From assembly GCA_036848375.1 (NCBI GenBank), contig DAIUKG010000001.1:128110-192109 (forward strand): a stretch of 64,000 nucleotides of DNA, written 5' to 3'. How positions within the stretch are numbered: position 1 is the stretch's first letter; each line of letters starts with the position of its first letter. A program made the translations under genes and the position numbers. This DNA is from Spirochaetota bacterium. GTDB taxonomy: Bacteria > Spirochaetota > UBA4802 > UBA5550. Under the pieces are notes generated by a model, which did not search any database, had not been told where the DNA came from, and worked only from the letters and a program-made list of their open reading frames with translations. Of the stretch, positions 1 to 64,000 are shown one piece after another.

Positions 1-46
1 AGAATAATACCGGAGCTATAATACATACAATTGTGGTCTTTTTCAT
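1..46 (-). CDS. 5' end of a gene running off the window (N-terminus MKKTTIVCIIAPVLF..., signal/TM-like)
   Basis: ATG at 44-46 on minus strand with hydrophobic N-terminus; gene body lies outside the window. Confidence 0.25.
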   Translation of the reverse strand, partial: MKKTTIVCIIAPVLF

Positions 47-193
47 AGTTGACGTTTCACTACCGCTCGATAAGCGCACACAAAATCCTTTAAATCCCTG
101 CCGAACGAATGTAGTATTGTGTCCTTGTATCAATTTAATTTGTCTATTGGAACAATGATTGCGTTTATGTCAATAAAATAAATAACTTACCCC

Positions 194-985
194 TCAAAAT
201 GCCGACGGCATCATTGAAAGACCGGGTTTAAAATGAATCCTCTGAAGATATAACCCATAAGACGGAGCAGTTGTTCCACTAAAATCCCTGTCCTTCTTAT
301 CAAGTATCGTTAAAATTTCCTCCGGGTCTTTTCCCTTGATATGCAATTCAATAACGGTTCCAACCATAATCCTTATCATGTTGTGAAGAAAAGCGTTACC
401 TTCAACAGTAAATTCTATCAAGTCATCACGCCTGACCACATTGATGTCACTTATGTTTCTGACCGTGCCTCCGGAAACCGATATTTTTTTACAGAATGAC
501 GCGAAATCCCTTTCACCGATAAGCAGTGATAACGTTTTGTAAATATATCGTTCATCGATATGTTCTCTTACCCACATGGCCCGGTACATCATAAAAGGCG
601 AACGCTGGGGATGATTATAAATCAAATATTTATATTCGCGCCTGATAGCGCTGTATCGCGCATGAAAATCAGAGGGGACATTATACGCATTAATTATTGC
701 TATGTCTTTGGGCAGGATGCCGTTCAATGAAATACAAATTTTATCAAGTTTTAAAGAAGTCACTGAATCAAAATGCGCCACCTGCCCCAGAGCATGAACG
801 CCGCTGTCAGTCCTCCCTGAACCTACAATGCGGATGTCTTCTCTGGTTAAAACTTTATAAGCTGATTCGATTTCAGATTGTATCGTCCTTCCATTCTCCT
901 GATATTGCCACCCATTGTAATTTGTGCCATCATATTGAATAAGAAGCGCTATCCTTCGGGATTCTGGTTTGTTTGTTGACTCCAT
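194..985 (-). CDS. truA: tRNA pseudouridine(38-40) synthase TruA
   Basis: 263 aa; N-terminal RIALLIQYDGTNYNGWQ and RTDSGVHA catalytic-Asp motif typical of TruA. Confidence 0.85.
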   Translation of the reverse strand: MESTNKPESRRIALLIQYDGTNYNGWQYQENGRTIQSEIESAYKVLTREDIRIVGSGRTDSGVHALGQVAHFDSVTSLKLDKICISLNGILPKDIAIINAYNVPSDFHARYSAIRREYKYLIYNHPQRSPFMMYRAMWVREHIDERYIYKTLSLLIGERDFASFCKKISVSGGTVRNISDINVVRRDDLIEFTVEGNAFLHNMIRIMVGTVIELHIKGKDPEEILTILDKKDRDFSGTTAPSYGLYLQRIHFKPGLSMMPSAF

Positions 986-1827
986 AGTTCAAGCTTCTCA
1001 TTTATCTTATCATAAAGATCTCTGGTTTTATCCAGAAGTTCACCCGGCTTCGATTTTGATGTTTTTCCAATGCCAAAAAGCCTGCTCAGATATCTTTTGC
1101 AACGCTCAAAATTCTCAATCCGCTTGTTGATATCCTTTTCGCGGGCACCAATTTTAAGGGTCAATACCGCTGTTATATAAAGGATGCCGTCATATCCCCA
1201 GTTTTTATCAGTATCAGGGCCCATATTCCCTGCTGCATCTGTAGGTTCGCCACCGGTCTGAATCAATTCAACGACTTTGACATAATAATCATAGGCCTTT
1301 TTATAAAAAAACAGCGAAATTTTAGCATAGGTATCATCCCCCTGTTCTTCAGCCAGGTCATTGAACAACCATGCTGCACGAATAGAAGAAACCGCATTTT
1401 TAAACGTTGGAGCAACATTCTTCAATCTGCAGCCATATGAATCAACTGCAAGCATAAATGACGCTGCCCCGTGGGTAAGGGTTCTATCCTCATTAAAATC
1501 GATTCTGTTAAAATATTTATTCATTGCGCCCTTTCTGCTGCTTGTCTTCTCGATCAGGGTATTCCTTTCTTCAGGAAGCAATTCCTGGAAATCCTTTGGA
1601 TATGCGGCATAAAAACAAATCGGGCATACAGTTACTTGATATATTAATGGGCGGATTATGCCAAATTTCTTGCTCTCTTCGTACCTGCGCCTCAATTCAT
1701 CCGTAAGCGCACCAGCAATCAATCTGCCGCCGCCAGTAAGCATTTCTTCCCGGTAAAATTCATTGGAGCAAACTGGGCATATGGTGGGATTTTTCTGTCT
1801 GAAGGATACTTTTTTGTTTTCTTCCAT
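949..1827 (-). CDS. DUF2225-like protein with N-terminal CxxC zinc ribbon and helical/TPR-like C-terminus
   Basis: 292 aa; CPVC...CPIC pair near N-terminus; overlaps truA start by 37 nt (same strand). Confidence 0.5.
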   Translation of the reverse strand: MEENKKVSFRQKNPTICPVCSNEFYREEMLTGGGRLIAGALTDELRRRYEESKKFGIIRPLIYQVTVCPICFYAAYPKDFQELLPEERNTLIEKTSSRKGAMNKYFNRIDFNEDRTLTHGAASFMLAVDSYGCRLKNVAPTFKNAVSSIRAAWLFNDLAEEQGDDTYAKISLFFYKKAYDYYVKVVELIQTGGEPTDAAGNMGPDTDKNWGYDGILYITAVLTLKIGAREKDINKRIENFERCKRYLSRLFGIGKTSKSKPGELLDKTRDLYDKINEKLELWSQQTNQNPEG

Positions 1828-2121
1828 TCAAAACTCCAAATCAAAGAATAACTGAAAATTTTTATCGTGTATTCATATAATTTGATCAATCAAATAAATC
1901 AATTATCTTTTTCCAGTAAAGTGCCAATTTTAACCATGGCTTGTAGTTGTTATTACATGAAAAATATTAATATTATTAAATAATTAAGTCTCATTCAAAT
2001 AATGACGAAATTTAAAAGTGATATAAGTAGGTATTTCGTTTTCTTATATTTTATCAATATGACTGAACTTAATCTATTGCAATCTCAAGTACCTTTTAAC
2101 ATATAATGGCGGGGAAAAAAG

Positions 2122-2973
2122 ATGAAATTATTGAAAATAACACTTCTTTCTTTAATATTTAGTACACTTATACAATTGCCGGCTTTTCCACTTTCAACCG
2201 CTGCAAAAGCTCAAAATGATTACAACTTCACCCTTGATAAAATCAGAGTGCTATATATCATTATTGAGAACTTCGGCAATGATGAAATTAAAAGTCAATA
2301 TAATCAGGTCAAGAGCCTTTTCCAGGAATCCGGTGAAAGCCTTTATGGCCAAAATTATTTCGATTCATATGAAAAATTTCGAAAATTAAAAACAGAGTTG
2401 ATCATCCTTTTTGAAAAGCTGGCAGTGCAGTATCTTAAACGTACCAAAACAATTCTTGATTCAACCGCGAAAAATTCCTTTGACATCCTTATTAATTACA
2501 GCAAAAAAGGCGGCCTTGCCGCATATTTCACTCGTGCCTATGATCCTCTTAAAGATGTGAAGCCATATGATGAAAAAGAATATCACCTTTTTTATAACCG
2601 GGAATACATTGAAAATTACATGAAAGAGGGTTACAAGCAATACCATCGTGCAAAAAATATATTTAATGACCCAGAAATTGAATACACAAAAAAAAGAAAA
2701 AATCTGCCTTCAGAAAGTTTAAACTTTATCATCTCCCAGTATAGTACCGTCATAGATGTGTGCAGAGAATCAAAACAATACGGTGTCGAAATTTATAAGA
2801 TATTAAACAACAGCAAGCTTGGAGAAAGTATCATCAAATACAACATCAGGGCCGACAGAATTGATCCTGTTTTTGATGGGAGGATTCCCGATGAATATAA
2901 AGTTGATGCCAATGACAATCTAAAACTGATACACTCGGTTGAATTAAAGAAAATCGCAAAATACCAGCAATAA
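2122..2973 (+). CDS. secreted hypothetical protein (signal peptide)
   Basis: 283 aa; hydrophobic N-terminus MKLLKITLLSLIFSTLIQLPAFPLSTAAKA; Lys/Tyr-rich, no recognisable domain. Confidence 0.5.
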   Translation: MKLLKITLLSLIFSTLIQLPAFPLSTAAKAQNDYNFTLDKIRVLYIIIENFGNDEIKSQYNQVKSLFQESGESLYGQNYFDSYEKFRKLKTELIILFEKLAVQYLKRTKTILDSTAKNSFDILINYSKKGGLAAYFTRAYDPLKDVKPYDEKEYHLFYNREYIENYMKEGYKQYHRAKNIFNDPEIEYTKKRKNLPSESLNFIISQYSTVIDVCRESKQYGVEIYKILNNSKLGESIIKYNIRADRIDPVFDGRIPDEYKVDANDNLKLIHSVELKKIAKYQQ

Positions 2974-3003
2974 AAAAATCCGCACTTAAGTGCGGATTTT
3001 TTC
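2974..3003. terminator. bidirectional rho-independent terminator (AAAAAAATCCGCAC-TTAA-GTGCGGATTTTTT)
   Basis: 8-bp GC-containing stem, 4-nt loop, flanked by A-run and T-run directly after the stop at 2973. Confidence 0.6.
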
Positions 3004-3072
3004 TTTTATTATAATAAGGGAACCTCTATAAATTACATTTTTGATGTTCCCTTGTGGGCACATTATCTGATA

Positions 3073-3116
3073 AAATCAGGAGTTATCATATTTGATAATA
3101 ATGAAACTCCTGATTT
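3073..3116 (-). terminator. hairpin downstream of rplQ (12-bp stem AAATCAGGAGTT/AACTCCTGATTT, 20-nt loop)
   Basis: perfect 12-bp inverted repeat 21 nt after the rplQ stop, followed on minus strand by UUUU. Confidence 0.4.
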
Positions 3117-3136
3117 TTAGAGGTGCCCATAATAAA

Positions 3137-3607
3137 TTATTTATCTTTTTCTTTCGACTTTGCTTTTTTATCCTTTTTGTCTTTTTTTTCTTCTTTTACT
3201 TCTGGGGCGGATGTTTTCGGTTTTTTCTCCACAAGTTCAAGAATGGCCATTTCAGCCGCATCACCGGGTCTTTGACCAATCAGATAAATTCTTGTATACC
3301 CGCCATTTCTGTCTTTATTCCGAATTGCAATTTCTTCAAAAAGTTTTTTTACGATATCACGGTCATTGATATATTTCATCACTTCCCGCTTATTGTGAAG
3401 CTTTTTTGCAGCCTGGTCATCGGCAAGCACAAGATTTTTTTTCGCTCTTGTTATAAGACGCTCAGATATTTTTTTTAATTCTTTTCCCTTTTCTTTAGTG
3501 GTAACGATCCTTTCATGATCAAAAAAAGACGTTACCATATTATTATACATAGCTTTTCTATGCGCGTGAGTTCTTCCTAACTGACGTACACTATTCCTTT
3601 TTCGCAT
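3137..3607 (-). CDS. rplQ: 50S ribosomal protein L17 (bL17) with Lys-rich C-terminal tail
   Basis: 156 aa; MRKRNSVRQLGRTHAHRKAM N-terminus typical of L17; ends KKDKKDKKAKSKEKDK. Confidence 0.95.
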   Translation of the reverse strand: MRKRNSVRQLGRTHAHRKAMYNNMVTSFFDHERIVTTKEKGKELKKISERLITRAKKNLVLADDQAAKKLHNKREVMKYINDRDIVKKLFEEIAIRNKDRNGGYTRIYLIGQRPGDAAEMAILELVEKKPKTSAPEVKEEKKDKKDKKAKSKEKDK

Positions 3608-3619
3608 GAGTAAACTCCA

Positions 3620-4597
3620 TTATTCCTTTAATCCAAGACTTAAATGATATTGCTCAAGTTTTTCCTTAATTTCTTTTAAAACCATATCACTGAAGTGCTT
3701 TGACTTTCTCAATTCATCCTCGGTTTTCTTTACTAATTGATCAATTGTTGATATATCAAGGCTTTTCAAAGTGTTATATGAACGAACCGAAAGTTCAATT
3801 TCATCAATAGATTTACCCAGAAGTGATTTAAGTTTCTCCTGATTTTCATCAACCAGTTCGATCTCTTCTTCAACTTCCTCTTCGAAATTGATAAAAATCG
3901 TCATATGGTCTTTTATAATTTTAGCAGCATACGCTAAAGCATCTTCCGGAGAAATTGAGCCATCGGTCCATATTTCAAGGATCAATTTGTCAAAGTCTGT
4001 GCGCTGGCCCACTCGTGTATCTTCTACCTTTACATTTACCTTCTTAATAGGTGTAAAAATCGAATCGATAGGTATAACGCCGACAGTCTCCGTATTTTTT
4101 TTATTGATCTCGGCAGGAACATAACCCTTGCCCCGCTCAATCTGAACTTCCATGTCAATCTTGCCGTTGGCGTTCAGCGTGGCTATCTTTATTTCAGGGT
4201 TCATTACAGAAATATCCGGGTCGATGTTAAAATCCTGGCCGGTCAAATCGCCTGCGCCCTCTTTAATGATATGGATGACCTTGGCCATCTCACCTTCATA
4301 CTTGACCCTGAGTTTCTTTAAATTTAAAATGATCCTGGTTACGTCCTCATAAACTCCTTCAATGACACCGAATTCATGGGGAACACCTTCGATCTTTATC
4401 GCAGTTATTGCTGCTCCTTCTATTGATGACAGCAACACTCTTCTCAAAGAATTTCCGATTGTTAGACCATATCCTTTTTCAAAAGGTTCGGCGATAAAAC
4501 GCCCATAATCCGGTTGTAACTCATCATGTTCAAAAAGGATCTTGCTTGGTCTTTTAAAGCCCTTTAATAAATTTCTTGGGGCCATTGATACCTCCAA
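3620..4597 (-). CDS. rpoA: DNA-directed RNA polymerase subunit alpha
   Basis: 325 aa; N-terminal dimerisation domain and C-terminal CTD (HhH) typical of RpoA; position after rpsD. Confidence 0.96.
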   Translation of the reverse strand: MEVSMAPRNLLKGFKRPSKILFEHDELQPDYGRFIAEPFEKGYGLTIGNSLRRVLLSSIEGAAITAIKIEGVPHEFGVIEGVYEDVTRIILNLKKLRVKYEGEMAKVIHIIKEGAGDLTGQDFNIDPDISVMNPEIKIATLNANGKIDMEVQIERGKGYVPAEINKKNTETVGVIPIDSIFTPIKKVNVKVEDTRVGQRTDFDKLILEIWTDGSISPEDALAYAAKIIKDHMTIFINFEEEVEEEIELVDENQEKLKSLLGKSIDEIELSVRSYNTLKSLDISTIDQLVKKTEDELRKSKHFSDMVLKEIKEKLEQYHLSLGLKE

Positions 4598-4696
4598 AAA
4601 AATGAATAATCATCTGATGTTTGCGTAATCCGAAAATACTCTATAAAAAACTTAGCCAGAGGCATCGAAAATACCATACCTGAATGGTCAGCGTGA

Positions 4697-5329
4697 TTAT
4701 TTCGAATATAATTCCACCACTAATTGCTCATTAAAATTAGCTGTTACATCCGGTCTTTCCGGCAGCCTTGTTACTTTCCCGCTTCTTTTTTCAAAATCGA
4801 CCTCAACCCACTCGGGAACAGTATCAACTGCTTTTGAAAGTTTAATCGCGTCTTCCATCATGGTATTGGTTTTATATTTTTCTCTTATCTCAACAGTTGT
4901 CCCTTCTTTAACCCTGAAAGATGGAACATCAACTATTGTACCATTTACTGTTACATGCCTGTGTTGTATAAATTGACGGGCCTGAACTCTTGATGAAGCA
5001 AAACCCATCCTGTATATTACATTATCAAGTCTGCGTTCGAGAAGTGAAATAAGATTATTACCGGTAACACCTTTCATCCTATTGGCATCATCAAATAAAA
5101 GGCGGAACTGTTTTTCCAGAAGATGATAGCTCCTTTTAATTTTCTGCTTCTCTCGCAACTGAATTGCGTAATCCGACATTTTCCCTCTTCTTTTTCGGGG
5201 AGGTCCGGGAGGATACTTCTTCTTTCCCTTAAGAGGGCATTTATCTGACAGACACCTCTGGCCTTTCAGCATGAGAGGCATCATTTCCCTTCTACATAAT
5301 TTACATCGTGGTCCGGTATATTTTGCCAT
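4697..5329 (-). CDS. rpsD: 30S ribosomal protein S4
   Basis: 210 aa; MAKYTGPRCKLCRRE... zinc-finger N-terminus of uS4. Confidence 0.96.
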   Translation of the reverse strand: MAKYTGPRCKLCRREMMPLMLKGQRCLSDKCPLKGKKKYPPGPPRKRRGKMSDYAIQLREKQKIKRSYHLLEKQFRLLFDDANRMKGVTGNNLISLLERRLDNVIYRMGFASSRVQARQFIQHRHVTVNGTIVDVPSFRVKEGTTVEIREKYKTNTMMEDAIKLSKAVDTVPEWVEVDFEKRSGKVTRLPERPDVTANFNEQLVVELYSK

Positions 5330-5344
5330 GTCGAGAACTCTCCG

Positions 5345-5737
5345 TTAAACTCGTCTTCTTTTCTTTGGTCTGCATCCATTATGTGGAACTGGTGTAATAT
5401 CTTTTATTTTTGTTATGTTAAGACCAGCCTGAAAAAGTGATCGTATCGCAGCCTCACGACCGATCCCTGGGCCTTTAACATAGACTTCGACAGTCTTTAA
5501 TCCTGCGCTGTCAATTGCCTTTTGTGCAGCATTTTTGGCAGCCATCTGAGCTGCGAATGGAGTAGATTTCCGCGATCCTTTAAATCCCTCTCCGCCGGAA
5601 GAAGCCCAAGAAACAACGTTTCCCTGCATATCGGTCAGCGTGATTATCGTATTATTATATGTTGCCTGAACGAAGGCCTTCCCAATCGGGACATTCTTTT
5701 TTTCTTTCTTTTTGGTTCTCCCCTTTTTCTGTTTCAT
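5345..5737 (-). CDS. rpsK: 30S ribosomal protein S11
   Basis: 130 aa; conserved uS11 core (GIAHIQATFNNTIVT-like NNTIITLTD motif). Confidence 0.96.
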
Positions 5738-5746
5738 TGATGCTCC

Positions 5747-6118
5747 TTATTTCTTCTTCTTACCTAAAGATGTTTTTTTATACCCTTTTCGCGTCCGAGC
5801 GTTATTTTTCGTGTTTTGTCCTCTTACCGGTAAACTGCGTCTATGGCGTATTCCTCTATAACATCCAATATCCATCAAGCGCTTGATATTCATTGCTATT
5901 TCAGTTCTTAGATCACCTTCAACTTTTGTTGTGCTCTCAATTGTTTTTCGCACCTGGTTAATTTCTTCGTCTGTCAGATCCTTAACTCTTTTATCAGGGT
6001 CGACATTTGCTTTTTCTAAAATCCTTTGAGACATAGTAAAGCCTATGCCATAAATATACGTTAATGCGACTTCCAAGCGCTTATTATTTGGTAAATCAAC
6101 TCCAGCAATCCTCGCCAT
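5747..6118 (-). CDS. rpsM: 30S ribosomal protein S13
   Basis: 123 aa; [11 protein letters not shown]-terminus typical of uS13. Confidence 0.96.
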
Positions 6119-6134
6119 AAGATCCTCTTAGCTT

Positions 6135-6269
6135 TTAATGTTTTTTAATAGTTCTAATTTTTTGTTTCTGCTTGTGCCTGGGATTTGAACAGATGACCCT
6201 TATGACACCATGCCGCTTTATAACTTTACAATCACTGCATATTTTCTTTACTGAAACTCGAACCTTCAT
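6135..6269 (-). CDS. rpmJ: 50S ribosomal protein L36 (44 aa, C-terminal extension)
   Basis: not in ORF track (<60 aa); hand translation gives [44 protein letters not shown] with the CxxC...C...H zinc motif; GAGGGG SD upstream; lies between rpsM and infA. Confidence 0.85.
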
Positions 6270-6309
6270 ATCTATCCCCTCTGAGGAAAATAAAATATTC
6301 TTTGCCTGC

Positions 6310-6528
6310 CTATTTTGATCTGAATATTATTCTTCCACGATTCAAATCATACGGTGAAAGCTCTACCGTCACCTTGTCCCCTGGTAAAATTCTGATATAA
6401 TGCATCCTCATTTTACCCGATATATGGGCAAGAACGATATGCCCATTTTCAAGCTTTACCCTGAACATCGCATTGGGAAGAGGTTCAACGACAACACCTT
6501 CAACTTCTATTGGCTCTTCTTTTGCCAT
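6310..6528 (-). CDS. infA: translation initiation factor IF-1
   Basis: 72 aa S1-like OB fold; [25 protein letters not shown] is near-identical to bacterial IF-1. Confidence 0.96.
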
Positions 6529-6545
6529 TTTTTAATCTCGTAGTA

Positions 6546-7883
6546 TTAACGTCGTCCTTTCATACGACCATTTTTTAAAAAACCGTCATAGTGTCTCATG
6601 AGAAGCTGGGATTCAATCTGCTTTAAAGTATCCAGCGCAACACCCACTATGATCAGCAATGATGTACCGCCAAATAAATATGCCATGCCCGGTTCGACCT
6701 GCTCGGGCCATATGCGTATAATAAAATCAGGAACAATGGCTATCAATGCAAGGAATATCGAGCCTGATAGAGTTATCCTGTTTAATATATTTAAAATATA
6801 ATCTGCTGTATTTTGTCCGGGCCGTATCCCCGGAATAAAACCGCCATACTTTTTTAAATTATCAGCAATCTCAACTGGATTAAAACGAATAGATGTATAA
6901 AAATAACAGAAAAATATAATAAGTCCACTATAAATTATCATATACGGAACCTGACCCGGTGAAAGCCAGAACTGAACTTTATTTAAAACCGTATTACTGC
7001 TCCCACCCATCAGGCTCACCATTTGTGATGGGAAAATAATCAATGCTGAAGCAAATATTATTGGGATAACACCTGCAGCATTAACTCTCAACGGAATATA
7101 TTGAGAGCTCTTCTGCATCATCGTTCTTCCGGCCATTTTTTTGCCGTACTGGACAGGAATACGCCTGGTCCCCAGTGTTAAAAGAATAGATGCCGCAACA
7201 ACCAGCAGGAACAGGCCAAGAAGAATTATGCCAACAATGGGTTCCCCGGTATCTCCGATCTTTCTCATGGTTGAGGCAAGTGCCTGGGGGGAACGAACAA
7301 CAATACCCGCCATGATAATGAGGGAAACTCCGTTGCCGACACCCCTCTCTGTTATCATTTCACCAAGCCAGACAAGGACCATGGTGCCGGTTGTTATTGC
7401 TACTACTGCTACAATAATAAAGCCTATCCCCGCATCTTCCGGAACAACAGAACCGCCGCCCCTTGTCTTCATGGACTTCATCCAGAAAGTAATGGCCATT
7501 GATTGTACGATACATAAAAGAACAGTGCCGTATCGGGTATATTGGCTTATCTTTTTATATCCTTCTGCTCCTTCTTTCGACAGCCTTTCCAGTGCAGGGA
7601 AAACTACTTTCAGCAAATCAATAATAATCGATGCTGATATATAGGGCATTATCCCAAGGGCAAAAAGAGTAAATCTTTTTAGCGCGCCCCCGGCAAAGAG
7701 ATCAAAAAAATCAAGCACACCGGTACTTTGAGCTTCAAGGAAATAGACTTTCAGCGCCTCGACATTGATTCCCGGCACCGGTATATGAGCGCCAATTCTG
7801 TAAAGAATTAAAATCGCAAGAGTAAATAATACTCTTTTTCTTAAATCAGGTATCCTGAATATATTTACGACAACATTTGACAT
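6546..7883 (-). CDS. secY: preprotein translocase subunit SecY
   Basis: 445 aa, 10-TM protein with SecY signature; spc-operon position. Confidence 0.96.
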   Translation of the reverse strand: MSNVVVNIFRIPDLRKRVLFTLAILILYRIGAHIPVPGINVEALKVYFLEAQSTGVLDFFDLFAGGALKRFTLFALGIMPYISASIIIDLLKVVFPALERLSKEGAEGYKKISQYTRYGTVLLCIVQSMAITFWMKSMKTRGGGSVVPEDAGIGFIIVAVVAITTGTMVLVWLGEMITERGVGNGVSLIIMAGIVVRSPQALASTMRKIGDTGEPIVGIILLGLFLLVVAASILLTLGTRRIPVQYGKKMAGRTMMQKSSQYIPLRVNAAGVIPIIFASALIIFPSQMVSLMGGSSNTVLNKVQFWLSPGQVPYMIIYSGLIIFFCYFYTSIRFNPVEIADNLKKYGGFIPGIRPGQNTADYILNILNRITLSGSIFLALIAIVPDFIIRIWPEQVEPGMAYLFGGTSLLIIVGVALDTLKQIESQLLMRHYDGFLKNGRMKGRR

Positions 7884-7895
7884 TGCAAACCAGCG

Positions 7896-8348
7896 TTATT
7901 GTTCAGTGCCAGAAAGAGTTTTTCTGATAACAGGCTCACCGCCGGCCTTTTTAATTTTTTCTATAGCGATATCAGAAAAAGCATCCGCGGTGATCTTTAC
8001 AGGTTTTGATATATCTCCTGAACCAAGTATTTTGATAAGTCTGTCGCTATGGCCCACCACTCTCTTCTCCGCAAGGATTTCGGGAGTGATTGTATCTATA
8101 TTCAATGAAACAAGTCTTGAAATATTCACGACTTGATATTCTTTTCTCGTATAATTATTAAAACCGCGTTTCGGAACACGACGCTGAAGCGGCATCTGCC
8201 CGCCTTCGAACCATGCTCTTCTCTTGCTTCCGGACCTGCTCTTCTGTCCTTTCTGCCCTCGACCGCTTGTCTTGCCATTGCCGCTGGATGGGCCACATCC
8301 CACTCGTTTTTTCTTTTTAATCGAATCCGGTTTTTTTATCTGATACAT
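7896..8348 (-). CDS. rplO: 50S ribosomal protein L15
   Basis: 150 aa; Gly/Arg-rich N-terminus (GSGNGKTSGRGQKGQKSRSG) typical of uL15. Confidence 0.95.
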   Translation of the reverse strand: MYQIKKPDSIKKKKRVGCGPSSGNGKTSGRGQKGQKSRSGSKRRAWFEGGQMPLQRRVPKRGFNNYTRKEYQVVNISRLVSLNIDTITPEILAEKRVVGHSDRLIKILGSGDISKPVKITADAFSDIAIEKIKKAGGEPVIRKTLSGTEQ

Positions 8349-8366
8349 GTGAATTGACTCCGCCTA

Positions 8367-8558
8367 TTACTTAATCTCTCTTACTTCAACAAGGTGGATG
8401 ACCTTTTTTACCATACCGCGAATTACCGGTGTATCATCATGAATCCGCTCAGCATTTATCTTTCTTAATCCCAGGGCTCTTAAGGTCGCCTGAAGTTTTG
8501 GCTTGACCCCTATCCTGCTTTTTATCTGCTTTACTGCTATTTTATTTGCCATGATCAC
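8367..8558 (-). CDS. rpmD: 50S ribosomal protein L30
   Basis: 63 aa; position between rpsE and rplO. Confidence 0.93.
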   Translation of the reverse strand: MIMANKIAVKQIKSRIGVKPKLQATLRALGLRKINAERIHDDTPVIRGMVKKVIHLVEVREIK

Positions 8559-8567
8559 TACTTCCTG

Positions 8568-9101
8568 CTATTCCCAGAGTCTGTTAACTGTTATATCCCG
8601 CAATTGCGCCGCTTCTTTCAGACTGCGAAGCTTTAAAAGGCCATCCATGGTTGCTTTAACCAGGTTTACAGGGTTGCGCGAACCCTGAGATTTTGTCAGT
8701 ATATCATTTACGCCTACTCGTTCAAGAATCGCCCTGACCGAAGGACCGGCAATAATTCCTGTACCGGGAGCTGCGGGTTTAAGAATAACTGTCGAAGATT
8801 TATACTTACCGATAACTTCATGCGGTATCGTCGAATTTTTTAAATTTATTTTATAAACATTTTTTTTGGCGTCTTCCTTGCTTTTATCAATCGCATCAGG
8901 AACTTCATTCGCTTTCCCGAAACCAACACCGACATGACCGGAAGCGTCTCCGATAACAGCAAGTGCGTTAAATGAAAATCTGCGTCCGCCCTTTACAACT
9001 TTCGCGACCCTGTTTATGGTGACTATTTTTTCGCTTAATTCAAGTCCCTCTATATCAGCTTTTTTTCGTATGATCTTCATTCCATGTCTCCTAAAACTCA
9101 A
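8568..9101 (-). CDS. rpsE: 30S ribosomal protein S5
   Basis: 177 aa; [16 protein letters not shown] motif of uS5. Confidence 0.96.
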
Positions 9102-9456
9102 GACCAGCTTCGCGCGCTGAGTCAGCGAAAGCTTTTATTTTTCCGTGATATAAATATCCATTTCTGTCGAAAACGACAGTTTTAATTCCTTTATCAAGAG
9201 CCCTTGCAGCAAACAATTTCCCCAATTCTTTGGCAGCTGCTATATTACCCCTGCTTTTTAACTGTGGAAAATCCTTCGATAAAGTTGACATTGAAACAAC
9301 AGTAATGCCCTTCTTATCATCAATAATCTGGACAAAAAAATTCTTATTACTCTTGCTGATGCAAAGCCTGAGCCGTTCTTTATTTTGAAAAATTTTCTTT
9401 TTAATTCGGAATCGGCGCTTAATCGTCCTTTTCTTTTTAAGCTTTATCTTTTCCAT
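9091..9456 (-). CDS. rplR: 50S ribosomal protein L18
   Basis: 121 aa; conserved uL18 core, spc-operon order. Confidence 0.95.
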
Positions 9457-9458
9457 TC

Positions 9459-10001
9459 TTACTTACCTGTTTTGCCTGCTTTTTTCCTGACTAATTCATC
9501 CTTATAGCGAATACCTTTACCTTTATATGGTTCTGGAGGACGCAATTTTCTTATGTCAGCAGCCACCTGGCCGACCTGTTGTTTGTTTTTGCCCTTGACC
9601 CTGAGTCTGGTCGGCTCCACCACTTCTATGGAAATATCGGCTGGTGGAGAAAAAATAATGGGATGCGAAAATCCAAGCTGCAATTGAACATTCTGGCTTT
9701 GCTGGGTTGCCCGGTATCCAACACCGACAATCTCGAGCTCTTTGGTAAATCCGCTTGAAACACCGACAACCATATTATTTATCAATGATCGAAACAAACC
9801 ATGATATGCGGCCGTCTGTTTGGCATCATCAGTTTCACTGGCAACAACCTGCAGAATATTATCTTTCAGTTCAACACTTATACCTTCAAGCAGAGATAAT
9901 CCTTCCTCACCGAGAGGCCCTTTTACTAATATTTTATTGCCCTGAATGTCTACTGTTACGCCTTTTGGTACTTCTATCAGTTTTTTTCCTACCCTTGACA
10001 T
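9459..10001 (-). CDS. rplF: 50S ribosomal protein L6
   Basis: 180 aa; MSRVGKKLIEVPKGV N-terminus of uL6. Confidence 0.96.
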   Translation of the reverse strand: MSRVGKKLIEVPKGVTVDIQGNKILVKGPLGEEGLSLLEGISVELKDNILQVVASETDDAKQTAAYHGLFRSLINNMVVGVSSGFTKELEIVGVGYRATQQSQNVQLQLGFSHPIIFSPPADISIEVVEPTRLRVKGKNKQQVGQVAADIRKLRPPEPYKGKGIRYKDELVRKKAGKTGK

Positions 10002-10037
10002 AGTGAACTCTCTTTAAATTATATTCAATGTGAGGAA

Positions 10038-10439
10038 TCAGGAGATTTCACACACAACTTCGCCGCCGACATTAAGTTTCTGGGCAGCCTTGTTGGTAAT
10101 AATTCCTTTTGATGTCGATAAAATCCATATTCCTATATTATTATAAACTGGAAACAGATCATCCGCTTTAATATAAACTCTTCTTCCAGGAGAACTGATT
10201 CTTTTCAGATTTATTATGGCAGAACAGTTATCATTGCCGTATTTAAGATAAACGCGAAGAATTTTCTGTTTATTATCATCAATCATTTTATAATTTTTAA
10301 TAAATCCTTCATCTTTCAATATCTTGGCAATGGATACTTTCATTTTGGACGAAGGAATATCAACCTTCAAATGCCCAGCCTGTATCGCATTTCTCATTCT
10401 CGTTAACATATCAGCTATTGGATCTGACACACGACTCAT
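10038..10439 (-). CDS. rpsH: 30S ribosomal protein S8
   Basis: 133 aa; [13 protein letters not shown] motif of uS8. Confidence 0.96.
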
Positions 10440-10464
10440 ATTACTACCCTGACCTATCTATTTT

Positions 10465-10659
10465 TTACCATGATGACTTAGTTACACCGGGAATTTTCCC
10501 TTCTCCGGCCAATTTACGAAAACAAATCCTGCACATGTCAAACCGTCTCATATATCCACGCGGTCTGCCGCATATTCTGCACCTGTTATGTTCTCTAACC
10601 TGAAATTTACTTCCTCGACGATATTTAGCGATTAAACTTGTCTTTGCCACTATAATCAC
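10465..10659 (-). CDS. rpsN: 30S ribosomal protein S14 type Z (zinc-binding)
   Basis: 64 aa (61 aa from the internal Met; translation begins MIIVAKT...) with CRICGRP...CRIC Cys4 motif characteristic of the short Zn-ribbon S14. Confidence 0.95.
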
Positions 10660-10661
10660 CT

Positions 10662-11204
10662 CTATTCCCGAAACGGCATCTTGAATTCATCCAGAAGAGC
10701 TTTTGCTTCTTCCCTGTTTTGTGCCGAAGTCACAATTGTTATATTCATCCCATGAATTTTCTCTACTTTATCAAAATCAATTTCAGGAAAAATAATCTGC
10801 TCCATGACGGAAAAATTATAATTCCCATAATTATCAAATGACTTGGGAGAAAGCCCTTTAAAGTCACGCACTCGGGGCAGAGCGACATTAATCAGCCTGT
10901 CAAGGAACTCGTACATGTGGTCCCCGCGAAGCGTCACTCTGCATCCCACATCATAGCCTTCCCTGATCTTAAAATTAGCAATCGATTTCTTTGCAACAGT
11001 TTTAACCGCCTTCTGGCCCGAAATCATGGTTAATTCATCAATCGCTGCATTTAAAAGGGTCGGGTTTGAATGCCCCTCGCCAAGGCCAACATTGAGTACA
11101 ATTTTTTCAACCCTGGGGATCTGCATCATTGAACCATATTTAAATTTTTCAAAAAGATGCTTTTTTATATTCTTATTGTATTCTTCTCTCAATCTCGCAG
11201 CCAT
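10662..11204 (-). CDS. rplE: 50S ribosomal protein L5
   Basis: 180 aa; conserved uL5 core; spc-operon order. Confidence 0.96.
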
Positions 11205-11215
11205 TATTCATATCC

Positions 11216-11551
11216 TCATTTGTCTAAACTCTTGCCACATTTTCTGCAAACTCGGACTTTTATATCGTCCTTGATTTCAATCCCTATTCTTGTGGGCTTT
11301 TTACATTTATCGCAAAAAATCATAATATTCGACAGAGCAATGGGGAATTCAATATTAATCATTCCTCCCTTGGGATTTTCCTGTGAGGCACGGACAAATT
11401 TATTGCGTTTGTTTACGCCTTCAACGATGACCCGGCCCTTTTCTTTATTCACCTTAAGAATCTTCCCTCGTTTTCCACGTTCGGTACCGGAAACAACAAC
11501 AACATTATCATTCACTTTCAGCCTGGTTTTTACTGAATCATTCTTCATCAT
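11216..11551 (-). CDS. rplX: 50S ribosomal protein L24 (with C-terminal Cys4 motif)
   Basis: 111 aa; KOW-domain N-terminus typical of uL24; C-terminus carries CDKC...CRKC. Confidence 0.93.
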   Translation of the reverse strand: MMKNDSVKTRLKVNDNVVVVSGTERGKRGKILKVNKEKGRVIVEGVNKRNKFVRASQENPKGGMINIEFPIALSNIMIFCDKCKKPTRIGIEIKDDIKVRVCRKCGKSLDK

Positions 11552-11559
11552 CTATACCC

Positions 11560-11952
11560 CTACAGTACTTCCGGTGCAAGAGAGACAATTTTCAAAAAAT
11601 TTTTTTCACGCAGTTCACGTGCCACCGGCCCGAAAATCCTGGTTCCTCTTGGCTCACCCTTATTGTCTATAATTGCTACGGCATTATCATCAAATTTGAT
11701 ATATGTTCCATCTTTACGTCTTACCGGTTTCTTTGTTCTTACAACAACAGCCTTGAGGACAGCCTTGCCGTGCACCTTTTTACCTGAAGTATCCTTCAGA
11801 CCGTAAGACGGTTGGGAATCTTTTACTGCTACAACAATTATATCACCAACAGTCGCATATCTTCTTCTTGTTCCACCAAGAACCTTAATGCACTGAACTT
11901 TTTTAACACCGCTGTTATCGGCAACGTCCAGCATTGTTTCTACCTGAATCAT
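11560..11952 (-). CDS. rplN: 50S ribosomal protein L14
   Basis: 130 aa; [16 protein letters not shown]-terminus of uL14; small insertion relative to the E. coli protein. Confidence 0.96.
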
Positions 11953-11962
11953 TGTTGATCCC

Positions 11963-12214
11963 CTATTTTGCTTTTTCGATAATTTCTACTAATCTATAAC
12001 GCTTTTCTCGTGATAACGGCCTTGTTTCTTCTACGCGGACCAGATCGCCAAGGGAACATTCATTTTTTTCATCATGGCTTTTCACTCTTTTGGTCCATTT
12101 AACTGATTTCTTATATAATGAATGCATTATCAGATCTTCAATTTCAACGACAATCGTTTTATTCATCTTATCGCTAACGACTCTGCCAACCAGTTGTTTT
12201 CTTTTCGATTTCAT
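11963..12214 (-). CDS. rpsQ: 30S ribosomal protein S17
   Basis: 83 aa; [14 protein letters not shown] motif of uS17. Confidence 0.95.
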
Positions 12215-12237
12215 AATATATGATCACTCCACTAAAA

Positions 12238-12438
12238 TTACTTCTTTCTGATACCGAGTTCATATTCTCTGGTGAGTGTTAATATTCGCGCGATGTTCTT
12301 CTTCAGCTCTTTAATCTTCTTGGGATTATCAACTTTACTGGTAACAGCTTTAAATCGCTCCTTTCTCAAATCTTCCTTCGACTCGCGAAGACTTCTATTG
12401 AGATCATCCAATGTTAATTCGTCTAATTTACCTTTCAT
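12238..12438 (-). CDS. rpmC: 50S ribosomal protein L29
   Basis: 66 aa helical protein between rplP and rpsQ. Confidence 0.93.
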   Translation of the reverse strand: MKGKLDELTLDDLNRSLRESKEDLRKERFKAVTSKVDNPKKIKELKKNIARILTLTREYELGIRKK

Positions 12439-12455
12439 CTCAGAGATCCTCTATT

Positions 12456-12866
12456 CTAACCATTTATATCCACAATTTTAGTTTTGACCGGCAGCTTGAA
12501 TGACGCATTTGTCAGGGCCTGGCGCGCAAGTTCTTCATCAACACCTGAAATCTCAAATAAAATTCTTCCGGGTTTAACGCGGGCCAGAAAACCTTCAGGA
12601 TTGCCCTTGCCTTTTCCCATCCTTGTCTCAGCAGGTTTTTTCGTGTAAGGATAATCCGGGAAAATACGGATCCAGAGCTTTCCGCCCCTCTTGACTTTTC
12701 GGTTTATAGCGACCCTGGCTGCCTCAATCTGCCTGCTGGTGATTTTTCCCGCTTCCACGGTTTTTAAACCATATTCACCGAATACTATCGTAGCGCCCCT
12801 TTTGGCTGTACCGCTCATTCTGCCGCGCTGCACTTTTCTGTATTTCTGTCTTTTTGGCATTAACAT
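12456..12866 (-). CDS. rplP: 50S ribosomal protein L16
   Basis: 136 aa; [12 protein letters not shown]-terminus of uL16. Confidence 0.96.
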
Positions 12867-12884
12867 GGTATATTACCCCTGAAC

Positions 12885-13565
12885 TTACTTCGTCTTTCTC
12901 TTCACGGTATATTTGTCTTCTTCGCTTTCAATGCTTTTTGAAAGTACATCGCCGTTATAAATCCACACCTTAATACCGATTAAACCAAATGTCGTTAAAG
13001 CTTCAGCGCAACCATAGTCTATATCGGCTCGCAACGTATGAAGAGGGATCCTTCCTTCTTTATAAGATTCCTCGCGCGCCATTTCTGCGCCATTCAATCT
13101 TCCGGATATTGATATCTTGATTCCAAGAGCCCCTGTTCTCAGGGCATTCGTCATGGCCTGTTTTATTGCTCTTCTGTACGGGAACCTTGACTCAAGCTGG
13201 GAAGCAATCTGTTCAGCAATTAACTTTGAATTCTTTTCAGGTTTCTTAACTTCAATGATATTGATATATACATTTTTTGTGGCGATCTTCTGAAGCTGTT
13301 TTTTCAGATCTTCGATATCTGCCCCTTTTTTCCCTATAAGTACGCCAGGACGCGCAGCATGGATGTTAACATTGACCCTGTCAGGAAATCGTTCGATAGC
13401 AACTTTTGCAATTCCGGCATTTTTTTTGTTCGATTCAATAAATTTCTGAATCTTCAGATCTTCATGAAGAAACTCAACATAACTCTTCTTTTCTTCATAC
13501 CAGACCGAATCCCATGTTCTGATAATTCCTACTCTTAAGCCTGTTGGATTAACTTTTTGCCCCAT
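12885..13565 (-). CDS. rpsC: 30S ribosomal protein S3
   Basis: 226 aa; [15 protein letters not shown]-terminus and KH domain of uS3. Confidence 0.96.
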
Positions 13566-13584
13566 ACTTGGAATCCTTTACCTA

Positions 13585-13923
13585 CTAATTTTCATCTGAT
13601 AAAACAATCATAACGCTGCTTGTGCGCTTTCTTATCCGGGAACCTCTTCCGCGAGCACGTGCTCGATATCGTTTTAAGGTCGGACCTTCGTCAACTACAA
13701 TTTTTTTTATATAAAGATCATTTTCAAGTATATCCGGATTGATATACTTGGCATTTGCACCCGCAGAAAAAAGGGTCTTTAAAATAATTTTTGCGGCTTT
13801 TTGAGGCATGGCTTTTAAAACATCAATGGCATCGGGCAATTCATATCCTCTGATTTCATTGGCAACGAGCCTGGCCTTCTGAGCCGATATACGATTATAT
13901 CGCGATTGAGCAACAGTTTCCAT
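13585..13923 (-). CDS. rplV: 50S ribosomal protein L22
   Basis: 112 aa; S10-operon order. Confidence 0.95.
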   Translation of the reverse strand: METVAQSRYNRISAQKARLVANEIRGYELPDAIDVLKAMPQKAAKIILKTLFSAGANAKYINPDILENDLYIKKIVVDEGPTLKRYRARARGRGSRIRKRTSSVMIVLSDEN

Positions 13924-14210
13924 TATTTCTTCCTCTTGGCGATTTTATCATCTTTACTTTTATGGCCACGGTAAGTTCTTGTCGGGGAAAATTCACCCAG
14001 TTTGTGTCCAACCATATTCTCAGTCACATAAACAGGTATAAAATTTTTCCCGTTATGCACCATGAGTGTATGACCGATCATTTCAGGAAAAATGGTTGAT
14101 CTGCGTGACCATGTCTTAATCGCTTTCCTGGAATTGGTCGAATTCATCTCTTCGATTTTTTTAAAGAGCTTGATATCAACATAAGGACCTTTCTTTATCG
14201 ATCTGGCCAT
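13923..14210 (-). CDS. rpsS: 30S ribosomal protein S19
   Basis: 95 aa; [12 protein letters not shown] and GHKLGEF motifs of uS19. Confidence 0.96.
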
Positions 14211-14212
14211 GA

Positions 14213-15040
14213 TTACTTCTTCCTTCTATTGATAATGTATTTGTCGCTATATTTATGTTTCTTTCTCGTTTTATATCCTTTGGTCGGCTTTCCGGTTGGA
14301 GATACGGGATGACGACCGCCGGATGATTTCCCTTCACCGCCACCAAGGGGGTGATCAACCGGGTTCATTGCGACGCCACGCACTTTGGGACGTTTATTAA
14401 GCCATCGGGACCTTCCCGCCTTTCCTATGGTAATATTTGAGTGATCCTTATTCCCGACTTCACCGATAGTGGCATAACATTCTTTATGAATTTTCCTGAT
14501 CTCACCGGACGGCAGGCGGATGAGGCAATACGCGCCTTCTTTCGCAGTGATCGTAGCCGAAACTCCAGCAGACCTGACCAGCTGCCCTCCTTTTCCACGG
14601 TTCATTTCAATGTTATATATACTTGTTCCCAGGGGGATGTTTTTCAACGGAATCGAATTACCAATTCTGATCTCAACATTTTCACCGGATATTATTGTAT
14701 CACCGACCTGTAAACTCGCCGGAGATATAATATATCTCTTTTCTCCATCAACATAGGTAACAAGGGCGATGTTTGCAGATCGGTTGGGATCATACTCAAT
14801 GCTGACAATTTTTCCGGGAATACCATATTTATTCCTTTTAAAATCAATTATACGATACTTTTTTTTATGCCCGCCGCCCTTCCTTCTGACTGAAACATGA
14901 CCTTTCGCGCCCCTGCCAGCCTGCTCTTTTTTACCTTTGGTCAGCGGTTTATGCGGCTTATCACTGGTCAGTTCACTGAAATCCAGGACCGTTTTATATC
15001 TGGTAGTTGAAGTATATGGTCTAAACTTCTTGATAGCCAT
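14213..15040 (-). CDS. rplB: 50S ribosomal protein L2
   Basis: 275 aa; conserved uL2 C-terminal domain. Confidence 0.96.
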
Positions 15041-15063
15041 CGCCTAAATCCTCATCATTGATA

Positions 15064-15354
15064 TTACTGAACATCAAATACTTCGATCTTTTCGCCGGGT
15101 TTTAACGTAATAATGGCTTTCTTCCATGCTGATGTTCTTCCTATACGGAAACGCAGCCTTTTATTTTTACCCCTGACGATCATGACATTCACTTTTTTTG
15201 GTTTTACACCATATATATCTTTAATTGCCTGGTTGATTTGCAGCTTGTTCGCATTCATTGCAACCTGGAAAACATATTTATTATGTTCCATCATTTCGGT
15301 TGTTTTTTCCGAAATAACAGGCTTAACGATTATATCATTGGCATTCATTATCAT
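15064..15354 (-). CDS. rplW: 50S ribosomal protein L23
   Basis: 96 aa; S10-operon order. Confidence 0.95.
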   Translation of the reverse strand: MIMNANDIIVKPVISEKTTEMMEHNKYVFQVAMNANKLQINQAIKDIYGVKPKKVNVMIVRGKNKRLRFRIGRTSAWKKAIITLKPGEKIEVFDVQ

Positions 15355-15974
15355 TCACCCTTAGCATATTTAGCATTCAACCGTTTTACCGCTGATTCAG
15401 TGATAACCACCTGTTTTGAATAAAAAATATCTCTGCTTGATAACCTTTCTACATTATTATAAGCGAACCAGCAGATATTATTGAATGCACGTTTGATCAG
15501 AGTATCATCGGAATCACTTACCAGTACCCCTTTTGAAACATTGAGTGCTTTTCCCAGCTGAGCTATTTCCTTTGTTTTTCCCCCAGCAGTAAAATCCTCA
15601 ACAACCTTAACCTCTCCGTTCTTTACTTTTAAAGACAACAATGATCGGTATGCTGCCTGTTTCATTTTTTTCGGAAGTTCAATTCTGTAATCTCTTGGCA
15701 GCGGGCCAAAAACAGTCCCACCACCACGCCATATAGGCGATCTTGTTGTGCCCTGACGCGCGCGGCCGGTTCCTTTCTGTCTCCAGGGTTTCGCACCTCC
15801 GCCGCTGATCTCGGAACGTCCTTTGGTCTTATGCGTTCCCTGTCTGAGATTCGCATTCGCCGATTTAATCAGTTCATATATCAAGGTGTCATTTATTTCA
15901 ACGCTGAAAACAGCATCCGACAATTCCACTTCACCGATTACCTTGCCATCCTTTGAATACTTATCAACCTTCAT
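15351..15974 (-). CDS. rplD: 50S ribosomal protein L4
   Basis: 207 aa; 4-nt overlap with rplW. Confidence 0.95.
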   Translation of the reverse strand: MKVDKYSKDGKVIGEVELSDAVFSVEINDTLIYELIKSANANLRQGTHKTKGRSEISGGGAKPWRQKGTGRARQGTTRSPIWRGGGTVFGPLPRDYRIELPKKMKQAAYRSLLSLKVKNGEVKVVEDFTAGGKTKEIAQLGKALNVSKGVLVSDSDDTLIKRAFNNICWFAYNNVERLSSRDIFYSKQVVITESAVKRLNAKYAKGE

Positions 15975-15985
15975 GGCCTACCTAC

Positions 15986-16606
15986 CTATTTCTCCCTGAT
16001 AGATATGATCGTATTTTTTCTACCAGGAATCGCACCGGATATTAGTGCGATGTTCTTGTCCTGTAATATTTTTACGATTCTTAGATTCTTTACCGTAACG
16101 GTATCACCGCCTTTTCTTCCGGGCATCTTCTGGCCACGCCAGACTTCAGCCGGATAGGTGTGAGCACCGATTGAACCCGGTGCACGGTGAAAATGTGAAC
16201 CGTGTGTTATTCGGCCACCGCCAAATCCATGTCTTTTAATAACGCCGGCAAAACCTTTACCTTTGGATATTCCGGTAACTGAAACCTTATCGTTTTCAGA
16301 AAAAATGGAGCAGTTTATTACGCTGCCCACTTCCAGTGATTCATCAAAGACATCGACCTCCCTGAAAATTTTCATGGGAGTCAGATTTTTCTTCTTTAAA
16401 TCGTCACGAATAGGCTTGGTTATTCTGGTTTCCTTGACTTCCAGGTATCCAAGCTTCAACGCGTTATATCCATCTTTTTCTTTGGTCTTTTTTTGCACTA
16501 CAACACAGGGACCGAGTTCACAAACGGTCACCGGAACAACAGTCCCATCTTCCTGAATGTACTGCGTCATGCCAATTTTTCTTCCAATAAGTGCCTTTTT
16601 CATCAC
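15986..16606 (-). CDS. rplC: 50S ribosomal protein L3
   Basis: 206 aa; conserved uL3 core. Confidence 0.96.
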   Translation of the reverse strand: MMKKALIGRKIGMTQYIQEDGTVVPVTVCELGPCVVVQKKTKEKDGYNALKLGYLEVKETRITKPIRDDLKKKNLTPMKIFREVDVFDESLEVGSVINCSIFSENDKVSVTGISKGKGFAGVIKRHGFGGGRITHGSHFHRAPGSIGAHTYPAEVWRGQKMPGRKGGDTVTVKNLRIVKILQDKNIALISGAIPGRKNTIISIREK

Positions 16607-16687
16607 ACTAACCCATTACACAACAATAATTGCATTTCATACTATTAATATGAAGTTAAATATAGCTGTCAGATAGCGGCAGAAAGC

Positions 16688-17005
16688 CTAGGATTTGATG
16701 TCTACCGAAACACCAGCGGGAAGTTCTAGTTTCATAAGGGCTTCCACAGTGTCAGAATTAGGATCAATAATATCAATAAGCCTTTTATGTGTCCTAATTT
16801 CAAACTGCTCCCGCGATTTTTTATTAACGTGGGGCGACCTGAGTACACAAAACTTTTCAATTTTTGTCGGCAGGGGTATAGGTCCTGCAACTTTTGCCCC
16901 ACTTCTGTTCGTTGTAGCAACAATCTTTTCTGCAGACTGATCCAACAACTTGGCGTCAAAAGATCTTAATTTTACTCTAAACCGTTGTCCCGTTAATTTT
17001 GCCAC
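16688..17005 (-). CDS. rpsJ: 30S ribosomal protein S10 (likely GTG start at 17005; track ORF extends to a TTG at 17041)
   Basis: conserved core [18 protein letters not shown]...; a GTG start with AGGA upstream gives 105 aa, the usual S10 length; the longer N-terminus overlaps a hairpin. Confidence 0.9.
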
Positions 17006-17041
17006 GTATCTAATCCTGTAAACTATAATTCTCTTATTCAA

Positions 17042-17074
17042 AATGTCAGACCATCGTTATGATGGTCTGACATT
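17042..17074 (-). terminator. 14-bp perfect hairpin between tuf and rpsJ (partial terminator/attenuator)
   Basis: AATGTCAGACCATC-GTTAT-GATGGTCTGACATT, ~30 nt after the tuf stop, followed on the minus strand by AUUUUGAAUAAG. Confidence 0.5.
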
Positions 17075-17105
17075 ATTAATCATATCTTAAAAATTCAGCC
17101 GGCGA

Positions 17106-18320
17106 TTATTCAAAAATCTTGGTGACAACACCGGCGCCCACAGTCCTTCCGCCTTCTCGGATAGCGAACCTGAGCTCCTCTTCCATTGCGATCGGTGTAA
17201 TCAACTCGACGACCATGTCAATATCATCACCGGGCATAACCATTTCCACTCCCTCGGGAAGCTGAATGATTCCGGTTACGTCAGTCGTTCTAAAATAGAA
17301 CTGAGGCCTGTAATTTCCGAAGAAAGGAGTATGTCGTCCGCCCTCTTCTTTTTTAAGAACGTAAACTTTTCCATTAAACTTTTTATGAGGGGTAATTGAA
17401 CCGGGTTTTGCGAGAACCTGTCCCCGCTGAACCTCATCCTTGCCGATACCTCGGAGAAGACATCCTACGTTATCTCCTGCAACACCTTCATCAAGGATCT
17501 TTCGGAACATCTCAACACCGGTACATACCGTTTTTCTTGTGTCAGCGAAACCGATGATTTCAACTTCCTCACCTGTTTTAACAACACCGCGCTCAATTCT
17601 TCCGGTTACAACAGTTCCCCTGCCGGTAATTGAAAAAACGTCTTCTATCGGCATAAGGAAAGGTTTGTCAACATCCCTCTGTGGATTAGGAACATATTCA
17701 TCAAGCGCTTCAGTCAATTTAATAACACCGCCAAACCATTCACCATCAACATTGCCGGCATCCGCTTCTTCCATGGCTTTCAATGCAGAACCGGGAATAA
17801 TGGGGACATCGTCTCCGGGGAAATCATACTTGCTGAGAAGCTCTCTGATTTCCATTTCGACCAGTTCAACCATTTCATCCCTGTCAGAAGGATCAAGCAT
17901 GTCAACCTTATTAAGGAAAACAAGCATATAAGGAACGTTTACCTGGTGAGCAAGGAGAACGTGTTCTTTGGTCTGCGGCATCGCACCGTCTGATGCGGCA
18001 ACAACAAGAATGGCAGCGTCCATCTGCGCAGCACCGGTGATCATGTTCTTTATGTAGTCAGCGTGACCAGGACAGTCAACATGCGCGTAGTGCCTGTTGA
18101 GTGTTTCATATTCCTGGTGAGAAGTAGCGATCGTTATCCCCCGTGCTTTTTCTTCGGGAGCATTATCTATTTGATCAAATTCAATAGCTTTTCCCGTACC
18201 ATATTTAAGATGCAAACATTTCGTAATTGCAGAGGTCAGTGTTGTTTTACCATGGTCAATATGCCCGATGGTACCGACATTAACGTGTGGTTTCGTTCGT
18301 GCAAATTTTTCTTTTGCCAT
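17106..18320 (-). CDS. tuf: elongation factor Tu
   Basis: 404 aa; [10 protein letters not shown]-loop, [12 protein letters not shown] motifs; AAGGAG SD upstream. Confidence 0.97.
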
Positions 18321-18401
18321 TGATCTACTCCTTAATTGTTTTCAGTGATAACAGGTTTAAACATCCTGGCCAATTATCAATAATAGCTAATATATAGAAA
18401 A

Positions 18402-18422
18402 GGATACCCACTTTTTGTATCC
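18402..18422 (-). terminator. small hairpin (GGATAC-N9-GTATCC) followed by U-rich tract in the fusA-tuf spacer
   Basis: 6-bp stem; minus-strand tail UUUUCUAUAUAUU; lies ~80 nt upstream of the tuf start. Confidence 0.3.
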
Positions 18423-18442
18423 AATGCAATGCGAGTTTATGA

Positions 18443-18471
18443 ATAAAAAAAAAATTAGCCTATTCTGTCAA
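18443..18471 (-). promoter_or_regulatory. candidate sigma70-like promoter for tuf (TTGACA-17-TTTTAT)
   Basis: perfect -35 TTGACA on the minus strand in the 357-nt fusA-tuf spacer; weak AT-rich -10. Confidence 0.3.
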
Positions 18472-18523
18472 GTAATTAATAAAAAAAATAACTTTTCGGC
18501 CTTTTTTTTACAGAAAAATGTTT

Positions 18524-18544
18524 TTTCGGGTATCAGCCCCGAAA
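18524..18544 (-). terminator. weak terminator-like hairpin downstream of fusA
   Basis: TTTCGGG-N7-CCCGAAA; minus-strand tail AAAACAUUUUUCUG. Confidence 0.3.
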
Positions 18545-18677
18545 TTCTTTCCATCTGAACCTGAATCAATCGAAATTATGGGGTCATTATTATAATAAAC
18601 CCTTTACCCAATCCTTTCAAGACATGTTTTTAAATAACGCCACCCTATACAGAACCGTTTTCTACTATATATAACTC

Positions 18678-20765
18678 TCAATAATACAAACCTGATATTT
18701 TGCCGAGAATTCTATCCATTACTTCCCGGGAAACCGCTTCAAAATGTGAAAACTGCAGGGTATGAGAAGCCCGTCCCTGAGTTAACGACCTGAGACTGGT
18801 GGCATAACCAAACATCTCTGAAAGAGAAACCTTTGACTTGATCACTTTCAGCTCTCCCCTCATATCGATACTCTCTATTCTGCCCCTTCTGGAATTGATA
18901 TCATTGATGACATCCCCGGTATATTCATCCGGACAGACCACTTCAAGCATCATAATCGGTTCCATGAGAGTGGGAGAGGCCTGACGTGCGGCCTCTTTGA
19001 ACGCTATATTCGCTGCTATCCTGTAAGCGGTATCGGTGGAGCTGTTTTCGTTAAATGAGCCTCCTTCAAGCCTGACCTTAACATCATCCATTTTATAACC
19101 CGCGATCACGCCACCCTGCATTGAGTCATTTATTCCCGCCTGAATGTCCTTGATGAATTCAGCGGGGATGATATCATCAGTGACCATATTCGTAAAAGAA
19201 AAACCTGATCCGGGGGCGCCCGGTTCAACCAGCAGTTTCACATGCCCGTACTGTTCTTTACCCGCAATGACCTTTTCATATACATGATCAGCTCTCGATG
19301 AAGCCATGATGGTTTCCTTATAGGTTACCTGCGGCTTGCCGACATTTGCCTGGACGTTAAATTCACTCATCAAACGATCAACAATTATCTCGAGATGCAG
19401 CTCGCCCATGCCCGAAATTATCATCTGGCCCGTTTCTTCGTCACTGAAAACCTTAAAGGTGGGGTCTTCGTCTTCAAGGCGGGCAAGCGCCGTATTGAGC
19501 TTTTCCTGGTCGGCTTTTGTCTTGGGCTCAATGGCGACCGATATTACCGGCTCCGGAAATTCCATCTTTTCCAGTATTATCTGATGCGCGTCATCACACA
19601 GGGTGTCCCCGGTATGGGCATTCTTGAGGCCCACGATCGCAACAATGTCTCCGGTATAAAGCTCCTTGAGCTCTTCACGGTCATTGGCATGCATGCGCAA
19701 AAGCCTGCTCAGCCGCTCCTTTTTGCCGGTGGTCATGTTATGAATCATGTCCCCGGCCTTGACATGCCCTGAATAAACCCTCAGGTATGAAAGCTTGCCG
19801 ACATAGGGATCTGACATGATTTTAAAAACAAGGCCGCAGAAAGGCTCCTTGTCGTCAGCCTGCCTGCTGAGCATGATCTCATTGTCTTTAGGATCATGGC
19901 CCTGCATTGGAGGAACGTCCTTCGGGGAAGGAAGAAAATCAACAATAGCGTCAAGCACCGGCTGCACACCCTTGTTCTTCAGGGCAGAGCCGCACATCAC
20001 CGGAAAATATTTAGCGGTGAGTGTTGCTTTCCTGATTCCCTTTTTTATCTCTTCTTTCTCAGGGACCTCGCCCTCAAGATATTTTGCCATCAATTCGTCA
20101 TCGTTCTCTGAAATAAGTTCCAGCAGAATTTCACGGTAGCGTGCCACGGCCCCCTGCAGGTCATCAGGGACAGGCCCCTCTTCAATGTCCATGCCCTTTT
20201 CATCACGCCAGTACAGTGCCTTCATCTCAACCAGGTCGACCACGCCTGCGAAGGAATCCTCTGCGCCAATGGGTATCTGCAGAGGAAGGGGAACGGCAAA
20301 AAGTTTGCTCTTTATCATTTCAAGGCAGCGGTTAAAATCAGCTCCGATGCGGTCCATTTTATTTATAAAACAGATGCGGGGGATGTGGTAATGGTCAGCC
20401 TGGTGCCAGACGGTTTCTGACTGCGGCTCAACGCCTGCCACGCCGTCGAACACGGCTATGGCGGAGTCGAGGACCCTGAGGCTCCTTTCGACTTCAATGG
20501 TAAAATCAACATGGCCCGGAGTATCGATAATATTGATCCGTGAATGTTTCCATGAGCAGGTCGTCGCTGCTGCGGTGATGGTTATGCCCCGCTCCTTTTC
20601 CTGCTGCATCCAGTCCATTTCAGCAGTGCCTTCATGGACTTCACCGATCTTGTGTGTTTTTCCGGTATAGTAAAGTATTCTTTCGGTGAGCGTGGTTTTC
20701 CCCGCATCGATATGCGCCATAATACCGATGTTTCGTGTCCTGGTAATGGGCAACTCTCGGGGCAT
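18678..20765 (-). CDS. fusA: elongation factor G
   Basis: 695 aa; [10 protein letters not shown]-loop, DTPGHVDF, five-domain EF-G architecture. Confidence 0.97.
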
Positions 20766-20811
20766 AGAATCCTACTCCAGTATTAAAGAAAAAACAGTTC
20801 TTGTAAAAACC

Positions 20812-20838
20812 GAATACCAGGCTCATTACCTGGTATTC
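20812..20838 (-). terminator. 10-bp perfect hairpin between rpsG and fusA (attenuator/terminator-like)
   Basis: GAATACCAGG-CTCATTA-CCTGGTATTC; minus-strand tail GGUUUUUACA; sits ~45 nt upstream of the fusA start. Confidence 0.45.
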
Positions 20839-20864
20839 AATTCACTATAGGGATATGTTTTGTT

Positions 20865-21347
<483 letters not shown>

Positions 21348-21361
21348 CTATCATCCTTTAA

Positions 21362-21736
21362 TTATGCTTTTGGCCTTTTAGTTCCGTATTTTGATCTTCC
21401 CTTTCGTCTGTCATCAACACCGAAAGTATCAAGAGCTCCCCTTATAATATGGTATCTCACTCCGGGAAGGTCTTTGACCCTTCCGCCACGGATTAAAACA
21501 GCTGAGTGTTCCTGCAGGTTATGGCCGATTCCGGGAATGTACGCGGTCACTTCATATCCATTGGTCAGACGGACCCTGGCTACTTTTCTCAGGGCGGAAT
21601 TCGGTTTTTTCGGTGTAAACGTCATTACCCTGGTACAAACGCCTCTTCTCTGGGGGCACTGGGTCAACGCGGGAGATTTAGATTTCTTCTTCTTCTGTTC
21701 TCTTCCTTTTCGAATCAACTGATTAATCGTTGGCAT
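21362..21736 (-). CDS. rpsL: 30S ribosomal protein S12
   Basis: 124 aa; [13 protein letters not shown]-terminus, [11 protein letters not shown] motif. Confidence 0.97.
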
Positions 21737-21875
21737 TGTAACTCCTATATTATTCCTTAAATATTCATTTCATATAGTTAGAAAGATATCTGTGGTATTT
21801 GTCGATAATACCGTTTTTTGTCAAGAAATTTTATCACTAAACCGGTATTAATACCAACAGAAAATCCTTTCCGGC

Positions 21876-24800
21876 TTATGCTTCAATATTCTCCTTTGAA
21901 ATCTCCTCGCCTTCAGGCACTGCTGATTCATCCTGTACTTCCGGCGCGTTGATCCCTTCAAGATCACCGGGCTCATCCTGGTACACATCGACCTGATGGT
22001 AGCGTCGAACGCCGGTTCCGGCGGGGATGAGATGTCCGATGATAACGTTCTCCTTGAGGCCGCGGAGCTGGTCAACTTTCCCCTTGATCGCCGCATCCGT
22101 AAGAACCCGCGTGGTTTCCTGGAATGAAGCGGCTGAAATAAAGGACTCGGTATTCAGCGCGGCCTTGGTAATGCCCATGAGAACCGGGATCGCGGTCGCC
22201 GGTTTTCCACCTTCTTCAAGGACCCGCTCGTTTTCTTCAATAAATTCAAACTTATCGATAATCTGTTCGATCACGAACGAGGTGTCTCCCGGATCGGTAA
22301 GTCTGACTTTTCTCAGCATCTGGCGGACGATGATCTCGATGTGCTTATCATTTATTGAAACACCCTGCAAACGGTATACTTCCTGGATCTCGTTAACCAG
22401 AAACTTCTGGAGCTCCCGTGGTCCCTTGATATCAAGGATTTCATGCGGATCTACCGGACCGTCATCGATTTTTTCGCCCTTGGCGATCCAGTCACCGTCA
22501 CGGACCCTGAGGAACTTCGATACCGGGATCGAATATTCCTTAACCACATTGTCTTCCCCGGTAACGATGATCTTTCTTTTGTTTTTAACCGTATCACCTA
22601 TGGTAACGGTCCCGTCGAGCTCAGAGAGAGATGCCGCGTCCTTGGGAGTGCGCGCCTCAAACAGCTCGGCGACCCTGGGAAGACCACCGGTGATGTCTTT
22701 CGTTTTTTCAGCCCCGCGGGGGATCTTTGCCAGTACAGCGCCGGCATTGACTTCATCTGCATCGGTCACCATCAGGTGCGCGCCCTTGGGAAGCAGATAC
22801 GTGATCGGCTCCTTGGTCGACGATGCAAATATGTTCACCCTTGGCTGAAGCTTTTCGGTTTTATATTCAACAATGACCCGCTTGAGGACGTTCGTCTGAG
22901 GATCGATCTCCTCCCTGAGGCTTTTATTGATCTCGACATCCACGAATTCAACCTTTCCTCTTACTTCAGTAAGGATCGGTTCGAACCAGGGGTCAAATGC
23001 CGCGAGAATTTCATTTCTTTCAAAAAACTTGCCGGCCTTGGCATAAATCTCTGTTCCGACGTTTATTGGCATTGAATAAAAATCACCAAGAATATATACT
23101 TTTCTCTTTTCAAGTTTTACAAATCCGGAATTTTTCGCGAGGATATCTTCTCCGTCATCTCCCCTGGCGATTTTCATGCCTGTATAAACCTTGTCGCCTT
23201 CATTTACCGTGAATTCGACGTCCCCTTTCAGCGGGATTTCGGCGATAACGCGCTGGACGATAAGATAACCGCGGCGAACGGAAATGGTCTTTTTATCTTC
23301 GGTTTTAATGGTCTTCGAGGTAAACTCGCGCACGAAAACCGGATAGTTGAGCCTTAACTCGCTCTCCTCAACAGATCGTGATGCGATTCCGCCGATATGG
23401 AACGTCCTCATCGTGAGCTGGGTTCCGGGCTGACCAATGGACTGCGCGGCAATGATACCCACGGCCTCGCCGATATCAACCGGCCTGGACGTGCCAAGGT
23501 TTCTGCCGTAGCACTTGGCGCAAACGCCGTGGCGCGCTTCACAGGTAAGAACCGAGCGGATCTCTATTGAATCTATGTCGAGCTGATCAACGAGGTCAGC
23601 GATTTCTTCGGTAACGATCTCGTCGGCCTTGCACAGCACTTCACCGGTAACCGGGTGCAGCAGGTCATAAAGCATCGTCCTTCCCAGGGCTCGCGCGCCA
23701 AGGGACTCGATAATGTCATCCCCTTCCTTTATGGCATGAACATCAATACCGACCGTTGTGCCGCAGTCTTCTGTATTGATGACAACGTCCTGGGCGATGT
23801 CAACAAGCCTTCTGGTGAGGTATCCGGCGTCGGCCGTTTTAAGGGCCGTGTCCGCAAGGCCCTTGCGGGCTCCGTTTGTGGATATAAAATATTCCAGAAC
23901 CGTGAGGCCTTCCTTGAAGTTCGCCCTGATGGGAACCTCGATAATTTCACCGCTCGGCTTCGCCATCAGGCCGCGCATTCCGGCGAGCTGACGGATCTGC
24001 TGCTTGCTGCCCCGCGCACCGGACTGCGCCATGACGTAAATCGGATTGAACCCGTTCGCGTTCGTTGAAAGTTCCTCGAACATCTTCTCCGCGATAACTT
24101 CATTGGCGTTGGTCCACAGGTTGATGACCCTGTTGTAACGCTCCTCATCGGTGATGAAACCGTTGCGGTATTCATTCTCTATTGATTCAACCTTTTTGTC
24201 TTCTTCGGTGATGATGTCCTTCTTTACCCTGGGGACAATAATGTCAGACATGGATATGGTCGGAGCGAACCTGGTCGAATACTGGTAGCCGTAATCCTTG
24301 ATGTCATCCAGCATCTTGACCGTAGCATCCGGTCCGTATTTCCTGAGCACGTCGGAGATGATCTTCGAGAGCTCCTTGTCGTTAACCATCCTGTTGACGA
24401 ATTCGTATCCCGGAGGAAGCAGCTTGTTGAATATGAGCCTTCCCGGGGTGGTCTCAACAAACGTGTCGCCCATGAGGAAATTGATTTTACTTCTGAGTTT
24501 GATCTGGCCGTAATCGACACAGCGGTATATGTCAAACTCATCATCGAAGTATTTCCCTTCTCCCGGTGCGCCTTCCCTGAGTGAAGTCAGGTAAAAAATC
24601 CCGAGGACGATGTCCTGCGTCGGCGTGACAACGGGATGCCCGTTCGCCGGCGAGAGCAGGTTGTGGATTGAAAGCATCAACGTCCAGCATTCAAGCTGAG
24701 CGCGCGGAGAAAGCGGGACGTGAACCGCCATCTGGTCGCCGTCGAAGTCAGCGTTGTACGCGTGGCAAACGAGGGGGTGCAGACGAATCGCTTTACCTTC

Positions 24801-26111
24801 AACCAGGATCGGCTCGAAGGCCTGTATTCCCAGGCGGTGAAGGGTCGGGGCGCGGTTGAGCAGCACCGGATGTTCGGATATAACCTCTTCAAGAACTTCC
24901 CATACTTCCGGGCGTTCGTTTTCCACCATCTTCTTTGCGGACTTTATGTTCTGAACGTAATCTTTATCAACGAGCCGTTTCATGATAAACGGCTTGAAAA
25001 GCTCGATGGCCATTTTCTTGGGAAGGCCGCACTGGTAAAGCTTCAGGTCAGGGCCGATAACGATGACCGAGCGTCCCGAATAGTCAACGCGCTTGCCCAG
25101 AAGGTTCTGCCTGAACCTTCCCTGTTTTCCTTTAAGCATATCGCTCAATGACTTGAGCGGCCTGCTTCCTTTGCCCTTGACCGCGCGCTTTCTTCTGCTG
25201 TTGTCAAACAGGGCGTCCACCGCCTCCTGGAGCATTCGTTTCTCGTTGCGCACGATAATCTCGGGCGCGCGCAGCATGAGCAGTCTTTTAAGCCTGTTGT
25301 TGCGGTTGATGACCCTTCGATACAGGTCATTTAGGTCGGATGTCGCGAAGCGCCCGCCGTCAAGCTGTACCATCGGCCTGAGTTCGGGAGGGATAACCGG
25401 AACAACATCAAGGATCATCCAGTCGGGTTTATTGCCCGAATCCCGGAACGCCTCGATGATTTCAAGCCTCTTGATCAGCTTCTTGTCTATTTTCGTCTCT
25501 TTAACGGATTTATTGTGAATATCGGCCCTGAGCTGCCGTGAAGCTTCATCAAGGTCAATGCTTGCCAGAAGCTCCTTTATGGCTGCAGCGCCCATTGAGG
25601 CGTTGAAGGTGTCGCCGTATTTTTCATAAAGCCCGTAGTAGGCTTCTTCATCGAGCACATCTCCGCGCTTGACGTCTTCAACTTCCGCTTCACCCGGATC
25701 GATGACGACATATTTTTCATAGTAGAGTATGGATTTCAGGGAATTGACCGTCATGTCAAGAAGCAGGCCCATGCGTGACGGCACTGACCGGTAATACCAA
25801 ATGTGGGCGACCGGAGCGGCAAGCTCAATATGCCCGCCGCGCTCCCTTCTTACTTTGTAATGGGTAACTTCAACGCCGCAGCGGTCGCAGATGACCCCCT
25901 TGTAGCGGATCGATTTGAACTTACCGCAATAGCATTCCCATTCCTTGGTTGTACCGAATATCTTTTCGCAGAAAAGGCCGTCCCTTTCCGGCTTGAGCGT
26001 CCGGTAATTTATTGTTTCGGGCTTTTTTACCTCGCCGTACGACCATTCCCTGATCATGTCCGGAGAAGCAAGTTTAATCTGGATTGAACTAAAATCGTTA
26101 AAGTCCCTCAT
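21876..26111 (-). CDS. rpoC: DNA-directed RNA polymerase subunit beta'
   Basis: 1411 aa; [12 protein letters not shown] catalytic motif, zinc-binding CxxC N-terminus. Confidence 0.97.
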
Positions 26112-26128
26112 AATTTCATCCTTGCAAA

Positions 26129-29100
26129 TTAAATATTCTGTAATGAATCGAGCTTAATTCGCTTTTTGGGCTTATTAAAGCCTTCACTCCACTCGGAAAG
26201 GCTTATCTCGTTGCCGGCATCGTCGTAAATCCTCACGTCAAGAGCGAGACCACGCAGCTCCTGGATAAGAACGTTAAACGATTCCGGAATGCCGGGCGAT
26301 GTTGTGTTGATGCCTTTAACGATCGCCTCGTAAATCCTGGCGCGGCCGAGCATATCATCCGACTTGACCGTGAGCAGCTCCTGAAGCGTGTACGCCGCAC
26401 CATACGCCTCGAGCGCCCACACTTCCATCTCTCCTAGCCGCTGGCCACCAAACTGGGCTTTTCCGCCGAGAGGCTGCTGGGTAACCAGAGAATAAGGCCC
26501 TGTTGACCGTGCGTGAATTTTATCGTCAACCATGTGGGCCAGCTTCATCATGTAAATCTTGCCCACCATTACTTCCTGCTCAAAGGGGACACCCGTGCGT
26601 CCGTCATAGAGCACGCTCTTGGACGTTTCGGGAAGGCCCGATTTTTTCAGGTAATCAATAATGTCTTCCTCTTCCGCGCCGTCAAAGATGGGGGTCTCCA
26701 CCATCACATCAAGCTTTTCGGCCGCCCATCCGAGCTCCGTTTCAAGCAGCTGTCCCAGGTTCATTCGCGAAGGGACCGAGAGCGGGTTGAGCACGATGTC
26801 AACCGGTGTCCCGTCAGGAAGGTACGGCATGTCATAGGGCGGGGCGATCCTTGAAATAACGCCCTTGTTGCCGTGGCGGCCGGCCATTTTATCGCCGACC
26901 GAGATCTTGCGTTTGTCAGCAATATATACTTTTACCAGGTCTTCAACTCCGGGAGAAAGCTCATCGCCGTTTTCCCGTGAAAAACGCTTCACGTCGACCA
27001 CGATCCCTTCAACACCGTTGGGCACCCTGAGGGAAGTGTCCCTGACCTCGCGCGCTTTTTCGCCGAAGATCGAATGAAGAAGTTTGTATTCCGGGGTGAG
27101 GTCCTGCTCTCCCTTGGGAGTGACCTTTCCGACAAGGATGTCATCCGGCTGCACGTACGCGCCGACACGGACAACACCTTCAGCATCGAGGTCCCGGAAG
27201 GCCTTTTCGCTCAGGTTCGGGATGTCCCGCGTTATGGTTTCACGACCGAGTTTGGTTTCGCGCGCTTCAACTTCAAACTGCTCAATGTGGATGGAGGTGT
27301 AAGAGTCCTCTTCGACCAGGCGCTCAGAAATGAGAATGGCGTCCTCGAAGTTGTATCCCATCCAGGGCATGAATGCCACAAGGATGTTTTTACCCAGAGC
27401 GAGCCGGCCGTTATCCGTGGCAGGGCCGTCGGCGATGACATCGCCAACCTTGATCTTCTGGCCTTCAACCACAACCGGCCGCTGATTGAAGCAGGTCCCC
27501 TGGTTGGTTCTCTTGTATTTCTGAAGCTGGTACTCGTCAATTTCACCGGCCGTGTTTTTTACTTTGACCACTTTGGCATCTGCATAGGTAACTTCACCGG
27601 CCCTGTCAGCAATGACCAGAACACCGGAATCATAGGCCGCGGCGGGCTCCATCCCCGTTCCTATAAGAGGCGCCTCTTCAGTAAGCAGGGGCACTGCCTG
27701 GCGCTGCATGTTCGATCCCATGAGTGCCCTGTTCGCGTCGTCATGCTCAAGAAACGGGATAAGGCAGGTCGACACCGAAAAGATCTGGGTAGGTGAAACG
27801 TCCATGTACTGTACTTCCTTGGGCTTTTTGTAAGGGAAGTTTCCTCGGTTCCTGGTGGGGATCATGCTCTTTACGAAGCTCCCGTCGTCAGAGAGCTCCG
27901 CGTTCGCCTGCGCGATGAAATAACTGTCCTCGATATTCGCGGTGAGGTATTCAACAGTGTCCGTGACTTTTCCCTTTTCAACCTTGCGGTATGGCGTTTC
28001 AAGAAAACCGTAGTCATTGATGCGCCCGAATGTACTGAGTGAAACGATGAGGCCGATATTCGGTCCCTCAGGAGTTTCAATAGGGCACATCCTTCCGTAA
28101 TGGGAAGGGTGAACGTCCCGGACTTCAAATCCTGCGCGCTCGCGCGAAAGGCCGCCGGGACCGAGCGCATTCAGCCTTCGCTTATGGGTAAGCTCCGCGA
28201 GCGGGTTGGTCTGGTCCATAAACTGTGAAAGCTGGCTGGAACCGAAGAATTCATTGATCACGGCCGATATCGGCTTAATACTGATAAGGGCCTGCGGTGT
28301 TATCACGTCAAGGTCCTGGATCGTCATCCGCTCCTTGATCACCCGCTCCATTCGCTGGAACCCTACCTTGATCTGGTTCATGATGAGTTCCCCAACTGAT
28401 CGGACGCGCCGGTTGCCCAGGTGGTCAATATCGTCAACGATGGTGGGCACAAAGCGTTTCGCCTTCTTCCCGCTTTCGTCTTTGTATTCTGTTTCATAAC
28501 CGTCAGCTTCAGCTATCAGATAGAGAATATATTTAACCGTATAAATGATATCTTCCTTGGTAAGGGTCAATTCACTGAGGCCCTTGAGGCCGAACTTCTC
28601 GTTTATTTTATACCTTCCCACATCACCGAGGCTGTAGGTTCGGGGATTAAAGAAAAGCCGGTCAAGCTCGTTTCGCGCGTTCTCAATATTCGTCGGTTCA
28701 CCGGGCCTCATGATCGCGTGAATCGCCAGAAGCGAAAGGTCGGATGATTTGTACCCTTCACTTTCGTCAACCTTGAGATTCTTTTTAATGAATTCCTTCT
28801 CCATTTCAAGTGTTGCGCTGAGGTAGGAATCTTCTTTATTGTTGGGAAAATCAATTATCTCAACTTCTTTTATCCCCTCGTCACGGATACGGTCGATAAT
28901 ATCGATATTGATCCGCTCACCGACTTCAATAACCACTTCACCGGTGCTTTTACTTATGGCGTCTTTGGCAACACGCTTACCGTTGAGAAGGCGATAATCA
29001 TCCTCACTTTCGAGCTTTACTTTTTTCGTGTCGTAAAAAAGCTTAACGATTTCTTCGTCAGATTCATAACCGAGCGCTTTTACCAGGAGCGTCACCGGGA

Positions 29101-29662
29101 ACTTCTTTTTCCTGTCGATCCGGGCAATTATATAGCCCTTGGTATCCATTTCAAATTCAAGCCATGAACCGCGGTCAGGAATTACGCGCGCATTGTAAAT
29201 ACGCTCATCCTCCTCGAAAAAGAAAAAGATGCCGGGAGAACGATGGAGCTGGTTAACAACGACCCGCTCCGCTCCATTGATAATAAACGTCCCCCTTCGC
29301 GTCATCAGGGGGATATCGCCCATATAAACCGACTGTTCGCGGACTTCCATGCTGTCTTTTCGGATAAGACGAATTGTCGCTTTCAGGGGAGCGGCATAGG
29401 TAACATCGCGCTCTTTGCATTCATATTCGGAGTATTTCGGGTCGCCGATTTCATATTCCTTGAATTCAAGGACAACATCTTCATGGGGACTTTCAATCGG
29501 AAAAATTTCCTCAAAAACAGCCTGGAGACCCTGATTCTTCCTTTTTGATGTATCAGACTGCAAAAACCACTCATATGACTTGAGTTGTATTTCAATCAGA
29601 TTTGGAAGATTAATGCTTGACTTGATCTTTCCAAAGTTAATTACTTTTTTACCTTTTTGCAT
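26129..29662 (-). CDS. rpoB: DNA-directed RNA polymerase subunit beta
   Basis: 1177 aa; conserved rifampicin-cluster and catalytic regions; 17-nt gap to rpoC. Confidence 0.97.
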
Positions 29663-29977
29663 GGATACCTTTACCCTACATTAAATTTAAAATGTATGCC
29701 ATATAATAAATGAGATAAGAATATGTCCTCATGTGTACACCAACCGGAAAGCTGGAAAACGAATGAAAAAAAGGGATAACATCAATAATTTTGATATTCA
29801 TGTATAATCAGATTACTACTTTATATAAATAAAACAAAGGAGTATTTTCCATAAAAACATCAGTTACTTTCTGGATTTTTTTTAAAACGGTTGTATTCAT
29901 AGATATAAAGTTGAAGAGTACCCGGGATTCAGTAAATTAATACGCCCACGTTCCTGACTAATAATTTAAAACAGCAA

Positions 29978-30007
29978 TAGGTTTGATCGCAAAGGCGATC
30001 AAACCTA
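29978..30007 (-). terminator. rplL-rpoB intergenic attenuator/terminator hairpin
   Basis: 13-bp perfect stem TAGGTTTGATCGC-AAAG-GCGATCAAACCTA, ~50 nt after the rplL stop; minus-strand tail UUGCUGUUUUAAAUU; a classic position for the partial terminator ahead of rpoB. Confidence 0.6.
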
Positions 30008-30055
30008 TTTTCTCTACAGTATCATCTAAATGTAAACGGGATAAGAATTACTTGT

Positions 30056-30436
30056 TTACTTGACTTCAACAGTAGCTCCAGCCCCTTCAAGTTGTTCTTT
30101 GATCTGCTGTGCTTCTTCTTTGGAAACCTTTTCTTTAACAGCCTGACCGCCCGCTTCAACAAGTTCTTTTGCTTCTTTAAGCCCGAGATTGGTTATTGCC
30201 CGTACTTCTTTAATGACCGCAACTTTATTGTCTCCAAAACCGGTAAGAATTACGTCAAATTCGGTTTTTTCTTCAACAGCGGCAGCGCTTTCGCCCGCGG
30301 GAGCAGCAGCAACGGCAACAGGAGCGGCTGCGGAAATGCCGAATTTGTCTTCCATGGCTTTGACAAGTTCAGCTGCCTCTATGAGGGTCAGACTGCCAAT
30401 CGCGTCCAGAAGTTCTTCAATACTGAGTTTAGCCAT
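30056..30436 (-). CDS. rplL: 50S ribosomal protein L7/L12
   Basis: 126 aa; Ala-rich hinge, C-terminal [20 protein letters not shown] domain. Confidence 0.97.
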
Positions 30437-30579
30437 TTTTTTCTCCTTTATAATTATTGAATTTCTTCAAGTTAATGCGTTTATCGCAAAAACCTATAAA
30501 GGGAAAAAAGCTTTGTATCCTCCGTGAATATAGATCACTGCTTCAGGATAAGAAACTTTTTTTCCACCTTTTTACTTAG

Positions 30580-31098
30580 TTAGTTGTTCTGTGCTTCAGC
30601 AACAGCATTTATTCCCCTGGCCAGAGATGCCATGATCTGGTTCATACCCATTGCGATATAAGTCGCAGGGGCATTAATCATTGACATTGTCTGGGAAAGA
30701 AGCACTTCTTTTGAAGGCAGATCGGCAATTCGCTTAATCTGGTCTTCAACATAAAGTGTATTATCGAGAATACCAATGCTGTATGAAAAATTTTCCTGGT
30801 CTTTTGCGAAATCTTTTAATATCTTCGCAATTTCACCGATTTCATCCTTAAGAAAGGTGACGCCAATAGGTCCCTTTATATAATCCTGGAACCCTTCATA
30901 ACCGCTTTTTTCAAGGGCAAGCTTTAAAAGATTGTTTTTTACAACCTTGTAGTCGGCATTTTTTTCCCGCAGCTTTCTTCTTAATACGCTGAGGCCGGCG
31001 ACTGAAACACCCGAATAATCCGTTAAAATTATGTTATTCTTCTCTTTGAGTTTCTCAACGAGATTATTGACTTCATCAACTTTATATTGCTTAATCAT
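30580..31098 (-). CDS. rplJ: 50S ribosomal protein L10
   Basis: 172 aa; the start overlaps the rplA stop (TAATG). Confidence 0.93.
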   Translation of the reverse strand: MIKQYKVDEVNNLVEKLKEKNNIILTDYSGVSVAGLSVLRRKLREKNADYKVVKNNLLKLALEKSGYEGFQDYIKGPIGVTFLKDEIGEIAKILKDFAKDQENFSYSIGILDNTLYVEDQIKRIADLPSKEVLLSQTMSMINAPATYIAMGMNQIMASLARGINAVAEAQNN

Positions 31099-31787
31099 TA
31101 TTTTTCAATCCCCTTATGATTGATTTTAATGCCAGGCCCCATTGATGAACTGATATGGACCGATTTAATGTAATTTCCCTTGGCATCCGAAGGTTTGTCT
31201 TTTATTATCTGGTTGTAAAATGATTTAATATTTGATGCAATTGAAGCATCATCAAAAGTGATTTTGCCCACAATCATGTGAATAACACCTGTTTTATCAG
31301 CGCGGTATTCAACACGTCCGCCTTTCAGCTCTTTCACGATCCCCTTAATGTCATCGGTGACCGTTCCCGATTTCGGTTTTGGCATCAGGCCCTTTCTGCC
31401 GAGAACCTGGCCAAGCTTTCCAACTTCCTTCATCATGTCAGGAGTGGCGACAACGGCCTGATAATCGACCCATCCGCCCTTGATCTTTTCAATAATATCT
31501 TCAGCTCCGACATAATCAGCACCGGCTTCAAGGGCTTCCTTCTGTTTGTCACCTTTGCAGATAACCAGAACTTTTTTCTCTTTACCGGTTCCCGCAGGAA
31601 GAGTTGCGGTTCCCCTGATATTCTGATAGCTCTTATGCACAACTTTAACAGACATGTCAACAGACTCGTTAAACTTAACGAATTTATTGTCCTTCATTAT
31701 TTTAACCGCTTCATCAACACTGTAAAGATTTGACTTGTCAACTTTTGACCGAGCTTCAACTATTTTCTTTCCCCGTTTCATATGCAA
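31098..31787 (-). CDS. rplA: 50S ribosomal protein L1
   Basis: 229 aa; conserved uL1 fold motifs. Confidence 0.96.
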
Positions 31788-31811
31788 TTCCTCTTATTAT
31801 CACGCATTGTA

Positions 31812-32246
31812 TCAGTTAACCACGTCTACACCCATTGATCGCGCAGTACCGGCTATAATGTTCACCGCCGCATCCAGATCGTTTGCATTAAGGTCAGGCA
31901 TTTTCAGTTTCGCGATCTCTTCAAGCTGGGCCCGGGAAATGGAACCGGCTTTGGTTTTATTGGGTTCACTTGATCCCTTTTCAAGCTTCAATGCTTTCTG
32001 TATAAGGACCGAAGCAGGAGGAGTTTTAACAATAAAAGTATAGGTCCTGTCTTCATATACTGTTATAATAATAGGAAGGATGGTTCCCATCTGATCCTTG
32101 GTCCGCTCGTTAAAAGCTTTACAGAAATCCATTATATTAAGACCATGCTGACCAAGAGCAGGCCCGACCGGAGGTGCAGGATTGGCCTGACCGCCGGGAA
32201 TCTGCAGTTTTATTTGCACCATTACTTTTTTCTTTTTCTCTGCCAT
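31812..32246 (-). CDS. rplK: 50S ribosomal protein L11
   Basis: 144 aa; [11 protein letters not shown] motif of uL11. Confidence 0.97.
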
Positions 32247-32277
32247 TGCCGTTCCTCAAAAACAAATATTCACGATA

Positions 32278-32856
32278 TTATATTTTACCAACCTGTAAAA
32301 AATCAAGCTCAACCGGTGTTCCTCTTCCGAATATCTCGACCTTAACCCTCAGGCGGCCTTTATCCGGGTAAACTTCCTCAACAACACCGCTGAAATTGCT
32401 GAATGGGCCATCAATAACTTTGATGTGTTCACCCACGGAAAAATCCATAACAGCGGAGGTCACTTTTTCTTTTGTCTTCTGTTCACCCATCTGGTCAAAA
32501 AGAGAATTGACTTCGTCACGTGACAGAGGCTTCGGTTTGGATGTTTCAAAGGATGACCCAAACGCACCAACAAAATTCGTGACACCGGGTATATTTTTAA
32601 CGAAACTCCAGGTTTCGTCGTCCATATCCATTTCAATTAATACATAACCGGGAAAAAATTTCTTCGACTTTACCCTTTTTTTCCCGTCCTTTACTTCAGG
32701 CACTTCAACAGTAGGAATTTTTACCTGCTTAATTTTCGACTGAAGGCGCGACTGCCTTTCAGGGTCTGTTTCATTTTCAATTTTCTTTTCCAGGGCGAGC
32801 TTAACTTTGTTCTCATGACCTGAAAAAGTATGGATGACGTACCATTCCTTTGCCAT
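32278..32856 (-). CDS. nusG: transcription termination/antitermination factor NusG
   Basis: 192 aa; NGN domain N-terminus (WYVIHTFSGHENKV) and C-terminal KOW domain. Confidence 0.95.
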   Translation of the reverse strand: MAKEWYVIHTFSGHENKVKLALEKKIENETDPERQSRLQSKIKQVKIPTVEVPEVKDGKKRVKSKKFFPGYVLIEMDMDDETWSFVKNIPGVTNFVGAFGSSFETSKPKPLSRDEVNSLFDQMGEQKTKEKVTSAVMDFSVGEHIKVIDGPFSNFSGVVEEVYPDKGRLRVKVEIFGRGTPVELDFLQVGKI

Positions 32857-32859
32857 AAA

Positions 32860-33042
32860 TTATCTCAATACCACTTTTATTAACGCCATTAATCCGGTAT
32901 CAATAAGCCATAAAAAAATTGAAATAAAGACCACTGTCACCACAACAACGATAGTAAAGCTGGTGACTTCATCACGATTCGGCCACGTAACTTTACGCAA
33001 CTCTTCTTTAGACTCACGGATAAATTGAAGAACCTCTTTCAC
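32860..33042 (-). CDS. secE: preprotein translocase subunit SecE (GTG start)
   Basis: 60 aa; single C-terminal TM; KVTWPNRDEV motif; immediately upstream of nusG. Confidence 0.9.
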   Translation of the reverse strand: MKEVLQFIRESKEELRKVTWPNRDEVTSFTIVVVVTVVFISIFLWLIDTGLMALIKVVLR

Positions 33043-33065
33043 CGTAGCACCTGTACCAGGAGTGA

Positions 33066-33218
33066 TTATGCCTTCGTCTCTTTATGCAGCGTATGCTTAT
33101 TACAAAACTTGCAATATTTTTTAACTTCCAGCTTACCGGTCTGGTTCTTTTTATTCTTTGTAGTTGAATAATTCTTCCTTTTACATTCCTGACAGGCAAT
33201 TAAAATTATATCTCGCAT
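33066..33218 (-). CDS. rpmG: 50S ribosomal protein L33
   Basis: hand translation in another frame of the region the track reads as ORF 33014..33199: [50 protein letters not shown] (50 aa), with the CxxC...CxxC zinc ribbon of bL33. Confidence 0.88.
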
Positions 33219-33347
33219 ACCACAAGACCTACTTATTTTGGATTAAAATATGAGCAACCTAAGGATAATACTATATCAGTCAAGTATTTTAATTAAAAAA
33301 TATATTATTTCATTAAATTTTATTAGCTTTCAGCCCCGCCCCAGATG

Positions 33348-33420
33348 AGCCCACGACCAGAATCGAACTGGTGACCTTTTGCTTACCATGCAAATGCTCT
33401 ACCGACTGAGCTACGTGGGC
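33348..33420 (-). tRNA. tRNA-Thr (anticodon GGU)
   Basis: cloverleaf read by hand: acceptor GCCCACG/CGTGGGC, D arm GCTCAGTCGGTAGAGC, anticodon stem TTTGC/GCAAA with loop ATGGTAA, T arm ACCAGTTCGATTCTGGT; 73 nt; CCA not encoded. Confidence 0.85.
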
Positions 33421-33433
33421 AGAAGTAGAGTGT

Positions 33434-33463
33434 AATATAGTTATCACACCCTTTTTTTGTCAA
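33434..33463 (-). promoter_or_regulatory. candidate promoter for the tRNA-Thr-rpmG-secE-nusG unit (TTGACA-18-TATATT)
   Basis: perfect -35 and a good -10 located ~15 nt upstream of the tRNA 5' end. Confidence 0.45.
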
Positions 33464-33492
33464 TAAAATAATTCACATTTATCATTACTGAC

Positions 33493-33534
33493 AAAAAAAA
33501 GCAGGGATCACCCCGAAAGCGGCATGATCCCTGC
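33493..33534 (-). terminator. rho-independent terminator downstream of rlpA
   Basis: 9-bp stem GCAGGGATC...GATCCCTGC followed on the minus strand by UUUUUUUU. Confidence 0.6.
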
Positions 33535-33557
33535 TTGATATTTTCTATTATTATTGG

Positions 33558-34535
33558 TTATTCCCTGCTATCCAGAATAAAGGATGAGATATTTTCTTCC
33601 GAAAGCCTTCTTTTATGATTTGCAGCTTCTTCTCTGCTGGTAATGCCTTCAATACGGACTTTAAACATGTCATCATCCTGAATGATAACAACAGATCTCC
33701 CGGTAAGAGATTCGAGTCTTTTTTGAAGGTTCAGCGCATTTTTTCGAGAGTAAAAGGCTCCGGCCTGTATTGAAAATCTGCCGGTATCTTTCTGGTAGTT
33801 TTCATATTCCGCAGAATCGTCGGCAACAGGTTCAATGTAACGCCCGTCATCCCCGTCGACTTCATTGGAAGAATGATATTTACCGTCACCTTTTTTTAAT
33901 ATGCTGATCCCCACGTTCCCCTGACCCTGGGCAAGTATCCCAATCTTTTTTGCAGCATTATAAGAGAGATCAATAATCCTGTTGCCCCTGTATGGGCCCC
34001 GGTCATTAATTCTTACTGTTGCTTCCTTGCCATTTTCAAGGTTTTTAATAAGGAGTATCGTGCCAAATGGAAGGCTTTTATGTGCGGCAGTCATTTCATA
34101 CATATTAAATTTTTCACCTGACGCAGTCACTTTGCCATGAAATTCCCTTCCATACCATGAGGCTGTTCCTTTTTGATAATAATTAGACTGTCTTCCATAA
34201 TAATTACTATCCCGGTTATTTCCCTCTTCTTCATCATATCGGAAGTTATCATCTTCCCTTATTTCCTGAGCGATCCCTTTCCCATTCGAGGCACCTCTTT
34301 CATCCTCCATATCCTGTTCGCCATTAAAGGTCACATTTTCATTATCATAGTCCCGCTGTTCCTTTGAATAATCGCTCCTGTCGGAATACCGTGCAGAGTT
34401 CTTGCCTCGTGAATCATTATATCTCTGATATTCCCCGTCCCTTCTTGTTTGAGCCTTGCCGGGAGCACAGCCTATCAACAAAAAAACCATCAATAAAAAA
34501 CTGGAAATAGCTGTTATATCCCTGAAGAATTTCAT
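33558..34535 (-). CDS. rlpA: septal ring lytic transglycosylase RlpA-family lipoprotein (DPBB + C-terminal SPOR domain)
   Basis: start placed at MKFFRDITAISSFLLMVFLLIGC (lipobox, GGAGG SD) rather than the 107-codon upstream extension; DPBB core (FNMYEMTAAHKSLPFGT...RINDRGPY) and SPOR-like C-terminus. Confidence 0.8.
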   Translation of the reverse strand: MKFFRDITAISSFLLMVFLLIGCAPGKAQTRRDGEYQRYNDSRGKNSARYSDRSDYSKEQRDYDNENVTFNGEQDMEDERGASNGKGIAQEIREDDNFRYDEEEGNNRDSNYYGRQSNYYQKGTASWYGREFHGKVTASGEKFNMYEMTAAHKSLPFGTILLIKNLENGKEATVRINDRGPYRGNRIIDLSYNAAKKIGILAQGQGNVGISILKKGDGKYHSSNEVDGDDGRYIEPVADDSAEYENYQKDTGRFSIQAGAFYSRKNALNLQKRLESLTGRSVVIIQDDDMFKVRIEGITSREEAANHKRRLSEENISSFILDSRE

Positions 34536-34698
34536 CTTAAAACCTCCGAAAATTATCTCTAAAGCATTTATCGGTATTAAATAAAAATCCTTAAATCTAA
34601 AAAAAAGATCATCATAAAACTTCTTGACCTTTTCATCGCGTATCTTATCTCTATGTAGCTGAATCTCCTGCATATATAACATAGGGTATCGGTAATTA

Positions 34699-35733
34699 AT
34701 GAAAATACTATCATCCAAACCAACAATAACCCGAAAAGACCTCGAAGGCGTTCTTGATTGCCTCATTAATGATGAACTGATAACCGGAACGCCGGTAAAA
34801 ACATTTGAAAGTAATGTTTCCAGTATTACCGGCCTTAAATACACCCTGGCCACCAATTCCCCTACAGCGGCCTATCATCTTGTTTTTAAGGCACTGGACT
34901 TATCAGGGGATGATGAAGTAATAATGCCATCATATTTCAGCCAGGCGCCCCTTAATGCTCTCACGTTGACCGGAGGCAGGGCGGTACTCCTTGATAATGA
35001 GGAACAGTCCCTTTTCCCTTCTGCAACTGCCATTAAAGAAAAAATAAATGATAAAACAAAGGCCGTAATTATCGGGCACACCTTCGGGTTCCATTTCGAT
35101 TTTTCTGAACTCAACGACCTGAATATACCGCTTATAGAGGACATCTCACACGCTTTCGGCTCGGAAGCCGATGACATTCCCGTCGGGAACAAAGGCACAA
35201 TCGCAATCGCCTCTCTTGAGCCATCGATGATCATCACCACCGGCAATGGGGGGATGATTATGACCAACAATTCAAAATATTACTCCTCGATCAGGGACCT
35301 CCGGGGAGGAGGCAACCGTCAGCTCAACCTGGACTATACCATGACGGATTTGCAGGGGGCTATGGGCATATCTCAGCTTGTCAAATTAAAAGATCTTCTA
35401 AAAAGAAGAAGAGATATCGCTAAAACCTACTTTGATACTCTTAAGTTAACCGAACACAGCACACCTGCAGCCTTTAATGAAAAATACGCTTATCAGTCTT
35501 TTCCGGTACTTTTTAAAGCATCCAACGATAAAGTTGAAAAATTCTGGAAAAAAAACGGGGTTGAGCTTGTTCATCCCATTGAAAGGCCGCTTCATGATTT
35601 CATGAATATCAGGGGCATTGAATTCCCCGTAAGTGACAGGCTCTGTAAAAAAATCTATTCTCTTCCGATATATCCGACCCTGACTAAAAAAGACATTGAA
35701 AAAATCACCAAGACGCTATCAAGTTTCATATAA
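34699..35733 (+). CDS. DegT/DnrJ/EryC1/StrS-family aminotransferase-like protein lacking the conserved PLP-lysine
   Basis: 344 aa; EDISHAFGSE and TTGNGG motifs align to the family signature, but the Schiff-base Lys position reads Met (SLEPSMIITTGNGG versus the family's SFHxxKxITTxEGG). Confidence 0.65.
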   Translation: MKILSSKPTITRKDLEGVLDCLINDELITGTPVKTFESNVSSITGLKYTLATNSPTAAYHLVFKALDLSGDDEVIMPSYFSQAPLNALTLTGGRAVLLDNEEQSLFPSATAIKEKINDKTKAVIIGHTFGFHFDFSELNDLNIPLIEDISHAFGSEADDIPVGNKGTIAIASLEPSMIITTGNGGMIMTNNSKYYSSIRDLRGGGNRQLNLDYTMTDLQGAMGISQLVKLKDLLKRRRDIAKTYFDTLKLTEHSTPAAFNEKYAYQSFPVLFKASNDKVEKFWKKNGVELVHPIERPLHDFMNIRGIEFPVSDRLCKKIYSLPIYPTLTKKDIEKITKTLSSFI

Positions 35734-35762
35734 ATTAATTGTGAAAGATTCTGGAGATACCA

Positions 35763-36137
35763 ATGTATGTGTTGACCGTTGAAGACAGTTTCGCTGCCGC
35801 ACATCAATTAAGGGGCTACCGGGGTAAATGCGAAAACATCCATGGACATAACTGGAAGGTTGTACTTGAAGTACAGGGTAAAAAGCTGAATGAAACCGGC
35901 CTTCTCATAGACTTCCACGAATTAAAAGCAATCTTAAAAACAATACTATCCTATTTTGATCACCAGAATATCAATGATCTCCCGCCCTTTACATCAATCA
36001 ACCCGAGTTCAGAAAACCTCTCAAGATATGTTGCCGAAAAGACCGCAGACGAACTTCAAAAAACCGGAAAGGAAATAACGGTAAAGTCAGTAACGATTTG
36101 GGAATCTGACACTTCCCGATGTACTTTTTATCCCTGA
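35763..36137 (+). CDS. queD: 6-carboxy-5,6,7,8-tetrahydropterin synthase / 6-pyruvoyl-tetrahydropterin synthase family (QueD-like)
   Basis: 124 aa; CENIHGHNW zinc/catalytic motif of the PTPS/QueD family; GGAG SD; 29 nt downstream of the DegT-like gene. Confidence 0.8.
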   Translation: MYVLTVEDSFAAAHQLRGYRGKCENIHGHNWKVVLEVQGKKLNETGLLIDFHELKAILKTILSYFDHQNINDLPPFTSINPSSENLSRYVAEKTADELQKTGKEITVKSVTIWESDTSRCTFYP

Positions 36138-36335
36138 TTGAAGGCAGTATTGGAGCCTATCAATTCCGGGGATTATATATTATCTGACTAATATTAAAAT
36201 TTCACTATCGCCGGTACTCTTTGATAATTCCCAAATTTTCTTGAAAATAGATGAAAAATTTTTAAAATTATTCTTGATTTTTTTTTTAGTACGGCCTTAA
36301 TGATACCTTAAAATTAATTTAAGGAGTAATGCTCT

Positions 36336-36503
36336 ATGAAGAAGAATATCATTTCTCTTCTGATGATTTCAATTTTTGCAATCACAGTATCAATGGGTTT
36401 CCTTGGATGCAAAAAGGAAGAAGCGCCTGCTGATCAACCAGCTGTTGAAGAACCCGCTGCTGAAGCACCTGCTGGCGAAGCTGCAGAAGAAGCACAGAAG
36501 TAA
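36336..36503 (+). CDS. small lipoprotein (55 aa) with Pro/Ala/Glu-rich tail
   Basis: not in ORF track; AAGGAG SD 8 nt upstream; MKKNIISLLMISIFAITVSMGFLGC lipobox then KKEEAPADQPAVEEPAAEAPAGEAAEEAQK; followed by a terminator. Confidence 0.55.
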   Translation: MKKNIISLLMISIFAITVSMGFLGCKKEEAPADQPAVEEPAAEAPAGEAAEEAQK

Positions 36504-36522
36504 TTTTATTTTAACGTGCACG

Positions 36523-36552
36523 AAAAAGGAGGGACTGGATCCCTCCTTTTTT
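36523..36552. terminator. bidirectional rho-independent terminator (AAAAAGGAGGGA-CTGGA-TCCCTCCTTTTTT)
   Basis: 7-bp GC-rich stem flanked by A- and T-runs; placed between the convergent lipoprotein and response-regulator genes. Confidence 0.65.
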
Positions 36553-36580
36553 ATTTTTATTACAAAATATTATCCGGATA

Positions 36581-36943
36581 TTATGAAGCTCGTGAAACCA
36601 GTATCTCTTTTATTTTATCCTTCAGCTCGTCAAGATTTGTCGATTTGGTAACATAAGCATCGGCTGTCCACGTCATAAAATTACTTTTGTAATTCGAGTA
36701 AGCGGTATATATAATAATTGGAATTTTTTTATCGCGGGATAGAATTTTCCCGAGAGCCTCAATCCCATCCATCTCAGGCATTCTGATATCCATTATTACC
36801 AGATCATATTTATTTGTTTTAACCATTTCAACAGCTTCCTTGCCGTTTGACGCCTGATCAACATCATACCCTTCATCCTGCAGCTCCATGGCATAGAGCT
36901 CTCTCTGATGTTGCTCATCCTCAACAATAAGTAACTTGGTCAT
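36581..36943 (-). CDS. single-domain response regulator (CheY-like receiver only)
   Basis: 120 aa; LLIVEDE...D...LVIMDIRMPEMDG phospho-acceptor region; no output domain. Confidence 0.85.
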   Translation of the reverse strand: MTKLLIVEDEQHQRELYAMELQDEGYDVDQASNGKEAVEMVKTNKYDLVIMDIRMPEMDGIEALGKILSRDKKIPIIIYTAYSNYKSNFMTWTADAYVTKSTNLDELKDKIKEILVSRAS

Positions 36944-37040
36944 GAAGCACCTCCTCAGATTGCATGAACCATTTATATCGTAAAAAATTCATTTTGTAAA
37001 TCATTTATTAATTTTTTACTCTATATTATTGTCAGACCGA

Positions 37041-39077
37041 TCAGGCAGGGATAGGAAGGTATATGGTAAATTCCACACCCTGCTCCCGATTAGCCACAGT
37101 GATTTCTCCATTATGATCCTTGATTATTCTTTTGACAATCGCAAGGCCGAGCCCCACACCGGTAATCTTCGTCGTAAAAAAAGGTTCAAAAATAATATTG
37201 GGATCAGGTTCTTCAATGCCGGTTCCGGTATCGTATATTTTAAGAATAATCCTGCCATTATCATTGTCAGTAAATATCCCGATTGTTCCTCCCGGGAGCG
37301 TGGCATCAATACAGTTCTGGATCAAATTCAATACGACCTGTTTCATCTGATTGAAATCGGATTTAACCAGAGGAACATCATCCTTTAAATCCAGCTCAAT
37401 ATGAATCCTCTTTTCCAATAAAAGATTACGCAACAACTTGACCGTGTCATTGATGACATCGTTGATATTATTGAATTCCCTGATATATTTCGCCGGTTTG
37501 GTGAAGTCCATCACATTGGAAAGGGTTCCTTCAAGCCTCTCTGATTCCTTTAAAATAATTTCAGCGGCGGCGACTATTTTATCTCTGTTTTTCGTCGGGT
37601 CCTTGGAAAGCTGTGAAATTCTGCTGGCGTAACCGCCCATGGTTACCAGCGGATTTCTTATCTCGTGAGCGATATGGGCAGCTATGCGTCCCACAGCGGC
37701 CATCTTTTCAGATTCCACAATAGCTTCCTGCCGGTCCTGAATTTTCTGCATTTCCTTTTTTACATTGCCCAGATTGTCATAACTTTCGATTGACAGCGCA
37801 GCCTGCGAAGCAAAGATCGAAAGAAGCTCAATCAGGTCATTCCCGATGGGGGACTGATTGAATTTATTATCTGCTATTATTATTCCTATCGCCCTGTTCC
37901 CCACGATAAGGGGGACGACAACAAACTCTTTAACATCCATAAATGATGCGATTTGACTTCCGACAACAGGATCATTCCATGAATCAAATATATGGATATT
38001 TTCAATATTCTTATATGACCTGGAAAAGATCGAGTCATCCTTCAGCGGGAAGGTTGTGCTTAAAACTTTCTCAAGCAGCTTGAGGCCATGCTGTTTTACT
38101 TCAGCATCAACCCTGTTCCCCGGATCCGTATTCGGAGTGGCGCTCCATATGTCAATCGCCTCTTCAAATGAATCAGGGCCGACTGCCATTTTACCGACAA
38201 GAGAATCCCCGTCAGAGAGAAAAAGCATGGCCCTGTTAAAACCGAGGCCGGAACCTGACGTAACACCGGTCAGTATCGTGTATAAAACCCTTTCTATTTC
38301 TGCGTCCCTCTGAATCGATTCAGATATCTGGTTCATCAGTGATATCTGGTAATCTTTCCTCAATTTCGACGTCACATCATCAATCAGCAGGATGATCTCT
38401 TTACGGCCCTGCGCAATAATACTGGATATTTTAATATCAGCGATTATTGAAACCTTGTTAATTGACAGGAGGTGCGTCTTTTCGAGGATGATCGAATCAC
38501 CGCTTCCCCTCGCCTGTTTGATCCCCCCTTTCAAACGCGCATTGACAAAATAAAAAATATCGTCAATCCTCTTGCTTTTAATGTCATCCTGATCAAACTG
38601 GAATTTATTGCAGAAATTTTCAGTAGCGAAAACGATCCGTTCATATTCATTGAGGACAATAAAATATGAACTGATGGAAAAGATAATGCTGTTATAGACT
38701 TCATTGAATTTCTCGATTTCTACTTTCTGGGCCGTGAAAATGCTGTCCAGATGCTTGCCGAGAATTCTGATCTCTTCATAAACATCGCTCAATTCATCAT
38801 CATGCTTGATATCGATTTTTGGAAGGATAAACTTCCCCTTTTTAAAATCATATAAAGCGTCCATTACGACATTCGCCCGTTTTTTATAGAAAATCCAGCT
38901 TCGGATAAAATACATTATGCTGCGGACAAAAAGCAGGATCAGAAGGAGCAGAAGAAAATAGAGAACGGTATTTGAGAAAAAACTGATAAAAATAAAATAA
39001 ATAAAAAAACATCCCAATAAAAAATCCGGTATCACAAACAGAACAAGCCTGAAGAGGGTTCTTTTTCTTATTTTCAT
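37041..39077 (-). CDS. sensor histidine kinase (N-terminal TM segments, GAF domain, HisKA, HATPase_c)
   Basis: 678 aa; H-box AHIAHEIRNPL, ATP-lid DTGTGI...GLGLAIV; GAF-like central region; immediately upstream of the receiver gene. Confidence 0.85.
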   Translation of the reverse strand: MKIRKRTLFRLVLFVIPDFLLGCFFIYFIFISFFSNTVLYFLLLLLILLFVRSIMYFIRSWIFYKKRANVVMDALYDFKKGKFILPKIDIKHDDELSDVYEEIRILGKHLDSIFTAQKVEIEKFNEVYNSIIFSISSYFIVLNEYERIVFATENFCNKFQFDQDDIKSKRIDDIFYFVNARLKGGIKQARGSGDSIILEKTHLLSINKVSIIADIKISSIIAQGRKEIILLIDDVTSKLRKDYQISLMNQISESIQRDAEIERVLYTILTGVTSGSGLGFNRAMLFLSDGDSLVGKMAVGPDSFEEAIDIWSATPNTDPGNRVDAEVKQHGLKLLEKVLSTTFPLKDDSIFSRSYKNIENIHIFDSWNDPVVGSQIASFMDVKEFVVVPLIVGNRAIGIIIADNKFNQSPIGNDLIELLSIFASQAALSIESYDNLGNVKKEMQKIQDRQEAIVESEKMAAVGRIAAHIAHEIRNPLVTMGGYASRISQLSKDPTKNRDKIVAAAEIILKESERLEGTLSNVMDFTKPAKYIREFNNINDVINDTVKLLRNLLLEKRIHIELDLKDDVPLVKSDFNQMKQVVLNLIQNCIDATLPGGTIGIFTDNDNGRIILKIYDTGTGIEEPDPNIIFEPFFTTKITGVGLGLAIVKRIIKDHNGEITVANREQGVEFTIYLPIPA

Positions 39078-39293
39078 AATTTATATTCCGTAAATATTAT
39101 CAACGCAATAATGCTTATTTTCAATATGTTTTTTATTCATCATATAAAATAATTATTAATTTTTAACACATCCCTGCATGGAAATCCGCTCAACTTTAAT
39201 GATAAAAACATTGACTCACGCACCTGTTTTGAGACACTGTTGTCTCAGCAGCATGATAGTATTGCTGTTATTGATATACCAGGAACATCATGA

Positions 39294-39887
39294 ATGAAAA
39301 TAATAATTGCCACAAAAAACAAAAATAAAATTAAAGAGATAAAAAACAAATTCAACCGCATCCCTGATTTAACCGTTGTTGATATCTCGTCATATCCCGA
39401 TATACCCGACGTTGAAGAAACCGGCTCAACATTCATGGAAAACGCCCTTTTGAAAGCCAGGGCAATCACGGCTTATACCGGCATTCCCTCTCTCGCGGAT
39501 GATTCGGGCCTGGTTGTTGATGCTCTTGGCGGACGGCCGGGCATTTTCTCAGCCCGTTACGGGGGGGAAGGCCTGACCGACCATGACCGGAACATGCTTC
39601 TTCTCGAAGAAATGAAAGATGTCCCGCATGAAGCAAGGAAAGCCCGGTTCATCTGCTCGATAATACTTTATATGCCGGATGACCGGTATTACTCCGCTGA
39701 AGGTCAATGCGAGGGACTGATAACCGAAAGCCCGAAAGGCGAGCGCGGCTTTGGATATGATCCGATATTTTATCTTCCCGACCATCACTGCACCATGGCT
39801 GAACTTGACCTCGACGAAAAAAACAGAATAAGCCATCGCGCGCGTGCGCTTGATAATACCGCAGAAATTCTGAAAGACCTGGTATGA
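39294..39887 (+). CDS. rdgB: dITP/XTP pyrophosphatase (RdgB/HAM1 family)
   Basis: 197 aa; IIATKNKNKIKE N-terminus and GFGYDPIF motif. Confidence 0.9.
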   Translation: MKIIIATKNKNKIKEIKNKFNRIPDLTVVDISSYPDIPDVEETGSTFMENALLKARAITAYTGIPSLADDSGLVVDALGGRPGIFSARYGGEGLTDHDRNMLLLEEMKDVPHEARKARFICSIILYMPDDRYYSAEGQCEGLITESPKGERGFGYDPIFYLPDHHCTMAELDLDEKNRISHRARALDNTAEILKDLV

Positions 39888-40516
39888 CCGAAGATAAGTC
39901 TGACAGAATAATAAAAAAGCTGCTTAAACACTACGGGCAGGCCGTTCCTGATCTCAGGTTTGCCGGCCTGTACCAGCTCGCGGTATCGGTTGTTCTCTCT
40001 GCCCAGACAACGGATGTACAGGTCAATGCCGTCACCCCTGAACTCTTCAAACACTATCCGGGATTTGCTGAACTTTCAAAAGCCGGAGCAGGCCATGTCG
40101 AAAAAATAATCAGAAGCACCGGATTTTACCGGAACAAAGCGAAAAACATCATCGCTCTTGCGAAGGATGTCATGATAACCCATGAAGGAAAACTTCCCGC
40201 AAGCAGGGAAGAGCTCATGTGCCTGCCCGGCATCGGAAGAAAATCCGCCAACGTGATCCTGTCAGTAGGCTTTGGCGTTCCCGCGCTGGCTGTCGACACC
40301 CATATATTAAGGATAGCCAACAGGCTCGGCTACTGTAAAAGCGACAACCCTGATGAAGTCGAAAGAGCAATAACGTCCCTGGTTCCTGAAAAGCTGTGGA
40401 CGAGAACACACCTGGTTTTAATTAAACACGGAAGGATGATCTGCAAGGCAAAAAACCCCCTGTGCGCCGAATGCCCGATCAGGGATGAATGCTTCTTTGA
40501 CGGTAAAACTTCATAA
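39884..40516 (+). CDS. nth: endonuclease III (DNA glycosylase/AP lyase)
   Basis: 210 aa; HhH-GPD motif LPGIGRKSANVIL, 4Fe-4S cluster CKAKNPLCAECPIRDEC; 4-nt overlap with rdgB. Confidence 0.92.
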   Translation: MTEDKSDRIIKKLLKHYGQAVPDLRFAGLYQLAVSVVLSAQTTDVQVNAVTPELFKHYPGFAELSKAGAGHVEKIIRSTGFYRNKAKNIIALAKDVMITHEGKLPASREELMCLPGIGRKSANVILSVGFGVPALAVDTHILRIANRLGYCKSDNPDEVERAITSLVPEKLWTRTHLVLIKHGRMICKAKNPLCAECPIRDECFFDGKTS

Positions 40517-41858
40517 AGGTCACGATAACGTCACTGTCATTCTCGTTAAGCTCCGTCGTCCCGACCGGATCCAGGCCGGTAATTTTTTTCAACGATAAGT
40601 ATGCCTCATGGGTGACGATGTCATTGGTACCCATCAGTTCACCTGCAAGAAACGGCACCATTTCCACGTTCCCCGGCAGCGTGATCACCTTCATGATCCA
40701 TATCTTGAAAAAATCATTTCCCTGCCGGTAGCGTCCGAGCAGGTCATTATAATAATTGCTGTATCGCCTGGTGTATGAGATCAGGTTCTTTGCCCGGATC
40801 AGCGACATTCCATCATCTAGCGATTTTATCTCCGCGTATGAAATAATTCTCTGATAGGTAAGGTCTATATCGTGTTTCATTATATAGCGAACAATATTTT
40901 CACCGGTATTCATCGATGAGGACACGAATATATTTTTCCATGTCTGCTGACTGAAATTTATTTCTTCATCATATTTTCGCGAGTAAAAGATAAGCTCATC
41001 AACGAGGTCCCATTTCCCGGTTTTTGTTATTATTTGCTCAAGCCCGTTCAGGGGAAAAGAATATCCCATTTTAAGAAGAATTCTTGCAGCTACAATTCTG
41101 GGATGCGAACTGTAATCGGAGCAAATATAAATCAGCGAATATACCCCGATAAAAGAGAAATACATCATAAAGCCAACAACAAAAGATATCATCAGTGATT
41201 TCAGTATTTTTCTTTTTTCCGAATTGAACTCATATATAAGGAAAAGAAGAAACGCGAAAAACTCAACAAGCTTTATGACCGTGACCGGAATTCCCAGTGG
41301 AAGATACCGGTATATTGATTTATAAAGAATAAAATGAAGGATGGCAAAACCAAGAAAAACCGGGATAGTAATTCCGGGCTTCTTTTTCCATTTCAGTATA
41401 ACGAGAAGAATGATCGCCAGAAAAACAATATTGGAATTTCTGCCGGTTATTATCTCCATGAGAGAGGTAACCGGCCAGTAGGGAAGCTTGATGTCTTCTA
41501 TCAGGGTATAAAAGATCACTGAAAGATAAATAAGCACGACCGGGAAAACCCTGGTCACAAAAAAAAGAATGTATATCCCCTTTTTCCCGTAAAGGCCGCT
41601 GTATTCTCTTTTCATCCCCACAATGTCAAGATTGGAGAAGTTGTACATGATTAAAAAAGAATACAAAAAAAGATAGACCTTCACGATCAGTGAAATGCCT
41701 GACCACTGGTAATTCAGGTTAAAAATCAGGTTAACGCCGAAAAGAAGAATCAACAGATAGATAAATGTTGAAAGTTTTGACAGCTGGTTTTTTATAATTT
41801 CTATTGCGCTCATGGCTCTACCTGAAATGAGCAACCCTGGGAAGGCCGGCATAATCAT
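40479..41858 (-). CDS. polytopic membrane protein of unknown function (N-terminal multi-TM region and ~160-aa soluble C-terminal domain)
   Basis: 459 aa; the start overlaps prmC by 41 nt (alternative ATG at 41813 lies 4 nt after the prmC stop); no recognisable family motif. Confidence 0.55.
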   Translation of the reverse strand: MIMPAFPGLLISGRAMSAIEIIKNQLSKLSTFIYLLILLFGVNLIFNLNYQWSGISLIVKVYLFLYSFLIMYNFSNLDIVGMKREYSGLYGKKGIYILFFVTRVFPVVLIYLSVIFYTLIEDIKLPYWPVTSLMEIITGRNSNIVFLAIILLVILKWKKKPGITIPVFLGFAILHFILYKSIYRYLPLGIPVTVIKLVEFFAFLLFLIYEFNSEKRKILKSLMISFVVGFMMYFSFIGVYSLIYICSDYSSHPRIVAARILLKMGYSFPLNGLEQIITKTGKWDLVDELIFYSRKYDEEINFSQQTWKNIFVSSSMNTGENIVRYIMKHDIDLTYQRIISYAEIKSLDDGMSLIRAKNLISYTRRYSNYYNDLLGRYRQGNDFFKIWIMKVITLPGNVEMVPFLAGELMGTNDIVTHEAYLSLKKITGLDPVGTTELNENDSDVIVTFMKFYRQRSIHP

Positions 41859-42645
41859 TCAGCACTGAAACAGAAAAGCCGGCACGCGCTCCATCGTGCA
41901 TAACAAATTCCTTCATATCACTGCCTATTTCCAAAATCAGATGTCCGTCATCTTCAAGATATTCCCGCGCTGAAAGAATGATCTTCTGAATGATGTCCCT
42001 GCCCCGGTTTTCTGCGAAAAGGGCGGCTTCCGGCTCGTAAAAAAGTTCTTTTTGCAGCTCAGAGGTGACACCCCGGTCAATATAAGGGGGATTGGAAACA
42101 ATCACATTAAATTTCATGCCGGCAAAGGGATGAAAAAGGTCCCCCCTGTAAAAAATAATCGATTTATCTCCCAGCAATGCCTTCGCATTTTTCCGTGCAA
42201 CGGCAAGGGCACCTGCTGACACGTCGGAAGCGAAAACGCCGAGGTCCCTTCTTGAATATTTCACGGAAACGGCCACCGCTCCCGAACCGGTTCCAAGATC
42301 GAGCACTGTTTCATTCATTCCCGCATAATACAAGGCCAAATCGACAAGAAGTTCCGTTTCAGGGCGGGGAATGAGAACATGCCGGTTAACGATAAAATCG
42401 AGGGAATAAAATTCTTTAATTCCGGTGATATAGGCAACCGGCTCCCCATCCCCGCGCCTTTTTATCATACCGGTGAAAAGGGCGCATTCATTATCGGTAA
42501 GAATGCGCTCTTTGTCAACAACAAGCCTGTATCGGTCGGTTCCAAGCACATGGCCGAGAATGACTTCAGCGTCGAGCAGCGGCGTCTCGATGCCGGACCG
42601 GGTCAATTCTGCAAGCGATGATTTCAACGCATCAGAAACATTCAC
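41818..42645 (-). CDS. prmC: release-factor glutamine methyltransferase PrmC (HemK)
   Basis: 275 aa; SAM-binding GTGSG and catalytic NPPY motif (VSNPPYI). Confidence 0.92.
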   Translation of the reverse strand: MNVSDALKSSLAELTRSGIETPLLDAEVILGHVLGTDRYRLVVDKERILTDNECALFTGMIKRRGDGEPVAYITGIKEFYSLDFIVNRHVLIPRPETELLVDLALYYAGMNETVLDLGTGSGAVAVSVKYSRRDLGVFASDVSAGALAVARKNAKALLGDKSIIFYRGDLFHPFAGMKFNVIVSNPPYIDRGVTSELQKELFYEPEAALFAENRGRDIIQKIILSAREYLEDDGHLILEIGSDMKEFVMHDGARAGFSVSVLNDYAGLPRVAHFR

Positions 42646-42654
42646 CGCCGTGCC

Positions 42655-43725
42655 TCAGGAGTTGATGACCTTCAGTTTCTGTTCGATTTCCGCTTTTCTG
42701 AGCGCGTCAATGATATCATCCATCTCGCCCGCGAGAAACGATTCGAGCGAATACAGGGTCACGCCAACGCGGTGGTCGGTCACCCGCGACTGGGGGAAAT
42801 TATAGGTGCGGATGCGCTCGCTTCTGTCACCGGAGCCGACCTGGGAACGGCGGAGGTCGGACTCTTTTTCAAGGCGCTCCTCCAGCTCAATTTCATAGAG
42901 ACGGGCTCGAAGAACGCGCAGGGCCTTCGCCTTGTTTTTATGCTGGGACTTTTCATCCTGGCAGGTAACGATCATTCCCGTGGGGATGTGCGTTATGCGG
43001 ACAGCGGAATCGGTCGTGTTGACCGACTGGCCGCCGTGCCCCGAAGAACGGTACACGTCGATCCTGAGGTCGTTGGGATCGATCTCGATTTCGCTTTCTT
43101 CAGCTTCCGGCATGACCGCGACAGTCACGGCCGAAGTGTGGACACGCCCGCCTGACTCGGTTGTCGGAACACGCTGCACGCGGTGCACTCCCGACTCATA
43201 TTTGAGGCTGTCATAGGCCTCTTCGCCGCGGACCGAAAATATCATTTCCTTGTAACCGCCGATCTCGGTCTGGTTCGCTTCAATGAATTCGATTTTCATC
43301 CCCTTGAGATCGGCATACCGCGTGTACATCCTGAACAGGTCGGCCGCGAAAAGCGCGGCCTCATCCCCGCCGGTTCCCGCGCGTATCTCCATGATAACGT
43401 CCTTACCCGAGCTGGGGTCCCTGGGAAGAAGCATTATCAGCAGTTCTTCTTCGTACTTGACGATCTTTTCCTCAAGCAGGGCTATTTCGCCGCGGAGCAT
43501 TTCACGCATCTCTTCATCGCGCTCATCTCTCAGCAGCGCGCGGCTTTCTTCAAGCTCCCTTGCGTATTTCAGGTATTCTTCATATTTCCGGACAACAGGC
43601 GCAAGCTGGGAACGCTCACGGTTGAGGTCTCGGTACCGGTTCATGTCAGAGACAATGTCAGGCCGGGACAGTTCGTTTTCGATCTCACTGAGCCTTCGGG
43701 CCATCACTTTAATTTTATCTTCCAT
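42655..43725 (-). CDS. prfA: peptide chain release factor 1
   Basis: start placed at MEDKIKVMARRL (the track's GTG extension overlaps tRNA-Arg); GGQ motif (SSGHGGQSVNTTDSAVR), PxT-class RF1 domain. Confidence 0.92.
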   Translation of the reverse strand: MEDKIKVMARRLSEIENELSRPDIVSDMNRYRDLNRERSQLAPVVRKYEEYLKYARELEESRALLRDERDEEMREMLRGEIALLEEKIVKYEEELLIMLLPRDPSSGKDVIMEIRAGTGGDEAALFAADLFRMYTRYADLKGMKIEFIEANQTEIGGYKEMIFSVRGEEAYDSLKYESGVHRVQRVPTTESGGRVHTSAVTVAVMPEAEESEIEIDPNDLRIDVYRSSGHGGQSVNTTDSAVRITHIPTGMIVTCQDEKSQHKNKAKALRVLRARLYEIELEERLEKESDLRRSQVGSGDRSERIRTYNFPQSRVTDHRVGVTLYSLESFLAGEMDDIIDALRKAEIEQKLKVINS

Positions 43726-43751
43726 AAACTCACTCTTTACTGAAAAAAAAG

Positions 43752-43767
43752 AGCGGCATATACCGCT
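43752..43767 (-). terminator. small hairpin flanked by A8/T10 runs between tRNA-Arg and prfA
   Basis: AAAAAAAAGAGCGG-CATATA-CCGCTTTTTTTTTT; only ~25 nt upstream of the prfA start. Confidence 0.4.
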
Positions 43768-43779
43768 TTTTTTTTGATG

Positions 43780-43853
43780 CGCTCCCGGGAGGACTCGAAC
43801 CTCCGGCACACGGTTTAGGAAACCGCTGCTCTATCCGCCTGAGCTACGGGAGC
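43780..43853 (-). tRNA. tRNA-Arg (anticodon CCU)
   Basis: cloverleaf read by hand: acceptor GCTCCCG/CGGGAGC, D arm GCTCAGGCGGATAGAGC, anticodon stem GCGGT/ACCGT with loop TTCCTAA, T arm GGAGGTTCGAGTCCTCC; 74 nt. Confidence 0.8.
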
Positions 43854-43908
43854 CGACAAAACCAGCCTCACGGTACAACCATGCTCTGAATACAATCTGG
43901 AGGCAGGA

Positions 43909-44553
43909 TCAAGAGAACATACTCTTTCGTTTTGACGAAACGACACGCTGAAAGTCCCTTATGTTCCGGACTACGATACGGTCGCCATAGAGTTCAATTT
44001 TGTCAAGGCGGGATAAATGTGTCAATACTTTTTGCACGTCCCCCTCGGCCATACCGGCCCAGCTTGCGACCTGCGGTGCATTGACATAGAGTGTTATTTC
44101 ATTTTGAAGATCGAGATGAGGGTCCTGCTCTGAAAGCATGTTAAGAACATCCATAACCTTCAGTTGAGGGTCTTCCAGAAGGAGGATCATGAGCCTTCTT
44201 TTCGCGTCATAAATCCTTTTGGAAAAAATGACCAGGAGCTTGTATGCCAGCTGCGGATTGCCCTGCAGAAGCGTATCAAAATTATCCCGGTGAAACTTCA
44301 GCAGTTTGACCCGGTCCATCGCTATCGTGGTCGCTGACCTGGGCTCCTCTTCAAGTATGGCCATCTCGCCGAAGACATCCCCGTCGCTGAGAACGTCAAT
44401 CGTCTTTTCGCGGTTGTTGATTATCTTGACGATCTTCACTCTTCCCGACTGGATGAAATAGAATTCATTCCCGGGTTCAAATTCGCAGAAAATGATCTCA
44501 TTGGGCGAATATTCAACGCCGAACCTGCTGAAAAATCTTTCATCGAGAATCAT
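43909..44553 (-). CDS. Crp/Fnr-family regulator with canonical cyclic-nucleotide-binding domain
   Basis: 214 aa; phosphate-binding cassette [19 protein letters not shown]; C-terminal HTH-like segment. Confidence 0.8.
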
Positions 44554-44564
44554 CGTTTATCCCT

Positions 44565-45746
44565 TTACCCCTGCAGTTGACGTATGCGCGCTGCGGCCTG
44601 CTGGCTTACCGAATCCCCGGGAGCCATTGAAGCCGCTTTTTTATAATACACCAGTGCTTTGTCCTTTTGCTTGGCCGATTCAAAAATCTGGCCCACATAA
44701 AAAAAGGCTTTTTTAACATTTTCTGATCGGGGGAAGTTTTTAATCACCGTGCTGAATGAGGCCATGGCTTCACGGGGCTTCCCCTGTTTCATATAACATC
44801 GCCCGATCTCAAAGTGGGAATTTTCATAAATCCTTTTGTCGTCATCGCTGACGATATCATCTGAGCTTATTATCTTTTCGTACACTTCCAGGGCCTGATC
44901 AACATGGCCTTCGTCAAAAAGCTCCCTGGCGTTTTCAAATAGATGGGGGATGAAATTCTCGTCAACCCCGCCCGGCTCATCAATCGTAAAATCGTCAAGA
45001 TCGCCCAGAGAATCATCGGAAAGAAAATCGTCCATTTCATCAGAAAGGGACCCGGACCCGGCATCCGCACCTGCCGGCGCAGGCTCGAAATCACTGCCGC
45101 CTTTGTCTTCCAGATCAAAATCATCGAAGCCGGCCGAATCCGGCTGTATATCATCCATCGCCTCCATGCCTGAGACGGGAACTGCGGTGTTTCCGGAAGC
45201 TATTGCATTGATGCGGTCCATTGCTGTTCCGGCATATTTGGAATCAGGATAATACTCCATCAGCTTTTTATATGCGTACTGCGCCTGCTGGAACACCGCG
45301 GTTTTAAAATAGTATTCACCGATGCGGAAGAGCTCCGCGTCGGGATTGATCGTGTCTTTTTCTCCCAGCACTGTCCTCTGGGTTTTATTGATGCGCCTGA
45401 GCTGGTTGCTGAAAACGCGAAGCATTTTGCGGACAACATTCACGTTGCGCAGGACCAGGCGTTCGAAATCAGAAAGGCTCAGGACAAGAACGATGGTCTC
45501 GCCTATAGTCTGCGCGGTCTCTTCCCTCGGGTAACGGCCGAGCGCTGACTTGACCCCGAAAAACTCACCCTGGCGGACTTCTTCTTTTACCTCTTCGCCG
45601 GTGTCCAGCTTGACCGAAGTGAGGACGACCCTGCCGCTTTTAAGCACGTAGATGTATTCGCTCTTATCACCTTCGAAATAAATAATTGACCCTGATTTGT
45701 ATGTTCTGGGTGCGATTCCGGATGGACTGCTCATTCCGTTTGCCAT
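44565..45746 (-). CDS. cNMP-binding-domain protein with acidic linker and C-terminal TPR repeats
   Basis: 393 aa; N-terminal cNMP-binding fold with divergent PBC (FFGVKSAL...PREETAQT); Asp/Glu-rich linker; TPR-like C-terminus. Confidence 0.7.
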   Translation of the reverse strand: MANGMSSPSGIAPRTYKSGSIIYFEGDKSEYIYVLKSGRVVLTSVKLDTGEEVKEEVRQGEFFGVKSALGRYPREETAQTIGETIVLVLSLSDFERLVLRNVNVVRKMLRVFSNQLRRINKTQRTVLGEKDTINPDAELFRIGEYYFKTAVFQQAQYAYKKLMEYYPDSKYAGTAMDRINAIASGNTAVPVSGMEAMDDIQPDSAGFDDFDLEDKGGSDFEPAPAGADAGSGSLSDEMDDFLSDDSLGDLDDFTIDEPGGVDENFIPHLFENARELFDEGHVDQALEVYEKIISSDDIVSDDDKRIYENSHFEIGRCYMKQGKPREAMASFSTVIKNFPRSENVKKAFFYVGQIFESAKQKDKALVYYKKAASMAPGDSVSQQAAARIRQLQG

Positions 45747-45763
45747 TGTCTGATCCTCGCCCC

Positions 45764-46996
45764 TTAAACCTCGAATTCCACCGGCAGGAATGGAAATTCT
45801 TTCTTAAAGCCAACGGCCCTGCTGATCCGTTTTAACAGCCCGATTACATCCCCGATGATGATTCTCTCAACGCCGTCAATAACGATCTCCTGGTATTTGA
45901 CGCCCAGGGACTTAAATACCGGCGCATAAGCCGCTTCTCCGTAGACCGGAAGGCCGTCAATGACCACGAGAAGAACGTCCTTCAGTTCAGCGGAAACGAC
46001 CGATGAGGCGGCGCTCCCGCCCCTGTTTCTGAAAACAGTGAGGTCCGCATGGTAACCTTCCCTGACCATGCCGTGATTTTTAAGCCAGAAAGCCTTCGCC
46101 GGATTTACCGTCACCATTTTAACAATTTCTTCATCAGGCAGTTCGCCGCCGAAGAGCTTTTTGTATAATGATTTGTCGAATTTCATTTCATGAAGGATAT
46201 TCAGGCCTCCGGACATGGGAGAGTCCGTGCCGATGCAGACATTGACGCCCTTCTTTCTGAGCATGTTCACATTAGCCGTTTTTGAATACATGAAATAATT
46301 CGAATCCCCGCACCAGACAACCGACGCGCCGCGCTGTTTGATAAGGTCCATGTCCGAATCCGAAAACGATAGCCCATGAACAAGAACGGAATGATCGCCA
46401 AGCCCGCCCTGCTTATCAAGGGTAACAACGTCCTTTCGTGTTTCAGCGTCGAACCCTTCAGCGATGTGGGTCACGAAGGGAATGCCCTCTTTCACCGCTT
46501 TCTGGTATTCGACCGAGATGCCATCGCCCCACGCGAGAGCGAATGACGTGATCGAATGGGCAAGGGCATATTCCCTGATTGCCTTGGTCGGCAATAAATC
46601 ATAATATGGTTCAGCAACGAAGTGGGGGATGTGGTCTGACACCGTGGTGACCCCGGACACAAGGTTTCGGTAGCCTCCGAGAAGGTACAGGTCCCGGTTT
46701 TCAATCTGCTGACGCTCCTGGTAGACCGGGGCGCTCTTTAAATCATTGTCCCAGGGCAGCCAGTTTTCATACGGGCCGTTTCCCACTTTCGGGAAATAAT
46801 TACCGAGAAGATGATCATGACTGTTGATAAGGCCGGGAGTCAGTATGCCATCGTCAATTCGCAATTCAACGGAATCGTTTCCTTCAGCCCTGCCGATAGT
46901 AAGAATCGTGTCCTTTTCAATGGTGACATTCTTTTTTTTCTGATGTGCTTCAGGGTTCAGAATATCAACGCCAGAAATTATCCATTTTTTCATCAT
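45764..46996 (-). CDS. amidohydrolase-superfamily deaminase (cytosine/guanine/SAH-deaminase-type; HxH...HxxE...H...D)
   Basis: start placed at MMKKWIISG (AAAGGAA SD); INSHDHL, HIAEG (His + catalytic Glu), VLVHG, GTDS metal/catalytic motifs. Confidence 0.8.
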   Translation of the reverse strand: MMKKWIISGVDILNPEAHQKKKNVTIEKDTILTIGRAEGNDSVELRIDDGILTPGLINSHDHLLGNYFPKVGNGPYENWLPWDNDLKSAPVYQERQQIENRDLYLLGGYRNLVSGVTTVSDHIPHFVAEPYYDLLPTKAIREYALAHSITSFALAWGDGISVEYQKAVKEGIPFVTHIAEGFDAETRKDVVTLDKQGGLGDHSVLVHGLSFSDSDMDLIKQRGASVVWCGDSNYFMYSKTANVNMLRKKGVNVCIGTDSPMSGGLNILHEMKFDKSLYKKLFGGELPDEEIVKMVTVNPAKAFWLKNHGMVREGYHADLTVFRNRGGSAASSVVSAELKDVLLVVIDGLPVYGEAAYAPVFKSLGVKYQEIVIDGVERIIIGDVIGLLKRISRAVGFKKEFPFLPVEFEV

Positions 46997-47019
46997 TAAT
47001 TCCTTTATAAGGGAAAAGT

Positions 47020-47200
47020 AAAATCTTTTCAATAAGTATTCTGTAAATGACAGCCGCGACAAACACCTGAAGGCAGCCACTTGGGAAATGCACTGTTCCC
47101 GGGCTCTGCAAGCAAGCCCCGCATCCTCAATATAATTTTAACTCCCTCAACGCGACTGCCTGAAGACATCACCATATCGGCGGCCCGATTCTTATAAACA
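47020..47200 (-). promoter_or_regulatory. GC-rich, highly structured ~180-nt 5' leader of the deaminase operon (candidate cis-regulatory RNA)
   Basis: GC-rich island in AT-rich intergenic DNA; predicted long-range stem CAGUCGCG/CGCGGCUG enclosing hairpins GGGCU-N9-AGCCC and GGGAA-N8-UUCCC; lies between the promoter and the SD. Confidence 0.3.
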
Positions 47201-47203
47201 AAT

Positions 47204-47232
47204 AATCTATTACCAACAATTTGATGCGTCAA
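47204..47232 (-). promoter_or_regulatory. candidate sigma70-like promoter (TTGACG-17-TAGATT) for the deaminase operon
   Basis: hexamers read on the minus strand ~200 nt upstream of the start codon. Confidence 0.35.
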
Positions 47233-47287
47233 GCAAAATAATCATCATGATGCCGTGCGACAAAATGTACACATAATTATTATCGGA

Positions 47288-48406
47288 TCATTGGCCGTTC
47301 TCATTTACTTCTCTCTGAACATTCTTGCTGTCATCACCGGCAGAGGCATTGTATTGATTGAGCAGGGTGTATATTTCCCAGAGAGAATAAAAAAGAGTCA
47401 TTAAAATCGGACCCACAATAACCCCCGGAAGCCCGAAGGTCTGGATACCGCCGAGAAGAAGGAAGAAAAAGAGAAGCGGATGGAAGTTAAGCCTGTCACC
47501 GAGAATTACCGGTTTGACCAGGTTTTCAAGAATGAAATACCAGAAAAGACACCATATTCCCAGAATGAGAGCTGCCGCATAGCTTCCTTTCATGAGAAGA
47601 AGGATAACTGCGGGAACCCAGATGAATGTTGTGCCCACAACCGGGATCAACGACAATATTGAAGCGACACTTCCCCAGAGCAGAGGCATCCCGAACCCGA
47701 AAAATGCGAGACCGACCCCGACCATCAGTCCCTGAAGCACCATAATAAAAAAGTTGCCTGCCATCAGAACCTTAACGACACTGTTTATTCTCTCCACCAC
47801 ATCCTTTTCAACATCATCGGGGAAAGGCATTATTTTGTAGAAAGCGGATGCAAAACGGGACCCGTCCTTAAATAGAAAAAACAGCATAAGAATCATTAAG
47901 AAAAATTTAATCGTAAAACTGAGCGGATAGGAGAGAATAGCGGTAATGCCGGATATGATCCGGATTGACGCCCGCTGGAGGGACTCGGTCACTTTCTGGA
48001 CAATTTCACCCTGGTCAATGCCGAAGTACGTGACGATCCGGTTAAAAATTTCACTTTTCTGGATCTCATCCAGAATTCCCAGGCTTATTTTATGCTGAAT
48101 CATGAGGTAGAGCTGATATGTCTGGTCAACCAGGGCCAGGAAAAAAAAGAAAAAAGGAATAAGAAAAAGGCTTATTAAAACAAAAACTATTACGGACGAA
48201 GCGACAACGGGTTTTTTTATATACTTTAAAAGCCAGTCATATAAAGGACGAAGTGTTGCATAGATGACAAGCGCGACAAGCAGGGGCCAGTAATAATGCC
48301 TGAACAGATATGCCAGTAAAAAAATGACGACACTGAAAAGGATGAAAAACAGGACCCTTAATTGTTTACTCTGGCTGATGATTGAATATGACTCACTTTT
48401 TTGCAT
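47288..48406 (-). CDS. AI-2E family transporter (PerM/UPF0118)
   Basis: 372 aa; 7-8 TM helices; family-typical Gly-rich C-terminal TM region. Confidence 0.8.
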   Translation of the reverse strand: MQKSESYSIISQSKQLRVLFFILFSVVIFLLAYLFRHYYWPLLVALVIYATLRPLYDWLLKYIKKPVVASSVIVFVLISLFLIPFFFFFLALVDQTYQLYLMIQHKISLGILDEIQKSEIFNRIVTYFGIDQGEIVQKVTESLQRASIRIISGITAILSYPLSFTIKFFLMILMLFFLFKDGSRFASAFYKIMPFPDDVEKDVVERINSVVKVLMAGNFFIMVLQGLMVGVGLAFFGFGMPLLWGSVASILSLIPVVGTTFIWVPAVILLLMKGSYAAALILGIWCLFWYFILENLVKPVILGDRLNFHPLLFFFLLLGGIQTFGLPGVIVGPILMTLFYSLWEIYTLLNQYNASAGDDSKNVQREVNENGQ

Positions 48407-48426
48407 AAAACCCCATTAAAGCAAAA

Positions 48427-48456
48427 GCCTCTCCGCCTGATGCATGCGTGAGAGGC
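48427..48456 (-). terminator. terminator-like hairpin between the small ORF and the AI-2E transporter start
   Basis: GCCTCTC-N16-GAGAGGC; minus-strand tail UUUUGCUUUAAUGGGGUUUU runs into the transporter ATG. Confidence 0.4.
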
Positions 48457-48501
48457 AAGAGATAGAACCAGTTCACTGGTACTTATAAAAACTGTCAGGC
48501 C

Positions 48502-48666
48502 TTACTTTGTCAGATAGTGAGATAGATCAGTGGCGATTCTATTTATCGCATGATCAAGATAATCATCATCAGAGATCCTCTCCCGATACTCCAGGATCCT
48601 CTTGGACTCTTTCTTCTCAGGAATCTTTTTTATCTCACGATCCTCCGTTTTCATGAGATTGCCCAT
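48502..48666 (-). CDS. small hypothetical protein (54 aa from the SD-supported start)
   Basis: GAGGAGG SD 7 nt before MGNLMKTEDREIKK...; charged, no TM; function unknown. Confidence 0.4.
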   Translation of the reverse strand: MGNLMKTEDREIKKIPEKKESKRILEYRERISDDDYLDHAINRIATDLSHYLTK

Positions 48667-48751
48667 AAAAAACCTCCTCACCCCCTGTTCCTCCATGAAC
48701 AGGTTAAGGGATCATAATTGTTATCGGTGAAAAAAACGGAAAATATAAGGA

Positions 48752-48781
48752 TTTTTTATAAAAAAAGGGGGCAATGCCCCC
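48752..48781 (-). terminator. rho-independent terminator downstream of the OMP gene
   Basis: GGGGGC-AAT-GCCCCC stem followed on the minus strand by UUUUUUUAUAAAAAA. Confidence 0.6.
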
Positions 48782-48813
48782 CATGGAATCAAACTGAAAA
48801 AAATGAGGATGTA

Positions 48814-49917
48814 TTACCAGACAAATCCGGCTGAAATATTCACCGCGACCCCGGTAAGCAGATAATAGGAAACCTGGACATCAGCAACAACGACCGGGCC
48901 TATGGTTATGCCGATCCCGCCCATAAACCTGCCGTCAACATAAAAGGGCGAGCCCTTGGTGGAGTTGTCTCCCCTGATATATCCCGGGGTGACGTCGCCC
49001 CATGATGAAGTGTCGGCACCGGTGACCGATACGCCGCCGTCGGCCTCCGCCACAGTGGAAGATTCGCCGTAATTGAAATCAATCCCCACACCGAGGCTGA
49101 TGTTGAGAAAATACAGTATTCTAAGTGAGGTGACAATATCGACGGGAACCGTGTAGGTCTTCATGGTCAGGCCCATTTTGATCGACGGGTCAACAACCAC
49201 ATCACCGCTGTATATGTCTTCACTGAAATCTCCCACAGTTTTTTCTATTTTAATTTTATAAAAGATATCGTTCTGCTGGTAGTTGAACCCGAACCCGAGC
49301 GACAGGCCGCGCCACAGAAACGAGCCCTTGCCGAACCTGCGCGCGCCTATGATCGAATAGTTCACCCCGATCCCCACGTTCATGGTCTCGTAATCCAGCG
49401 TATACCCGAACAGGGGATATGACATGTCGTACATGAAAAACTTGACGTTCAGGTACCATCCCTTGGCCTTTTCGCTGAGCCAGCCCAGGTGAATTCCCAG
49501 GTTCACCGACCCGGACGGGGCGATACCGGCCTGCGCGTCGCCTTTGTCCTCAACGTCTTTCAAGGCCTGGTCAAGCGCGTAATAGTCGAGCGTCGGCATC
49601 TGGGCAGCGATCGTGAGGCCCCCCAGGAGCGCGATGTTGTCATATCCCTGGTAACCCCACATGGAGGCTGCATGGCTTGCGTAGGTGTTTGAATCAGCCA
49701 CTGCCGCAGCCAGCTTGTCCTGGTTTCTGTACTTGGCAACATTCTGGTTCGCTTGTTCCAGTGCATCGTCAAAAGCATCATTAATGGCATCCTGCGCAGC
49801 GAGAGATATTCCGGAAAACTGGGGAGCCCTGCCGGTAAAGGTCACCGCGAATATATTTTCAGTTGTCAGTGCCACAAAAAACAGTGAAACAGCGAAAAAT
49901 AAGAGATATTTTTTCAT
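48814..49917 (-). CDS. outer-membrane beta-barrel-type protein (signal peptide, C-terminal aromatic residue)
   Basis: 367 aa; signal peptide MKKYLLFFAVSLFFVALT; alternating hydrophobic pattern; ends ...SAGFVW. Confidence 0.55.
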   Translation of the reverse strand: MKKYLLFFAVSLFFVALTTENIFAVTFTGRAPQFSGISLAAQDAINDAFDDALEQANQNVAKYRNQDKLAAAVADSNTYASHAASMWGYQGYDNIALLGGLTIAAQMPTLDYYALDQALKDVEDKGDAQAGIAPSGSVNLGIHLGWLSEKAKGWYLNVKFFMYDMSYPLFGYTLDYETMNVGIGVNYSIIGARRFGKGSFLWRGLSLGFGFNYQQNDIFYKIKIEKTVGDFSEDIYSGDVVVDPSIKMGLTMKTYTVPVDIVTSLRILYFLNISLGVGIDFNYGESSTVAEADGGVSVTGADTSSWGDVTPGYIRGDNSTKGSPFYVDGRFMGGIGITIGPVVVADVQVSYYLLTGVAVNISAGFVW

Positions 49918-50092
49918 AAAGCCTCCGGGAAAACAGTGCGACAGAAGATCGGTTCTTTATAATGCATCCGTATCAGTACCTCAATAATATAGGAACAGGG
50001 AAAAATAATAAATAAAAAAATGTATTTATGATATTTTTTATAATCGTGTTAAAAATTTATAGATTAATGGGATTTTTTTGTCGGAAATTTAT

Positions 50093-50127
50093 AAAAAAAG
50101 GGGTGTATCAGAACACCCCTTTTTTTT
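50093..50127 (-). terminator. rho-independent terminator downstream of the thiolase gene
   Basis: AAAAAAA-GGGGTGT-ATCAGA-ACACCCC-TTTTTTTT, ~30 nt after the stop. Confidence 0.65.
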
Positions 50128-50156
50128 ATCTATTACCAGCAATAAACCGTTGATAA

Positions 50157-51362
50157 TTATATATCACGGGTCCACAGCGACGCCATTGCCGGGCCGCCTC
50201 CCACGCATACCGAAGCGCCGCCGACCGTATGGCCGGAGCGCTCCATTTCATAATACAGCGAGACACAGATCCGCAGGGCGGTACATCCAACCGGGTGCCC
50301 CAGGGAAATTCCCGAACCATTGATATTGCATTTTTCAAGGTCAAGGTCAATGCCGAAATCCTCCTTGAGCATGATCTTGCATCCGAGAAACTGCGACGCG
50401 AAAGCCTCGTTGATTTCCCAGTAATCGATGTCATCAAATTTCATCCCCGCCTGCTTCAACGCCTTTGGTATTGCCACTGCAGGGCCCAGGCCCATTACCT
50501 TGGGGTCGACCCCTTCACCGCAGATATTGATCAGCCTCATCAGCGGTTTAAGGCCGAGTTCCCGGGCCTTTTTTTTCGTCATGAATATCGCGCCTGCCGC
50601 AGCGTCATTGATGCCCGAAGCATTGGCCGCGGTCACCACGCCGCCTTCCTTGAACGCCGGCTTGAGCGCGCCCATGGCTTCGAGGCTCGCGTCCGTGATG
50701 GGATGCTCATCCACCTCAAAATTGACGATGCCTTTCCTTGTTTTCAAAGGCACGGGAACGATTTCCCTTTTAAAGCGCCCTTCATTAAGGGCTCGGGTCG
50801 CGCGCTGGTGGCTCAACAGCGCGTGCTTGTCACACTGCTCCCTGGTTATGTTATACTTGACAGCGATGTTTTCCGCGGTCATGCCCATGTGGCCGGGAAC
50901 CAGGCGGTCATAGAGGCCGTCATGGATCATCGAATCTTCGATGTTTCCCTGGTTCATGCGATATCCCATACGCGCCTTGGGTAAAAGGTAGGGCGCGTTG
51001 GTCATGCTTTCGGCACCGATAACGAGAGCGATTTCTGTTTTACCGAGCATGAGATTATGAGCGGCTATTTCAAGCGCCCTCATGCCCGAAGTACAGTTCT
51101 GGTTCACCACGCATGCTCCGCTTCTGAAGGGCAGCCCGAGCTCCATGGCCACCTGCCGGGCCGGCAAAGACCCTTGCATCCCCTGAAAGCATTCACCCAT
51201 GGTCAGTTCATCAATCATTTCAGGCTTGATACCGGCCCGCTCTATTGCGGCTTTTCCAGCAGTTACCGCCAGTGTTCTTGCCTCAACATCCTTGAGTCCG
51301 CCCAGGAATTTACCGATCGCGGTCCTGCAGGCGCTCACCATTACAACGTCTTGGATCTCCAT
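50157..51362 (-). CDS. acetyl-CoA C-acetyltransferase (thiolase II)
   Basis: start at MEIQDVVMVSACRTAIGKF (GGAGG SD); active-site Cys regions (VNQNCTSG, C-terminal GHPVGCTA, CVGGG). Confidence 0.9.
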   Translation of the reverse strand: MEIQDVVMVSACRTAIGKFLGGLKDVEARTLAVTAGKAAIERAGIKPEMIDELTMGECFQGMQGSLPARQVAMELGLPFRSGACVVNQNCTSGMRALEIAAHNLMLGKTEIALVIGAESMTNAPYLLPKARMGYRMNQGNIEDSMIHDGLYDRLVPGHMGMTAENIAVKYNITREQCDKHALLSHQRATRALNEGRFKREIVPVPLKTRKGIVNFEVDEHPITDASLEAMGALKPAFKEGGVVTAANASGINDAAAGAIFMTKKKARELGLKPLMRLINICGEGVDPKVMGLGPAVAIPKALKQAGMKFDDIDYWEINEAFASQFLGCKIMLKEDFGIDLDLEKCNINGSGISLGHPVGCTALRICVSLYYEMERSGHTVGGASVCVGGGPAMASLWTRDI

Positions 51363-51575
51363 GTACACAAAACCTCCACAAATTGTTACCATGCGCAGAG
51401 CGGAGCTCTTCCTCATAGTATTAATAAATAATATCAGCCGATCAGGGTATTAGTCTGAAGAAAAGTGATACCGCTATAAACGCAATGGACAATAATTGAA
51501 TGAGACATTATTATTGTCAAGGAGTATGGCGGAAGGACGGATACGGTTTTATAAAAATATTATCCCTGTTAAAAT

Positions 51576-51607
51576 GAAACCCGGTCTGTCCCGGCAAACC
51601 GGGTTTC
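51576..51607 (-). terminator. terminator hairpin downstream of clpB
   Basis: GAAACCCGG-N14-CCGGGTTTC, 10 nt after the clpB stop; U-rich tail. Confidence 0.5.
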
Positions 51608-51616
51608 ACAAAGCAG

Positions 51617-54202
51617 TTATTTGTTGGTAAATACCAGATTCTGCCCGTCCGAATCAATGGATATCTTCTGGTCGGATGTCACATTACCGCTCAGAAGTTT
51701 TACTGAAAGCGGGTTGAGCAGATGGCGCTGGATCGAGCGCTTTAACGGCCTGGCGCCGAACTGCGGATCGAACCCGTCTTTCACCAGAAACTCCATGGCC
51801 TTCTTCGTCATGGTCATGGATATGCCGCGCTCCTTCAAGCGTTCAACCACCTGGACAAGCTGGATTTTCACGATTTCCTTAATATTATCCTCGCTGAGCG
51901 GATTAAAAATGATAATCTCGTCAACCCTGTTCAGGAACTCGGGCTTGAAATTCATTTTCAATTCCTGTTCCATTCCCTTGCGCCGTTCCTCCATCGGTAT
52001 CGATTCATTCCCGATATAGGCTGTACCGATGTTGGAAGTCATCACGATGAGCGTGTTTTTAAAATCGACAGACCTTCCCTTCGAATCAGTAAGCCGCCCT
52101 TCATCCAGTATCTGCAGAAAAATATTGAACACGTCATGATGGGCCTTTTCAATTTCATCAAAAAGGATGACGGAATAGGGCCTTCTTCTGACCGCTTCGG
52201 TGAGCTGACCGCCTTCATCGTAGCCGACATATCCCGGAGGCGCGCCGATAAGCCTTGCAACAGAATGCTTTTCCATGTACTCAGACATGTCAATGCGCAC
52301 AATGGCTTTCTCGTCATTAAAGAGAAACTCGGCAACCGCCTTTGCCGTTTCGGTTTTTCCGACTCCCGTGGGCCCGAGAAAAATAAAAGTCCCCACAGGC
52401 CTGTTCGGGTCAGCAAGCCCTGAACGGGACCGCCTTACCGCGTCAGAGATGGCGCTCACCGCGGCGTCCTGCCCCACGACCCGCTGTTTCAGAATGCTTT
52501 CCATGCTGACCAGCTTTTCCTTTTCTCCCTCGAGCATCTTCGAAACCGGGATTCCCGTCCAGCGTGAAACAACAGCGGCAATCTCCTGCTCGGTAACTTC
52601 TTCTTTAAGCAGGATGCTGTCCTTCTGAAGCCCCTTGAGCTTTTCGTTCGCCTGGTTGAGTTTCTTTTCGAGCTCCGCGATTTTTCCGTAACGGATTTCT
52701 GCAACGAGGTTCAGGTTCCCTTCCCGTTCCGCTTTCTGTTCCTGGAGCCTGAGGTTTTCAATCTCCTCCTTTATTTTTCTGATATCCGTAATGATCGACT
52801 TTTCGTTTTTCCACTGCGCGACAAGGCCGTTTTTCTTTTCATTCAGGTTCGCCAGGTCCTCTTCAATCTTAGAAAGCCGCTCCTTGGACGCCTTGTCCTT
52901 TTCCTTCTTTAACGCCTCACGTTCAATGCTGAGCTGCCGGATCTTCCTCTCCAGGTCATCGATATCAATCGGCATTGAATCGATTTCCATTTTTATCAGG
53001 GACGCCGACTCGTCAATCAGGTCAACCGCCTTGTCCGGCAGAAAGCGGTCGGTGATATACCGGTCCGAAAGAATGGCGGCGGCAACAACCGCGGAATCAG
53101 AAATCCGGACACCGTGGTGGACTTCATATTTTTCCTTGAGTCCCCGCAGGATGGCGATGGTATCCTCAACCGAAGGCTCGCTGGTATAGACCGTCTGAAA
53201 CCGGCGCTCCAGGGCCTTGTCTTTTTCGATATATTTCTGGTATTCGGCCAGGGTGGTCGCTCCCACGGCCCTGAGCTCACCGCGGGCAAGTGCGGGTTTG
53301 AGCATATTCGACGCATCCATTGATCCCTCCGCAGCGCCGGCGCCGACCAGGGTATGCAGTTCATCAATGAAAAGAATCACCTCGCCGTCTGATTCCTCAA
53401 CTTCCTGGATCACCGCTTTGAGGCGCTCTTCAAATTCGCCGCGGTACTTTGATCCGGCAACGAGCGCGCCCATATCAAGGGCCACGACCCTTTTGTTCTT
53501 CAAGTTTTCGGGCACGTCTCCGGATACGATCCTCTGTGCCAGGCCCTCGACAATGGCCGTTTTCCCGACTCCCGGCTCTCCGATAAGAACCGGGTTGTTT
53601 TTAGTCCTCCTGGTGAGGACCTGCATCACCCTTCTGATTTCCTCATCCCTGCCGATAACGGGATCGAGTTTATTGATCCTCGCCAGCCGGGTGAGGTCCC
53701 TGCTGAACCGGTCGAGGGCATTGTATTTTTCTTCAGCGTTTTCCGCATCGGCACGCTTGTTTCCGCGAATATCCATGAGGACACGAAGAATGTTTTCCCT
53801 GGTGAACCCGTGAGCATTCAGTATCCGCCTGGCCTTGCCCTGTCCCTTGTCAGAAAGGGCAAGAATCAAATGCTCGGTGCTCAGATAATTGTCTTTCAGG
53901 TTAACCGCTTCGTTCCATGCCTGGTTGAGCAGGTCCCGCAACGCGGGGGACATGACACCGCCGCCGGGGCCGGCACCGACCTGCCTCGGCAGGCCTGAAA
54001 GCGTCTGGTTAATTTCATCCTGCAAGCCGAATGTTGAAGCCCCGATCTTCTGTGCAATGGATTCGAAAATTCCTCCTTCCTGGTCAACAAGAGCCTTGAG
54101 CAGGTGTTCCGGCTGAATCTCGTAGTGGTTCATGTCTGTCGCAATATTCTGCGCAGTGCTGAATGCGTCCTGCGCTTTTAATGTCAGTTTATCCATTCTC
54201 AT
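51617..54202 (-). CDS. clpB: ATP-dependent chaperone ClpB
   Basis: 861 aa; two AAA+ modules (Walker A GEPGVGKT and GPTGVGKT), long coiled-coil middle domain, N-terminal Clp repeat. Confidence 0.95.
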
Positions 54203-54494
54203 TGAATTACTCCTGTTTCATAATAGCCGGCTGTAATCATCAGTCCATACATACTGACTGATACATTACATGATTATCTTAAATGAATGCAATGAATAAA
54301 ATCATCCATTCATTAATGTATTCAATAAAGGAACACACCTAACAGTTCCTGAACACATGCCGGTTCATGAATTATAGATTATAGGGCTGGTTGAAGGAGG
54401 TATCTGCGGGCTGTTTTTTTTGTACCCGCATCACTATATATAATAAATAATATTCATTTCATCGTCAACTGCAATACTGCAATTACAAACAACA

Positions 54495-54525
54495 AAGGCG
54501 GAAAATAATCATTATCTTCCGCCTT
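54495..54525 (-). terminator. terminator hairpin downstream of the 54558..55079 gene
   Basis: AAGGCGGAA-N13-TTCCGCCTT followed on the minus strand by UGUUGUUUGUAAUU. Confidence 0.5.
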
Positions 54526-54557
54526 ATACCGTATCAGCTTATTTCCCGGCAGGTGAG

Positions 54558-55079
54558 TTAAAGACTTTCCAGCCTGGATTGGGCTTTATCCGCCATTTCA
54601 CGGATATAATGGAAGTGATTGATATCATCCACACAAAAATAAATAACCATATTGTCCCGGGCCAGGGATATGGAACGATCGCTGTTAAACCCCACGTATT
54701 CAGTGACTTTGGCGATTTCACTTCTGGCTGTTCTGGCGTCATTATAAATGATGATATAACATACTATATCATCACCAAAGGGGTTATCCCTGTTGGCAAT
54801 AATCGTCATATGTATTTTGTTGACCAGCCCGCTGTCGCCGCCCGGATATATTCTTCCGGTTAAATGTTTGATCGCGGCCCGGTCCATGAGCCAGGGATTA
54901 TCCTTTAAAACATTTTTTGCGAAACCGGGCACTTTTCCGAAAACAAACCCTTCAGGGACTTCACCCGAGCTTATTTTTAACTTTTCAATTACATCAGTTG
55001 AATATTCCGTACTTCCCCTGAAAACAAAGATAAAGGCCACCATTATGATAACCAGCAGACTGACATATCCTTTTTTCAT
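54558..55079 (-). CDS. hypothetical exported/membrane-anchored protein
   Basis: 173 aa; N-terminal hydrophobic segment MKKGYVSLLVIIMVAFIFVF; no recognisable domain. Confidence 0.45.
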   Translation of the reverse strand: MKKGYVSLLVIIMVAFIFVFRGSTEYSTDVIEKLKISSGEVPEGFVFGKVPGFAKNVLKDNPWLMDRAAIKHLTGRIYPGGDSGLVNKIHMTIIANRDNPFGDDIVCYIIIYNDARTARSEIAKVTEYVGFNSDRSISLARDNMVIYFCVDDINHFHYIREMADKAQSRLESL

Positions 55080-55248
55080 GTATTCGCTCCTTTATATTAA
55101 ACACTCAGAGTTTTTACCAGGCTAACAATGTATTTTATTCCATCTGGCATGTTCCAATCCCAATATCGGCTGTTTCCTTAAAAATTATCAGATAATTTCT
55201 TATATTAATAAACAACATTATTTTTTTATTGCGACATAATATTTTTTA

Positions 55249-55277
55249 TTGACGGATCATTTACTCGGGGTTATTAT
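55249..55277 (+). promoter_or_regulatory. candidate promoter for nrdD (TTGACG-17-TATTAT)
   Basis: good -35/-10 pair ~130 nt upstream of the nrdD start; sits next to a direct repeat TTTTTTATTG x2. Confidence 0.4.
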
Positions 55278-55411
55278 ATGGCATACTTGATAGTCGATGT
55301 TATGTCTCTTTAGTTTGATCCGAACACTTGTTTTAATAATCAATACAAAAATTTTCATACACTAATAGATATATAAATTCTTCCAATTTTATTTTTTATC
55401 ATGGAGTCCCT

Positions 55412-57448
55412 ATGAATTCACCTGAAACCGTAATTGAATATATTCGAAAACGGGACGGAAGAATAGTTCCCTTCCAGCATGACAAAATAACCGACGCAAT
55501 TTTTAAGGCAGCGCAGGCTGTTGGAGGAAGCGATAGAATAACCGCACAATCTGTTTCAGACTCAGTATTCGGTATTTTAAGTATAATTTATAAAGACGGA
55601 CGGATCCCTACTGTTGAAAACGTCCAGGACCTTGTTGAAAAAATGCTTATCGAGCGCGGGCATGCCAAAGTTGCCAAGGCATATATTATATACCGCGAGC
55701 AGCACCGAAAAATTCGTGAAGGAAAAAGTCTGCTCAATGAAGGCCTCAAACTCATTGAAGACTATCTTGACCGCTCCGACTGGCGGGTGAATGAAAACAG
55801 CAACATGAGCTACTCGCTTCAGGGCCTCAACAATCATATCGCGACCGCCATTACCGCCAAATACTGGCTTGAAAGGATTTATCCCCCTGAGATACGAGAC
55901 GCCCATATCAACTGCGACCTTCACATCCACGACCTCGGGCTTCTTTCGGCATACTGTGTGGGCTGGGACTTAAAGGACCTTCTGTTAAAGGGATTCGGAG
56001 GAGTCCCGGGAAAAGTCGAAAGCAGGCCCGCAAAGCATCTCCGAAGCGCGCTGGGGCAGATAGTGAATTTTTTCTACACGCTTCAGGGAGAATCAGCGGG
56101 AGCGCAGGCCTTTGCCAATTTCGACACCTATCTCGCACCGTTCATCCGTTATGACAACATGGCATATGAGGATGTTAAACAATGCCTTCAGGAATTCATC
56201 TTCAACATGAACATCCCGACCAGGGTCGGTTTCCAGACCCCTTTTACCAACGTGACCATGGACCTCACGGTTCCCCGGAACATAGCTGAAGAGTATATCA
56301 TCATCGGCGGAGAACCGCAGGATGTCACATACGGTGATTTTCAAAACGAGATGGACCTGTTCAATGAAGCCTTTGCTGAATGCATGTCCGAAGGTGACGC
56401 AAAGAACAGGATCTTCACCTTTCCCATCCCCACCTATAATATCACCAGGGATTTTGACTGGGACTCAAACAGATACGACCGTCTGTGGACCATGACCGCT
56501 CAATACGGAATTCCTTATTTCGCCAATTTCATTAATTCCGACATGGATCCTGAAGACGCCCGTTCCATGTGCTGCAGGCTTCGCCTTGATAACCGAGAGC
56601 TCAGAAAAAAAGGCGGCGGACTCTTTGGCGCGAACCCGTTGACCGGCAGTATCGGCGTTGTTACGATCAACATGCCGAGGCTCGCGCATAAATCAAAAAA
56701 TGAGCAGGAATTTTTCTCTGAGCTGGAACGCCTCATGCTAATGGCAAAAAAATCCCTGGAAATAAAGCGGAAGGTGCTTGAAAACTTCACTGAAAGCAAC
56801 CTGTATCCATACACCAAATATTACCTTTCCGGAATTTTCGAGCGCAACAAGAAATACTGGGTAAACCATTTCTCCACAATCGGGCTTGTTGGCATGAACG
56901 AGGCCTGTATTAATTTTCTTAACACGGACATTTCGTCAATTGAAGGAAAGGATTTTGTCGTAAAGGTCCTGGACTTTATGCGCGACCGGATAATGAAATT
57001 CCAGGAGGAAACCGGGAACTTCTATAATCTTGAAGCAACACCGGCCGAAGGCGTCACCTACCGTTTCGCGAAGCATGACAAGGAAACCTATCCTGAAATT
57101 AAAACAGCGGGTGAATTTGATCCGTATTACACAAACTCGGTTCATCTTCCGGTTGGCCACACCGAAGACCTCTTCGACGTTCTTGACCATCAGGATGAAC
57201 TCCAAACCCGCTTCACCGGAGGGACTGTTGTTCACCTCTTTATTGGTGAAAAAATAAATGAAATATCCATTGTTAAAAAACTGGTCAGAAAGATTGCTGA
57301 GAATTATGCGCTTCCCTATTTTACCATAACACCGACTTTCAGCATCTGCCCTATTCATGGATATATTCCCGGTTCACACAAGTACTGCCCCTACGATCAC
57401 ACTATCGAAGAGTTAAGGAAATACGGCATTGAGGTTGAGTTGAAATAG
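55412..57448 (+). CDS. nrdD: anaerobic ribonucleoside-triphosphate reductase NrdD (class III), apparently lacking the C-terminal glycyl-radical loop
   Basis: 678 aa; N-terminal ATP-cone; SMCCRL and GGGLFGANPLTGSIGVVTINMPRLA motifs of NrdD; C-terminus ends in a Cys/His cluster (CPIHGYIPGSHKYCPYDH) without the RVxGY...WNxGK consensus. Confidence 0.9.
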   Translation: MNSPETVIEYIRKRDGRIVPFQHDKITDAIFKAAQAVGGSDRITAQSVSDSVFGILSIIYKDGRIPTVENVQDLVEKMLIERGHAKVAKAYIIYREQHRKIREGKSLLNEGLKLIEDYLDRSDWRVNENSNMSYSLQGLNNHIATAITAKYWLERIYPPEIRDAHINCDLHIHDLGLLSAYCVGWDLKDLLLKGFGGVPGKVESRPAKHLRSALGQIVNFFYTLQGESAGAQAFANFDTYLAPFIRYDNMAYEDVKQCLQEFIFNMNIPTRVGFQTPFTNVTMDLTVPRNIAEEYIIIGGEPQDVTYGDFQNEMDLFNEAFAECMSEGDAKNRIFTFPIPTYNITRDFDWDSNRYDRLWTMTAQYGIPYFANFINSDMDPEDARSMCCRLRLDNRELRKKGGGLFGANPLTGSIGVVTINMPRLAHKSKNEQEFFSELERLMLMAKKSLEIKRKVLENFTESNLYPYTKYYLSGIFERNKKYWVNHFSTIGLVGMNEACINFLNTDISSIEGKDFVVKVLDFMRDRIMKFQEETGNFYNLEATPAEGVTYRFAKHDKETYPEIKTAGEFDPYYTNSVHLPVGHTEDLFDVLDHQDELQTRFTGGTVVHLFIGEKINEISIVKKLVRKIAENYALPYFTITPTFSICPIHGYIPGSHKYCPYDHTIEELRKYGIEVELK

Positions 57449-57451
57449 TAA

Positions 57452-57483
57452 ACACCTGTGAGTAAATACAGGGGTGTTTTTTT
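57452..57483 (+). terminator. terminator-like hairpin immediately after nrdD
   Basis: ACACCTGT-N8-ACAGGGGTGT (2-nt bulge) followed by TTTTTTT, 4 nt after the stop. Confidence 0.5.
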
Positions 57484-57566
57484 GTGACATAAAATGTTTA
57501 TTTATAAATGAAAAATTTCGACAATAATAACAAATAAAAAAATTAATATAACGTAAAGGTTTTACC

Positions 57567-57746
57567 ATGAAAAAAACTGAATTAAAAATGCCGGTTGAAG
57601 TTTATTCACGAGTCGTGGGTTATTTCAGGCCGGTCAATCAGTGGAACAAAGGCAAACAGGAAGAGTTCAGGGAAAGAAAGGAAATTTCTCTTACAAGTTT
57701 GCACAATTTCATTTTCAGTGCTGATCTCGCACAGAAAGTTTACTGA
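57567..57746 (+). CDS. stand-alone NrdD glycyl-radical-domain mini-protein, copy A (59 aa)
   Basis: not in ORF track; MKKTELKMPVEVYSRVVGYFRPVNQWNKGKQEEFRERKE... carries the RVxGY glycyl-radical motif and the WNxGK-xxE tail of class III RNR C-termini. Confidence 0.6.
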   Translation: MKKTELKMPVEVYSRVVGYFRPVNQWNKGKQEEFRERKEISLTSLHNFIFSADLAQKVY

Positions 57747-57800
57747 ATAAATACCGACAATTTTTCTTAAACGACATAAATTTTATAAAAGGAGTATACC

Positions 57801-57974
57801 ATGAAAAAAACTGAATTAAAAGTTCCGGTTGAAGTTTATTCACGCGTAGCTGGCTATTTCAGGCCGGTCAATCAGTGGAATAAAGGCAAACAGGAAGAAT
57901 TCAGGGAAAGGAAAGAATACGTACTGCCAAACATGGAAAATATTTCTGTATATGAATATCAGGGGAATCTATAA
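57801..57974 (+). CDS. stand-alone NrdD glycyl-radical-domain mini-protein, copy B (57 aa)
   Basis: AAGGAG SD; 38 of its first 40 residues are identical to copy A (RVAGY instead of RVVGY), with a different C-terminal tail; its last 23 nt overlap the nrdG start. Confidence 0.6.
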   Translation: MKKTELKVPVEVYSRVAGYFRPVNQWNKGKQEEFRERKEYVLPNMENISVYEYQGNL

Positions 57975-58650
57975 AACAACACTCATCGACTACCCCGGAA
58001 GAATAAGCACTGCTATTTTTACCGGGGGATGCAATTTGAGATGCAGGTATTGCCACAATCCGGGTCTTGTTCTGCCAAGCAATGAAAACAATTCTTTTAC
58101 CGAAGACGATATTTTTGAGCTTCTGAAAAAAAGAAAACATCTGATTGAAGGGGTCACCATTTCCGGGGGAGAGCCGACGCTGAACAGGGATCTTGACGAG
58201 TTTATTGCAAAAATAAAACTACTCGGATTCGCGGTTAAACTGGACACCAACGGTCTCAAACCCGAGGTAATTGCGCACCTCATAAGCGGGAATCTTCTTG
58301 ATTATGTTGCCGTGGATGTAAAAACATCACCTGATAAATACAGAAATCTGACCGGGAAAGACGTAAATTTTTCGACCATTGTTGATACAATCAATATCCT
58401 GCGTGAAAGCGGCATCAAGTATGAAGTACGCACAACCTGTGTGCCTGATTATGTTACCATAGAAGATTTTCATGCAATCAAAGAATCAATTGGATATGTA
58501 CACCGATATCAGCTTCAGCAGTTCGTTCCTGATCATAACCTCATTGATAACAATTTAAGGTCACTCCAGCCCTATCCGGTAAAAGTATTGTTTGAATTTC
58601 AAAAATTTGTTCAGACCTTTTCAGATAACTGTGAAATCCGGGGCATTTAA
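57952..58650 (+). CDS. nrdG: anaerobic ribonucleotide reductase-activating radical-SAM protein NrdG
   Basis: 232 aa; GGCNLRCRYCHN CxxxCxxC radical-SAM cluster motif near the N-terminus; directly downstream of nrdD. Confidence 0.88.
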   Translation: MNIRGIYKTTLIDYPGRISTAIFTGGCNLRCRYCHNPGLVLPSNENNSFTEDDIFELLKKRKHLIEGVTISGGEPTLNRDLDEFIAKIKLLGFAVKLDTNGLKPEVIAHLISGNLLDYVAVDVKTSPDKYRNLTGKDVNFSTIVDTINILRESGIKYEVRTTCVPDYVTIEDFHAIKESIGYVHRYQLQQFVPDHNLIDNNLRSLQPYPVKVLFEFQKFVQTFSDNCEIRGI

Positions 58651-58660
58651 CGGCCCCTTT
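58635..58660 (+). terminator. terminator-like hairpin at the nrdG stop
   Basis: GGGGC-ATTTAACG-GCCCC followed by TTTTATCTTT. Confidence 0.4.
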
Positions 58661-58777
58661 TATCTTTCCAGCTTCCAGACGTTAAATTCTTCAATTAATT
58701 ATTGACATTACATTATATTGTTTTTATGGAGCAAAGAAGCATTTCTTTACATTGAGTACGATAATCAGGAATTACCA

Positions 58778-59275
58778 ATGACCATATTAAAAAAATCTTT
58801 TTTCACGGCATTACTCCTGTTCTTCCTCAATCCTGTTTTTTCACAGGATCAGGATAAACAGCTCGGTACGGTTTATCAAATAAACCGCTCAAACCAGGAA
58901 ATTGTCGTAGCATCGCCACGGGCAGGCCTTCTCTTTAAAATGGGAGACCTGGTTTATGTTCCTACAGATGATAAAAACGTCATCCTTACCGTGACCTTCC
59001 CCATGCAGACCGTCGCACGCTGCAAAATCGCAAAAAGCCATCAGAAATACGGTGATGAAATTAAAAAAGGAATGCCCGTTTTTCGATATATACCGGGAGA
59101 CACCCTGAATTCTCTGCAAAAAGATTTTGAACGCATTGATGAGATCAGGCTTTACAATGGAAGGATTATCCGCGGAGCCATAATATCACGCGATGGAGAA
59201 TTCCTGATCCTTACACCGACAGGAAAGATAAAAATCAACGAAAACCAGATCAAAAACATTCGGATCATACGCTGA
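58778..59275 (+). CDS. secreted hypothetical protein
   Basis: start at MTILKKSFFTALLLFFLNPVFS (AGGA SD) rather than the upstream ATG; 165 aa; no recognisable domain. Confidence 0.5.
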   Translation: MTILKKSFFTALLLFFLNPVFSQDQDKQLGTVYQINRSNQEIVVASPRAGLLFKMGDLVYVPTDDKNVILTVTFPMQTVARCKIAKSHQKYGDEIKKGMPVFRYIPGDTLNSLQKDFERIDEIRLYNGRIIRGAIISRDGEFLILTPTGKIKINENQIKNIRIIR

Positions 59276-59301
59276 CTGATCAATAAAAACGCCTTTAATC
59301 T

Positions 59302-59913
59302 TTATGTTGCTGGTTTTTCGTTTACACGTTTTTCAATTCCGCGGCCGACGATGTCAGCCATGAATGTTCTGAAATCAGAATCGCTTATATTGAGATAATC
59401 GAGTATCCCGAGCTTTTTATACTGGAGCATTCCTTCCGTGACTGCCGCAAGGAATATGGAAAGCTTTTTCGGGTCAATATCCCTGAAAATTCCCTGGTCG
59501 ATCCCCATCTGAATGGGGTCTTCACTCATATATATCACCTCTTTGAACCTTTCAACCACGACTTGAATATCATCCCCCCCTGGATCATAATCCGCTTTCA
59601 CTTCCATGAGGATGTTATAATAGTCGCGGTGTTCAGAAAAAAATTCAATATAGGTATCATAGGTCGAAATGAGTTTCTGATTGGGAGTTTCCCTTTCAGC
59701 CATGCGCTGCCTGAACTTGCTTACCAGCAGGTCAATAGCCTCCAGGCAGATTGCCTTGTAGATGTCCTTTTTATTGTGAAAATGAAAATATACGGCACCG
59801 GTTGTGAGGCGCGCCTTTGCGGCAATAGCGCGTATTGATATGCCGTTAAACCCGTACCGGGGAAAAAGCAAACGCGCCGTTTCAAGTATTTTCTCTCTGC
59901 TGTTCTTTCTCAT
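59302..59913 (-). CDS. TetR/AcrR-family transcriptional regulator
   Basis: 203 aa; N-terminal HTH GFNGISIRAIAAKARLTTGAVYFHFHNKKDIY typical of TetR_N. Confidence 0.88.
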   Translation of the reverse strand: MRKNSREKILETARLLFPRYGFNGISIRAIAAKARLTTGAVYFHFHNKKDIYKAICLEAIDLLVSKFRQRMAERETPNQKLISTYDTYIEFFSEHRDYYNILMEVKADYDPGGDDIQVVVERFKEVIYMSEDPIQMGIDQGIFRDIDPKKLSIFLAAVTEGMLQYKKLGILDYLNISDSDFRTFMADIVGRGIEKRVNEKPAT

Positions 59914-59971
59914 TCATTCATCAGCCTGGTGGAATTGTCAGCAGGGCCTTTGAAAGGCCCTGCTGCGGCTC

Positions 59972-61018
59972 TTATGCAAGCTTCACGGCAAGTTCTTTAC
60001 TGATTGTTTTTGCTTCTTTTACAGCGCTCTCAATGACTTCTTTGACCGTGACGATTTCATGGATACATCCGGTGCACTGCCCGACAAGGTGAACACCATA
60101 ATCAAGGTCGCCCCTTTCGGTTGCAGCTTTAATCTTATCAAAAGCGGTGGCCATATGCATGAGCTTGGTCATATTTTCCGGCTGGGCAAGAATTCCCAGC
60201 ATGACTTTAAGCAATGGTAGCTTCATTTCCCTGGCTATCTTGGGGCCGACAAGCATGGCCCTGATAATATTCATTCCCTGCCTGATCGACTTCTCCGAGG
60301 TTTTCGTCTTTAAAACACGGCACCAGAGGCCGTCAAAGCGGTCTGAATACAGGGTATCGTCCACTTCAGCTTTGAGGTGGGACTCTTTCGCTTTCTCATG
60401 GAGAGGGCTCTCCTTGGTTGTTGCCAGCCTGGTTCCCATACCGACACCTTCAGCGCCCAGCGCAAAAGCCGCCGCAATCCCTTTGCCGTCAGAGATGCCG
60501 CCGATCGCGACAATGGGCAGCTTGACATGTTCCTTGATGGCAGGGACAAGGCAGAACGTCGTGACCTGGCTTCCATGGGCCGCGGCCTCATTGCCGGTGA
60601 CCTGAAGGGCATCGGCTCCCTGCTTTTCGGCAGCCATTGCATGCTTAATGGTCGTTACGGTCTGAATAACTTTTCCACCGTATTTATGGGCCCTGTCGGC
60701 GATCCAGTCGCATTTGCCAAGGGATACATTGATAACCGGGACCTTCTCTTCAAGAAGGACTTCGGCGTTTTCACGCGCACCGGGCATAAGCAGTGTGGCT
60801 CCGGCGCCAAAAGGTTTATCAGTCAACTCCCTTATCCTCTTTATCGAAGCCCTTGTCTGATCAGTGCTCAAGGGCCCGGTTGCAAGCCAGCCGATGCCTC
60901 CTGCATTGCATACAGCGGCAACGAGTTCAGGGGTGCTTATCCAGCTCATTCCAGGAAGAATAATGGGGTATTTTATTCCGAATAACTGGGTAATTCTGGT
61001 TTTCATAGAATCCTCCAA
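59972..61018 (-). CDS. nitronate monooxygenase / FabK-like FMN-dependent enoyl reductase family protein
   Basis: 348 aa; N-terminal ITQLFGIKYPIILPGMSWISTPELVAAVCNAGGIG typical of the NMO/FabK TIM-barrel family. Confidence 0.75.
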   Translation of the reverse strand: MEDSMKTRITQLFGIKYPIILPGMSWISTPELVAAVCNAGGIGWLATGPLSTDQTRASIKRIRELTDKPFGAGATLLMPGARENAEVLLEEKVPVINVSLGKCDWIADRAHKYGGKVIQTVTTIKHAMAAEKQGADALQVTGNEAAAHGSQVTTFCLVPAIKEHVKLPIVAIGGISDGKGIAAAFALGAEGVGMGTRLATTKESPLHEKAKESHLKAEVDDTLYSDRFDGLWCRVLKTKTSEKSIRQGMNIIRAMLVGPKIAREMKLPLLKVMLGILAQPENMTKLMHMATAFDKIKAATERGDLDYGVHLVGQCTGCIHEIVTVKEVIESAVKEAKTISKELAVKLA

Positions 61019-61152
61019 AAAAATAATATTTCGACCCTCTCGGGAAGAATTTTCATCATCGACAATTTTGTATTACTGGCACACAATACATCTCATTCTT
61101 CGGCAGTATAATTGTCAAGCATATCATCCTGCACCATTAAGACGGATGCAGG

Positions 61153-62145
61153 TCACTTTTTAATATTTCCGGAAATCTTTGTGATCTGCTCTTCCGCTTC
61201 CTGACACATGCGCGCGAGAAGTTCCTTACAGGAAACCACATCGTGCACCAGCCCCACGCTCTGGCCGACCATCATGGGCGCGATGTCAACATCCCCCTCT
61301 GCCCAGGCCCTCTTGCATCGTTCTCCAGACATAAGGGGGATGATTTTGTCAAGACCGCCGCCGCTCATCTCAACCGCGATAATGTCCTTGACGACCTTGT
61401 TCTTGAGCGCCCGCGCCTGGAGGTTTATCGTTTTGCAGATCAGCGTCGTGTCATTTTCCTGCCTGTTAACAAGCTCCTGCCGGATGTTGTCGTGAACCGG
61501 GCATTCCTTTGTCGCTATGAACCGGGTTGCCATCATGACCCCTTCGGCGCCGAGCGTAAGGGCTGCGGCCATGGTTTTTCCGTTCGCGATCCCGCCCACG
61601 GTCACGACCGGGATATTGAGCGCTTCGGCCATGCGTGAAGTGAGCACCATGGTCGTCACATCATCATTAAGGGGATGGCCCCCCTCCTCTATACCTGCCG
61701 CATACACGCCGTCATAACCCACGCTCTGGGCATGCAGCCCATGCCGCACCGAGCCGAGCTTGTGGAAAAGCCTGACCCCGGCCTTTTTCAGCATTTCAAT
61801 GTATTCCATGCCGCAGGCTTTATCAATGGGCGTGCCTGATATTTCAAGTCCGGCGACCTTTTCCTCGGCGCAGACCCTGAGATACATTTTATGGGCCTCA
61901 GGCCCAATATGTACCGACGGCAGAATGGTCACATTGACCATAAACGGCTTGTCAGTGAGCTTTCTCGTCTCCTTTATGGCATTGCGGAAATCTTCTTCAG
62001 TGGGATAATTCGCCGCGGTAAGGTTTCCCAGGCCTCCCGCGTTCGAAATTGCCGCGCACAGCTGCGGAACGCAGAGCCAGTACATGGCGCCGCATATTAT
62101 AGGGTATTCAACCCCGAACATTTCAGTAATTTTGGTTTTGATCAT
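61153..62145 (-). CDS. FabK-like enoyl-[ACP] reductase II / nitronate monooxygenase family protein (paralog)
   Basis: 330 aa; ITEMFGVEYPIICGAMYWLCVPQLCAAISNAGGLG; paralogous to the downstream gene. Confidence 0.75.
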   Translation of the reverse strand: MIKTKITEMFGVEYPIICGAMYWLCVPQLCAAISNAGGLGNLTAANYPTEEDFRNAIKETRKLTDKPFMVNVTILPSVHIGPEAHKMYLRVCAEEKVAGLEISGTPIDKACGMEYIEMLKKAGVRLFHKLGSVRHGLHAQSVGYDGVYAAGIEEGGHPLNDDVTTMVLTSRMAEALNIPVVTVGGIANGKTMAAALTLGAEGVMMATRFIATKECPVHDNIRQELVNRQENDTTLICKTINLQARALKNKVVKDIIAVEMSGGGLDKIIPLMSGERCKRAWAEGDVDIAPMMVGQSVGLVHDVVSCKELLARMCQEAEEQITKISGNIKK

Positions 62146-62191
62146 CGCTGCCTCCTTACAACCAGTTATTATACCTGTTGATATTTATTTC

Positions 62192-62220
62192 TTGACCTTT
62201 TAACATAACATTGTTATGTT
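62192..62220 (+). promoter_or_regulatory. divergent promoter with embedded 9-1-9 palindromic operator (AACATAACA-T-TGTTATGTT), likely TetR binding site
   Basis: TTGACC-17-TATGTT on the plus strand with the perfect palindrome 62202..62220 lying between -35 and -10; TTGACA on the opposite strand as well. Confidence 0.45.
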
Positions 62221-62254
62221 TGTCAAGAGATTAATTAAAATTTGAGGTAAATCA

Positions 62255-64000
62255 ATGTTTCAGAACCTTTTCAGTCCCATAACCATCAACAGCGTTGAAA
62301 TTAAGAACAGAATTGCATATCCGTCTCTGGGCCTTCTCTACTCCTATGACGGAAAGTTTAATGACCGATATTATAATTTTTACCGGGAACGCGCAAAGGG
62401 CGGCTGCGGCCTGGTCACGGTCGGCCCGGTCGGATTCAACTCCGTGGGAAGCGGCCTGGTCACGCTCCAGCTCAATGATGACAGCGCCATTCCGGGATTT
62501 AAAAAGGCGGCTTCAATTATCAAAGACGAAGGAGCGGCGGCCTGGGTTCAGATATTCCACGCGGGCGCCTATTCATACTCGAAACTGATCACCGGCGAGA
62601 CCCCGGTAGCCCCTTCTCCCATATACTCAAAGTACAGCAAGCAGATACCCAGAGAAATGACCATTGAGGAAATAAAAGAGACCCGGGAGCAATTCGTTAA
62701 CGCGGCGCTCAGGGCAAAAGAAGCCGGGTTTGACGGTGTTGAAATAATCGGCTCGGCAGGATACCTGATCACCCAGTTTCTCTCACCCCTGAAGAACCAC
62801 CGCACTGATGAGTACGGAGGCTCGTTTGAAAACAGGACACGCTTTGCCAGGGAAGTTATAGAAATGATGCGGAAGGCGCTGGGGCCCGGTTACCCCATTA
62901 CCATCAGAATGGCGGGAAACGACTTTGTTCCGGAAAGCAACACGGACATTGAAACAGCAAAGATCGCCCGCGTTTATGAAGAGGCCGGCATTGACGCGAT
63001 CAACGTCACCGGAGGCTGGCACGAATCAAGGGTCCCGCAGCTTTACATGGAAGTGCCCCGGGGCGGCTTCGCCTTCCTCGCTGCGAACATCAAGAAGGAA
63101 GTCTCGGTGCCGGTCATGGCCTCGAACAGGATACCGGACCCCTTTACCGCGGAACAGATATTAAAGGACGGCATGGCTGACATGATCAATCTCGGCCGCG
63201 TGCTCATCGCTGACCCCTTCTGGCCGGAAAAGGCCCAGCAGGGCAGAGTGGATGAAATCCGTCCCTGCGTTTCATGCGGCCAGGGATGCGCCGATGAACT
63301 CTTCAGCGGCAGGGCGGTCTACTGCCTGGCCAATCCGCGCGCGAGCTTTGAAGGTGAACGAAACATCATCAAGACGAAGTCACCGAAAAAGATCATGGTC
63401 ATCGGCGCCGGCCCCGCGGGACTGGAAGCGGCAGTGACCGCGGCAATGGCTGGCCACGAGGTGACCGTTTACGAAAAATCGGACGATATCGGCGGGCAGC
63501 TGTGGCTCGCGGGAACCCCGCCCCACAAACAGGAGCTCTGGGAACTGGTGCGCTACTATGAGGCCATGCTGGATAAGTATAACATTGACGTGGTACTGGA
63601 AAAAGAAGTTGACCTGAACTTCATACGGGAGCAGAATCCCGACCATGTGATCGTTGCCGAAGGAAGCCGGCCCATGGTCCCGCCCATCAAGGGGATTGAT
63701 GACCCGTCAGTTATCTCTGCGTGGGAACTTCTGGAAAAAGACCCGAAAATCGGGTCAAAAGTCGCCGTCATCGGCGGAGGGGCTGTCGGGCTTGAAACAG
63801 CTGAATTCATTGCCGCAAAAGGGACCGTGTCAGGGGAGATCGCGAGCTTTCTCTTTAAATACAATGCAGAAAGCCCTGAACGGCTCAAAGAGCTGATGAA
63901 AAAAGGGACCAAGGAAGTGTCCGTTTTTGAAATGATGCCCAAGGCCGGCGCAGGAGTGGGGAGATCGACGAAATGGATACTTATGAGCAATGTAGACAGG
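62255..64000 (+). CDS. 2,4-dienoyl-CoA reductase-like flavoprotein (OYE-family TIM barrel + FAD/NAD(P)-binding domain), 3' end outside the window
   Basis: hand translation stays open from ATG 62255 to 64000 (582 aa so far); OYE motifs (HAGAYS, GFDGVEIIGSAGYLITQFLSP), 4Fe-4S Cys cluster (CVSCGQGC...C), Rossmann MVIGAGPAGLEAA. Confidence 0.8.
   Translation, partial: MFQNLFSPITINSVEIKNRIAYPSLGLLYSYDGKFNDRYYNFYRERAKGGCGLVTVGPVGFNSVGSGLVTLQLNDDSAIPGFKKAASIIKDEGAAAWVQIFHAGAYSYSKLITGETPVAPSPIYSKYSKQIPREMTIEEIKETREQFVNAALRAKEAGFDGVEIIGSAGYLITQFLSPLKNHRTDEYGGSFENRTRFAREVIEMMRKALGPGYPITIRMAGNDFVPESNTDIETAKIARVYEEAGIDAINVTGGWHESRVPQLYMEVPRGGFAFLAANIKKEVSVPVMASNRIPDPFTAEQILKDGMADMINLGRVLIADPFWPEKAQQGRVDEIRPCVSCGQGCADELFSGRAVYCLANPRASFEGERNIIKTKSPKKIMVIGAGPAGLEAAVTAAMAGHEVTVYEKSDDIGGQLWLAGTPPHKQELWELVRYYEAMLDKYNIDVVLEKEVDLNFIREQNPDHVIVAEGSRPMVPPIKGIDDPSVISAWELLEKDPKIGSKVAVIGGGAVGLETAEFIAAKGTVSGEIASFLFKYNAESPERLKELMKKGTKEVSVFEMMPKAGAGVGRSTKWILMSNVDR

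Follow-up and report, generated by a model that had tools for sequence, protein, structure and literature searches.

The locus analyzed in this study lies in a 64-kb stretch of spirochaetal DNA (64,000 nt, called the window in the following). It contains two neighboring plus-strand genes for a protein of the DegT/DnrJ/EryC1 fold, here called the DegT-like protein, and for a QueD homolog. The features of the locus are as follows:

33558..34538, minus strand: rlpA-family lytic transglycosylase lipoprotein with DPBB and SPOR domains (PF03330, PF05036), the divergent neighbor
34539..34698, no strand: divergent intergenic region of 160 bp, the size following from the rlpA start at 34538
34699..35733, plus strand: Lys-less DegT/DnrJ/EryC1-fold protein, 344 aa, with the Met177 codon at 35227-35229
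35734..35762, plus strand: spacer of 29 nt between the DegT-like gene and the QueD gene, with the RBS GGAGATACCAATG and free of terminators
35763..36137, plus strand: homolog of QueD / PTPS-I/III-type 6-carboxytetrahydropterin synthase, 124 aa, with the CENIHGH motif at 35829-35849
36336..36503, plus strand: small lipoprotein, 55 aa, with lipobox LGC and a Pro/Ala/Glu-rich tail, preceded by its own promoter-like site and RBS
36522..36552, plus strand: intrinsic-terminator-like hairpin of 13 pairs with a T run, ending the plus-strand unit

Both genes had been described in the original prediction, and the two ORFs were found as given there, with 29 nt between them; the strings quoted from them (EDISHAFGSE, SLEPSMIITTGNGG, and CENIHGHNW) are all present in the translations. 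Also, the divergent rlpA upstream and the small lipoprotein downstream were confirmed. The rlpA neighbor scored 147.8 bits against TIGR00413 (rlpA; cut-off 82), and its true start is most likely at position 34538, as suggested by the RBS GGAGG and the lipobox LIGC (MKFF...LIGC). The divergent intergenic region contains a conserved box TTCTTGACC at 34621-34629, and of 77 sequences compared, namely those of 76 loci and of the window, 37 contain the 8-mer TTCTTGAC at most 160 nt 5′ of the DegT-like start. RlpA homologs are encoded divergently upstream of the DegT-like gene in 68 of the 80 related loci, and homologs of the small lipoprotein were detected downstream by tblastn in 25 of the 80; the lipoprotein itself has no Pfam or NCBIfam match. 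In the window, the DegT-like gene sits in a housekeeping region.

An Rfam scan of positions 33000-37100 (E ≤ 0.1) yielded a tRNA as the sole match and no preQ1, THF, or other riboswitch. That queC and queE are missing nearby, as proposed originally, holds for the 35 window ORFs scanned, among which neither QueC nor QueE nor FolE was found, and queC, queE, folE, and folK were likewise missing from the window and from all six rearranged loci that were scanned; as an argument, this absence carries little weight. The QueD homolog has the PTPS-I/III hybrid motif described below. The one radical-SAM ORF of the window (57952-58650) was considered as a QueE candidate and rejected, since it is an NrdG2 (203 bits, cut-off 131). 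The 64-kb window contains no second DegT gene, nor was one found up to 6 kb away in the six rearranged loci scanned, and no sugar-nucleotide, glycosyltransferase, or O-antigen genes were found in the window or the scanned loci; loci other than these six were searched by tblastn with the window proteins only.

The family assignment of the DegT-like protein is clear. It matched PF01041 with 207.4 bits (cut-off 19.8; E 4.7e-61) over its full length, residues 10-340 corresponding to model positions 3-359 of 360. The AF2 model is confident (pLDDT 91.4, pTM 0.91), as is the ESM Atlas' own model (pTM 0.92), and an ESM Atlas search with the protein returned DegT clusters only. Using Foldseek, TM scores of 0.90 were obtained to ArnB (4oca) and GDP-perosamine synthase (3bn1) with E about 1e-28; thus, AF2 and Foldseek together identify a fold-type-I aminotransferase architecture. 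At the level of specific function, all NCBIfam equivalogs tested (PseC, ArnB, LegC-like, WecE, RfbH, DesI) remained far below their cut-offs, the best being PseC with 171.3 bits versus 423.5. Across the 120 clusters listed, the length is uniform (343-362 aa), 41 columns are invariant among 44 DegT-like sequences, and dN/dS values of 0.017-0.121 in ten close pairs indicate strong purifying selection. The protein has a pI of 6.7, which is also the clade median, while the median of Lys-bearing relatives is 8.45. The conserved residues R12, K13, R314, and K318 had raised the idea of nucleic-acid or tRNA binding, which is unsupported, because a protein that is not basic gives no pointer in this direction. 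In an all-length search, none of the 150 best representatives is a Lys-less form fused to another domain; fusions were seen in Lys-bearing relatives only, namely P0153 with a WecA/MraY-like transferase and P0184 with a GNAT domain.

The central claim of the original prediction, replacement of the Schiff-base lysine by methionine, was upheld by alignments to chains of solved structures. With phmmer against PDB chains, M177 was placed opposite the lysine of 8vr3, 7b0d, and 7n63. A 57-aa sub-query aligned without gaps to PseC 2fn6 (154-205) and the E1 dehydrase 3bcx (193-245), thereby placing M177 on residue 183 of the former and residue 220 of the latter; according to PDB titles, equivalent positions are those of the variants ArnB K188A, WbpE K185A, and E1 H220K. 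Met cannot form an internal aldimine. A lysine elsewhere in the motif, which could have overturned the claim, was searched for, and the idea of a shifted lysine rescuing the S-x4-K motif was rejected, since no conserved lysine is present between family residues 122 and 192. The Schiff-base lysine in the S-x4-K loop that characterizes PLP-dependent nucleotide-sugar aminotransferases is therefore missing. Among 120 orthologue clusters, residue 177 is M in 84, G in 28, S in 3, A in 2, and C, D, and K in one each; the window together with the 80 genomic loci has M in 61 cases, G in 16, D in 4, and K in none. His was never found at this position in the 120 clusters or the 81 loci. By these alignments, loss of the lysine is a trait of the family and not a quirk of one sequence, and residue 177 is evidently free to vary in the Lys-less family.

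The changes extend to further cofactor contacts, which were compared between 101 Lys-bearing relatives and the 120-member Lys-less clade. G55 of the phosphate loop, present in 100 of the 101 relatives, is L (96), I (8), P (4), or V (4) in the clade. The trans-subunit Asn at 212 (74 of 101) is replaced by D in 107 and E in 13 members, and R267 (98 of 101) by S (67), T (32), A (12), and C (8), so that these four residues, none of them R, cover 119 of 120. Other positions are kept: S150, T180, and G184 in all 120 members, S172 in 117, D148 in 115, and H151 and N183 in 111 each, which amounts to 92-100% conservation for D148, S150, H151, S172, T180, and N183. The DegT-like protein has thus retained D148, which contacts the pyridine nitrogen, S172, usually T56, and the TTGxGG loop; the kept contacts are not uniform, as T56 is Val in 30 of the 120. 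Near-invariant newcomers in the clade are Y59, F63, R12, H253, and W283, and F80 is found in 89 of 120. In PMC8040287, Thr60, Asp156, Ser180, Lys185, and Asn239 are named as the ligand contacts that are strictly shared by three sugar aminotransferases of solved structure. Of these, T56, D148, and S172 remain in the DegT-like protein, and the Lys and Asn are gone. The set (Pcryo_0638 numbering) is thus incomplete, the N-x-R Asn being Asp212 here and D/E in 120 of 120, where Asn239 was equated with the N-x-R Asn by motif alone and 7l7x itself was not aligned directly. As judged from these counts, few parts of the protein are as well conserved as the former cofactor pocket. The aromatic residues Y59, F63, and F80 and the acidic D/E212 are the pocket additions named in the pterin-binding reading given further below.

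Canonical sugar aminotransferases (ArnB, GDP-perosamine synthase, WbpE, PseC, and Pcryo_0618) belong to the same Pfam family and fold type I as the DegT-like protein, with TM scores of 0.88-0.91 and 24-28% identity, and share with it the pyridine-nitrogen Asp, the Ser that precedes the Lys loop, and the TTGxGG loop. They differ in having the Schiff-base Lys as well as the phosphate-loop Gly, trans-subunit Asn, and Arg267, all replaced here, and in their length of roughly 360-400 aa compared to 344 aa. The PMP-dependent 3-dehydratases ColD, E1, and SpnQ likewise combine a DegT fold with a missing Lys, and E1, which also carries a [2Fe-2S] cluster, superimposes with a TM score of 0.90, its His220 aligning with M177. 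At the Lys position, ColD and E1 carry a catalytic His, which is His188 in ColD, whereas the Lys-less family has mostly Met or Gly and tolerates six residues; moreover, ColD and E1 match the DegT-like protein only over residues 9-205 or 19-205 (E 1e-11 to 1e-20). The analogy to ColD-like dehydratases drawn in the original prediction therefore fails: M, G, S, A, C, or D occupies the His site, varying freely, and other cofactor contacts are lost too, and a ColD/E1-type dehydratase was rejected. Another Lys-less protein is Ser4 of the SerTA heterotetramer from Serratia sp. ATCC 39006, a sugar-aminotransferase homolog that is functional and, as described in PMC11726168, needed for the activity of its partner Ser5. 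In that account, Ser4 is a 24.6-kDa protein truncated to the large domain and encoded beside Ser5 in a secondary-metabolite cluster, whereas the DegT-like protein is full length, has no DegT neighbor, and is encoded in a housekeeping region. The SerTA arrangement as given there, with a truncated Lys-less subunit beside a full-length Lys-bearing partner, is thus not seen here.

The QueD homolog was assigned with PF01242 (138 bits, E 1.6e-40), in agreement with the original family assignments for both genes, and exceeds the cut-off of the QueD equivalog TIGR03367 (101.1 bits versus 89.25). Its motif C23-E-N-I-H27-G-H29 contains both CxxxHGH and ExxHGH, read jointly as CENIHGH, and CExxHGH is present in 60 of 60 QueD copies adjoining DegT-like genes; H14, C23, E24, H27, H29, D66, H67, and E114 are invariant in 34 QueD sequences. 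In PMC5041015, ExxHGH is the motif of PTPS-III (folate branch) and can coexist with the Cys as CExxHGH, the signature of PTPS-I/III hybrids serving queuosine and folate synthesis. By its motifs, the window QueD is intact and of the hybrid type, resembling QueD/PTPS-I and the PTPS-I/III hybrids of COG0720, and may therefore have a role in folate synthesis besides queuosine.

Co-occurrence of the two genes was followed across 80 related loci. DegT-like and QueD genes are adjacent in 60 of them and thus, with the window, in 61 of 81, rearranged contexts included; QueD lies directly downstream with gaps of 5-336 nt. The adjacency persists in different flanks (L043/L048/L052/L029, L044, L053, and L058), and in these rearranged loci RlpA is gone while QueD is still 5-14 nt away, which makes QueD the more persistent neighbor. 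Most loci share a syntenic block with NusG, RlpA, a response regulator, a kinase, and Ham1, and inherited gene order thus accounts for part of the adjacency. In the remaining 20 of 80 loci, namely a Gly177 clade of 16, L049, and L062/L071/L076, the DegT-like gene has no adjoining QueD, and the pair has come apart about three times. As dN/dS in loci lacking an adjacent QueD is equally low (0.067 and 0.093), QueD is not required in cis. The proposed partnership thus stands as a conserved pairing, but not as an obligatory one in cis. For the window itself, the originally suggested co-transcription is very probable because of the 29-nt gap, the RBS, and the absence of any terminator-like site between the genes.

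Taken together, the DegT-like gene encodes an intact, strongly selected nucleotide-sugar-aminotransferase fold with a rebuilt cofactor site that cannot support classical PLP/PMP ping-pong transamination. Since the pocket is conserved and surrounded by new aromatic and acidic residues, it probably still binds a small molecule, and the protein would be a Lys-independent ligand binder or catalyst instead of a decaying enzyme. From gene order, a single transcript would give rise to this protein and the PTPS-I/III hybrid QueD; most likely, the DegT-like protein would then act in or on the GTP-derived pterin/7-deazaguanine branch fed by QueD, where it could bind, hand over, or modify the substrate or product of QueD. 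We tentatively favor this reading, in which the protein binds a ligand or catalyzes a reaction independently of Lys and is linked to the QueD branch, although we rate it somewhat below an even chance. Counting against it are the 20 loci without an adjoining QueD, the gene order that most loci share as a block, the Val at position 56 in 30 of 120 members, and the lack of queC, queE, folE, folK, and preQ1 or THF riboswitches in the window and the six rearranged loci. The designation as a 'pterin or sugar-modifying pair' in the original prediction is accordingly kept as a hypothesis.

Several other explanations were weighed. A decaying pseudogene or ORF-calling artefact, for which nothing but the missing Lys speaks, has a negligible probability and is refuted by the uniform length in the 120 clusters, the invariant columns, the confident fold prediction, and the low dN/dS given above. 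It is rather unlikely that the protein is still a vitamin-B6 enzyme, which would use non-covalently bound PMP or PLP to act without a Lys on a nucleotide-linked keto-sugar (by dehydration, isomerization, or slow half-transamination), with QueD as an operon passenger. The retained D148, S172, and usually T56, the intact TTGxGG loop, and a fold indistinguishable from those of ArnB, perosamine synthase, and E1 are consistent with this, the nearest NCBIfam models are all sugar aminotransferases, and, according to PDB titles, cofactor or ligand is still bound after the K-to-A exchange in ArnB, perosamine synthase, and WbpE. However, position 177, His in ColD and E1, varies freely, so no general acid/base substitutes for the Lys; Asp or Glu at position 212 in all members puts a negative charge at the usual cofactor-phosphate site; a bulky aliphatic residue occupies the place of Gly55 and T56 is in part Val; and the lack of sugar-nucleotide, glycosyltransferase, and O-antigen genes in the window and scanned loci also argues against such a substrate.

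An involvement in the cell envelope tied to rlpA or the lipoprotein, for example by binding of a UDP-sugar or peptidoglycan precursor, with the QueD link as inherited synteny, appears distinctly improbable. It would agree with the frequent divergent RlpA upstream and the small lipoprotein downstream, and the fusions of P0153 and P0184 show that envelope glycan pathways draw on this region of the DegT tree, but in the seven rearranged loci named above RlpA has disappeared and QueD has remained. We regard it as very unlikely that the protein is a subunit without catalytic activity which, like Ser4 with Ser5, joins a Lys-bearing DegT paralogue from another part of the genome. PMC11726168 provides the precedent of a Lys-less homolog required by its partner. 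In addition, two subunits contribute to each DegT active site, and the segment that canonical enzymes give across the dimer includes the changed N212 and T214. Yet the truncation of Ser4 and its position beside Ser5, as described there, contrast with the full-length DegT-like protein, the window and the 6-kb surroundings scanned in the six rearranged loci revealed no second DegT gene, and strong conservation of its own pocket is unexpected for a mere structural partner. Returning to the favored link with the QueD branch, a more specific version can be formulated: the Lys-less branch would be a new functional class of the DegT scaffold, with a pocket for a pterin or 7-deazaguanine intermediate in place of vitamin B6. 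Together with PTPS-I/III QueD, it would serve queuosine and/or folate synthesis as an unrecognized component, be it an enzyme, a carrier, or a regulator, across a large group of spirochaetes that are uncultured. In this full form, we consider it unlikely.

Among the matches listed, the DegT-like protein belongs to a larger Lys-less branch, the named members of which are all Spirochaetota MAGs. Entries naming an organism are uncultured Spirochaetes, Spirochaetota, Leptospiraceae, Spirochaetaceae, or Spirochaetia MAGs, with two exceptions among the 120 matches listed (one '[bacterium]' and one Chrysiogenales MAG); no cultured Leptospira is among the matches listed (120 per search). A literature search found no description of a Lys-less DegT family, and neither a full-text search nor the available text of the COG0720 review PMC5041015 connected COG0720 with a gene of the DegT fold.

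Sugar aminotransferase is the routine annotation for genes of the DegT family, and members of this family carry public names such as 'perosamine synthetase', 'dTDP-4-amino-4,6-dideoxygalactose transaminase', and 'UDP-4-amino-4-deoxy-L-arabinose aminotransferase'. For the Lys-less family and the wider Lys-less branch, such names are almost certainly wrong. In this family, a fold-type-I PLP scaffold has lost the Lys and the phosphate contacts but has remained strongly selected and kept its pocket conserved, which makes it a clean and well-populated example. If the true ligand is a pterin or deazapurine, the queuosine or folate pathway would gain a component; if it is not, this would still be a new Lys-independent use of the DegT fold. 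Whichever ligand is bound, the annotation would be corrected in hundreds of MAGs.

The DegT-like protein encoded in the window is an intact DegT-fold protein under selection. It matched PF01041 (Pfam) end to end with 207 bits and stayed far under the cut-offs of all named NCBIfam equivalogs, the best being PseC (171 vs 423). In phmmer comparisons with PDB chains, S172-L-E-P-S-M177 was placed opposite S-F-H-P-R-K of 8vr3, and M177 also opposite the corresponding lysine of 7b0d and 7n63. A 57-residue sub-query aligned without gaps to PseC 2fn6 (154-205) and E1 dehydrase 3bcx (193-245), thereby putting M177 on residues 183 and 220, respectively, and the same site is named in the PDB titles 'ArnB K188A', 'WbpE K185A' and 'E1 dehydrase H220K'. 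These approaches all agree with the Lys-to-Met exchange at the Schiff-base position in the original prediction. A displaced lysine does not rescue the motif, since no conserved lysine occurs at residues 122 to 192 of the family. The protein cannot form an internal aldimine, and it is also without the histidine of ColD and E1. The AF2 model (pLDDT 91.4, pTM 0.91) is a confident DegT fold with TM values of 0.88-0.91 to ArnB, GDP-perosamine synthase, WbpE and E1 at 24-28% identity.

A word-indexed search yielded 351 relatives, and clade counts are based on the 120 listed. These are all 343-362 aa long and 54-99% identical, and the organism-identifying names among them all refer to Spirochaetes/Spirochaetota MAGs except one '[bacterium]' and one Chrysiogenales MAG. 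Position 177 in a joint alignment is M in 84, G in 28, S in 3, A in 2, and C, D and K in one each. By a genome scan, 133 stretches were matched, 109 of them with an encoded relative; the best 80 of these 109 loci were kept, all from Spirochaetota or Leptospirales MAGs. Together with the window they have M (61), G (16) or D (4) at position 177 and never K. In a second search with one of these orthologues (L048) as query, the matches listed were again all MAG proteins, none of them from a cultured Leptospira. In 10 close pairs, dN/dS of the DegT-like gene was 0.017-0.121, indicating strong purifying selection, and QueD was in the same range (0.021-0.115). The missing lysine is a family trait and not a lesion; a pseudogene, with next to no probability, is refuted.

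In an exhaustive search of representative proteins, the family reduced to one full-length 50% representative (P0134, 424 bits), after which scores fell to 223 bits at 38% identity. For comparison with the 120-member clade, the 101 full-length (320-400 aa) representatives bearing the lysine were used.

Residues at five positions in K-bearing relatives and in the clade (numbering of the window protein)
Position 5: K-bearing relatives H 90/101; clade S 108
Position 55: K-bearing relatives G 100/101; clade L 96, I 8, P 4, V 4
Position 81: K-bearing relatives C 93/101; clade variable
Position 212: K-bearing relatives N 74/101; clade D 107, E 13
Position 267: K-bearing relatives R 98/101; clade S 67, T 32, A 12, C 8

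In 8vr3, 7b0d and 7n63, the residue aligned with D212 is the Asn of the N-x-R motif. According to a structural study of Pcryo_0638, the sole ligand-contacting residues strictly conserved in Pcryo_0638, PglE and DesI are Thr60, Asp156, Ser180, Lys185 and Asn239 (PMC8040287). By spacing and motif the Pcryo_0638 contacts correspond to T56, D148, S172, M177 and D212, the Asn239 equivalence being set by motif and not by direct alignment; on this correspondence three of the five contacts are kept and two lost. The kept contact T56 itself varies, as position 56 is Val in 30/120 clade members, and these may coincide with the Gly177 subclade. The old pocket, whose residues were placed by alignment to solved enzymes, is one of the most conserved portions of the protein (S150, T180 and G184 each 120/120, S172 117/120, D148 115/120, H151 and N183 111/120), and R12, Y59, F63, H253 and W283 have become near-invariant, with F80 in 89/120. 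Judged from these alignments, the pocket appears remodelled yet in use.

Lysine is also absent at position 177 in 30 of the 131 full-length representatives outside the clade (M, S, R, D, H, A, N, T, E or Q). In a midpoint-rooted FastTree tree (single run), 26 of these cluster with the spirochaete clade without any K-bearing sequence inside, while P0141, P0146, P0177 and P0230 are placed amid K-bearing sequences. The 30 follow the clade trend: just 5 have G55, 20 have D212 and 10 have R267. A profile built from 26 of the 30 gave 12 strong matches, of which the three named ones are Leptospiraceae, Spirochaetaceae or Spirochaetia MAGs; P0143 is likewise from a Spirochaetota MAG. The nearest Lys-bearing short DegT relatives were found fused to other modules (P0152, P0153, P0184, P0199, P0215, P0238, P0250, P0275), and none reached a named equivalog cut-off on its own. 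In P0152, a true PseC-like domain and the short DegT type occur in tandem, and P0153 and P0184 carry an N-terminal WecA/MraY-like transferase and GNAT domain, respectively.

The locus comprises the following features:

33558-34538, minus strand: RlpA-family lipoprotein gene (DPBB and SPOR), divergent and upstream of the DegT-like gene, likely true start 34538
34699..35733, plus strand: DegT-like ORF, 344 aa
35763..36137, plus strand: QueD ORF, 124 aa
36336..36503, plus strand: small lipoprotein gene, 55 aa, signal peptide and lipobox LGC, then a Pro/Ala/Glu-rich tail
36522-36552: strong hairpin terminator closing the 55-aa lipoprotein gene

The 29-nt spacer between the DegT-like and QueD ORFs contains a ribosome binding site (GGAG) and no terminator-like site. 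The 55-aa lipoprotein gene has its own promoter-like site within the 198 nt with promoter-like sites that separate it from QueD; homologues were detected downstream of the pair in 25/80 related loci (tblastn), and its product matched no Pfam or NCBIfam family. The longest rlpA ORF (33558-34856, minus strand) begins with TTG, spans 432 aa and overlaps the first 158 nt of the DegT-like ORF. Its true start is most likely 34538 (RBS GGAGG, signal peptide MKFF...LIGC), leaving a divergent intergenic region of 160 bp. The box TTCTTGACC at 34621-34629, which precedes the DegT-like start by about 70 nt and has a -35-like TTGAC core, is probably the promoter; no convincing -10 candidate was found for it. 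Of 77 upstream regions (160 nt before the orthologues in 76 loci, and the window), 37 contain the 8-mer TTCTTGAC. A stand-alone receiver-domain response regulator (36581-36943, minus strand) and a PAS-GAF histidine kinase (37041-39077, minus strand) converge on the pair. Most related loci keep both genes downstream, and the regulator is the most conserved neighbour (66-94% identical).

In the search for the pair in other genomes, QueD was the next gene downstream in 60/80 loci, as it is in the window, and the gaps measured 5-336 nt. Much of this adjacency is shared synteny, since NusG, RlpA, response regulator, kinase and Ham1 are conserved too. The pair also persists with different flanks in L044, L053, L058 and in L029/L043/L048/L052, where it is flanked by ADP-forming acyl-CoA synthetase genes on one side and by serS, an RtcA-like gene and mcsA/B-like genes on the other. 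According to the protein tree, adjacency was lost about three times, in L049, in L062/L071/L076 and in one 16-locus clade that is exactly the Gly177 clade:

Gly177 loci without adjoining QueD: L001, L002, L004-L008, L010-L012, L018, L021, L022, L027, L064, L067

DegT-like genes without adjoining QueD are just as constrained (dN/dS 0.067 and 0.093).

The 124-aa partner exceeds the QueD equivalog cut-off (101.1 vs 89.25) and aligns with solved QueD/PTPS structures; all 34 orthologues compared have H14, C23, E24, H27, H29, D66, H67 and E114. A COG0720 review assigns CxxxHGH to PTPS-I/QueD and ExxHGH to PTPS-III of the folate pathway, and describes CExxHGH hybrids able to work in both (PMC5041015). 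The window protein has CENIHGH, and CExxHGH is present in 60/60 adjoining QueD genes. By cut-off and hybrid motif, the partner is an unexceptional QueD of the PTPS-I/III type, a kind already known. The reported lack of queC and queE nearby holds for the 35 window ORFs scanned, which also contained no folE or sugar-nucleotide genes, but is not strange in itself for a QueD of this hybrid type. The sole radical-SAM ORF was rejected as QueE, as it is NrdG2. An Rfam search of 33000-37100 gave tRNA-Thr only, without a preQ1 or THF riboswitch.

The remaining window carries housekeeping genes, those for ribosomal proteins along with rpoA, secY, tuf, fusA, rpoB, rpoC, nusG, prfA, prmC, clpB and nrdD/nrdG. 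Along the window, G+C content varies from about 0.33-0.42 to 0.50-0.53, with rpoB/rpoC and several further blocks (22000-28000, 42000-54000 and 60000-64000, compared with the rest) exceeding the ribosomal-protein and DegT/QueD regions by about 10 points. The ORF at 48814-49917 (minus strand) matches the Leptospira Lsa36-family surface (lipo)protein model (129 bits vs cut-off 90), and the RlpA-family product resembles the Leptospira plasminogen-binding lipoprotein MPL36 below cut-off (169 vs 430 bits). Both Leptospira-type families are consistent with a Leptospirales-like uncultured spirochaete, and the Lsa36-family match supports such an origin for the window.

Beyond the confirmed exchange, the earlier interpretation is supported in part. 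That the protein is still a B6 enzyme, with its cofactor bound non-covalently and NDP-keto-sugars as substrates, is rather unlikely. Lower still we place an envelope role together with RlpA, whose gene is divergent here and conserved in many loci, while the pair also occurs with other flanks. By analogy with SerTA (PMC11726168), the protein might be a dead subunit for a canonical DegT encoded elsewhere, which is quite improbable. The DegT-like protein probably no longer uses PLP or PMP classically, and its conserved pocket would bind something. As the leading reading, though at somewhat less than an even chance, we tentatively assign it from gene order to pterin / 7-deazaguanine metabolism, where it would act in the GTP-derived branch in which the PTPS-I/III QueD operates. 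The window thus pairs an ordinary QueD of the PTPS-I/III type with a protein from a branch of the DegT fold that has lost the lysine and conserved the pocket.

What the first reader, a model, noticed from the sequence alone, without database searches (positions are those of the whole stretch)
43909..47232. Operon coupling a deaminase-type amidohydrolase to two cyclic-nucleotide-binding proteins: candidate cNMP-signal module
Three minus-strand genes are separated by only 17 and 11 nt. The first is an amidohydrolase with the complete HxH / HxxE / H / D motif set of the cytosine-, guanine-, SAH- and cAMP-deaminase subgroup. The second is a cNMP-binding domain with a divergent phosphate-binding cassette fused to an acidic linker and TPR repeats. 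The third is a Crp-like regulator with a canonical cassette (FGEMAIL...PRSATTIA). A cAMP deaminase (CadD) is known inside this amidohydrolase subgroup. Placing a deaminase in one transcription unit with a cNMP receptor/scaffold and a cNMP-responsive transcription factor suggests a self-contained system that senses and degrades a cyclic nucleotide. The unit is preceded by a long structured leader and followed by tRNA-Arg and prfA.
Basis: partly seen in the sequence, partly recalled or inferred. Interest (0 to 1): 0.7.

Follow-up and report, generated by a model that had tools for sequence, protein, structure and literature searches.

The report
Conserved spirochaete amidohydrolase–cNMP receptor operon
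Three tightly packed genes (an uncharacterised deaminase-type metal enzyme, a cyclic-nucleotide-binding/TPR protein and a Crp-type regulator that is the counterpart of the syphilis bacterium's TpCRP) form an operon conserved across the spirochaete phylum, which makes a cyclic-nucleotide-degrading role for the enzyme a reasonable but still untested idea.

Summary
Three minus-strand genes lie 17 and 11 nt apart: a 409-aa amidohydrolase with all deaminase-type catalytic residues, a 393-aa CNB + acidic linker + TPR protein, and a 214-aa Crp-like regulator. tRNA-Arg and prfA follow.

The adjacency is strongly conserved. In 80 species-level Spirochaetota genomes, 77/77 usable loci have the CNB-TPR gene next and 72/73 have both. 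In more distant relatives (~40% identity, Treponema-type) the figures are 40/45 and 28/30, with unrelated flanks.

Genes 2 and 3 are orthologues of T. pallidum TP0261 and TP0262 (TpCRP, a reported promoter-binding CRP homologue). T. pallidum has an SH3-domain protein at the enzyme's position.

The enzyme belongs to a new clade of COG0402-like deaminases. Its nearest structures are MTA/SAH and adenosine deaminases. It reaches no characterised equivalog threshold.

One relative is fused to a TIR domain beside a TIR–cyclase–CNB gene. Others are fused to SAM methyltransferases or sit beside radical-SAM genes. This points to an adenine-nucleoside or nucleotide substrate.

cNMP deamination is plausible (~0.35) and untested. 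The "structured leader" is not supported. The claim that CadD lies in this subgroup is probably wrong.

The parts
47204..47232 (-). Sigma70-like promoter (TTGACG, 17 nt, TAGATT) of the three-gene unit
   Evidence: Consensus scan. The block TTTTnCTTGAC plus a TA-rich -10 is the only conserved element upstream in L001, L007, L022, L066 and L037. Function is inferred.
46994..47203 (-). About 200-nt 5' untranslated leader, not conserved and not significantly structured
   Evidence: Fold z = -0.37. No Rfam hit. Length and sequence vary between close relatives. No E. coli-type CRP site and no shared palindrome in 107 upstream regions.
45764..46993 (-). 409-aa deaminase-type amidohydrolase, a new clade of the COG0402-like group. 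Catalytic residues are H59, H61, H176, E179, H206 and D257. Family signatures are NWLPWDNDLKS, VSDHIPHF and C-terminal GFKKxxPFLP.
44565..45746 (-). 393-aa cytoplasmic protein, orthologue of T. pallidum TP0261. It has an N-terminal CNB domain with the variant cassette GEFFGVKS[AS]LG[KR]YPREETA, one TPR-like unit, a variable acidic linker and C-terminal TPRs.
   Evidence: Pfam. Cassette conservation over 105 orthologues. Conservation profile. 29% identity, E 1e-45, full length to TP0261, which has the same cassette.
43909..44553 (-). 214-aa Crp/Fnr-family regulator with the canonical cNMP cassette [12 protein letters not shown][TS]; orthologue of T. pallidum TP0262 (TpCRP)
   Evidence: Pfam. 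Full-length alignment to CRP structures. Cassette 100% invariant in 95 orthologues. 44% identity, E 8e-65, to TP0262. Relatives carry PF13545 HTH_Crp_2.
43779..43853 (-). tRNA-Arg(CCT), 55 nt after the Crp-like gene on the same strand, probably the last gene of the unit
   Evidence: ARAGORN and Rfam. The same tRNA is in the same place in 31/31 clade-A loci tested and in L086 and L087. tRNA-Thr(CGT) takes that place in L093 and L100.
43752..43767 (-). Terminator-like hairpin with a T-run between the tRNA and the likely prfA start (43725)
   Evidence: Consensus scan. The number of such sites in the region is not above shuffles, so this is only suggestive.
41818..43725 (-). prfA (RF1) and prmC, lineage-specific downstream neighbours, not part of the module
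   Evidence: Pfam. They follow the triad in 55/63 clade-A loci but in only 3-5 of 23 loci from other clades.

Best explanation
This is a phylum-wide conserved spirochaete operon: promoter, amidohydrolase, CNB-TPR protein, Crp-type regulator, then a tRNA.

Shown:
- The enzyme is an intact mononuclear deaminase-type amidohydrolase. It belongs to a previously uncharacterised clade whose nearest structural relatives deaminate adenosine-type nucleosides (MTA, SAH, adenosine).
- Gene 3 is the orthologue of T. pallidum TpCRP and has a perfectly canonical cNMP-binding cassette.
- Gene 2 is the orthologue of TP0261 and has its own invariant, non-canonical cassette.
- The three genes stay together under very different flanks.

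Inferred, in decreasing confidence:
(a) The three products act in one pathway (about 0.9).
(b) The enzyme deaminates a purine, most likely adenine, nucleoside or nucleotide (about 0.6).
(c) That substrate is the cyclic nucleotide sensed by the receptors, for example cAMP to cIMP. The enzyme would then quench or convert the signal that activates the Crp-type regulator. The CNB-TPR protein would act as a second receptor or adaptor for the regulator or the enzyme (about 0.35).

The stated confidence applies to the full chain including (c).
For: Linkage:
- Clade A: 77/77 loci have the CNB-TPR gene next and 72/73 have both genes. Other core-family loci: 40/45 and 28/30. Relatives at about 30% identity lack the neighbours (2/30).
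- Flanks differ between lineages.
- Median intergenic gaps are 18 and 5 nt in clade A, and 24 and -1 nt elsewhere.

Enzyme:
- The catalytic set is invariant.
- Foldseek's best hit is the MTA/SAH deaminase 4f0r, E 3.5e-23.
- Likely counterparts of the TM0936 adenine and ribose contacts (W78, E93, H146, E179, H206, D257) are invariant.

Nucleotide context of relatives:
- P0241 is a TIR-amidohydrolase fusion beside a TIR + class III cyclase + CNB gene with PycC and PycTIR-like matches.
- Many relatives are fused to SAM methyltransferases, whose by-product is SAH.
- The outgroup sits beside radical-SAM genes, whose by-product is 5'-deoxyadenosine.
- P0248 lies near a 2H phosphoesterase and a cyclase fragment.

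Receptors:
- Both cassettes are nearly invariant.
- Orthology to TP0261 and TP0262 is established.
- Tp0262 binds tprE, tprG and tprJ promoters (PMC7864442, PMC3656149).

Precedent:
- L. interrogans CadD deaminates cAMP and quenches cAMP signalling (PMC4279170, PMC4398509).
Against: - There is no direct evidence on the substrate. No characterised COG0402 enzyme known to me acts on a cyclic nucleotide.
- The pocket-forming loops (residues 64-160) have no characterised counterpart.
- T. pallidum keeps TP0261 and TP0262 but has an SH3-domain protein at the enzyme's position, and no amidohydrolase appears in its protein list. The receptors therefore work without the enzyme.
- Cyclases are almost never adjacent (3 of 168 loci) and none is in the window.
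- The TIR fusion is a single contig.
- Methyltransferase fusions and radical-SAM neighbours fit an SAH or 5'-deoxyadenosine deaminase equally well.
- No Crp-type operator was found upstream of the operon.
Confidence: 0.35

Rival explanations
1. The enzyme is a salvage or detoxification deaminase for a non-cyclic adenosine derivative (SAH, MTA, 5'-deoxyadenosine or adenosine). It shares an operon with the CNB proteins because its expression is under cNMP-Crp control, or simply rides on a constitutive operon. It does not touch the second messenger.
For: - The best NCBIfam hit is 5'-deoxyadenosine deaminase.
- JGI names many family members MTA/SAH deaminase.
- The nearest structures are MTA/SAH and adenosine deaminases.
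- Relatives are fused to SAM methyltransferases or sit beside radical-SAM genes.
- In clade A the SAM-dependent PrmC lies just downstream.
- The operon ends in a tRNA gene and sits in a core chromosomal region.
Against: - Scores are far below every equivalog cut-off (at most 87 bits against at least 294), and identity to any characterised enzyme is about 20%.
- The prmC linkage is lost outside clade A (5/23) while the CNB linkage persists.
- The methyltransferase-fused and radical-SAM-linked proteins are the roughly 30%-identity outgroup that lacks CNB neighbours.
- The TIR fusion beside a cyclase-CNB gene is nested close to the triad clade (49% identity to P0249).
Confidence: 0.3
2. The CNB-TPR protein is a cNMP-controlled adaptor that binds and regulates the enzyme and/or the Crp-type regulator through protein-protein contacts. 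One possibility is a heterodimer formed through the conserved helix after the CNB domain, giving an anti-activator. The enzyme's substrate is a metabolite other than the messenger, so the operon is a cNMP-gated metabolic switch.
For: - TPR repeats are protein-interaction modules.
- The helix after the CNB domain of gene 2 is highly conserved (mean top-residue frequency 0.80). By eye it resembles the dimerisation helix region of gene 3.
- TP0261 persists with TP0262 in T. pallidum without the enzyme, so its primary partner may be the regulator.
Against: - There are no interaction data, and a complex could not be modelled with the tools.
- The enzyme's conserved C-terminal GFKKxxPFLP tail is also present in family members without a TPR neighbour, so it is not a dedicated TPR-docking peptide.
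- This rival is compatible with, and not exclusive of, the best explanation.
Confidence: 0.2
3. The enzyme acts on a non-nucleoside heteroaromatic amine or halide (pterin, triazine-like, isocytosine-like or oxidised base), and the link to cNMP receptors is purely regulatory.
For: AtzA, TrzN, isocytosine deaminase and 8-oxoguanine deaminase structures score about as well as the adenosine-type enzymes. The specificity loops are unique to the family.
Against: Candidate counterparts of the adenine and ribose contacts of TM0936 are invariant. The contexts of relatives point to adenosyl or nucleotide chemistry.
Confidence: 0.1
4. The adjacency is chance, or a lineage-specific accident of gene order with no functional meaning.
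For: None beyond the fact that function is untested.
Against: The same order and orientation, with short or negative gaps, occurs in about 117 of 122 usable loci. These span enzymes down to about 37% identity and have unrelated flanking genes.
Confidence: 0.01

Closest known systems
T. pallidum TP0261-TP0262 gene pair (TP0262 = TpCRP, a CRP homologue reported to bind and modulate tprE/G/J promoters; PMC7864442, PMC3656149)
   Same: - Window gene 3 is 44% identical to TP0262 over the full length (E 8e-65).
- Window gene 2 is 29% identical to TP0261 over the full length (E 1e-45) and has the same variant cassette, GEFFGVKSALG.[YF]PREE.
- Order and adjacency are the same.
- A LysM protein lies upstream in T. 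pallidum (TP0259), and a LysM-M23 peptidase lies upstream in 23 of my loci.
   Different: T. pallidum has an SH3-domain protein (TP0260) where the amidohydrolase sits here, and no amidohydrolase appears in its protein list. No function is published, to my knowledge, for TP0261 or for the three-gene unit.
CadD, the cAMP deaminase of Leptospira interrogans (Goble et al. 2013, cited in PMC4279170 and PMC4398509)
   Same: It is an amidohydrolase-superfamily deaminase in the same phylum. It removes the cNMP signal by deaminating the base (cAMP to cIMP). It is the functional model for the hypothesis.
COG0402 MTA/SAH/5'-deoxyadenosine/adenosine deaminases (TM0936, C. violaceum Cv1032 4f0r, P. aeruginosa 4gbd, X. 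campestris 4dzh)
   Same: The fold, the metal ligands, the HxxE proton shuttle and the β6 His and β8 Asp are shared. These are the best structural matches. Plausible equivalents of the Trp, Glu and His purine and ribose contacts are present.
   Different: Identity is about 20%, and only the C-terminal half aligns by sequence. The window enzyme has family-specific insertions (WDNDLKS after W78), an invariant HDH instead of HxH with a free middle residue, and a roughly 60-residue C-terminal extension ending in GFKKxxPFLP. It fails every equivalog cut-off.
Pycsar-type cyclase + CNB-effector defence genes
   Same: In locus L082 a relative of the enzyme (40% identity to the window enzyme, 49% to a triad enzyme, P0249) is fused to a TIR domain. 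It lies beside a TIR + PycC-like cyclase + CNB gene. This again pairs the enzyme clade with cNMP parts.
   Different: The window operon has no TIR, no cyclase and no PADLOC hit for the enzyme or the CNB-TPR protein. It sits in a core chromosomal region. It is a housekeeping-type signalling unit, not a defence island.

Membership tests
Amidohydrolase superfamily, mononuclear deaminase type (COG0402-like) | (β/α)8 barrel with an N/C-terminal β-sandwich | tested here: met
Amidohydrolase superfamily, mononuclear deaminase type (COG0402-like) | HxH (β1), His (β5) followed by the HxxE glutamate, His (β6), Asp (β8) | tested here: met
   H59/H61, H176/E179, H206 and D257 align with TM0936 H55/H57, H200/E203, H228 and D279. 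They are invariant in 62 relatives.
Characterised COG0402 equivalogs (5'-deoxyadenosine, MTA/SAH, guanine, 8-oxoguanine, aminofutalosine deaminases; chlorohydrolases) | Score at or above the curated NCBIfam cut-off of the equivalog model | tested here: not met
   Best score is 87 bits against a cut-off of 522 (5'-deoxyadenosine deaminase). All others are at most 86 bits against cut-offs of 294-779.
CadD-type cAMP deaminase | Homology to CadD / adenosine-deaminase family (PF00962, cog1816). The family assignment is from my memory. | tested here: not met
CadD-type cAMP deaminase | Specific deamination of 3',5'-cAMP to cIMP | not testable with these tools
   Needs an enzyme assay.
Crp/Fnr transcription factors (gene 3) | N-terminal CNB β-barrel with the Gly-Glu ... 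Arg-Ser/Thr-Ala cassette | tested here: met
   PF00027 at 85 bits. G62, E63, R72, S73 and A74 align with CRP G71, E72, R82 and S83. They are 100% conserved in 95 orthologues.
Crp/Fnr transcription factors (gene 3) | C-terminal Crp-type winged helix-turn-helix | tested here: inconclusive
   HTH_Crp_2 scores only 16.3 bits against a cut-off of 27 in the window protein. However, many relatives at 74-84% identity carry PF13545. The protein also aligns through residue 197 with CRP and M. tuberculosis Crp structures. The recognition-helix residues differ from E. coli CRP.
Crp/Fnr transcription factors (gene 3) | Orthology to an experimentally studied member (T. pallidum TP0262) | tested here: met
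   44% identity over 203 residues, E 8e-65. 276 bits on the orthologue HMM. The neighbour TP0261 is conserved.
Cyclic-nucleotide-binding domain proteins (gene 2) | CNB fold (PF00027) | tested here: met
   61.4 bits against a cut-off of 27.5, residues 14-101. Matches PKA RII CNB domains.
Cyclic-nucleotide-binding domain proteins (gene 2) | Canonical cassette residues that hold the ribose 2'-OH (Glu) and the phosphate (Arg followed by Ala/Ser/Thr) | tested here: not met
   The Arg is kept (R74, 98%). The Gly-Glu is Gly-Val-Lys (V65 96%, K66 100%), and Arg is followed by Glu-Glu. The variant itself is nearly invariant, so a ligand site is likely, but its ligand cannot be assumed to be cAMP or cGMP.
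Riboswitch / structured leader | Conserved sequence and structure, folding energy below shuffles, or an Rfam match | tested here: not met
   z = -0.37. No Rfam hit at E up to 1. The leader is not alignable among close relatives.

The most novel reading that the evidence does not exclude
The enzyme founds a COG0402-type family of cyclic-nucleotide deaminases, convergent with CadD. The operon would then be a two-receptor relay. The canonical Crp-type receptor reads the primary messenger (for example cAMP). The invariant, non-canonical cassette of the TP0261-type CNB-TPR protein reads the deaminated product (for example cIMP) or a different cNMP. Base deamination would convert one signal into another rather than merely destroying it. 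The same enzyme clade has also been recruited, as a TIR fusion, into a Pycsar-like cyclase system.
Probability: 0.12. Interest if true: 0.85.

Novelty: new variant of a known kind. Interest (0 to 1): 0.58.

Why it matters
- Cyclic-nucleotide signalling in spirochaetes, including the syphilis and leptospirosis agents, is poorly understood. TpCRP (TP0262) is one of the few studied T. pallidum regulators, and its conserved partner TP0261 has no known role.
- TP0261 and TP0262 turn out to be the remnant of an ancestral three-gene operon whose first gene is a dedicated, uncharacterised deaminase-type enzyme. This gives a concrete, testable handle on how the signal is turned over and on what TP0261 senses.
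- If the enzyme deaminates a cyclic nucleotide, it would be a second, independently evolved solution to signal quenching by base deamination. It would also assign a substrate to a family of more than 1,000 database proteins now labelled only 'amidohydrolase family protein'.
- If it proves to be an SAH, MTA or 5'-deoxyadenosine deaminase, the finding is ordinary, apart from an unusually tight regulatory linkage.

Tried and rejected
- Structured leader or riboswitch: rejected.
- Autoregulatory operator: no shared palindrome in 107 upstream regions (at most 5 loci, close to shuffle level). No E. coli-type CRP site near the promoter, and window-wide counts are below chance.
- TPR docking onto the enzyme's conserved C-terminal tail: not supported, because the tail is equally conserved in family members without a TPR neighbour.
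- Linkage to prfA/prmC as the real functional context: rejected, because it holds only in clade A.
- Cyclase in the window: none found by tblastn with three cyclase queries.
- Defence-system identity for the window genes: PADLOC gives nothing for genes 1 and 2 and only generic CNB similarity for gene 3.
- Verifying CadD's family: the primary paper (PMC3880142, DOI 10.1021/cb4004628) is not held. Searches for 'cog1816' and 'cAMP deaminase' gave no family statement.
- TP0262 primary paper (PMC2698047): not held.
- The afdb50 fold library was unavailable.
- The first AF2 model from a shallow alignment was poor in the specificity loops (pLDDT 35-47 at residues 64-96). It was replaced by the model from a deeper alignment.
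- I could not inspect model coordinates, so no pocket geometry or docking was possible.


Full report
**1. What is in the sequence**

ORF listing shows three co-directional minus-strand genes:
- 45764-47080. The database start is MKKW at 46993, giving 409 aa, identical to a public protein.
- 44565-45746 (393 aa).
- 43909-44553 (214 aa).

The gaps between them are exactly 17 and 11 nt. tRNA-Arg(CCT) lies at 43779-43853. It is followed by prfA, whose real start is near 43725 because the long ORF overlaps the tRNA, and then by prmC. An AI-2E-family transporter gene lies upstream, about 290 nt away.

The window is core chromosome of an uncultured Spirochaetota bacterium. It also carries rpoB, rpoC, EF-G, EF-Tu, ClpB and NrdD.

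**2. The three proteins**

Gene 1 matches Amidohydro_1 and Amidohydro_3.
- Against NCBIfam it hits only COG0402-type deaminase and chlorohydrolase models. The best score is 87 bits (5'-deoxyadenosine deaminase), against curated cut-offs of 294-779.
- H59-D-H61, H176-x-x-E179, H206 and D257 align with the metal ligands and catalytic residues of TM0936. They are invariant in 62 relatives.
- A first AF2 model was weak in the specificity loops. A deeper alignment gave pLDDT 94.4 and pTM 0.94.
- The family has its own invariant signatures: NWLPWDNDLKS, VSDHIPHF, LAHS, WGDG and a C-terminal GFKKxxPFLP.

Gene 2 is a CNB domain followed by one TPR-like unit, a variable acidic linker and C-terminal TPRs.

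Gene 3 is a Crp/Fnr-type protein. It aligns end to end with E. coli CRP and M. tuberculosis Crp structures.

Across about 100 distinct orthologues:
- The gene 3 cassette [12 protein letters not shown][TS] is 100% invariant at G, E, M, E, P, R, S and A.
- Gene 2 has a different, equally fixed cassette, GEFFGVKS[AS]LG[KR]YPREETA. Here the ribose-binding Glu is Val-Lys, and the Arg is followed by Glu-Glu.

**3. Conservation of the arrangement**

- A scan of one genome per species found 189 genomes with a relative. The best 80 are all Spirochaetota or Leptospirales MAGs at 61-80% identity.
- By tblastn and HMM searches of their ORFs, 77/77 loci with enough sequence have the CNB-TPR gene immediately downstream, and 72/73 have both genes.
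- A profile search of 1.8 billion representatives showed a wider family, with 406 clusters at E below 1e-30.
- Context look-ups for members at about 40% identity showed the same triad with unrelated flanks. These were P0249 (a Treponema sp. MAG), P0247, P0391 and P0252.
- A metagenome scan added 80 loci. Among core-family members (at least 430 bits on the family HMM), 40/45 have the CNB-TPR gene next and 28/30 have both. Among relatives at about 30% identity, only 2/30 do.
- Named homologues of the second clade are all Treponema, Spirochaetaceae or Spirochaetales.
- prfA and prmC follow the triad in 55/63 clade-A loci but in only 3-5 of 23 elsewhere. They are therefore not part of the unit.
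- Gaps are short or negative throughout.

**4. Link to known biology**

The T. pallidum protein FASTA in the supplement of PMC10600179 gave the sequences of TP0260, TP0261 and TP0262.
- Window gene 3 is 44% identical to TP0262 (E 8e-65).
- Window gene 2 is 29% identical over its full length to TP0261 (E 1e-45). TP0261 carries the same variant cassette, GEFFGVKSALGNFPREEN.
- Both score about 270 bits on my orthologue HMMs.
- Tp0262 (TpCRP) is reported to bind the tprE, tprG and tprJ promoters and to raise or lower their expression (PMC7864442; PMC3656149).
- TP0260, at the enzyme's position, is an SH3-domain protein with no similarity to the amidohydrolase HMM.
- The T. pallidum list holds no 'amidohydrolase'. 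It does hold one class III cyclase (TP0485), further CNB proteins (TP0089 and TP0995) and a 299-aa 'adenosine deaminase' (TP0045).
- A LysM-M23 peptidase gene is the immediate upstream neighbour in 23 loci. This matches the T. pallidum LysM protein TP0259.

So the CNB pair is the conserved core, and the enzyme is an ancestral companion lost from the reduced T. pallidum genome.

**5. Clues to the substrate**

- The highest-scoring representative outside the two triad clades, P0241, is a TIR + CarboxypepD_reg + amidohydrolase fusion. Its upstream co-directional neighbour is a TIR + class III cyclase + CNB protein. That protein matches ThsB-type TIR, PycC cyclase and PycTIR CNB models. The island also carries TIR, SLATT and DUF4062 genes.
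- Many relatives at about 30% identity are fused to class I SAM methyltransferases.
- Another outgroup sits between an ETF-α/ferredoxin gene and a small radical-SAM or ThiF gene.
- P0248 lies near a 2H phosphoesterase and a cyclase fragment.
- P0246 and L127 lie beside a HIT-family gene. At the P0246 loci (L083, L084) there is also a divergent PilZ gene.
- Likely equivalents of the TM0936 purine and ribose contacts (W78, E93, H146) are invariant.

Together these clues favour an adenine nucleoside or nucleotide substrate. They do not single out a cyclic nucleotide.

**6. Regulation**

- A sigma70-like promoter (TTGACG, 17 nt, TAGATT; 47232-47204) is the only conserved upstream element among relatives that share the AI-2E neighbour.
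- The leader downstream of it is variable. It is not more stable than shuffles (z = -0.37) and matches no Rfam family.
- No shared palindrome and no E. coli-type CRP site was found upstream.
- tRNA-Arg(CCT) follows the Crp-like gene within tens of nucleotides in 31/31 clade-A loci tested and in L086 and L087. tRNA-Thr(CGT) takes its place in two Treponema-type loci. A terminator-like hairpin follows the tRNA in the window. The unit therefore probably runs from promoter to tRNA.

**7. Interpretation**

The functional coupling of the enzyme with the two CNB proteins is well supported.
- the canonical cassette of the TpCRP orthologue;
- the CadD precedent in the same phylum (PMC4279170, PMC4398509);
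- the TIR fusion beside a cyclase-CNB gene.

It nevertheless rests on inference. I put it at about 0.35.

The main rival (about 0.3) is a non-cyclic adenosine-derivative deaminase under cNMP-Crp control. An adaptor model for the CNB-TPR protein can coexist with either.

From memory, CadD is a cog1816-type 'adenosine deaminase'. I could not obtain the paper or the sequence. If CadD did belong to this clade, the enzyme's function would already be known.

**8. Verdict**

This is a real, conserved, previously undescribed three-gene signalling unit of Spirochaetota. It contains a new clade of deaminase-type amidohydrolases and the orthologues of TP0261 and TP0262. I found no paper describing the triad.

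I rate it a new variant of a known kind, with moderate-to-good interest (0.58). The hypothesis is cheap to test with the assays listed under next steps.

Noticed in passing
window 43779-43853; L001 10136-10210; L086 7972-8044; L093 9137-9209: A rare-codon tRNA gene directly follows the Crp-like gene on the same strand. It is tRNA-Arg(CCT) in 31/31 clade-A loci tested and in L086 and L087, and tRNA-Thr(CGT) in Treponema-type loci L093 and L100. This suggests the operon is co-transcribed with a tRNA.
   Followed up: partly
L082 5618-10079: A TIR + CarboxypepD_reg + amidohydrolase fusion (P0241) lies next to a TIR + PycC-like class III cyclase + CNB protein. The island also holds TIR, SLATT/DUF4231 and DUF4062 genes. 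It may be a Pycsar-like system with a deaminase component. Only a single contig shows this.
   Followed up: partly
proteins P0320, P0334, P0344, P0329 (no window coordinates); loci L134, L139, L141, L143, L146: Relatives of the enzyme at about 30% identity are fused to class I SAM methyltransferases, or sit between an ETF-α/ferredoxin gene and a small radical-SAM or ThiF gene. They may be SAH or 5'-deoxyadenosine deaminases coupled to the enzymes that make those by-products.
   Followed up: partly
window 37041-39077 (-); L048 594-2672, L039, L050, L054-056, L061, L064, L071, L121, L122, L133: A GAF-containing histidine kinase lies about 4.8 kb from the triad in the window. Its orthologues (52-55% identity) are placed divergently, directly upstream of the amidohydrolase, in 12 other loci. 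GAF domains can bind cyclic nucleotides, but the ligand here is unknown.
   Followed up: partly
L014 6024-6887 and 22 other loci; T. pallidum TP0259: A LysM + M23 peptidase gene is the commonest immediate upstream neighbour of the triad, in 23 loci from both clades. T. pallidum has a LysM protein (TP0259) two genes upstream of TP0261.
   Followed up: partly
L004 12426-12517, L006, L008, L012, L015, L019, L028, L035: tRNA-SeC(TCA) lies just downstream of prmC in a subset of clade-A genomes, which implies selenoprotein use in that sublineage. It is absent from the window.
   Followed up: no
window 40479-41858 (-) and 48814-49917 (-): Two sizeable ORFs have no Pfam match. One is a 459-aa multi-pass membrane protein overlapping the end of prmC, conserved at 30-67% identity downstream of prmC in many clade-A loci. 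The other is a 367-aa protein with a signal-peptide-like N-terminus, found only in the closest relative L001.
   Followed up: no
window 42655-43809 (-): The longest prfA ORF (GTG at 43809) overlaps tRNA-Arg and a terminator-like hairpin. The real start is most likely the Met at about 43725 (MEDKIKV...).
   Followed up: partly
T. pallidum TP0045 (from PMC10600179 supplement): T. pallidum lacks the COG0402-like enzyme but lists a short (299-aa) 'adenosine deaminase'. Whether this is a CadD-type cAMp deaminase that substitutes for the lost gene was not examined.
   Followed up: no

Follow-up and report, generated by a model that had tools for sequence, protein, structure and literature searches.

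A class III RNR locus with its glycyl-radical loop on separate genes

The window, by which we mean the whole 64,000-nt stretch of DNA that was analysed, carries on its forward strand an nrdD gene (55412..57448), two mini-genes that we call mini A (57567..57746) and mini B (57801..57974), and nrdG (57952..58650), with a terminator-like site from a terminator scan at the operon end (58640..58667). These coordinates agree with the original prediction of a 59-codon loop ORF 118 nt downstream of nrdD, followed 54 nt later by a second copy that overlaps nrdG by 23 nt.

The nrdD product is a large (catalytic) subunit of 678 aa and a member of the class III RNR family, as the NrdD barrel and finger-loop cysteines are present and the curated cut-offs are exceeded: it matches NCBIfam PRK08270 over positions 3–649 of 684 (1049 bits, cut-off 548), TIGR02487 with 521 bits (cut-off 326), and Pfam NRDD (PF13597) over positions 1–525 of 562 (E 2.6e-179). 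An ATP-cone spans aa 10–99 (55439..55708; PF03477, E 2.1e-21), while the finger-loop motif SMCCRLRL (56564..56587), which is invariant in alignments of split and fused homologues, contains Cys387/Cys388, the presumed thiyl-radical site as inferred from known NrdD structures. The RVxGY glycyl-radical loop is missing from the large polypeptide, which ends at position 649 of the 684 in PRK08270. Alignment to the models thus fixes the truncation point and upholds the earlier claim of an NrdD without its C-terminal loop.

The loop is encoded by mini A (59 aa, Gly18 codon at 57618–57620) and again by mini B (57 aa, Gly18 codon at 57852–57854). Both cover only the final 30–33 positions of the NrdD models (PRK08270 650–682; Pfam 532–562), so that on PRK08270 the large ORF (3–649) and the minis (650–682) are complementary. 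Likewise, in an alignment with Thermotoga maritima NrdD (4coi), the large ORF corresponds to residues 101–596 and the mini to residues 613–644, including the RIVGY loop. The loop sequence reads EVYSRV[V/A]G18YFRPVNQWNKGKQEEF, and 17 mini residues are invariant, RVxG18Y among them. PF13597 is the sole result of a Pfam scan of the minis at E ≤ 1, a scan in which no PFL-type Gly_radical domain (PF01228 / IPR011140) appears. As small stand-alone proteins in which nothing but a glycyl-radical loop can be recognised, the minis fit the description of GrcA-like proteins. A protein identical to mini A (P0001) exists in public databases. Finally, the nrdG product (TIGR02495 NrdG2, 203 bits with a cut-off of 131; PF04055) carries the radical-SAM motif CNLRCRYC (aa 27–34; 58030..58053), which satisfies the criterion of a dedicated activase with a CX3CX2C cluster adjoining nrdD.

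Remodelled end of the large subunit and structure prediction

The zinc site of T4 NrdD consists of four cysteines and lies ahead of the radical loop. In the large ORF, we find a variant of this site (CPIHGYIPGSHKYCPYDH, 57347..57400) that reads CPIH...CPYDH, with Cys, His, Cys, His replacing the Cys, His, Cys, Cys of the fused relatives. The histidine at the fourth ligand position, with altered spacing, occurs in 55/55 split forms, although metal binding cannot be assayed from sequence. The corresponding CP[YFH]xH motif is found in all 55 split large-subunit/mini pairs and in 120/120 best homologues, whereas fused relatives have CPxC. Directly after the site comes an acidic C-terminal tail (TIEELRKYGIEVELK, 57401..57445) that is specific to split large subunits, with the conserved consensus [ST]xxELxx[FY]G[IV]E. 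In 55/55 pairs this tail bears a net negative charge (mean −3.5), and the mini leader bears a net positive one in 53/55, a pattern of co-adapted ends in the two partners. The original prediction had conceded that the HGYIPGS segment of the large ORF might be the genuine radical site. This can be ruled out because the segment sits within the zinc-site motif CPxHGYxxGxH, which fused relatives hold alongside their own RVVGY.

Structure prediction gave a poor result for the mini alone (pLDDT 60, no hairpin). When the mini is joined to the large subunit, using an alignment of the window's joined NrdD and mini, fused homologues and split large subunits, it is predicted to form a β-hairpin with the glycine at its tip (strands 689–694 and 697–700) and a helix (pLDDT 76–87). 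The whole joined model, made with AF2, has a pLDDT of 83 and a pTM of 0.78, solved structures of class III RNRs are the closest matches to it, and a short helix (665–670) is predicted in the acidic tail. It should be kept in mind that the chains were joined artificially, that confidence falls below 50 at the glycine tip (695–697) and at the junction (678–682), and that no contact measurements were made.

Tandem duplication and selection

The two minis arose by a genuine tandem duplication (57542..57917), as had been proposed, in which 142 nt are repeated at 85% identity with a spacing of 234 nt (57542–57683 versus 57776–57917). Over their first 40 residues, 37 are identical, one fewer than the 38 originally counted, the differences being M8V, V17A and I40Y. 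Seven codon changes between the copies are synonymous and three are non-synonymous (pN 0.026, pS 0.39); across a 26-codon core of 61 mini genes, pN/pS is 0.064. The minis are therefore under strong purifying selection, and both copies look functional by this sequence measure. Beyond the core, the mini A tail is free and diverges quickly, while the mini B tail YEYQGNL is the nrdG start read in another frame. The claim that each copy has its own Shine-Dalgarno site holds for mini B (AAGGAG); that of mini A is only weak (AAAGG). The duplication is recent, since a related contig with 86% identity in mini A (L161) has both copies, including a mini A orthologue, whereas just one mini is present in the relatives whose NrdD is 91% and 87% identical. 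By this comparison, mini A is most readily seen as a recent tandem paralogue and mini B as the canonical, ancestral copy.

Conservation of the split across genomes

An identical locus is present in 18 contigs that were assembled independently from different samples with different assemblers, which excludes chance or an assembly artefact. Surveying related genomes for the same split, as had been suggested, we resolve 80 such genomic loci, of which 56 have the split arrangement (loop-less nrdD, mini and nrdG) and 15 a fused gene, the remainder being orphan minis. The split arrangement occurs in Spirochaetota and Thermodesulfobacteriota, with the cultured isolate Thermodesulfatator autotrophicus S606 among its carriers, and the loop is missing in 120/120 best NrdD homologues. 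The spacer between nrdD and the mini varies in length between 0 and 371 nt, with all three relative frames represented, and the minis start with ATG and a strong Shine-Dalgarno site in nearly every case. From these sequence features, in the absence of expression or proteomic data, the minis would be translated independently of nrdD.

An error in sequencing or assembly was the refutation that the original prediction had itself allowed for, and a related possibility is a decaying pseudogene, with a truly continuous nrdD and the minis as remnants. Such errors do occur in these data, since nrdD itself is broken in two in a related long-read contig (L167) and another locus (L170) resembles a frameshifted fused gene. 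This explanation is nonetheless effectively refuted by the 18 identical independent assemblies, by the recurrence of the split in 56/80 loci from two phyla and one isolate genome, by stops in all frames and a hairpin in the 118-nt spacer, and by minis that have their own start codon and Shine-Dalgarno site and a pN/pS of 0.06. L170 itself, considered as a further split locus, was set aside, since it is more probably a fused gene that has a frameshift and an insertion.

A second alternative is that frameshifting or ribosome bypassing, an intron or a split intein unites the parts during or after translation, so that an ordinary single-chain NrdD results. The nrdD gene of phage T4 contains a group I intron, and two related proteins (P0454 and P0487) carry intein Pfam domains; nrd genes are therefore prone to intervening elements. 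Against joining, an Rfam scan of 55000–59000 (E ≤ 1) returned no intron, riboswitch or other RNA family, the flanks are too short for split inteins (tail 15–30 aa, leader 8–10 aa), the spacers vary over 0–371 nt in three frames ahead of minis with their own Shine-Dalgarno site and ATG, and phage minis have no nrdD partner nearby. We consider joining extremely unlikely.

How the split arose is unsettled. The shared CPxxH-plus-tail end favours a single origin followed by transfer, as far as sequence comparison can tell. In a neighbour-joining tree without bootstrap support, one fused Dehalococcoidales sequence (L072) falls between two split clades. The residue after the RVxGY tyrosine is not diagnostic: GYF was considered as a signature of stand-alone minis and dropped, as the nearest fused relatives also commonly have GYF (53 F, 26 L, 15 Y).

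Translational coupling and expression

An overlap of 23, 38 or 50 nt between mini and nrdG is conserved in 48/53 pairs, and a strong Shine-Dalgarno site of its own precedes nrdG in merely 7 of 51 starts. Both observations could be taken to mean that the mini ORF is chiefly a leader for translational coupling, or a regulator or decoy of NrdG, rather than a catalytic subunit. A leader has no need of an invariant radical-loop sequence (17 invariant residues, RVxG18Y among them), the large subunit would be left with no radical site, and neither mini A nor the phage minis are coupled to nrdG. We therefore regard a role as mere leader, regulator or decoy as very unlikely.

The terminator-like hairpin that had been noted between nrdD and the minis was recovered by the terminator scan (57450–57479, with a T7 run at 57477–57483), with a folding energy of −12.1 kcal/mol (z = −2.5), and L161 keeps both hairpin and T7. 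Within the AT-rich 118-nt spacer, the hairpin is the sole feature from these scans, and there is no plus-strand ORF of at least 30 aa. Comparison of relatives adds a composite element, GACATAA-N-CGACAATAATAA (57486..57530, upstream of the mini gene), which among 173 loci is found only in this sub-clade and always in the nrdD-mini spacer (L161, L162/163, L171/172, L173), the remaining spacer sequence having diverged around it. It is a candidate internal promoter or operator, and its function has not been shown. A further sequence, CGACATAAWWTT, lies upstream of both nrdD and mini B and is not significant alone (5 matches in the window versus 2.5 expected, equalled in 10/100 shuffles). No convincing NrdR boxes were seen upstream of nrdD by eye, without a formal test.

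That the minis are expressed separately from the catalytic subunit, as had been proposed, gains only partial support and appears to depend on lineage. In most relatives, the nrdD-mini spacer is 11–60 nt with the Shine-Dalgarno site as its sole signal, and these loci therefore look like one operon. In the sub-lineage of the window, the hairpin, the T-run and the conserved spacer motif make it plausible that the minis and nrdG are transcribed from their own promoter, an inference that rests on consensus-level predictions of terminator and promoter.

Stand-alone and phage-borne minis

A profile search with the mini yields 4,782 relatives, of which the best 150 are all 47–109 aa. Among the best 80 matches on viral contigs, 69 are minis that stand alone, with neither nrdD nor nrdG less than 6 kb away, and some adjoin terminase, endolysin or Mu-like genes, which are true phage contexts. 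Orphan copies distant from nrdD also occur in the same MAGs. As judged from these contexts, the mini appears to work as a portable module.

Minis that lie at a distance from nrdD, whether in phages or as orphans in the same MAGs, are what would be seen if they were GrcA-like spare parts for a full-length NrdD elsewhere, the local truncated NrdD being inactive or having another role. A second nrdD elsewhere cannot be excluded either, as the genomes were not scanned whole. However, the mini lies directly between a loop-less nrdD and nrdG in 56 loci, and that NrdD retains every catalytic motif and reaches 1049 bits against the equivalog model. Its end is also remodelled and charge-matched to the mini leader, and the closest homologues are loop-less without exception (120/120). 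A spare-part role of this kind is thus improbable.

Proposed two-subunit enzyme and relation to known systems

We think it likely that the locus encodes an obligate two-subunit class III RNR in which the radical loop acts in trans and is activated by NrdG, with the caveats that there are no biochemical data and that a second, fused nrdD elsewhere in the genomes is not excluded. The original proposal of a radical-bearing module supplied in trans gains strong comparative support from the 56/80 split loci, the 120/120 loop-less homologues, the purifying selection on the minis and the co-adapted ends. We infer that the subunits form a complex, that activation takes place on the mini and yields a glycyl radical, and that NTPs are reduced. 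NrdG, produced by translational coupling with mini B, would draw on S-adenosylmethionine to remove a hydrogen from the mini's Gly18. The basic leader would then dock onto the acidic tail of the large subunit, and the β-hairpin would enter the barrel beside Cys387/388 to give the thiyl radical for nucleotide reduction; activation would not depend on a loop that has to leave the barrel first. Oxygen cuts glycyl-radical proteins at the radical glycine, and in the divided enzyme this would cost just a replaceable mini of 6–7 kDa and spare the 78-kDa enzyme, a benefit in repair and economy that is inferred by analogy with GrcA. The mini A duplicate may raise or diversify the supply of minis, and in this sub-lineage minis and nrdG may be on their own promoter behind the terminator.

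Canonical single-chain class III RNRs (T4, E. coli, T. maritima, P. copri, S. thermophilus) share with this locus the ATP-cone, the barrel with its finger-loop cysteines, the RVxGY sequence, a radical-SAM activase encoded alongside and, in a variant form here, the zinc-site motif. Unlike these enzymes, the present locus has the loop on a separate polypeptide, His rather than Cys at the fourth zinc-ligand position (CPxxH), the acidic tail and the mini-nrdG overlap. Small stand-alone loop proteins are known for pyruvate formate-lyase, namely E. coli GrcA/YfiD and phage T4 Y06I, and there too phage versions exist (PMC8683613). Action in trans and, presumably, activation by the partner's activase are shared with GrcA/YfiD. 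The mini differs in being a homologue of NrdD (PF13597) rather than of PFL (PF01228) and in its length of 50–60 aa versus 127 aa. The partner of GrcA, moreover, is a full-length enzyme whose loop is replaced only after oxygen cleavage; the adjacent NrdD lacks a loop altogether, which makes the mini an obligate subunit and not a spare. The comparison with GrcA in the original prediction is thus apt for the mode of working and not for membership.

Two further divided RNRs provide partial parallels. In the split class II RNR NrdJa/NrdJb, a C-terminal module (zinc finger or redox tail) is also on a separate adjacent gene (PMC9669993). That system belongs to another RNR class, its module serves electron delivery rather than radical storage, and its second chain is much larger. 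In Aeromonas phage Aeh1, nrdA is split inside the barrel by the homing endonuclease gene mobE, and the two genes reassemble into an active enzyme. This is likewise a two-gene catalytic subunit; in our case, the spacer contains no ORF or mobile element, and the loop is cleanly detached.

The radical glycine is thought to reside on the catalytic chain, with GrcA/YfiD as the only known exception, and reviews have asked whether spare parts exist elsewhere (PMC8683613; PMC13450708). According to a 2026 review, they are known for formate lyases only (PMC13450708). Neither a split NrdD nor a spare part of the NrdD type came up in our literature search, and a split NrdD with a trans radical loop is apparently undescribed so far. 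A naturally divided form of the essential anaerobic RNR with a loop protein of ~6.5 kDa makes the spare-part question testable. It would be a ready system for studying access of the activase to a normally buried glycine, loop docking and repair of oxygen damage, and T. autotrophicus S606, as a cultured carrier, gives entry to experiments.

A bolder extension, which is possible but which we hold only tentatively, is that the mini is a consumable radical cartridge: NrdG would charge it away from the enzyme, and it would then be inserted into the loop-less subunit, lost to oxygen and replaced, with supply tuned by paralogues (mini A) and an own promoter, and with phages, including Mu-like ones, carrying cartridges that boost host dNTP synthesis. 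If true, glycyl-radical enzymes beyond the formate lyases would have their first spare-part or trans-radical system, and class III RNRs a counterpart to the separate radical subunit found in class I. The phage-borne minis point to a new type of auxiliary metabolic gene.

The split also bears on annotation, as surveys that demand a C-terminal glycine motif could misclassify loop-less NrdDs. A published virus paper took such a loop fragment for a complete enzyme (PMC4372165), and annotation pipelines call minis of 50–60 aa full "anaerobic ribonucleoside-triphosphate reductase".

The radical loop is encoded apart from NrdD

In the window, the catalytic subunit and the glycyl-radical loop of the class III RNR lie on separate reading frames. 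The nrdD gene (55412-57448, 678 aa) ends ...CPIHGYIPGSHKYCPYDHTIEELRKYGIEVELK, followed by TAG and TAA, and is separated by an AT-rich spacer of 118 nt from a 59-aa ORF carrying the loop (mini A, 57567-57746). After a further 54 nt there is a second such ORF of 57 aa (mini B, 57801-57974), which overlaps the activase gene nrdG (57952-58650) by 23 nt. These coordinates, taken from the ORF listing and the raw sequence, agree throughout with those of the original prediction. By Pfam, the large ORF consists of an ATP-cone and positions 1-525 of the 562 in NRDD, and it covers positions 3-649 of the 684 in the NCBIfam equivalog PRK08270 (1049 bits, cut-off 548). Minis A and B each match PRK08270 only at 650-682 (Pfam NRDD 532-562), and thus, the two products tile the family model with neither gap nor overlap, as expected if NrdD stops before the RVxGY loop and the minis carry it. 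When aligned to the T. maritima enzyme, whose structure is solved, the large ORF spans residues 101-596, and the mini profile falls on 613-644, where the RIVGY loop is found. The nrdG product is a bona fide NrdG2 activase (TIGR02495, 203 bits vs. a cut-off of 131).

The split locus is not an artefact. The objection that an assembly error has broken a continuous nrdD is excluded by 18 independently assembled contigs from different samples (SPAdes, MEGAHIT, Logan), which have exactly this protein pair and gene order. An Rfam scan of 55000-59000 detects no intron or other RNA family, and the relative frame of nrdD and mini varies between loci, which rules out a uniform recoding event. It was also conceivable that the HGYIPGS segment of the large ORF is itself the genuine radical site, but this HGY sits in a zinc-site motif, CPxHGYxxGxH, and fused relatives, in which the loop is part of nrdD, have this motif plus their own RVVGY.

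The neighbors of the locus are ordinary chromosomal genes, namely those for ClpB, a TetR regulator and two members of the nitronate-monooxygenase family (51617-54202 and 59302-62145, both on the minus strand). We find no prophage around the nrd locus, and the closest relatives (L171 and L172, 91% NrdD identity) have the same synteny.

Structure prediction and co-adaptation of the two parts

When predicted alone from a 38-sequence alignment, the mini has a mean pLDDT of 60 and a pTM of 0.22, with no hairpin and with residues 16-18 below 50. We also modeled the window NrdD joined directly to mini B, using an alignment (A5) of fused homologues and split large subunits. This joined model has a mean pLDDT of 83 and a pTM of 0.78, and in it the mini segment is predicted to form the beta-hairpin typical of glycyl-radical loops (strands 689-694 and 697-700) with the Gly at its tip, followed by a helix (706-714, pLDDT 76-87), and the tail of the large subunit forms a short helix (665-670). 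All its top matches in Foldseek are class III RNRs of known structure. The chain junction is artificial, however, confidence falls below 50 at both the junction and the glycine tip, and no contacts were measured.

Comparison of the two parts across loci provides sequence evidence that both are functional and co-adapted. The 26-codon core of 61 mini genes has a pS of 0.85 and a pN of 0.054 (ratio 0.064), and in almost every mini an AGGAG- or GGAGG-type Shine-Dalgarno site lies 6-10 nt upstream of the ATG. In all 55 split large-subunit/mini pairs, the large subunit has CP[YFH]xH rather than CPxC as its second zinc knuckle, and beyond it a conserved extension, [ST]xxELxx[FY]G[IV]E..., with a net negative charge (55/55, mean -3.5); the mini leader ahead of PVEVYSR is net positive in 53/55 (mean +2). 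The 3′ end of the mini overlaps the start of nrdG by 23, 38 or 50 nt in 48 of 53 mini-nrdG pairs, and only 7 of 51 nrdG starts are preceded by a strong Shine-Dalgarno site, which together point to a putative translational coupling of mini and activase. Recurrent mini tails (...YEYQGNL, ...YEYQRNI) are the conserved NrdG N-terminus read in another frame.

On this comparative evidence, and with no biochemical data, we consider it likely that the adjacent NrdD receives its radical loop in trans from the mini, as originally proposed. In the P. copri enzyme, cryo-EM found the glycyl-radical domain to be mobile and able to turn fully disordered (PMC11226230), a property that fits a loop able to work as a detachable piece. 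A cheap, replaceable part that also makes activation easier is a possible reason for the split, which we offer only tentatively.

Split and fused loci across genomes

The same split is present in related genomes. A mini-protein profile scan of one genome per species gave 544 confirmed hits, the best 80 of which were kept and classified on two criteria, the length of the reading frame containing the radical motif and tblastn with the window NrdD and NrdG. Split loci, with a loop-less nrdD, a spacer and a mini of 49-96 aa, account for 56 of these 80; they come from Spirochaetota/Leptospirales-like MAGs and from Thermodesulfobacteriota, including the isolate Thermodesulfatator autotrophicus S606 (L033). 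Their nrdD-mini spacers range from 0 to 371 nt, and nrdG usually lies downstream of the mini. Another 15 of the 80, from the Candidate phyla radiation and Dehalococcoidales, are fused (...CPxHGYxxGEHxxCPxC-x5-EVYSRVVGYLRP...), and the remainder are minis without a nearby nrdD. The loop is absent from all 120 closest database homologues of the window NrdD (77-100% identity, 672-711 aa). In a neighbor-joining tree of the barrel region, the split sequences form two clades, one from Spirochaetota and the other with Thermodesulfobacteriota and viral members; one fused Dehalococcoidales sequence falls between them, and a single origin is not settled.

The two-polypeptide form of class III RNR is genuine and conserved, and apparently undescribed. 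Among split enzymes, analyses of RNRs as a whole describe one of class II but none of class III (PMC9669993), and our literature search found no description of the locus arrangement seen here.

Several loci depart from these layouts. L169 (93-3324) appears to have been split independently and at a slightly shifted point: its 667-aa NrdD ends ...ECPYTNNVNSIR / ...GEHFECPYTNNVNSIR, and a 63-aa mini starting MNKCGEKTEVYSRIVGYY lies 293 nt on, so that the mini would provide the fourth zinc cysteine. Mini variants beginning KCGxxTEVYSR carry this cysteine themselves, a KCGxxTE[VI]YSR start being common to the viral minis L121, L139, L144 and L153, and further variants contain the whole zinc ribbon. 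On a 4.8-Mb Spirochaetota contig (L167, 1746-3370), redox genes divergent from the split nrdD encode a glutaredoxin, a ferredoxin-thioredoxin-reductase-like protein with a rubredoxin-like domain and a thioredoxin-like protein, a hint of a thiol-based reductant system; these genes are absent from the window, which instead encodes a conserved protein of 173 aa and unknown function (54558-55079, minus strand). The L167 nrdD is called as 288 + 393 aa, probably through a long-read frameshift error. Fused nrdD homologues of 1,000-1,350 aa that match the window NrdD in separated pieces (L066, L133, L149 and database proteins P0454, P0476, P0487, P0488) are intein-interrupted genes, with PF14890 in P0454 and P0487 and also PF14528 in P0454. 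The Dehalococcoidia NrdDs of the fused clade (P0435-P0464, ~740 aa) have a C-terminal extension of ~40 aa beyond the radical-loop region, ending ...DRLSGE...LHEPMQLPLPILS.

Duplication and expression of the mini-genes

Beyond this two-polypeptide RNR, the window has a second copy of the radical mini-protein, of recent origin. The duplication is real, being visible as a 142-nt tandem repeat (57542-57683 vs. 57776-57917, 85% identity), and it is shared by L161, a locus with a mini A orthologue (86% identical), the same tandem pair, a hairpin with a T7 run and a highly similar spacer. The syntenic loci L171-L173 (91% and 87% NrdD identity) have one mini, with a 23-nt overlap with nrdG, which indicates that B is ancestral and A a recent paralogue. 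The copies differ by 7 synonymous and 3 non-synonymous codons (pS 0.39, pN 0.026) and agree at 37 of their first 40 residues, one fewer than the 38 first counted. The tail of mini A, which does not overlap nrdG, diverges fast. Each copy had been credited with its own Shine-Dalgarno site, which holds for B, whereas that of A is only weak.

The original prediction also suggested that the minis are expressed separately from nrdD. A canonical hairpin with a T-run after nrdD is confined to the window and L161. The GC hairpins of close relatives lack a T-run, and in most other loci there is nothing but a short spacer and its Shine-Dalgarno site. A composite element, GACATAA-N-CGAYAATAATAA (= GACATAA-N-CGACAATAATAA; 57486-57530), is conserved in the nrdD-mini spacer of the window's sub-clade only, the remaining spacer having diverged, and is a candidate internal promoter or operator. 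It is therefore plausible that the minis and nrdG are expressed separately here, but this is no general feature of the family. Exact copies of CGACATAA also occur upstream of nrdD (55232-55243) and mini B (57772-57783) and may be an operator or promoter common to the nrd genes, although this short motif alone is not significant window-wide. In six loci of related Spirochaetota (L001, L004, L008, L009, L011, L012), spacers of ~100 nt starting TGCCGAT have one or two GC-rich hairpins that lack a T-run directly 3′ of nrdD, e.g. CAGGGGAATCCGACATAATACGGTCCCCTG, which may serve in RNA stability or processing instead of termination.

Stand-alone minis in phages and viruses

When 1.84 billion representative proteins were searched with a profile, 4,782 relatives of the mini were found at E <= 1e-3, 2,069 of them at E <= 1e-10; all of the best 150 among the 4,782 are 47-109 aa long. 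We found no mini-specific family in Pfam, NCBIfam or PHROG. An IMG/VR scan gave 104 confirmed hits, and in 69 of the best 80, which were examined (L081-L160), the mini stands alone, with neither nrdD nor nrdG within 6 kb. In some cases the surroundings are clearly those of a virus: the mini of L081 (6001-6141) is 1.3 kb from a large terminase gene (E 5e-135), that of L083 (6001-6129) adjoins an endolysin gene, and those of L036, L018, L097, L098, L134 and L135 lie just downstream of genes for a Mu-type transposase, MuB-like ATPase, Gam and GemA. The stand-alone viral minis look like an unrecognized phage auxiliary gene, in parallel to T4 Y06I, which serves PFL. According to a 2021 study of YfiD, YfiD and Y06I are the only validated cases, and its authors speculate that other enzymes of this kind might have such parts (PMC8683613).

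Several MAGs have a canonical split locus together with an orphan or prophage mini, as in the Spirochaetota MAGs with orphan minis at L036 (4986-5243), L018 (4953-5168) and L079 (4986-5147). The L036 mini (85 aa) has a Cys-rich C-terminal extension, and that of L079 is near a reverse transcriptase and a recombinase. In the archaeal virus ANMV-1 (KP703175.1; L165, 2677-3111), a 144-aa product annotated in GenBank as nrdD ("anaerobic ribonucleoside triphosphate reductase") consists of a zinc ribbon and radical loop with no barrel; the original paper took it as a complete oxygen-sensitive RNR of the virus (PMC4372165). Finally, a 95.7-kb viral contig (L108), which groups with the Thermodesulfobacteriota split clade in our tree, has both a loop-less nrdD (2507-4552) and a mini near 6013, ~1.4 kb apart.
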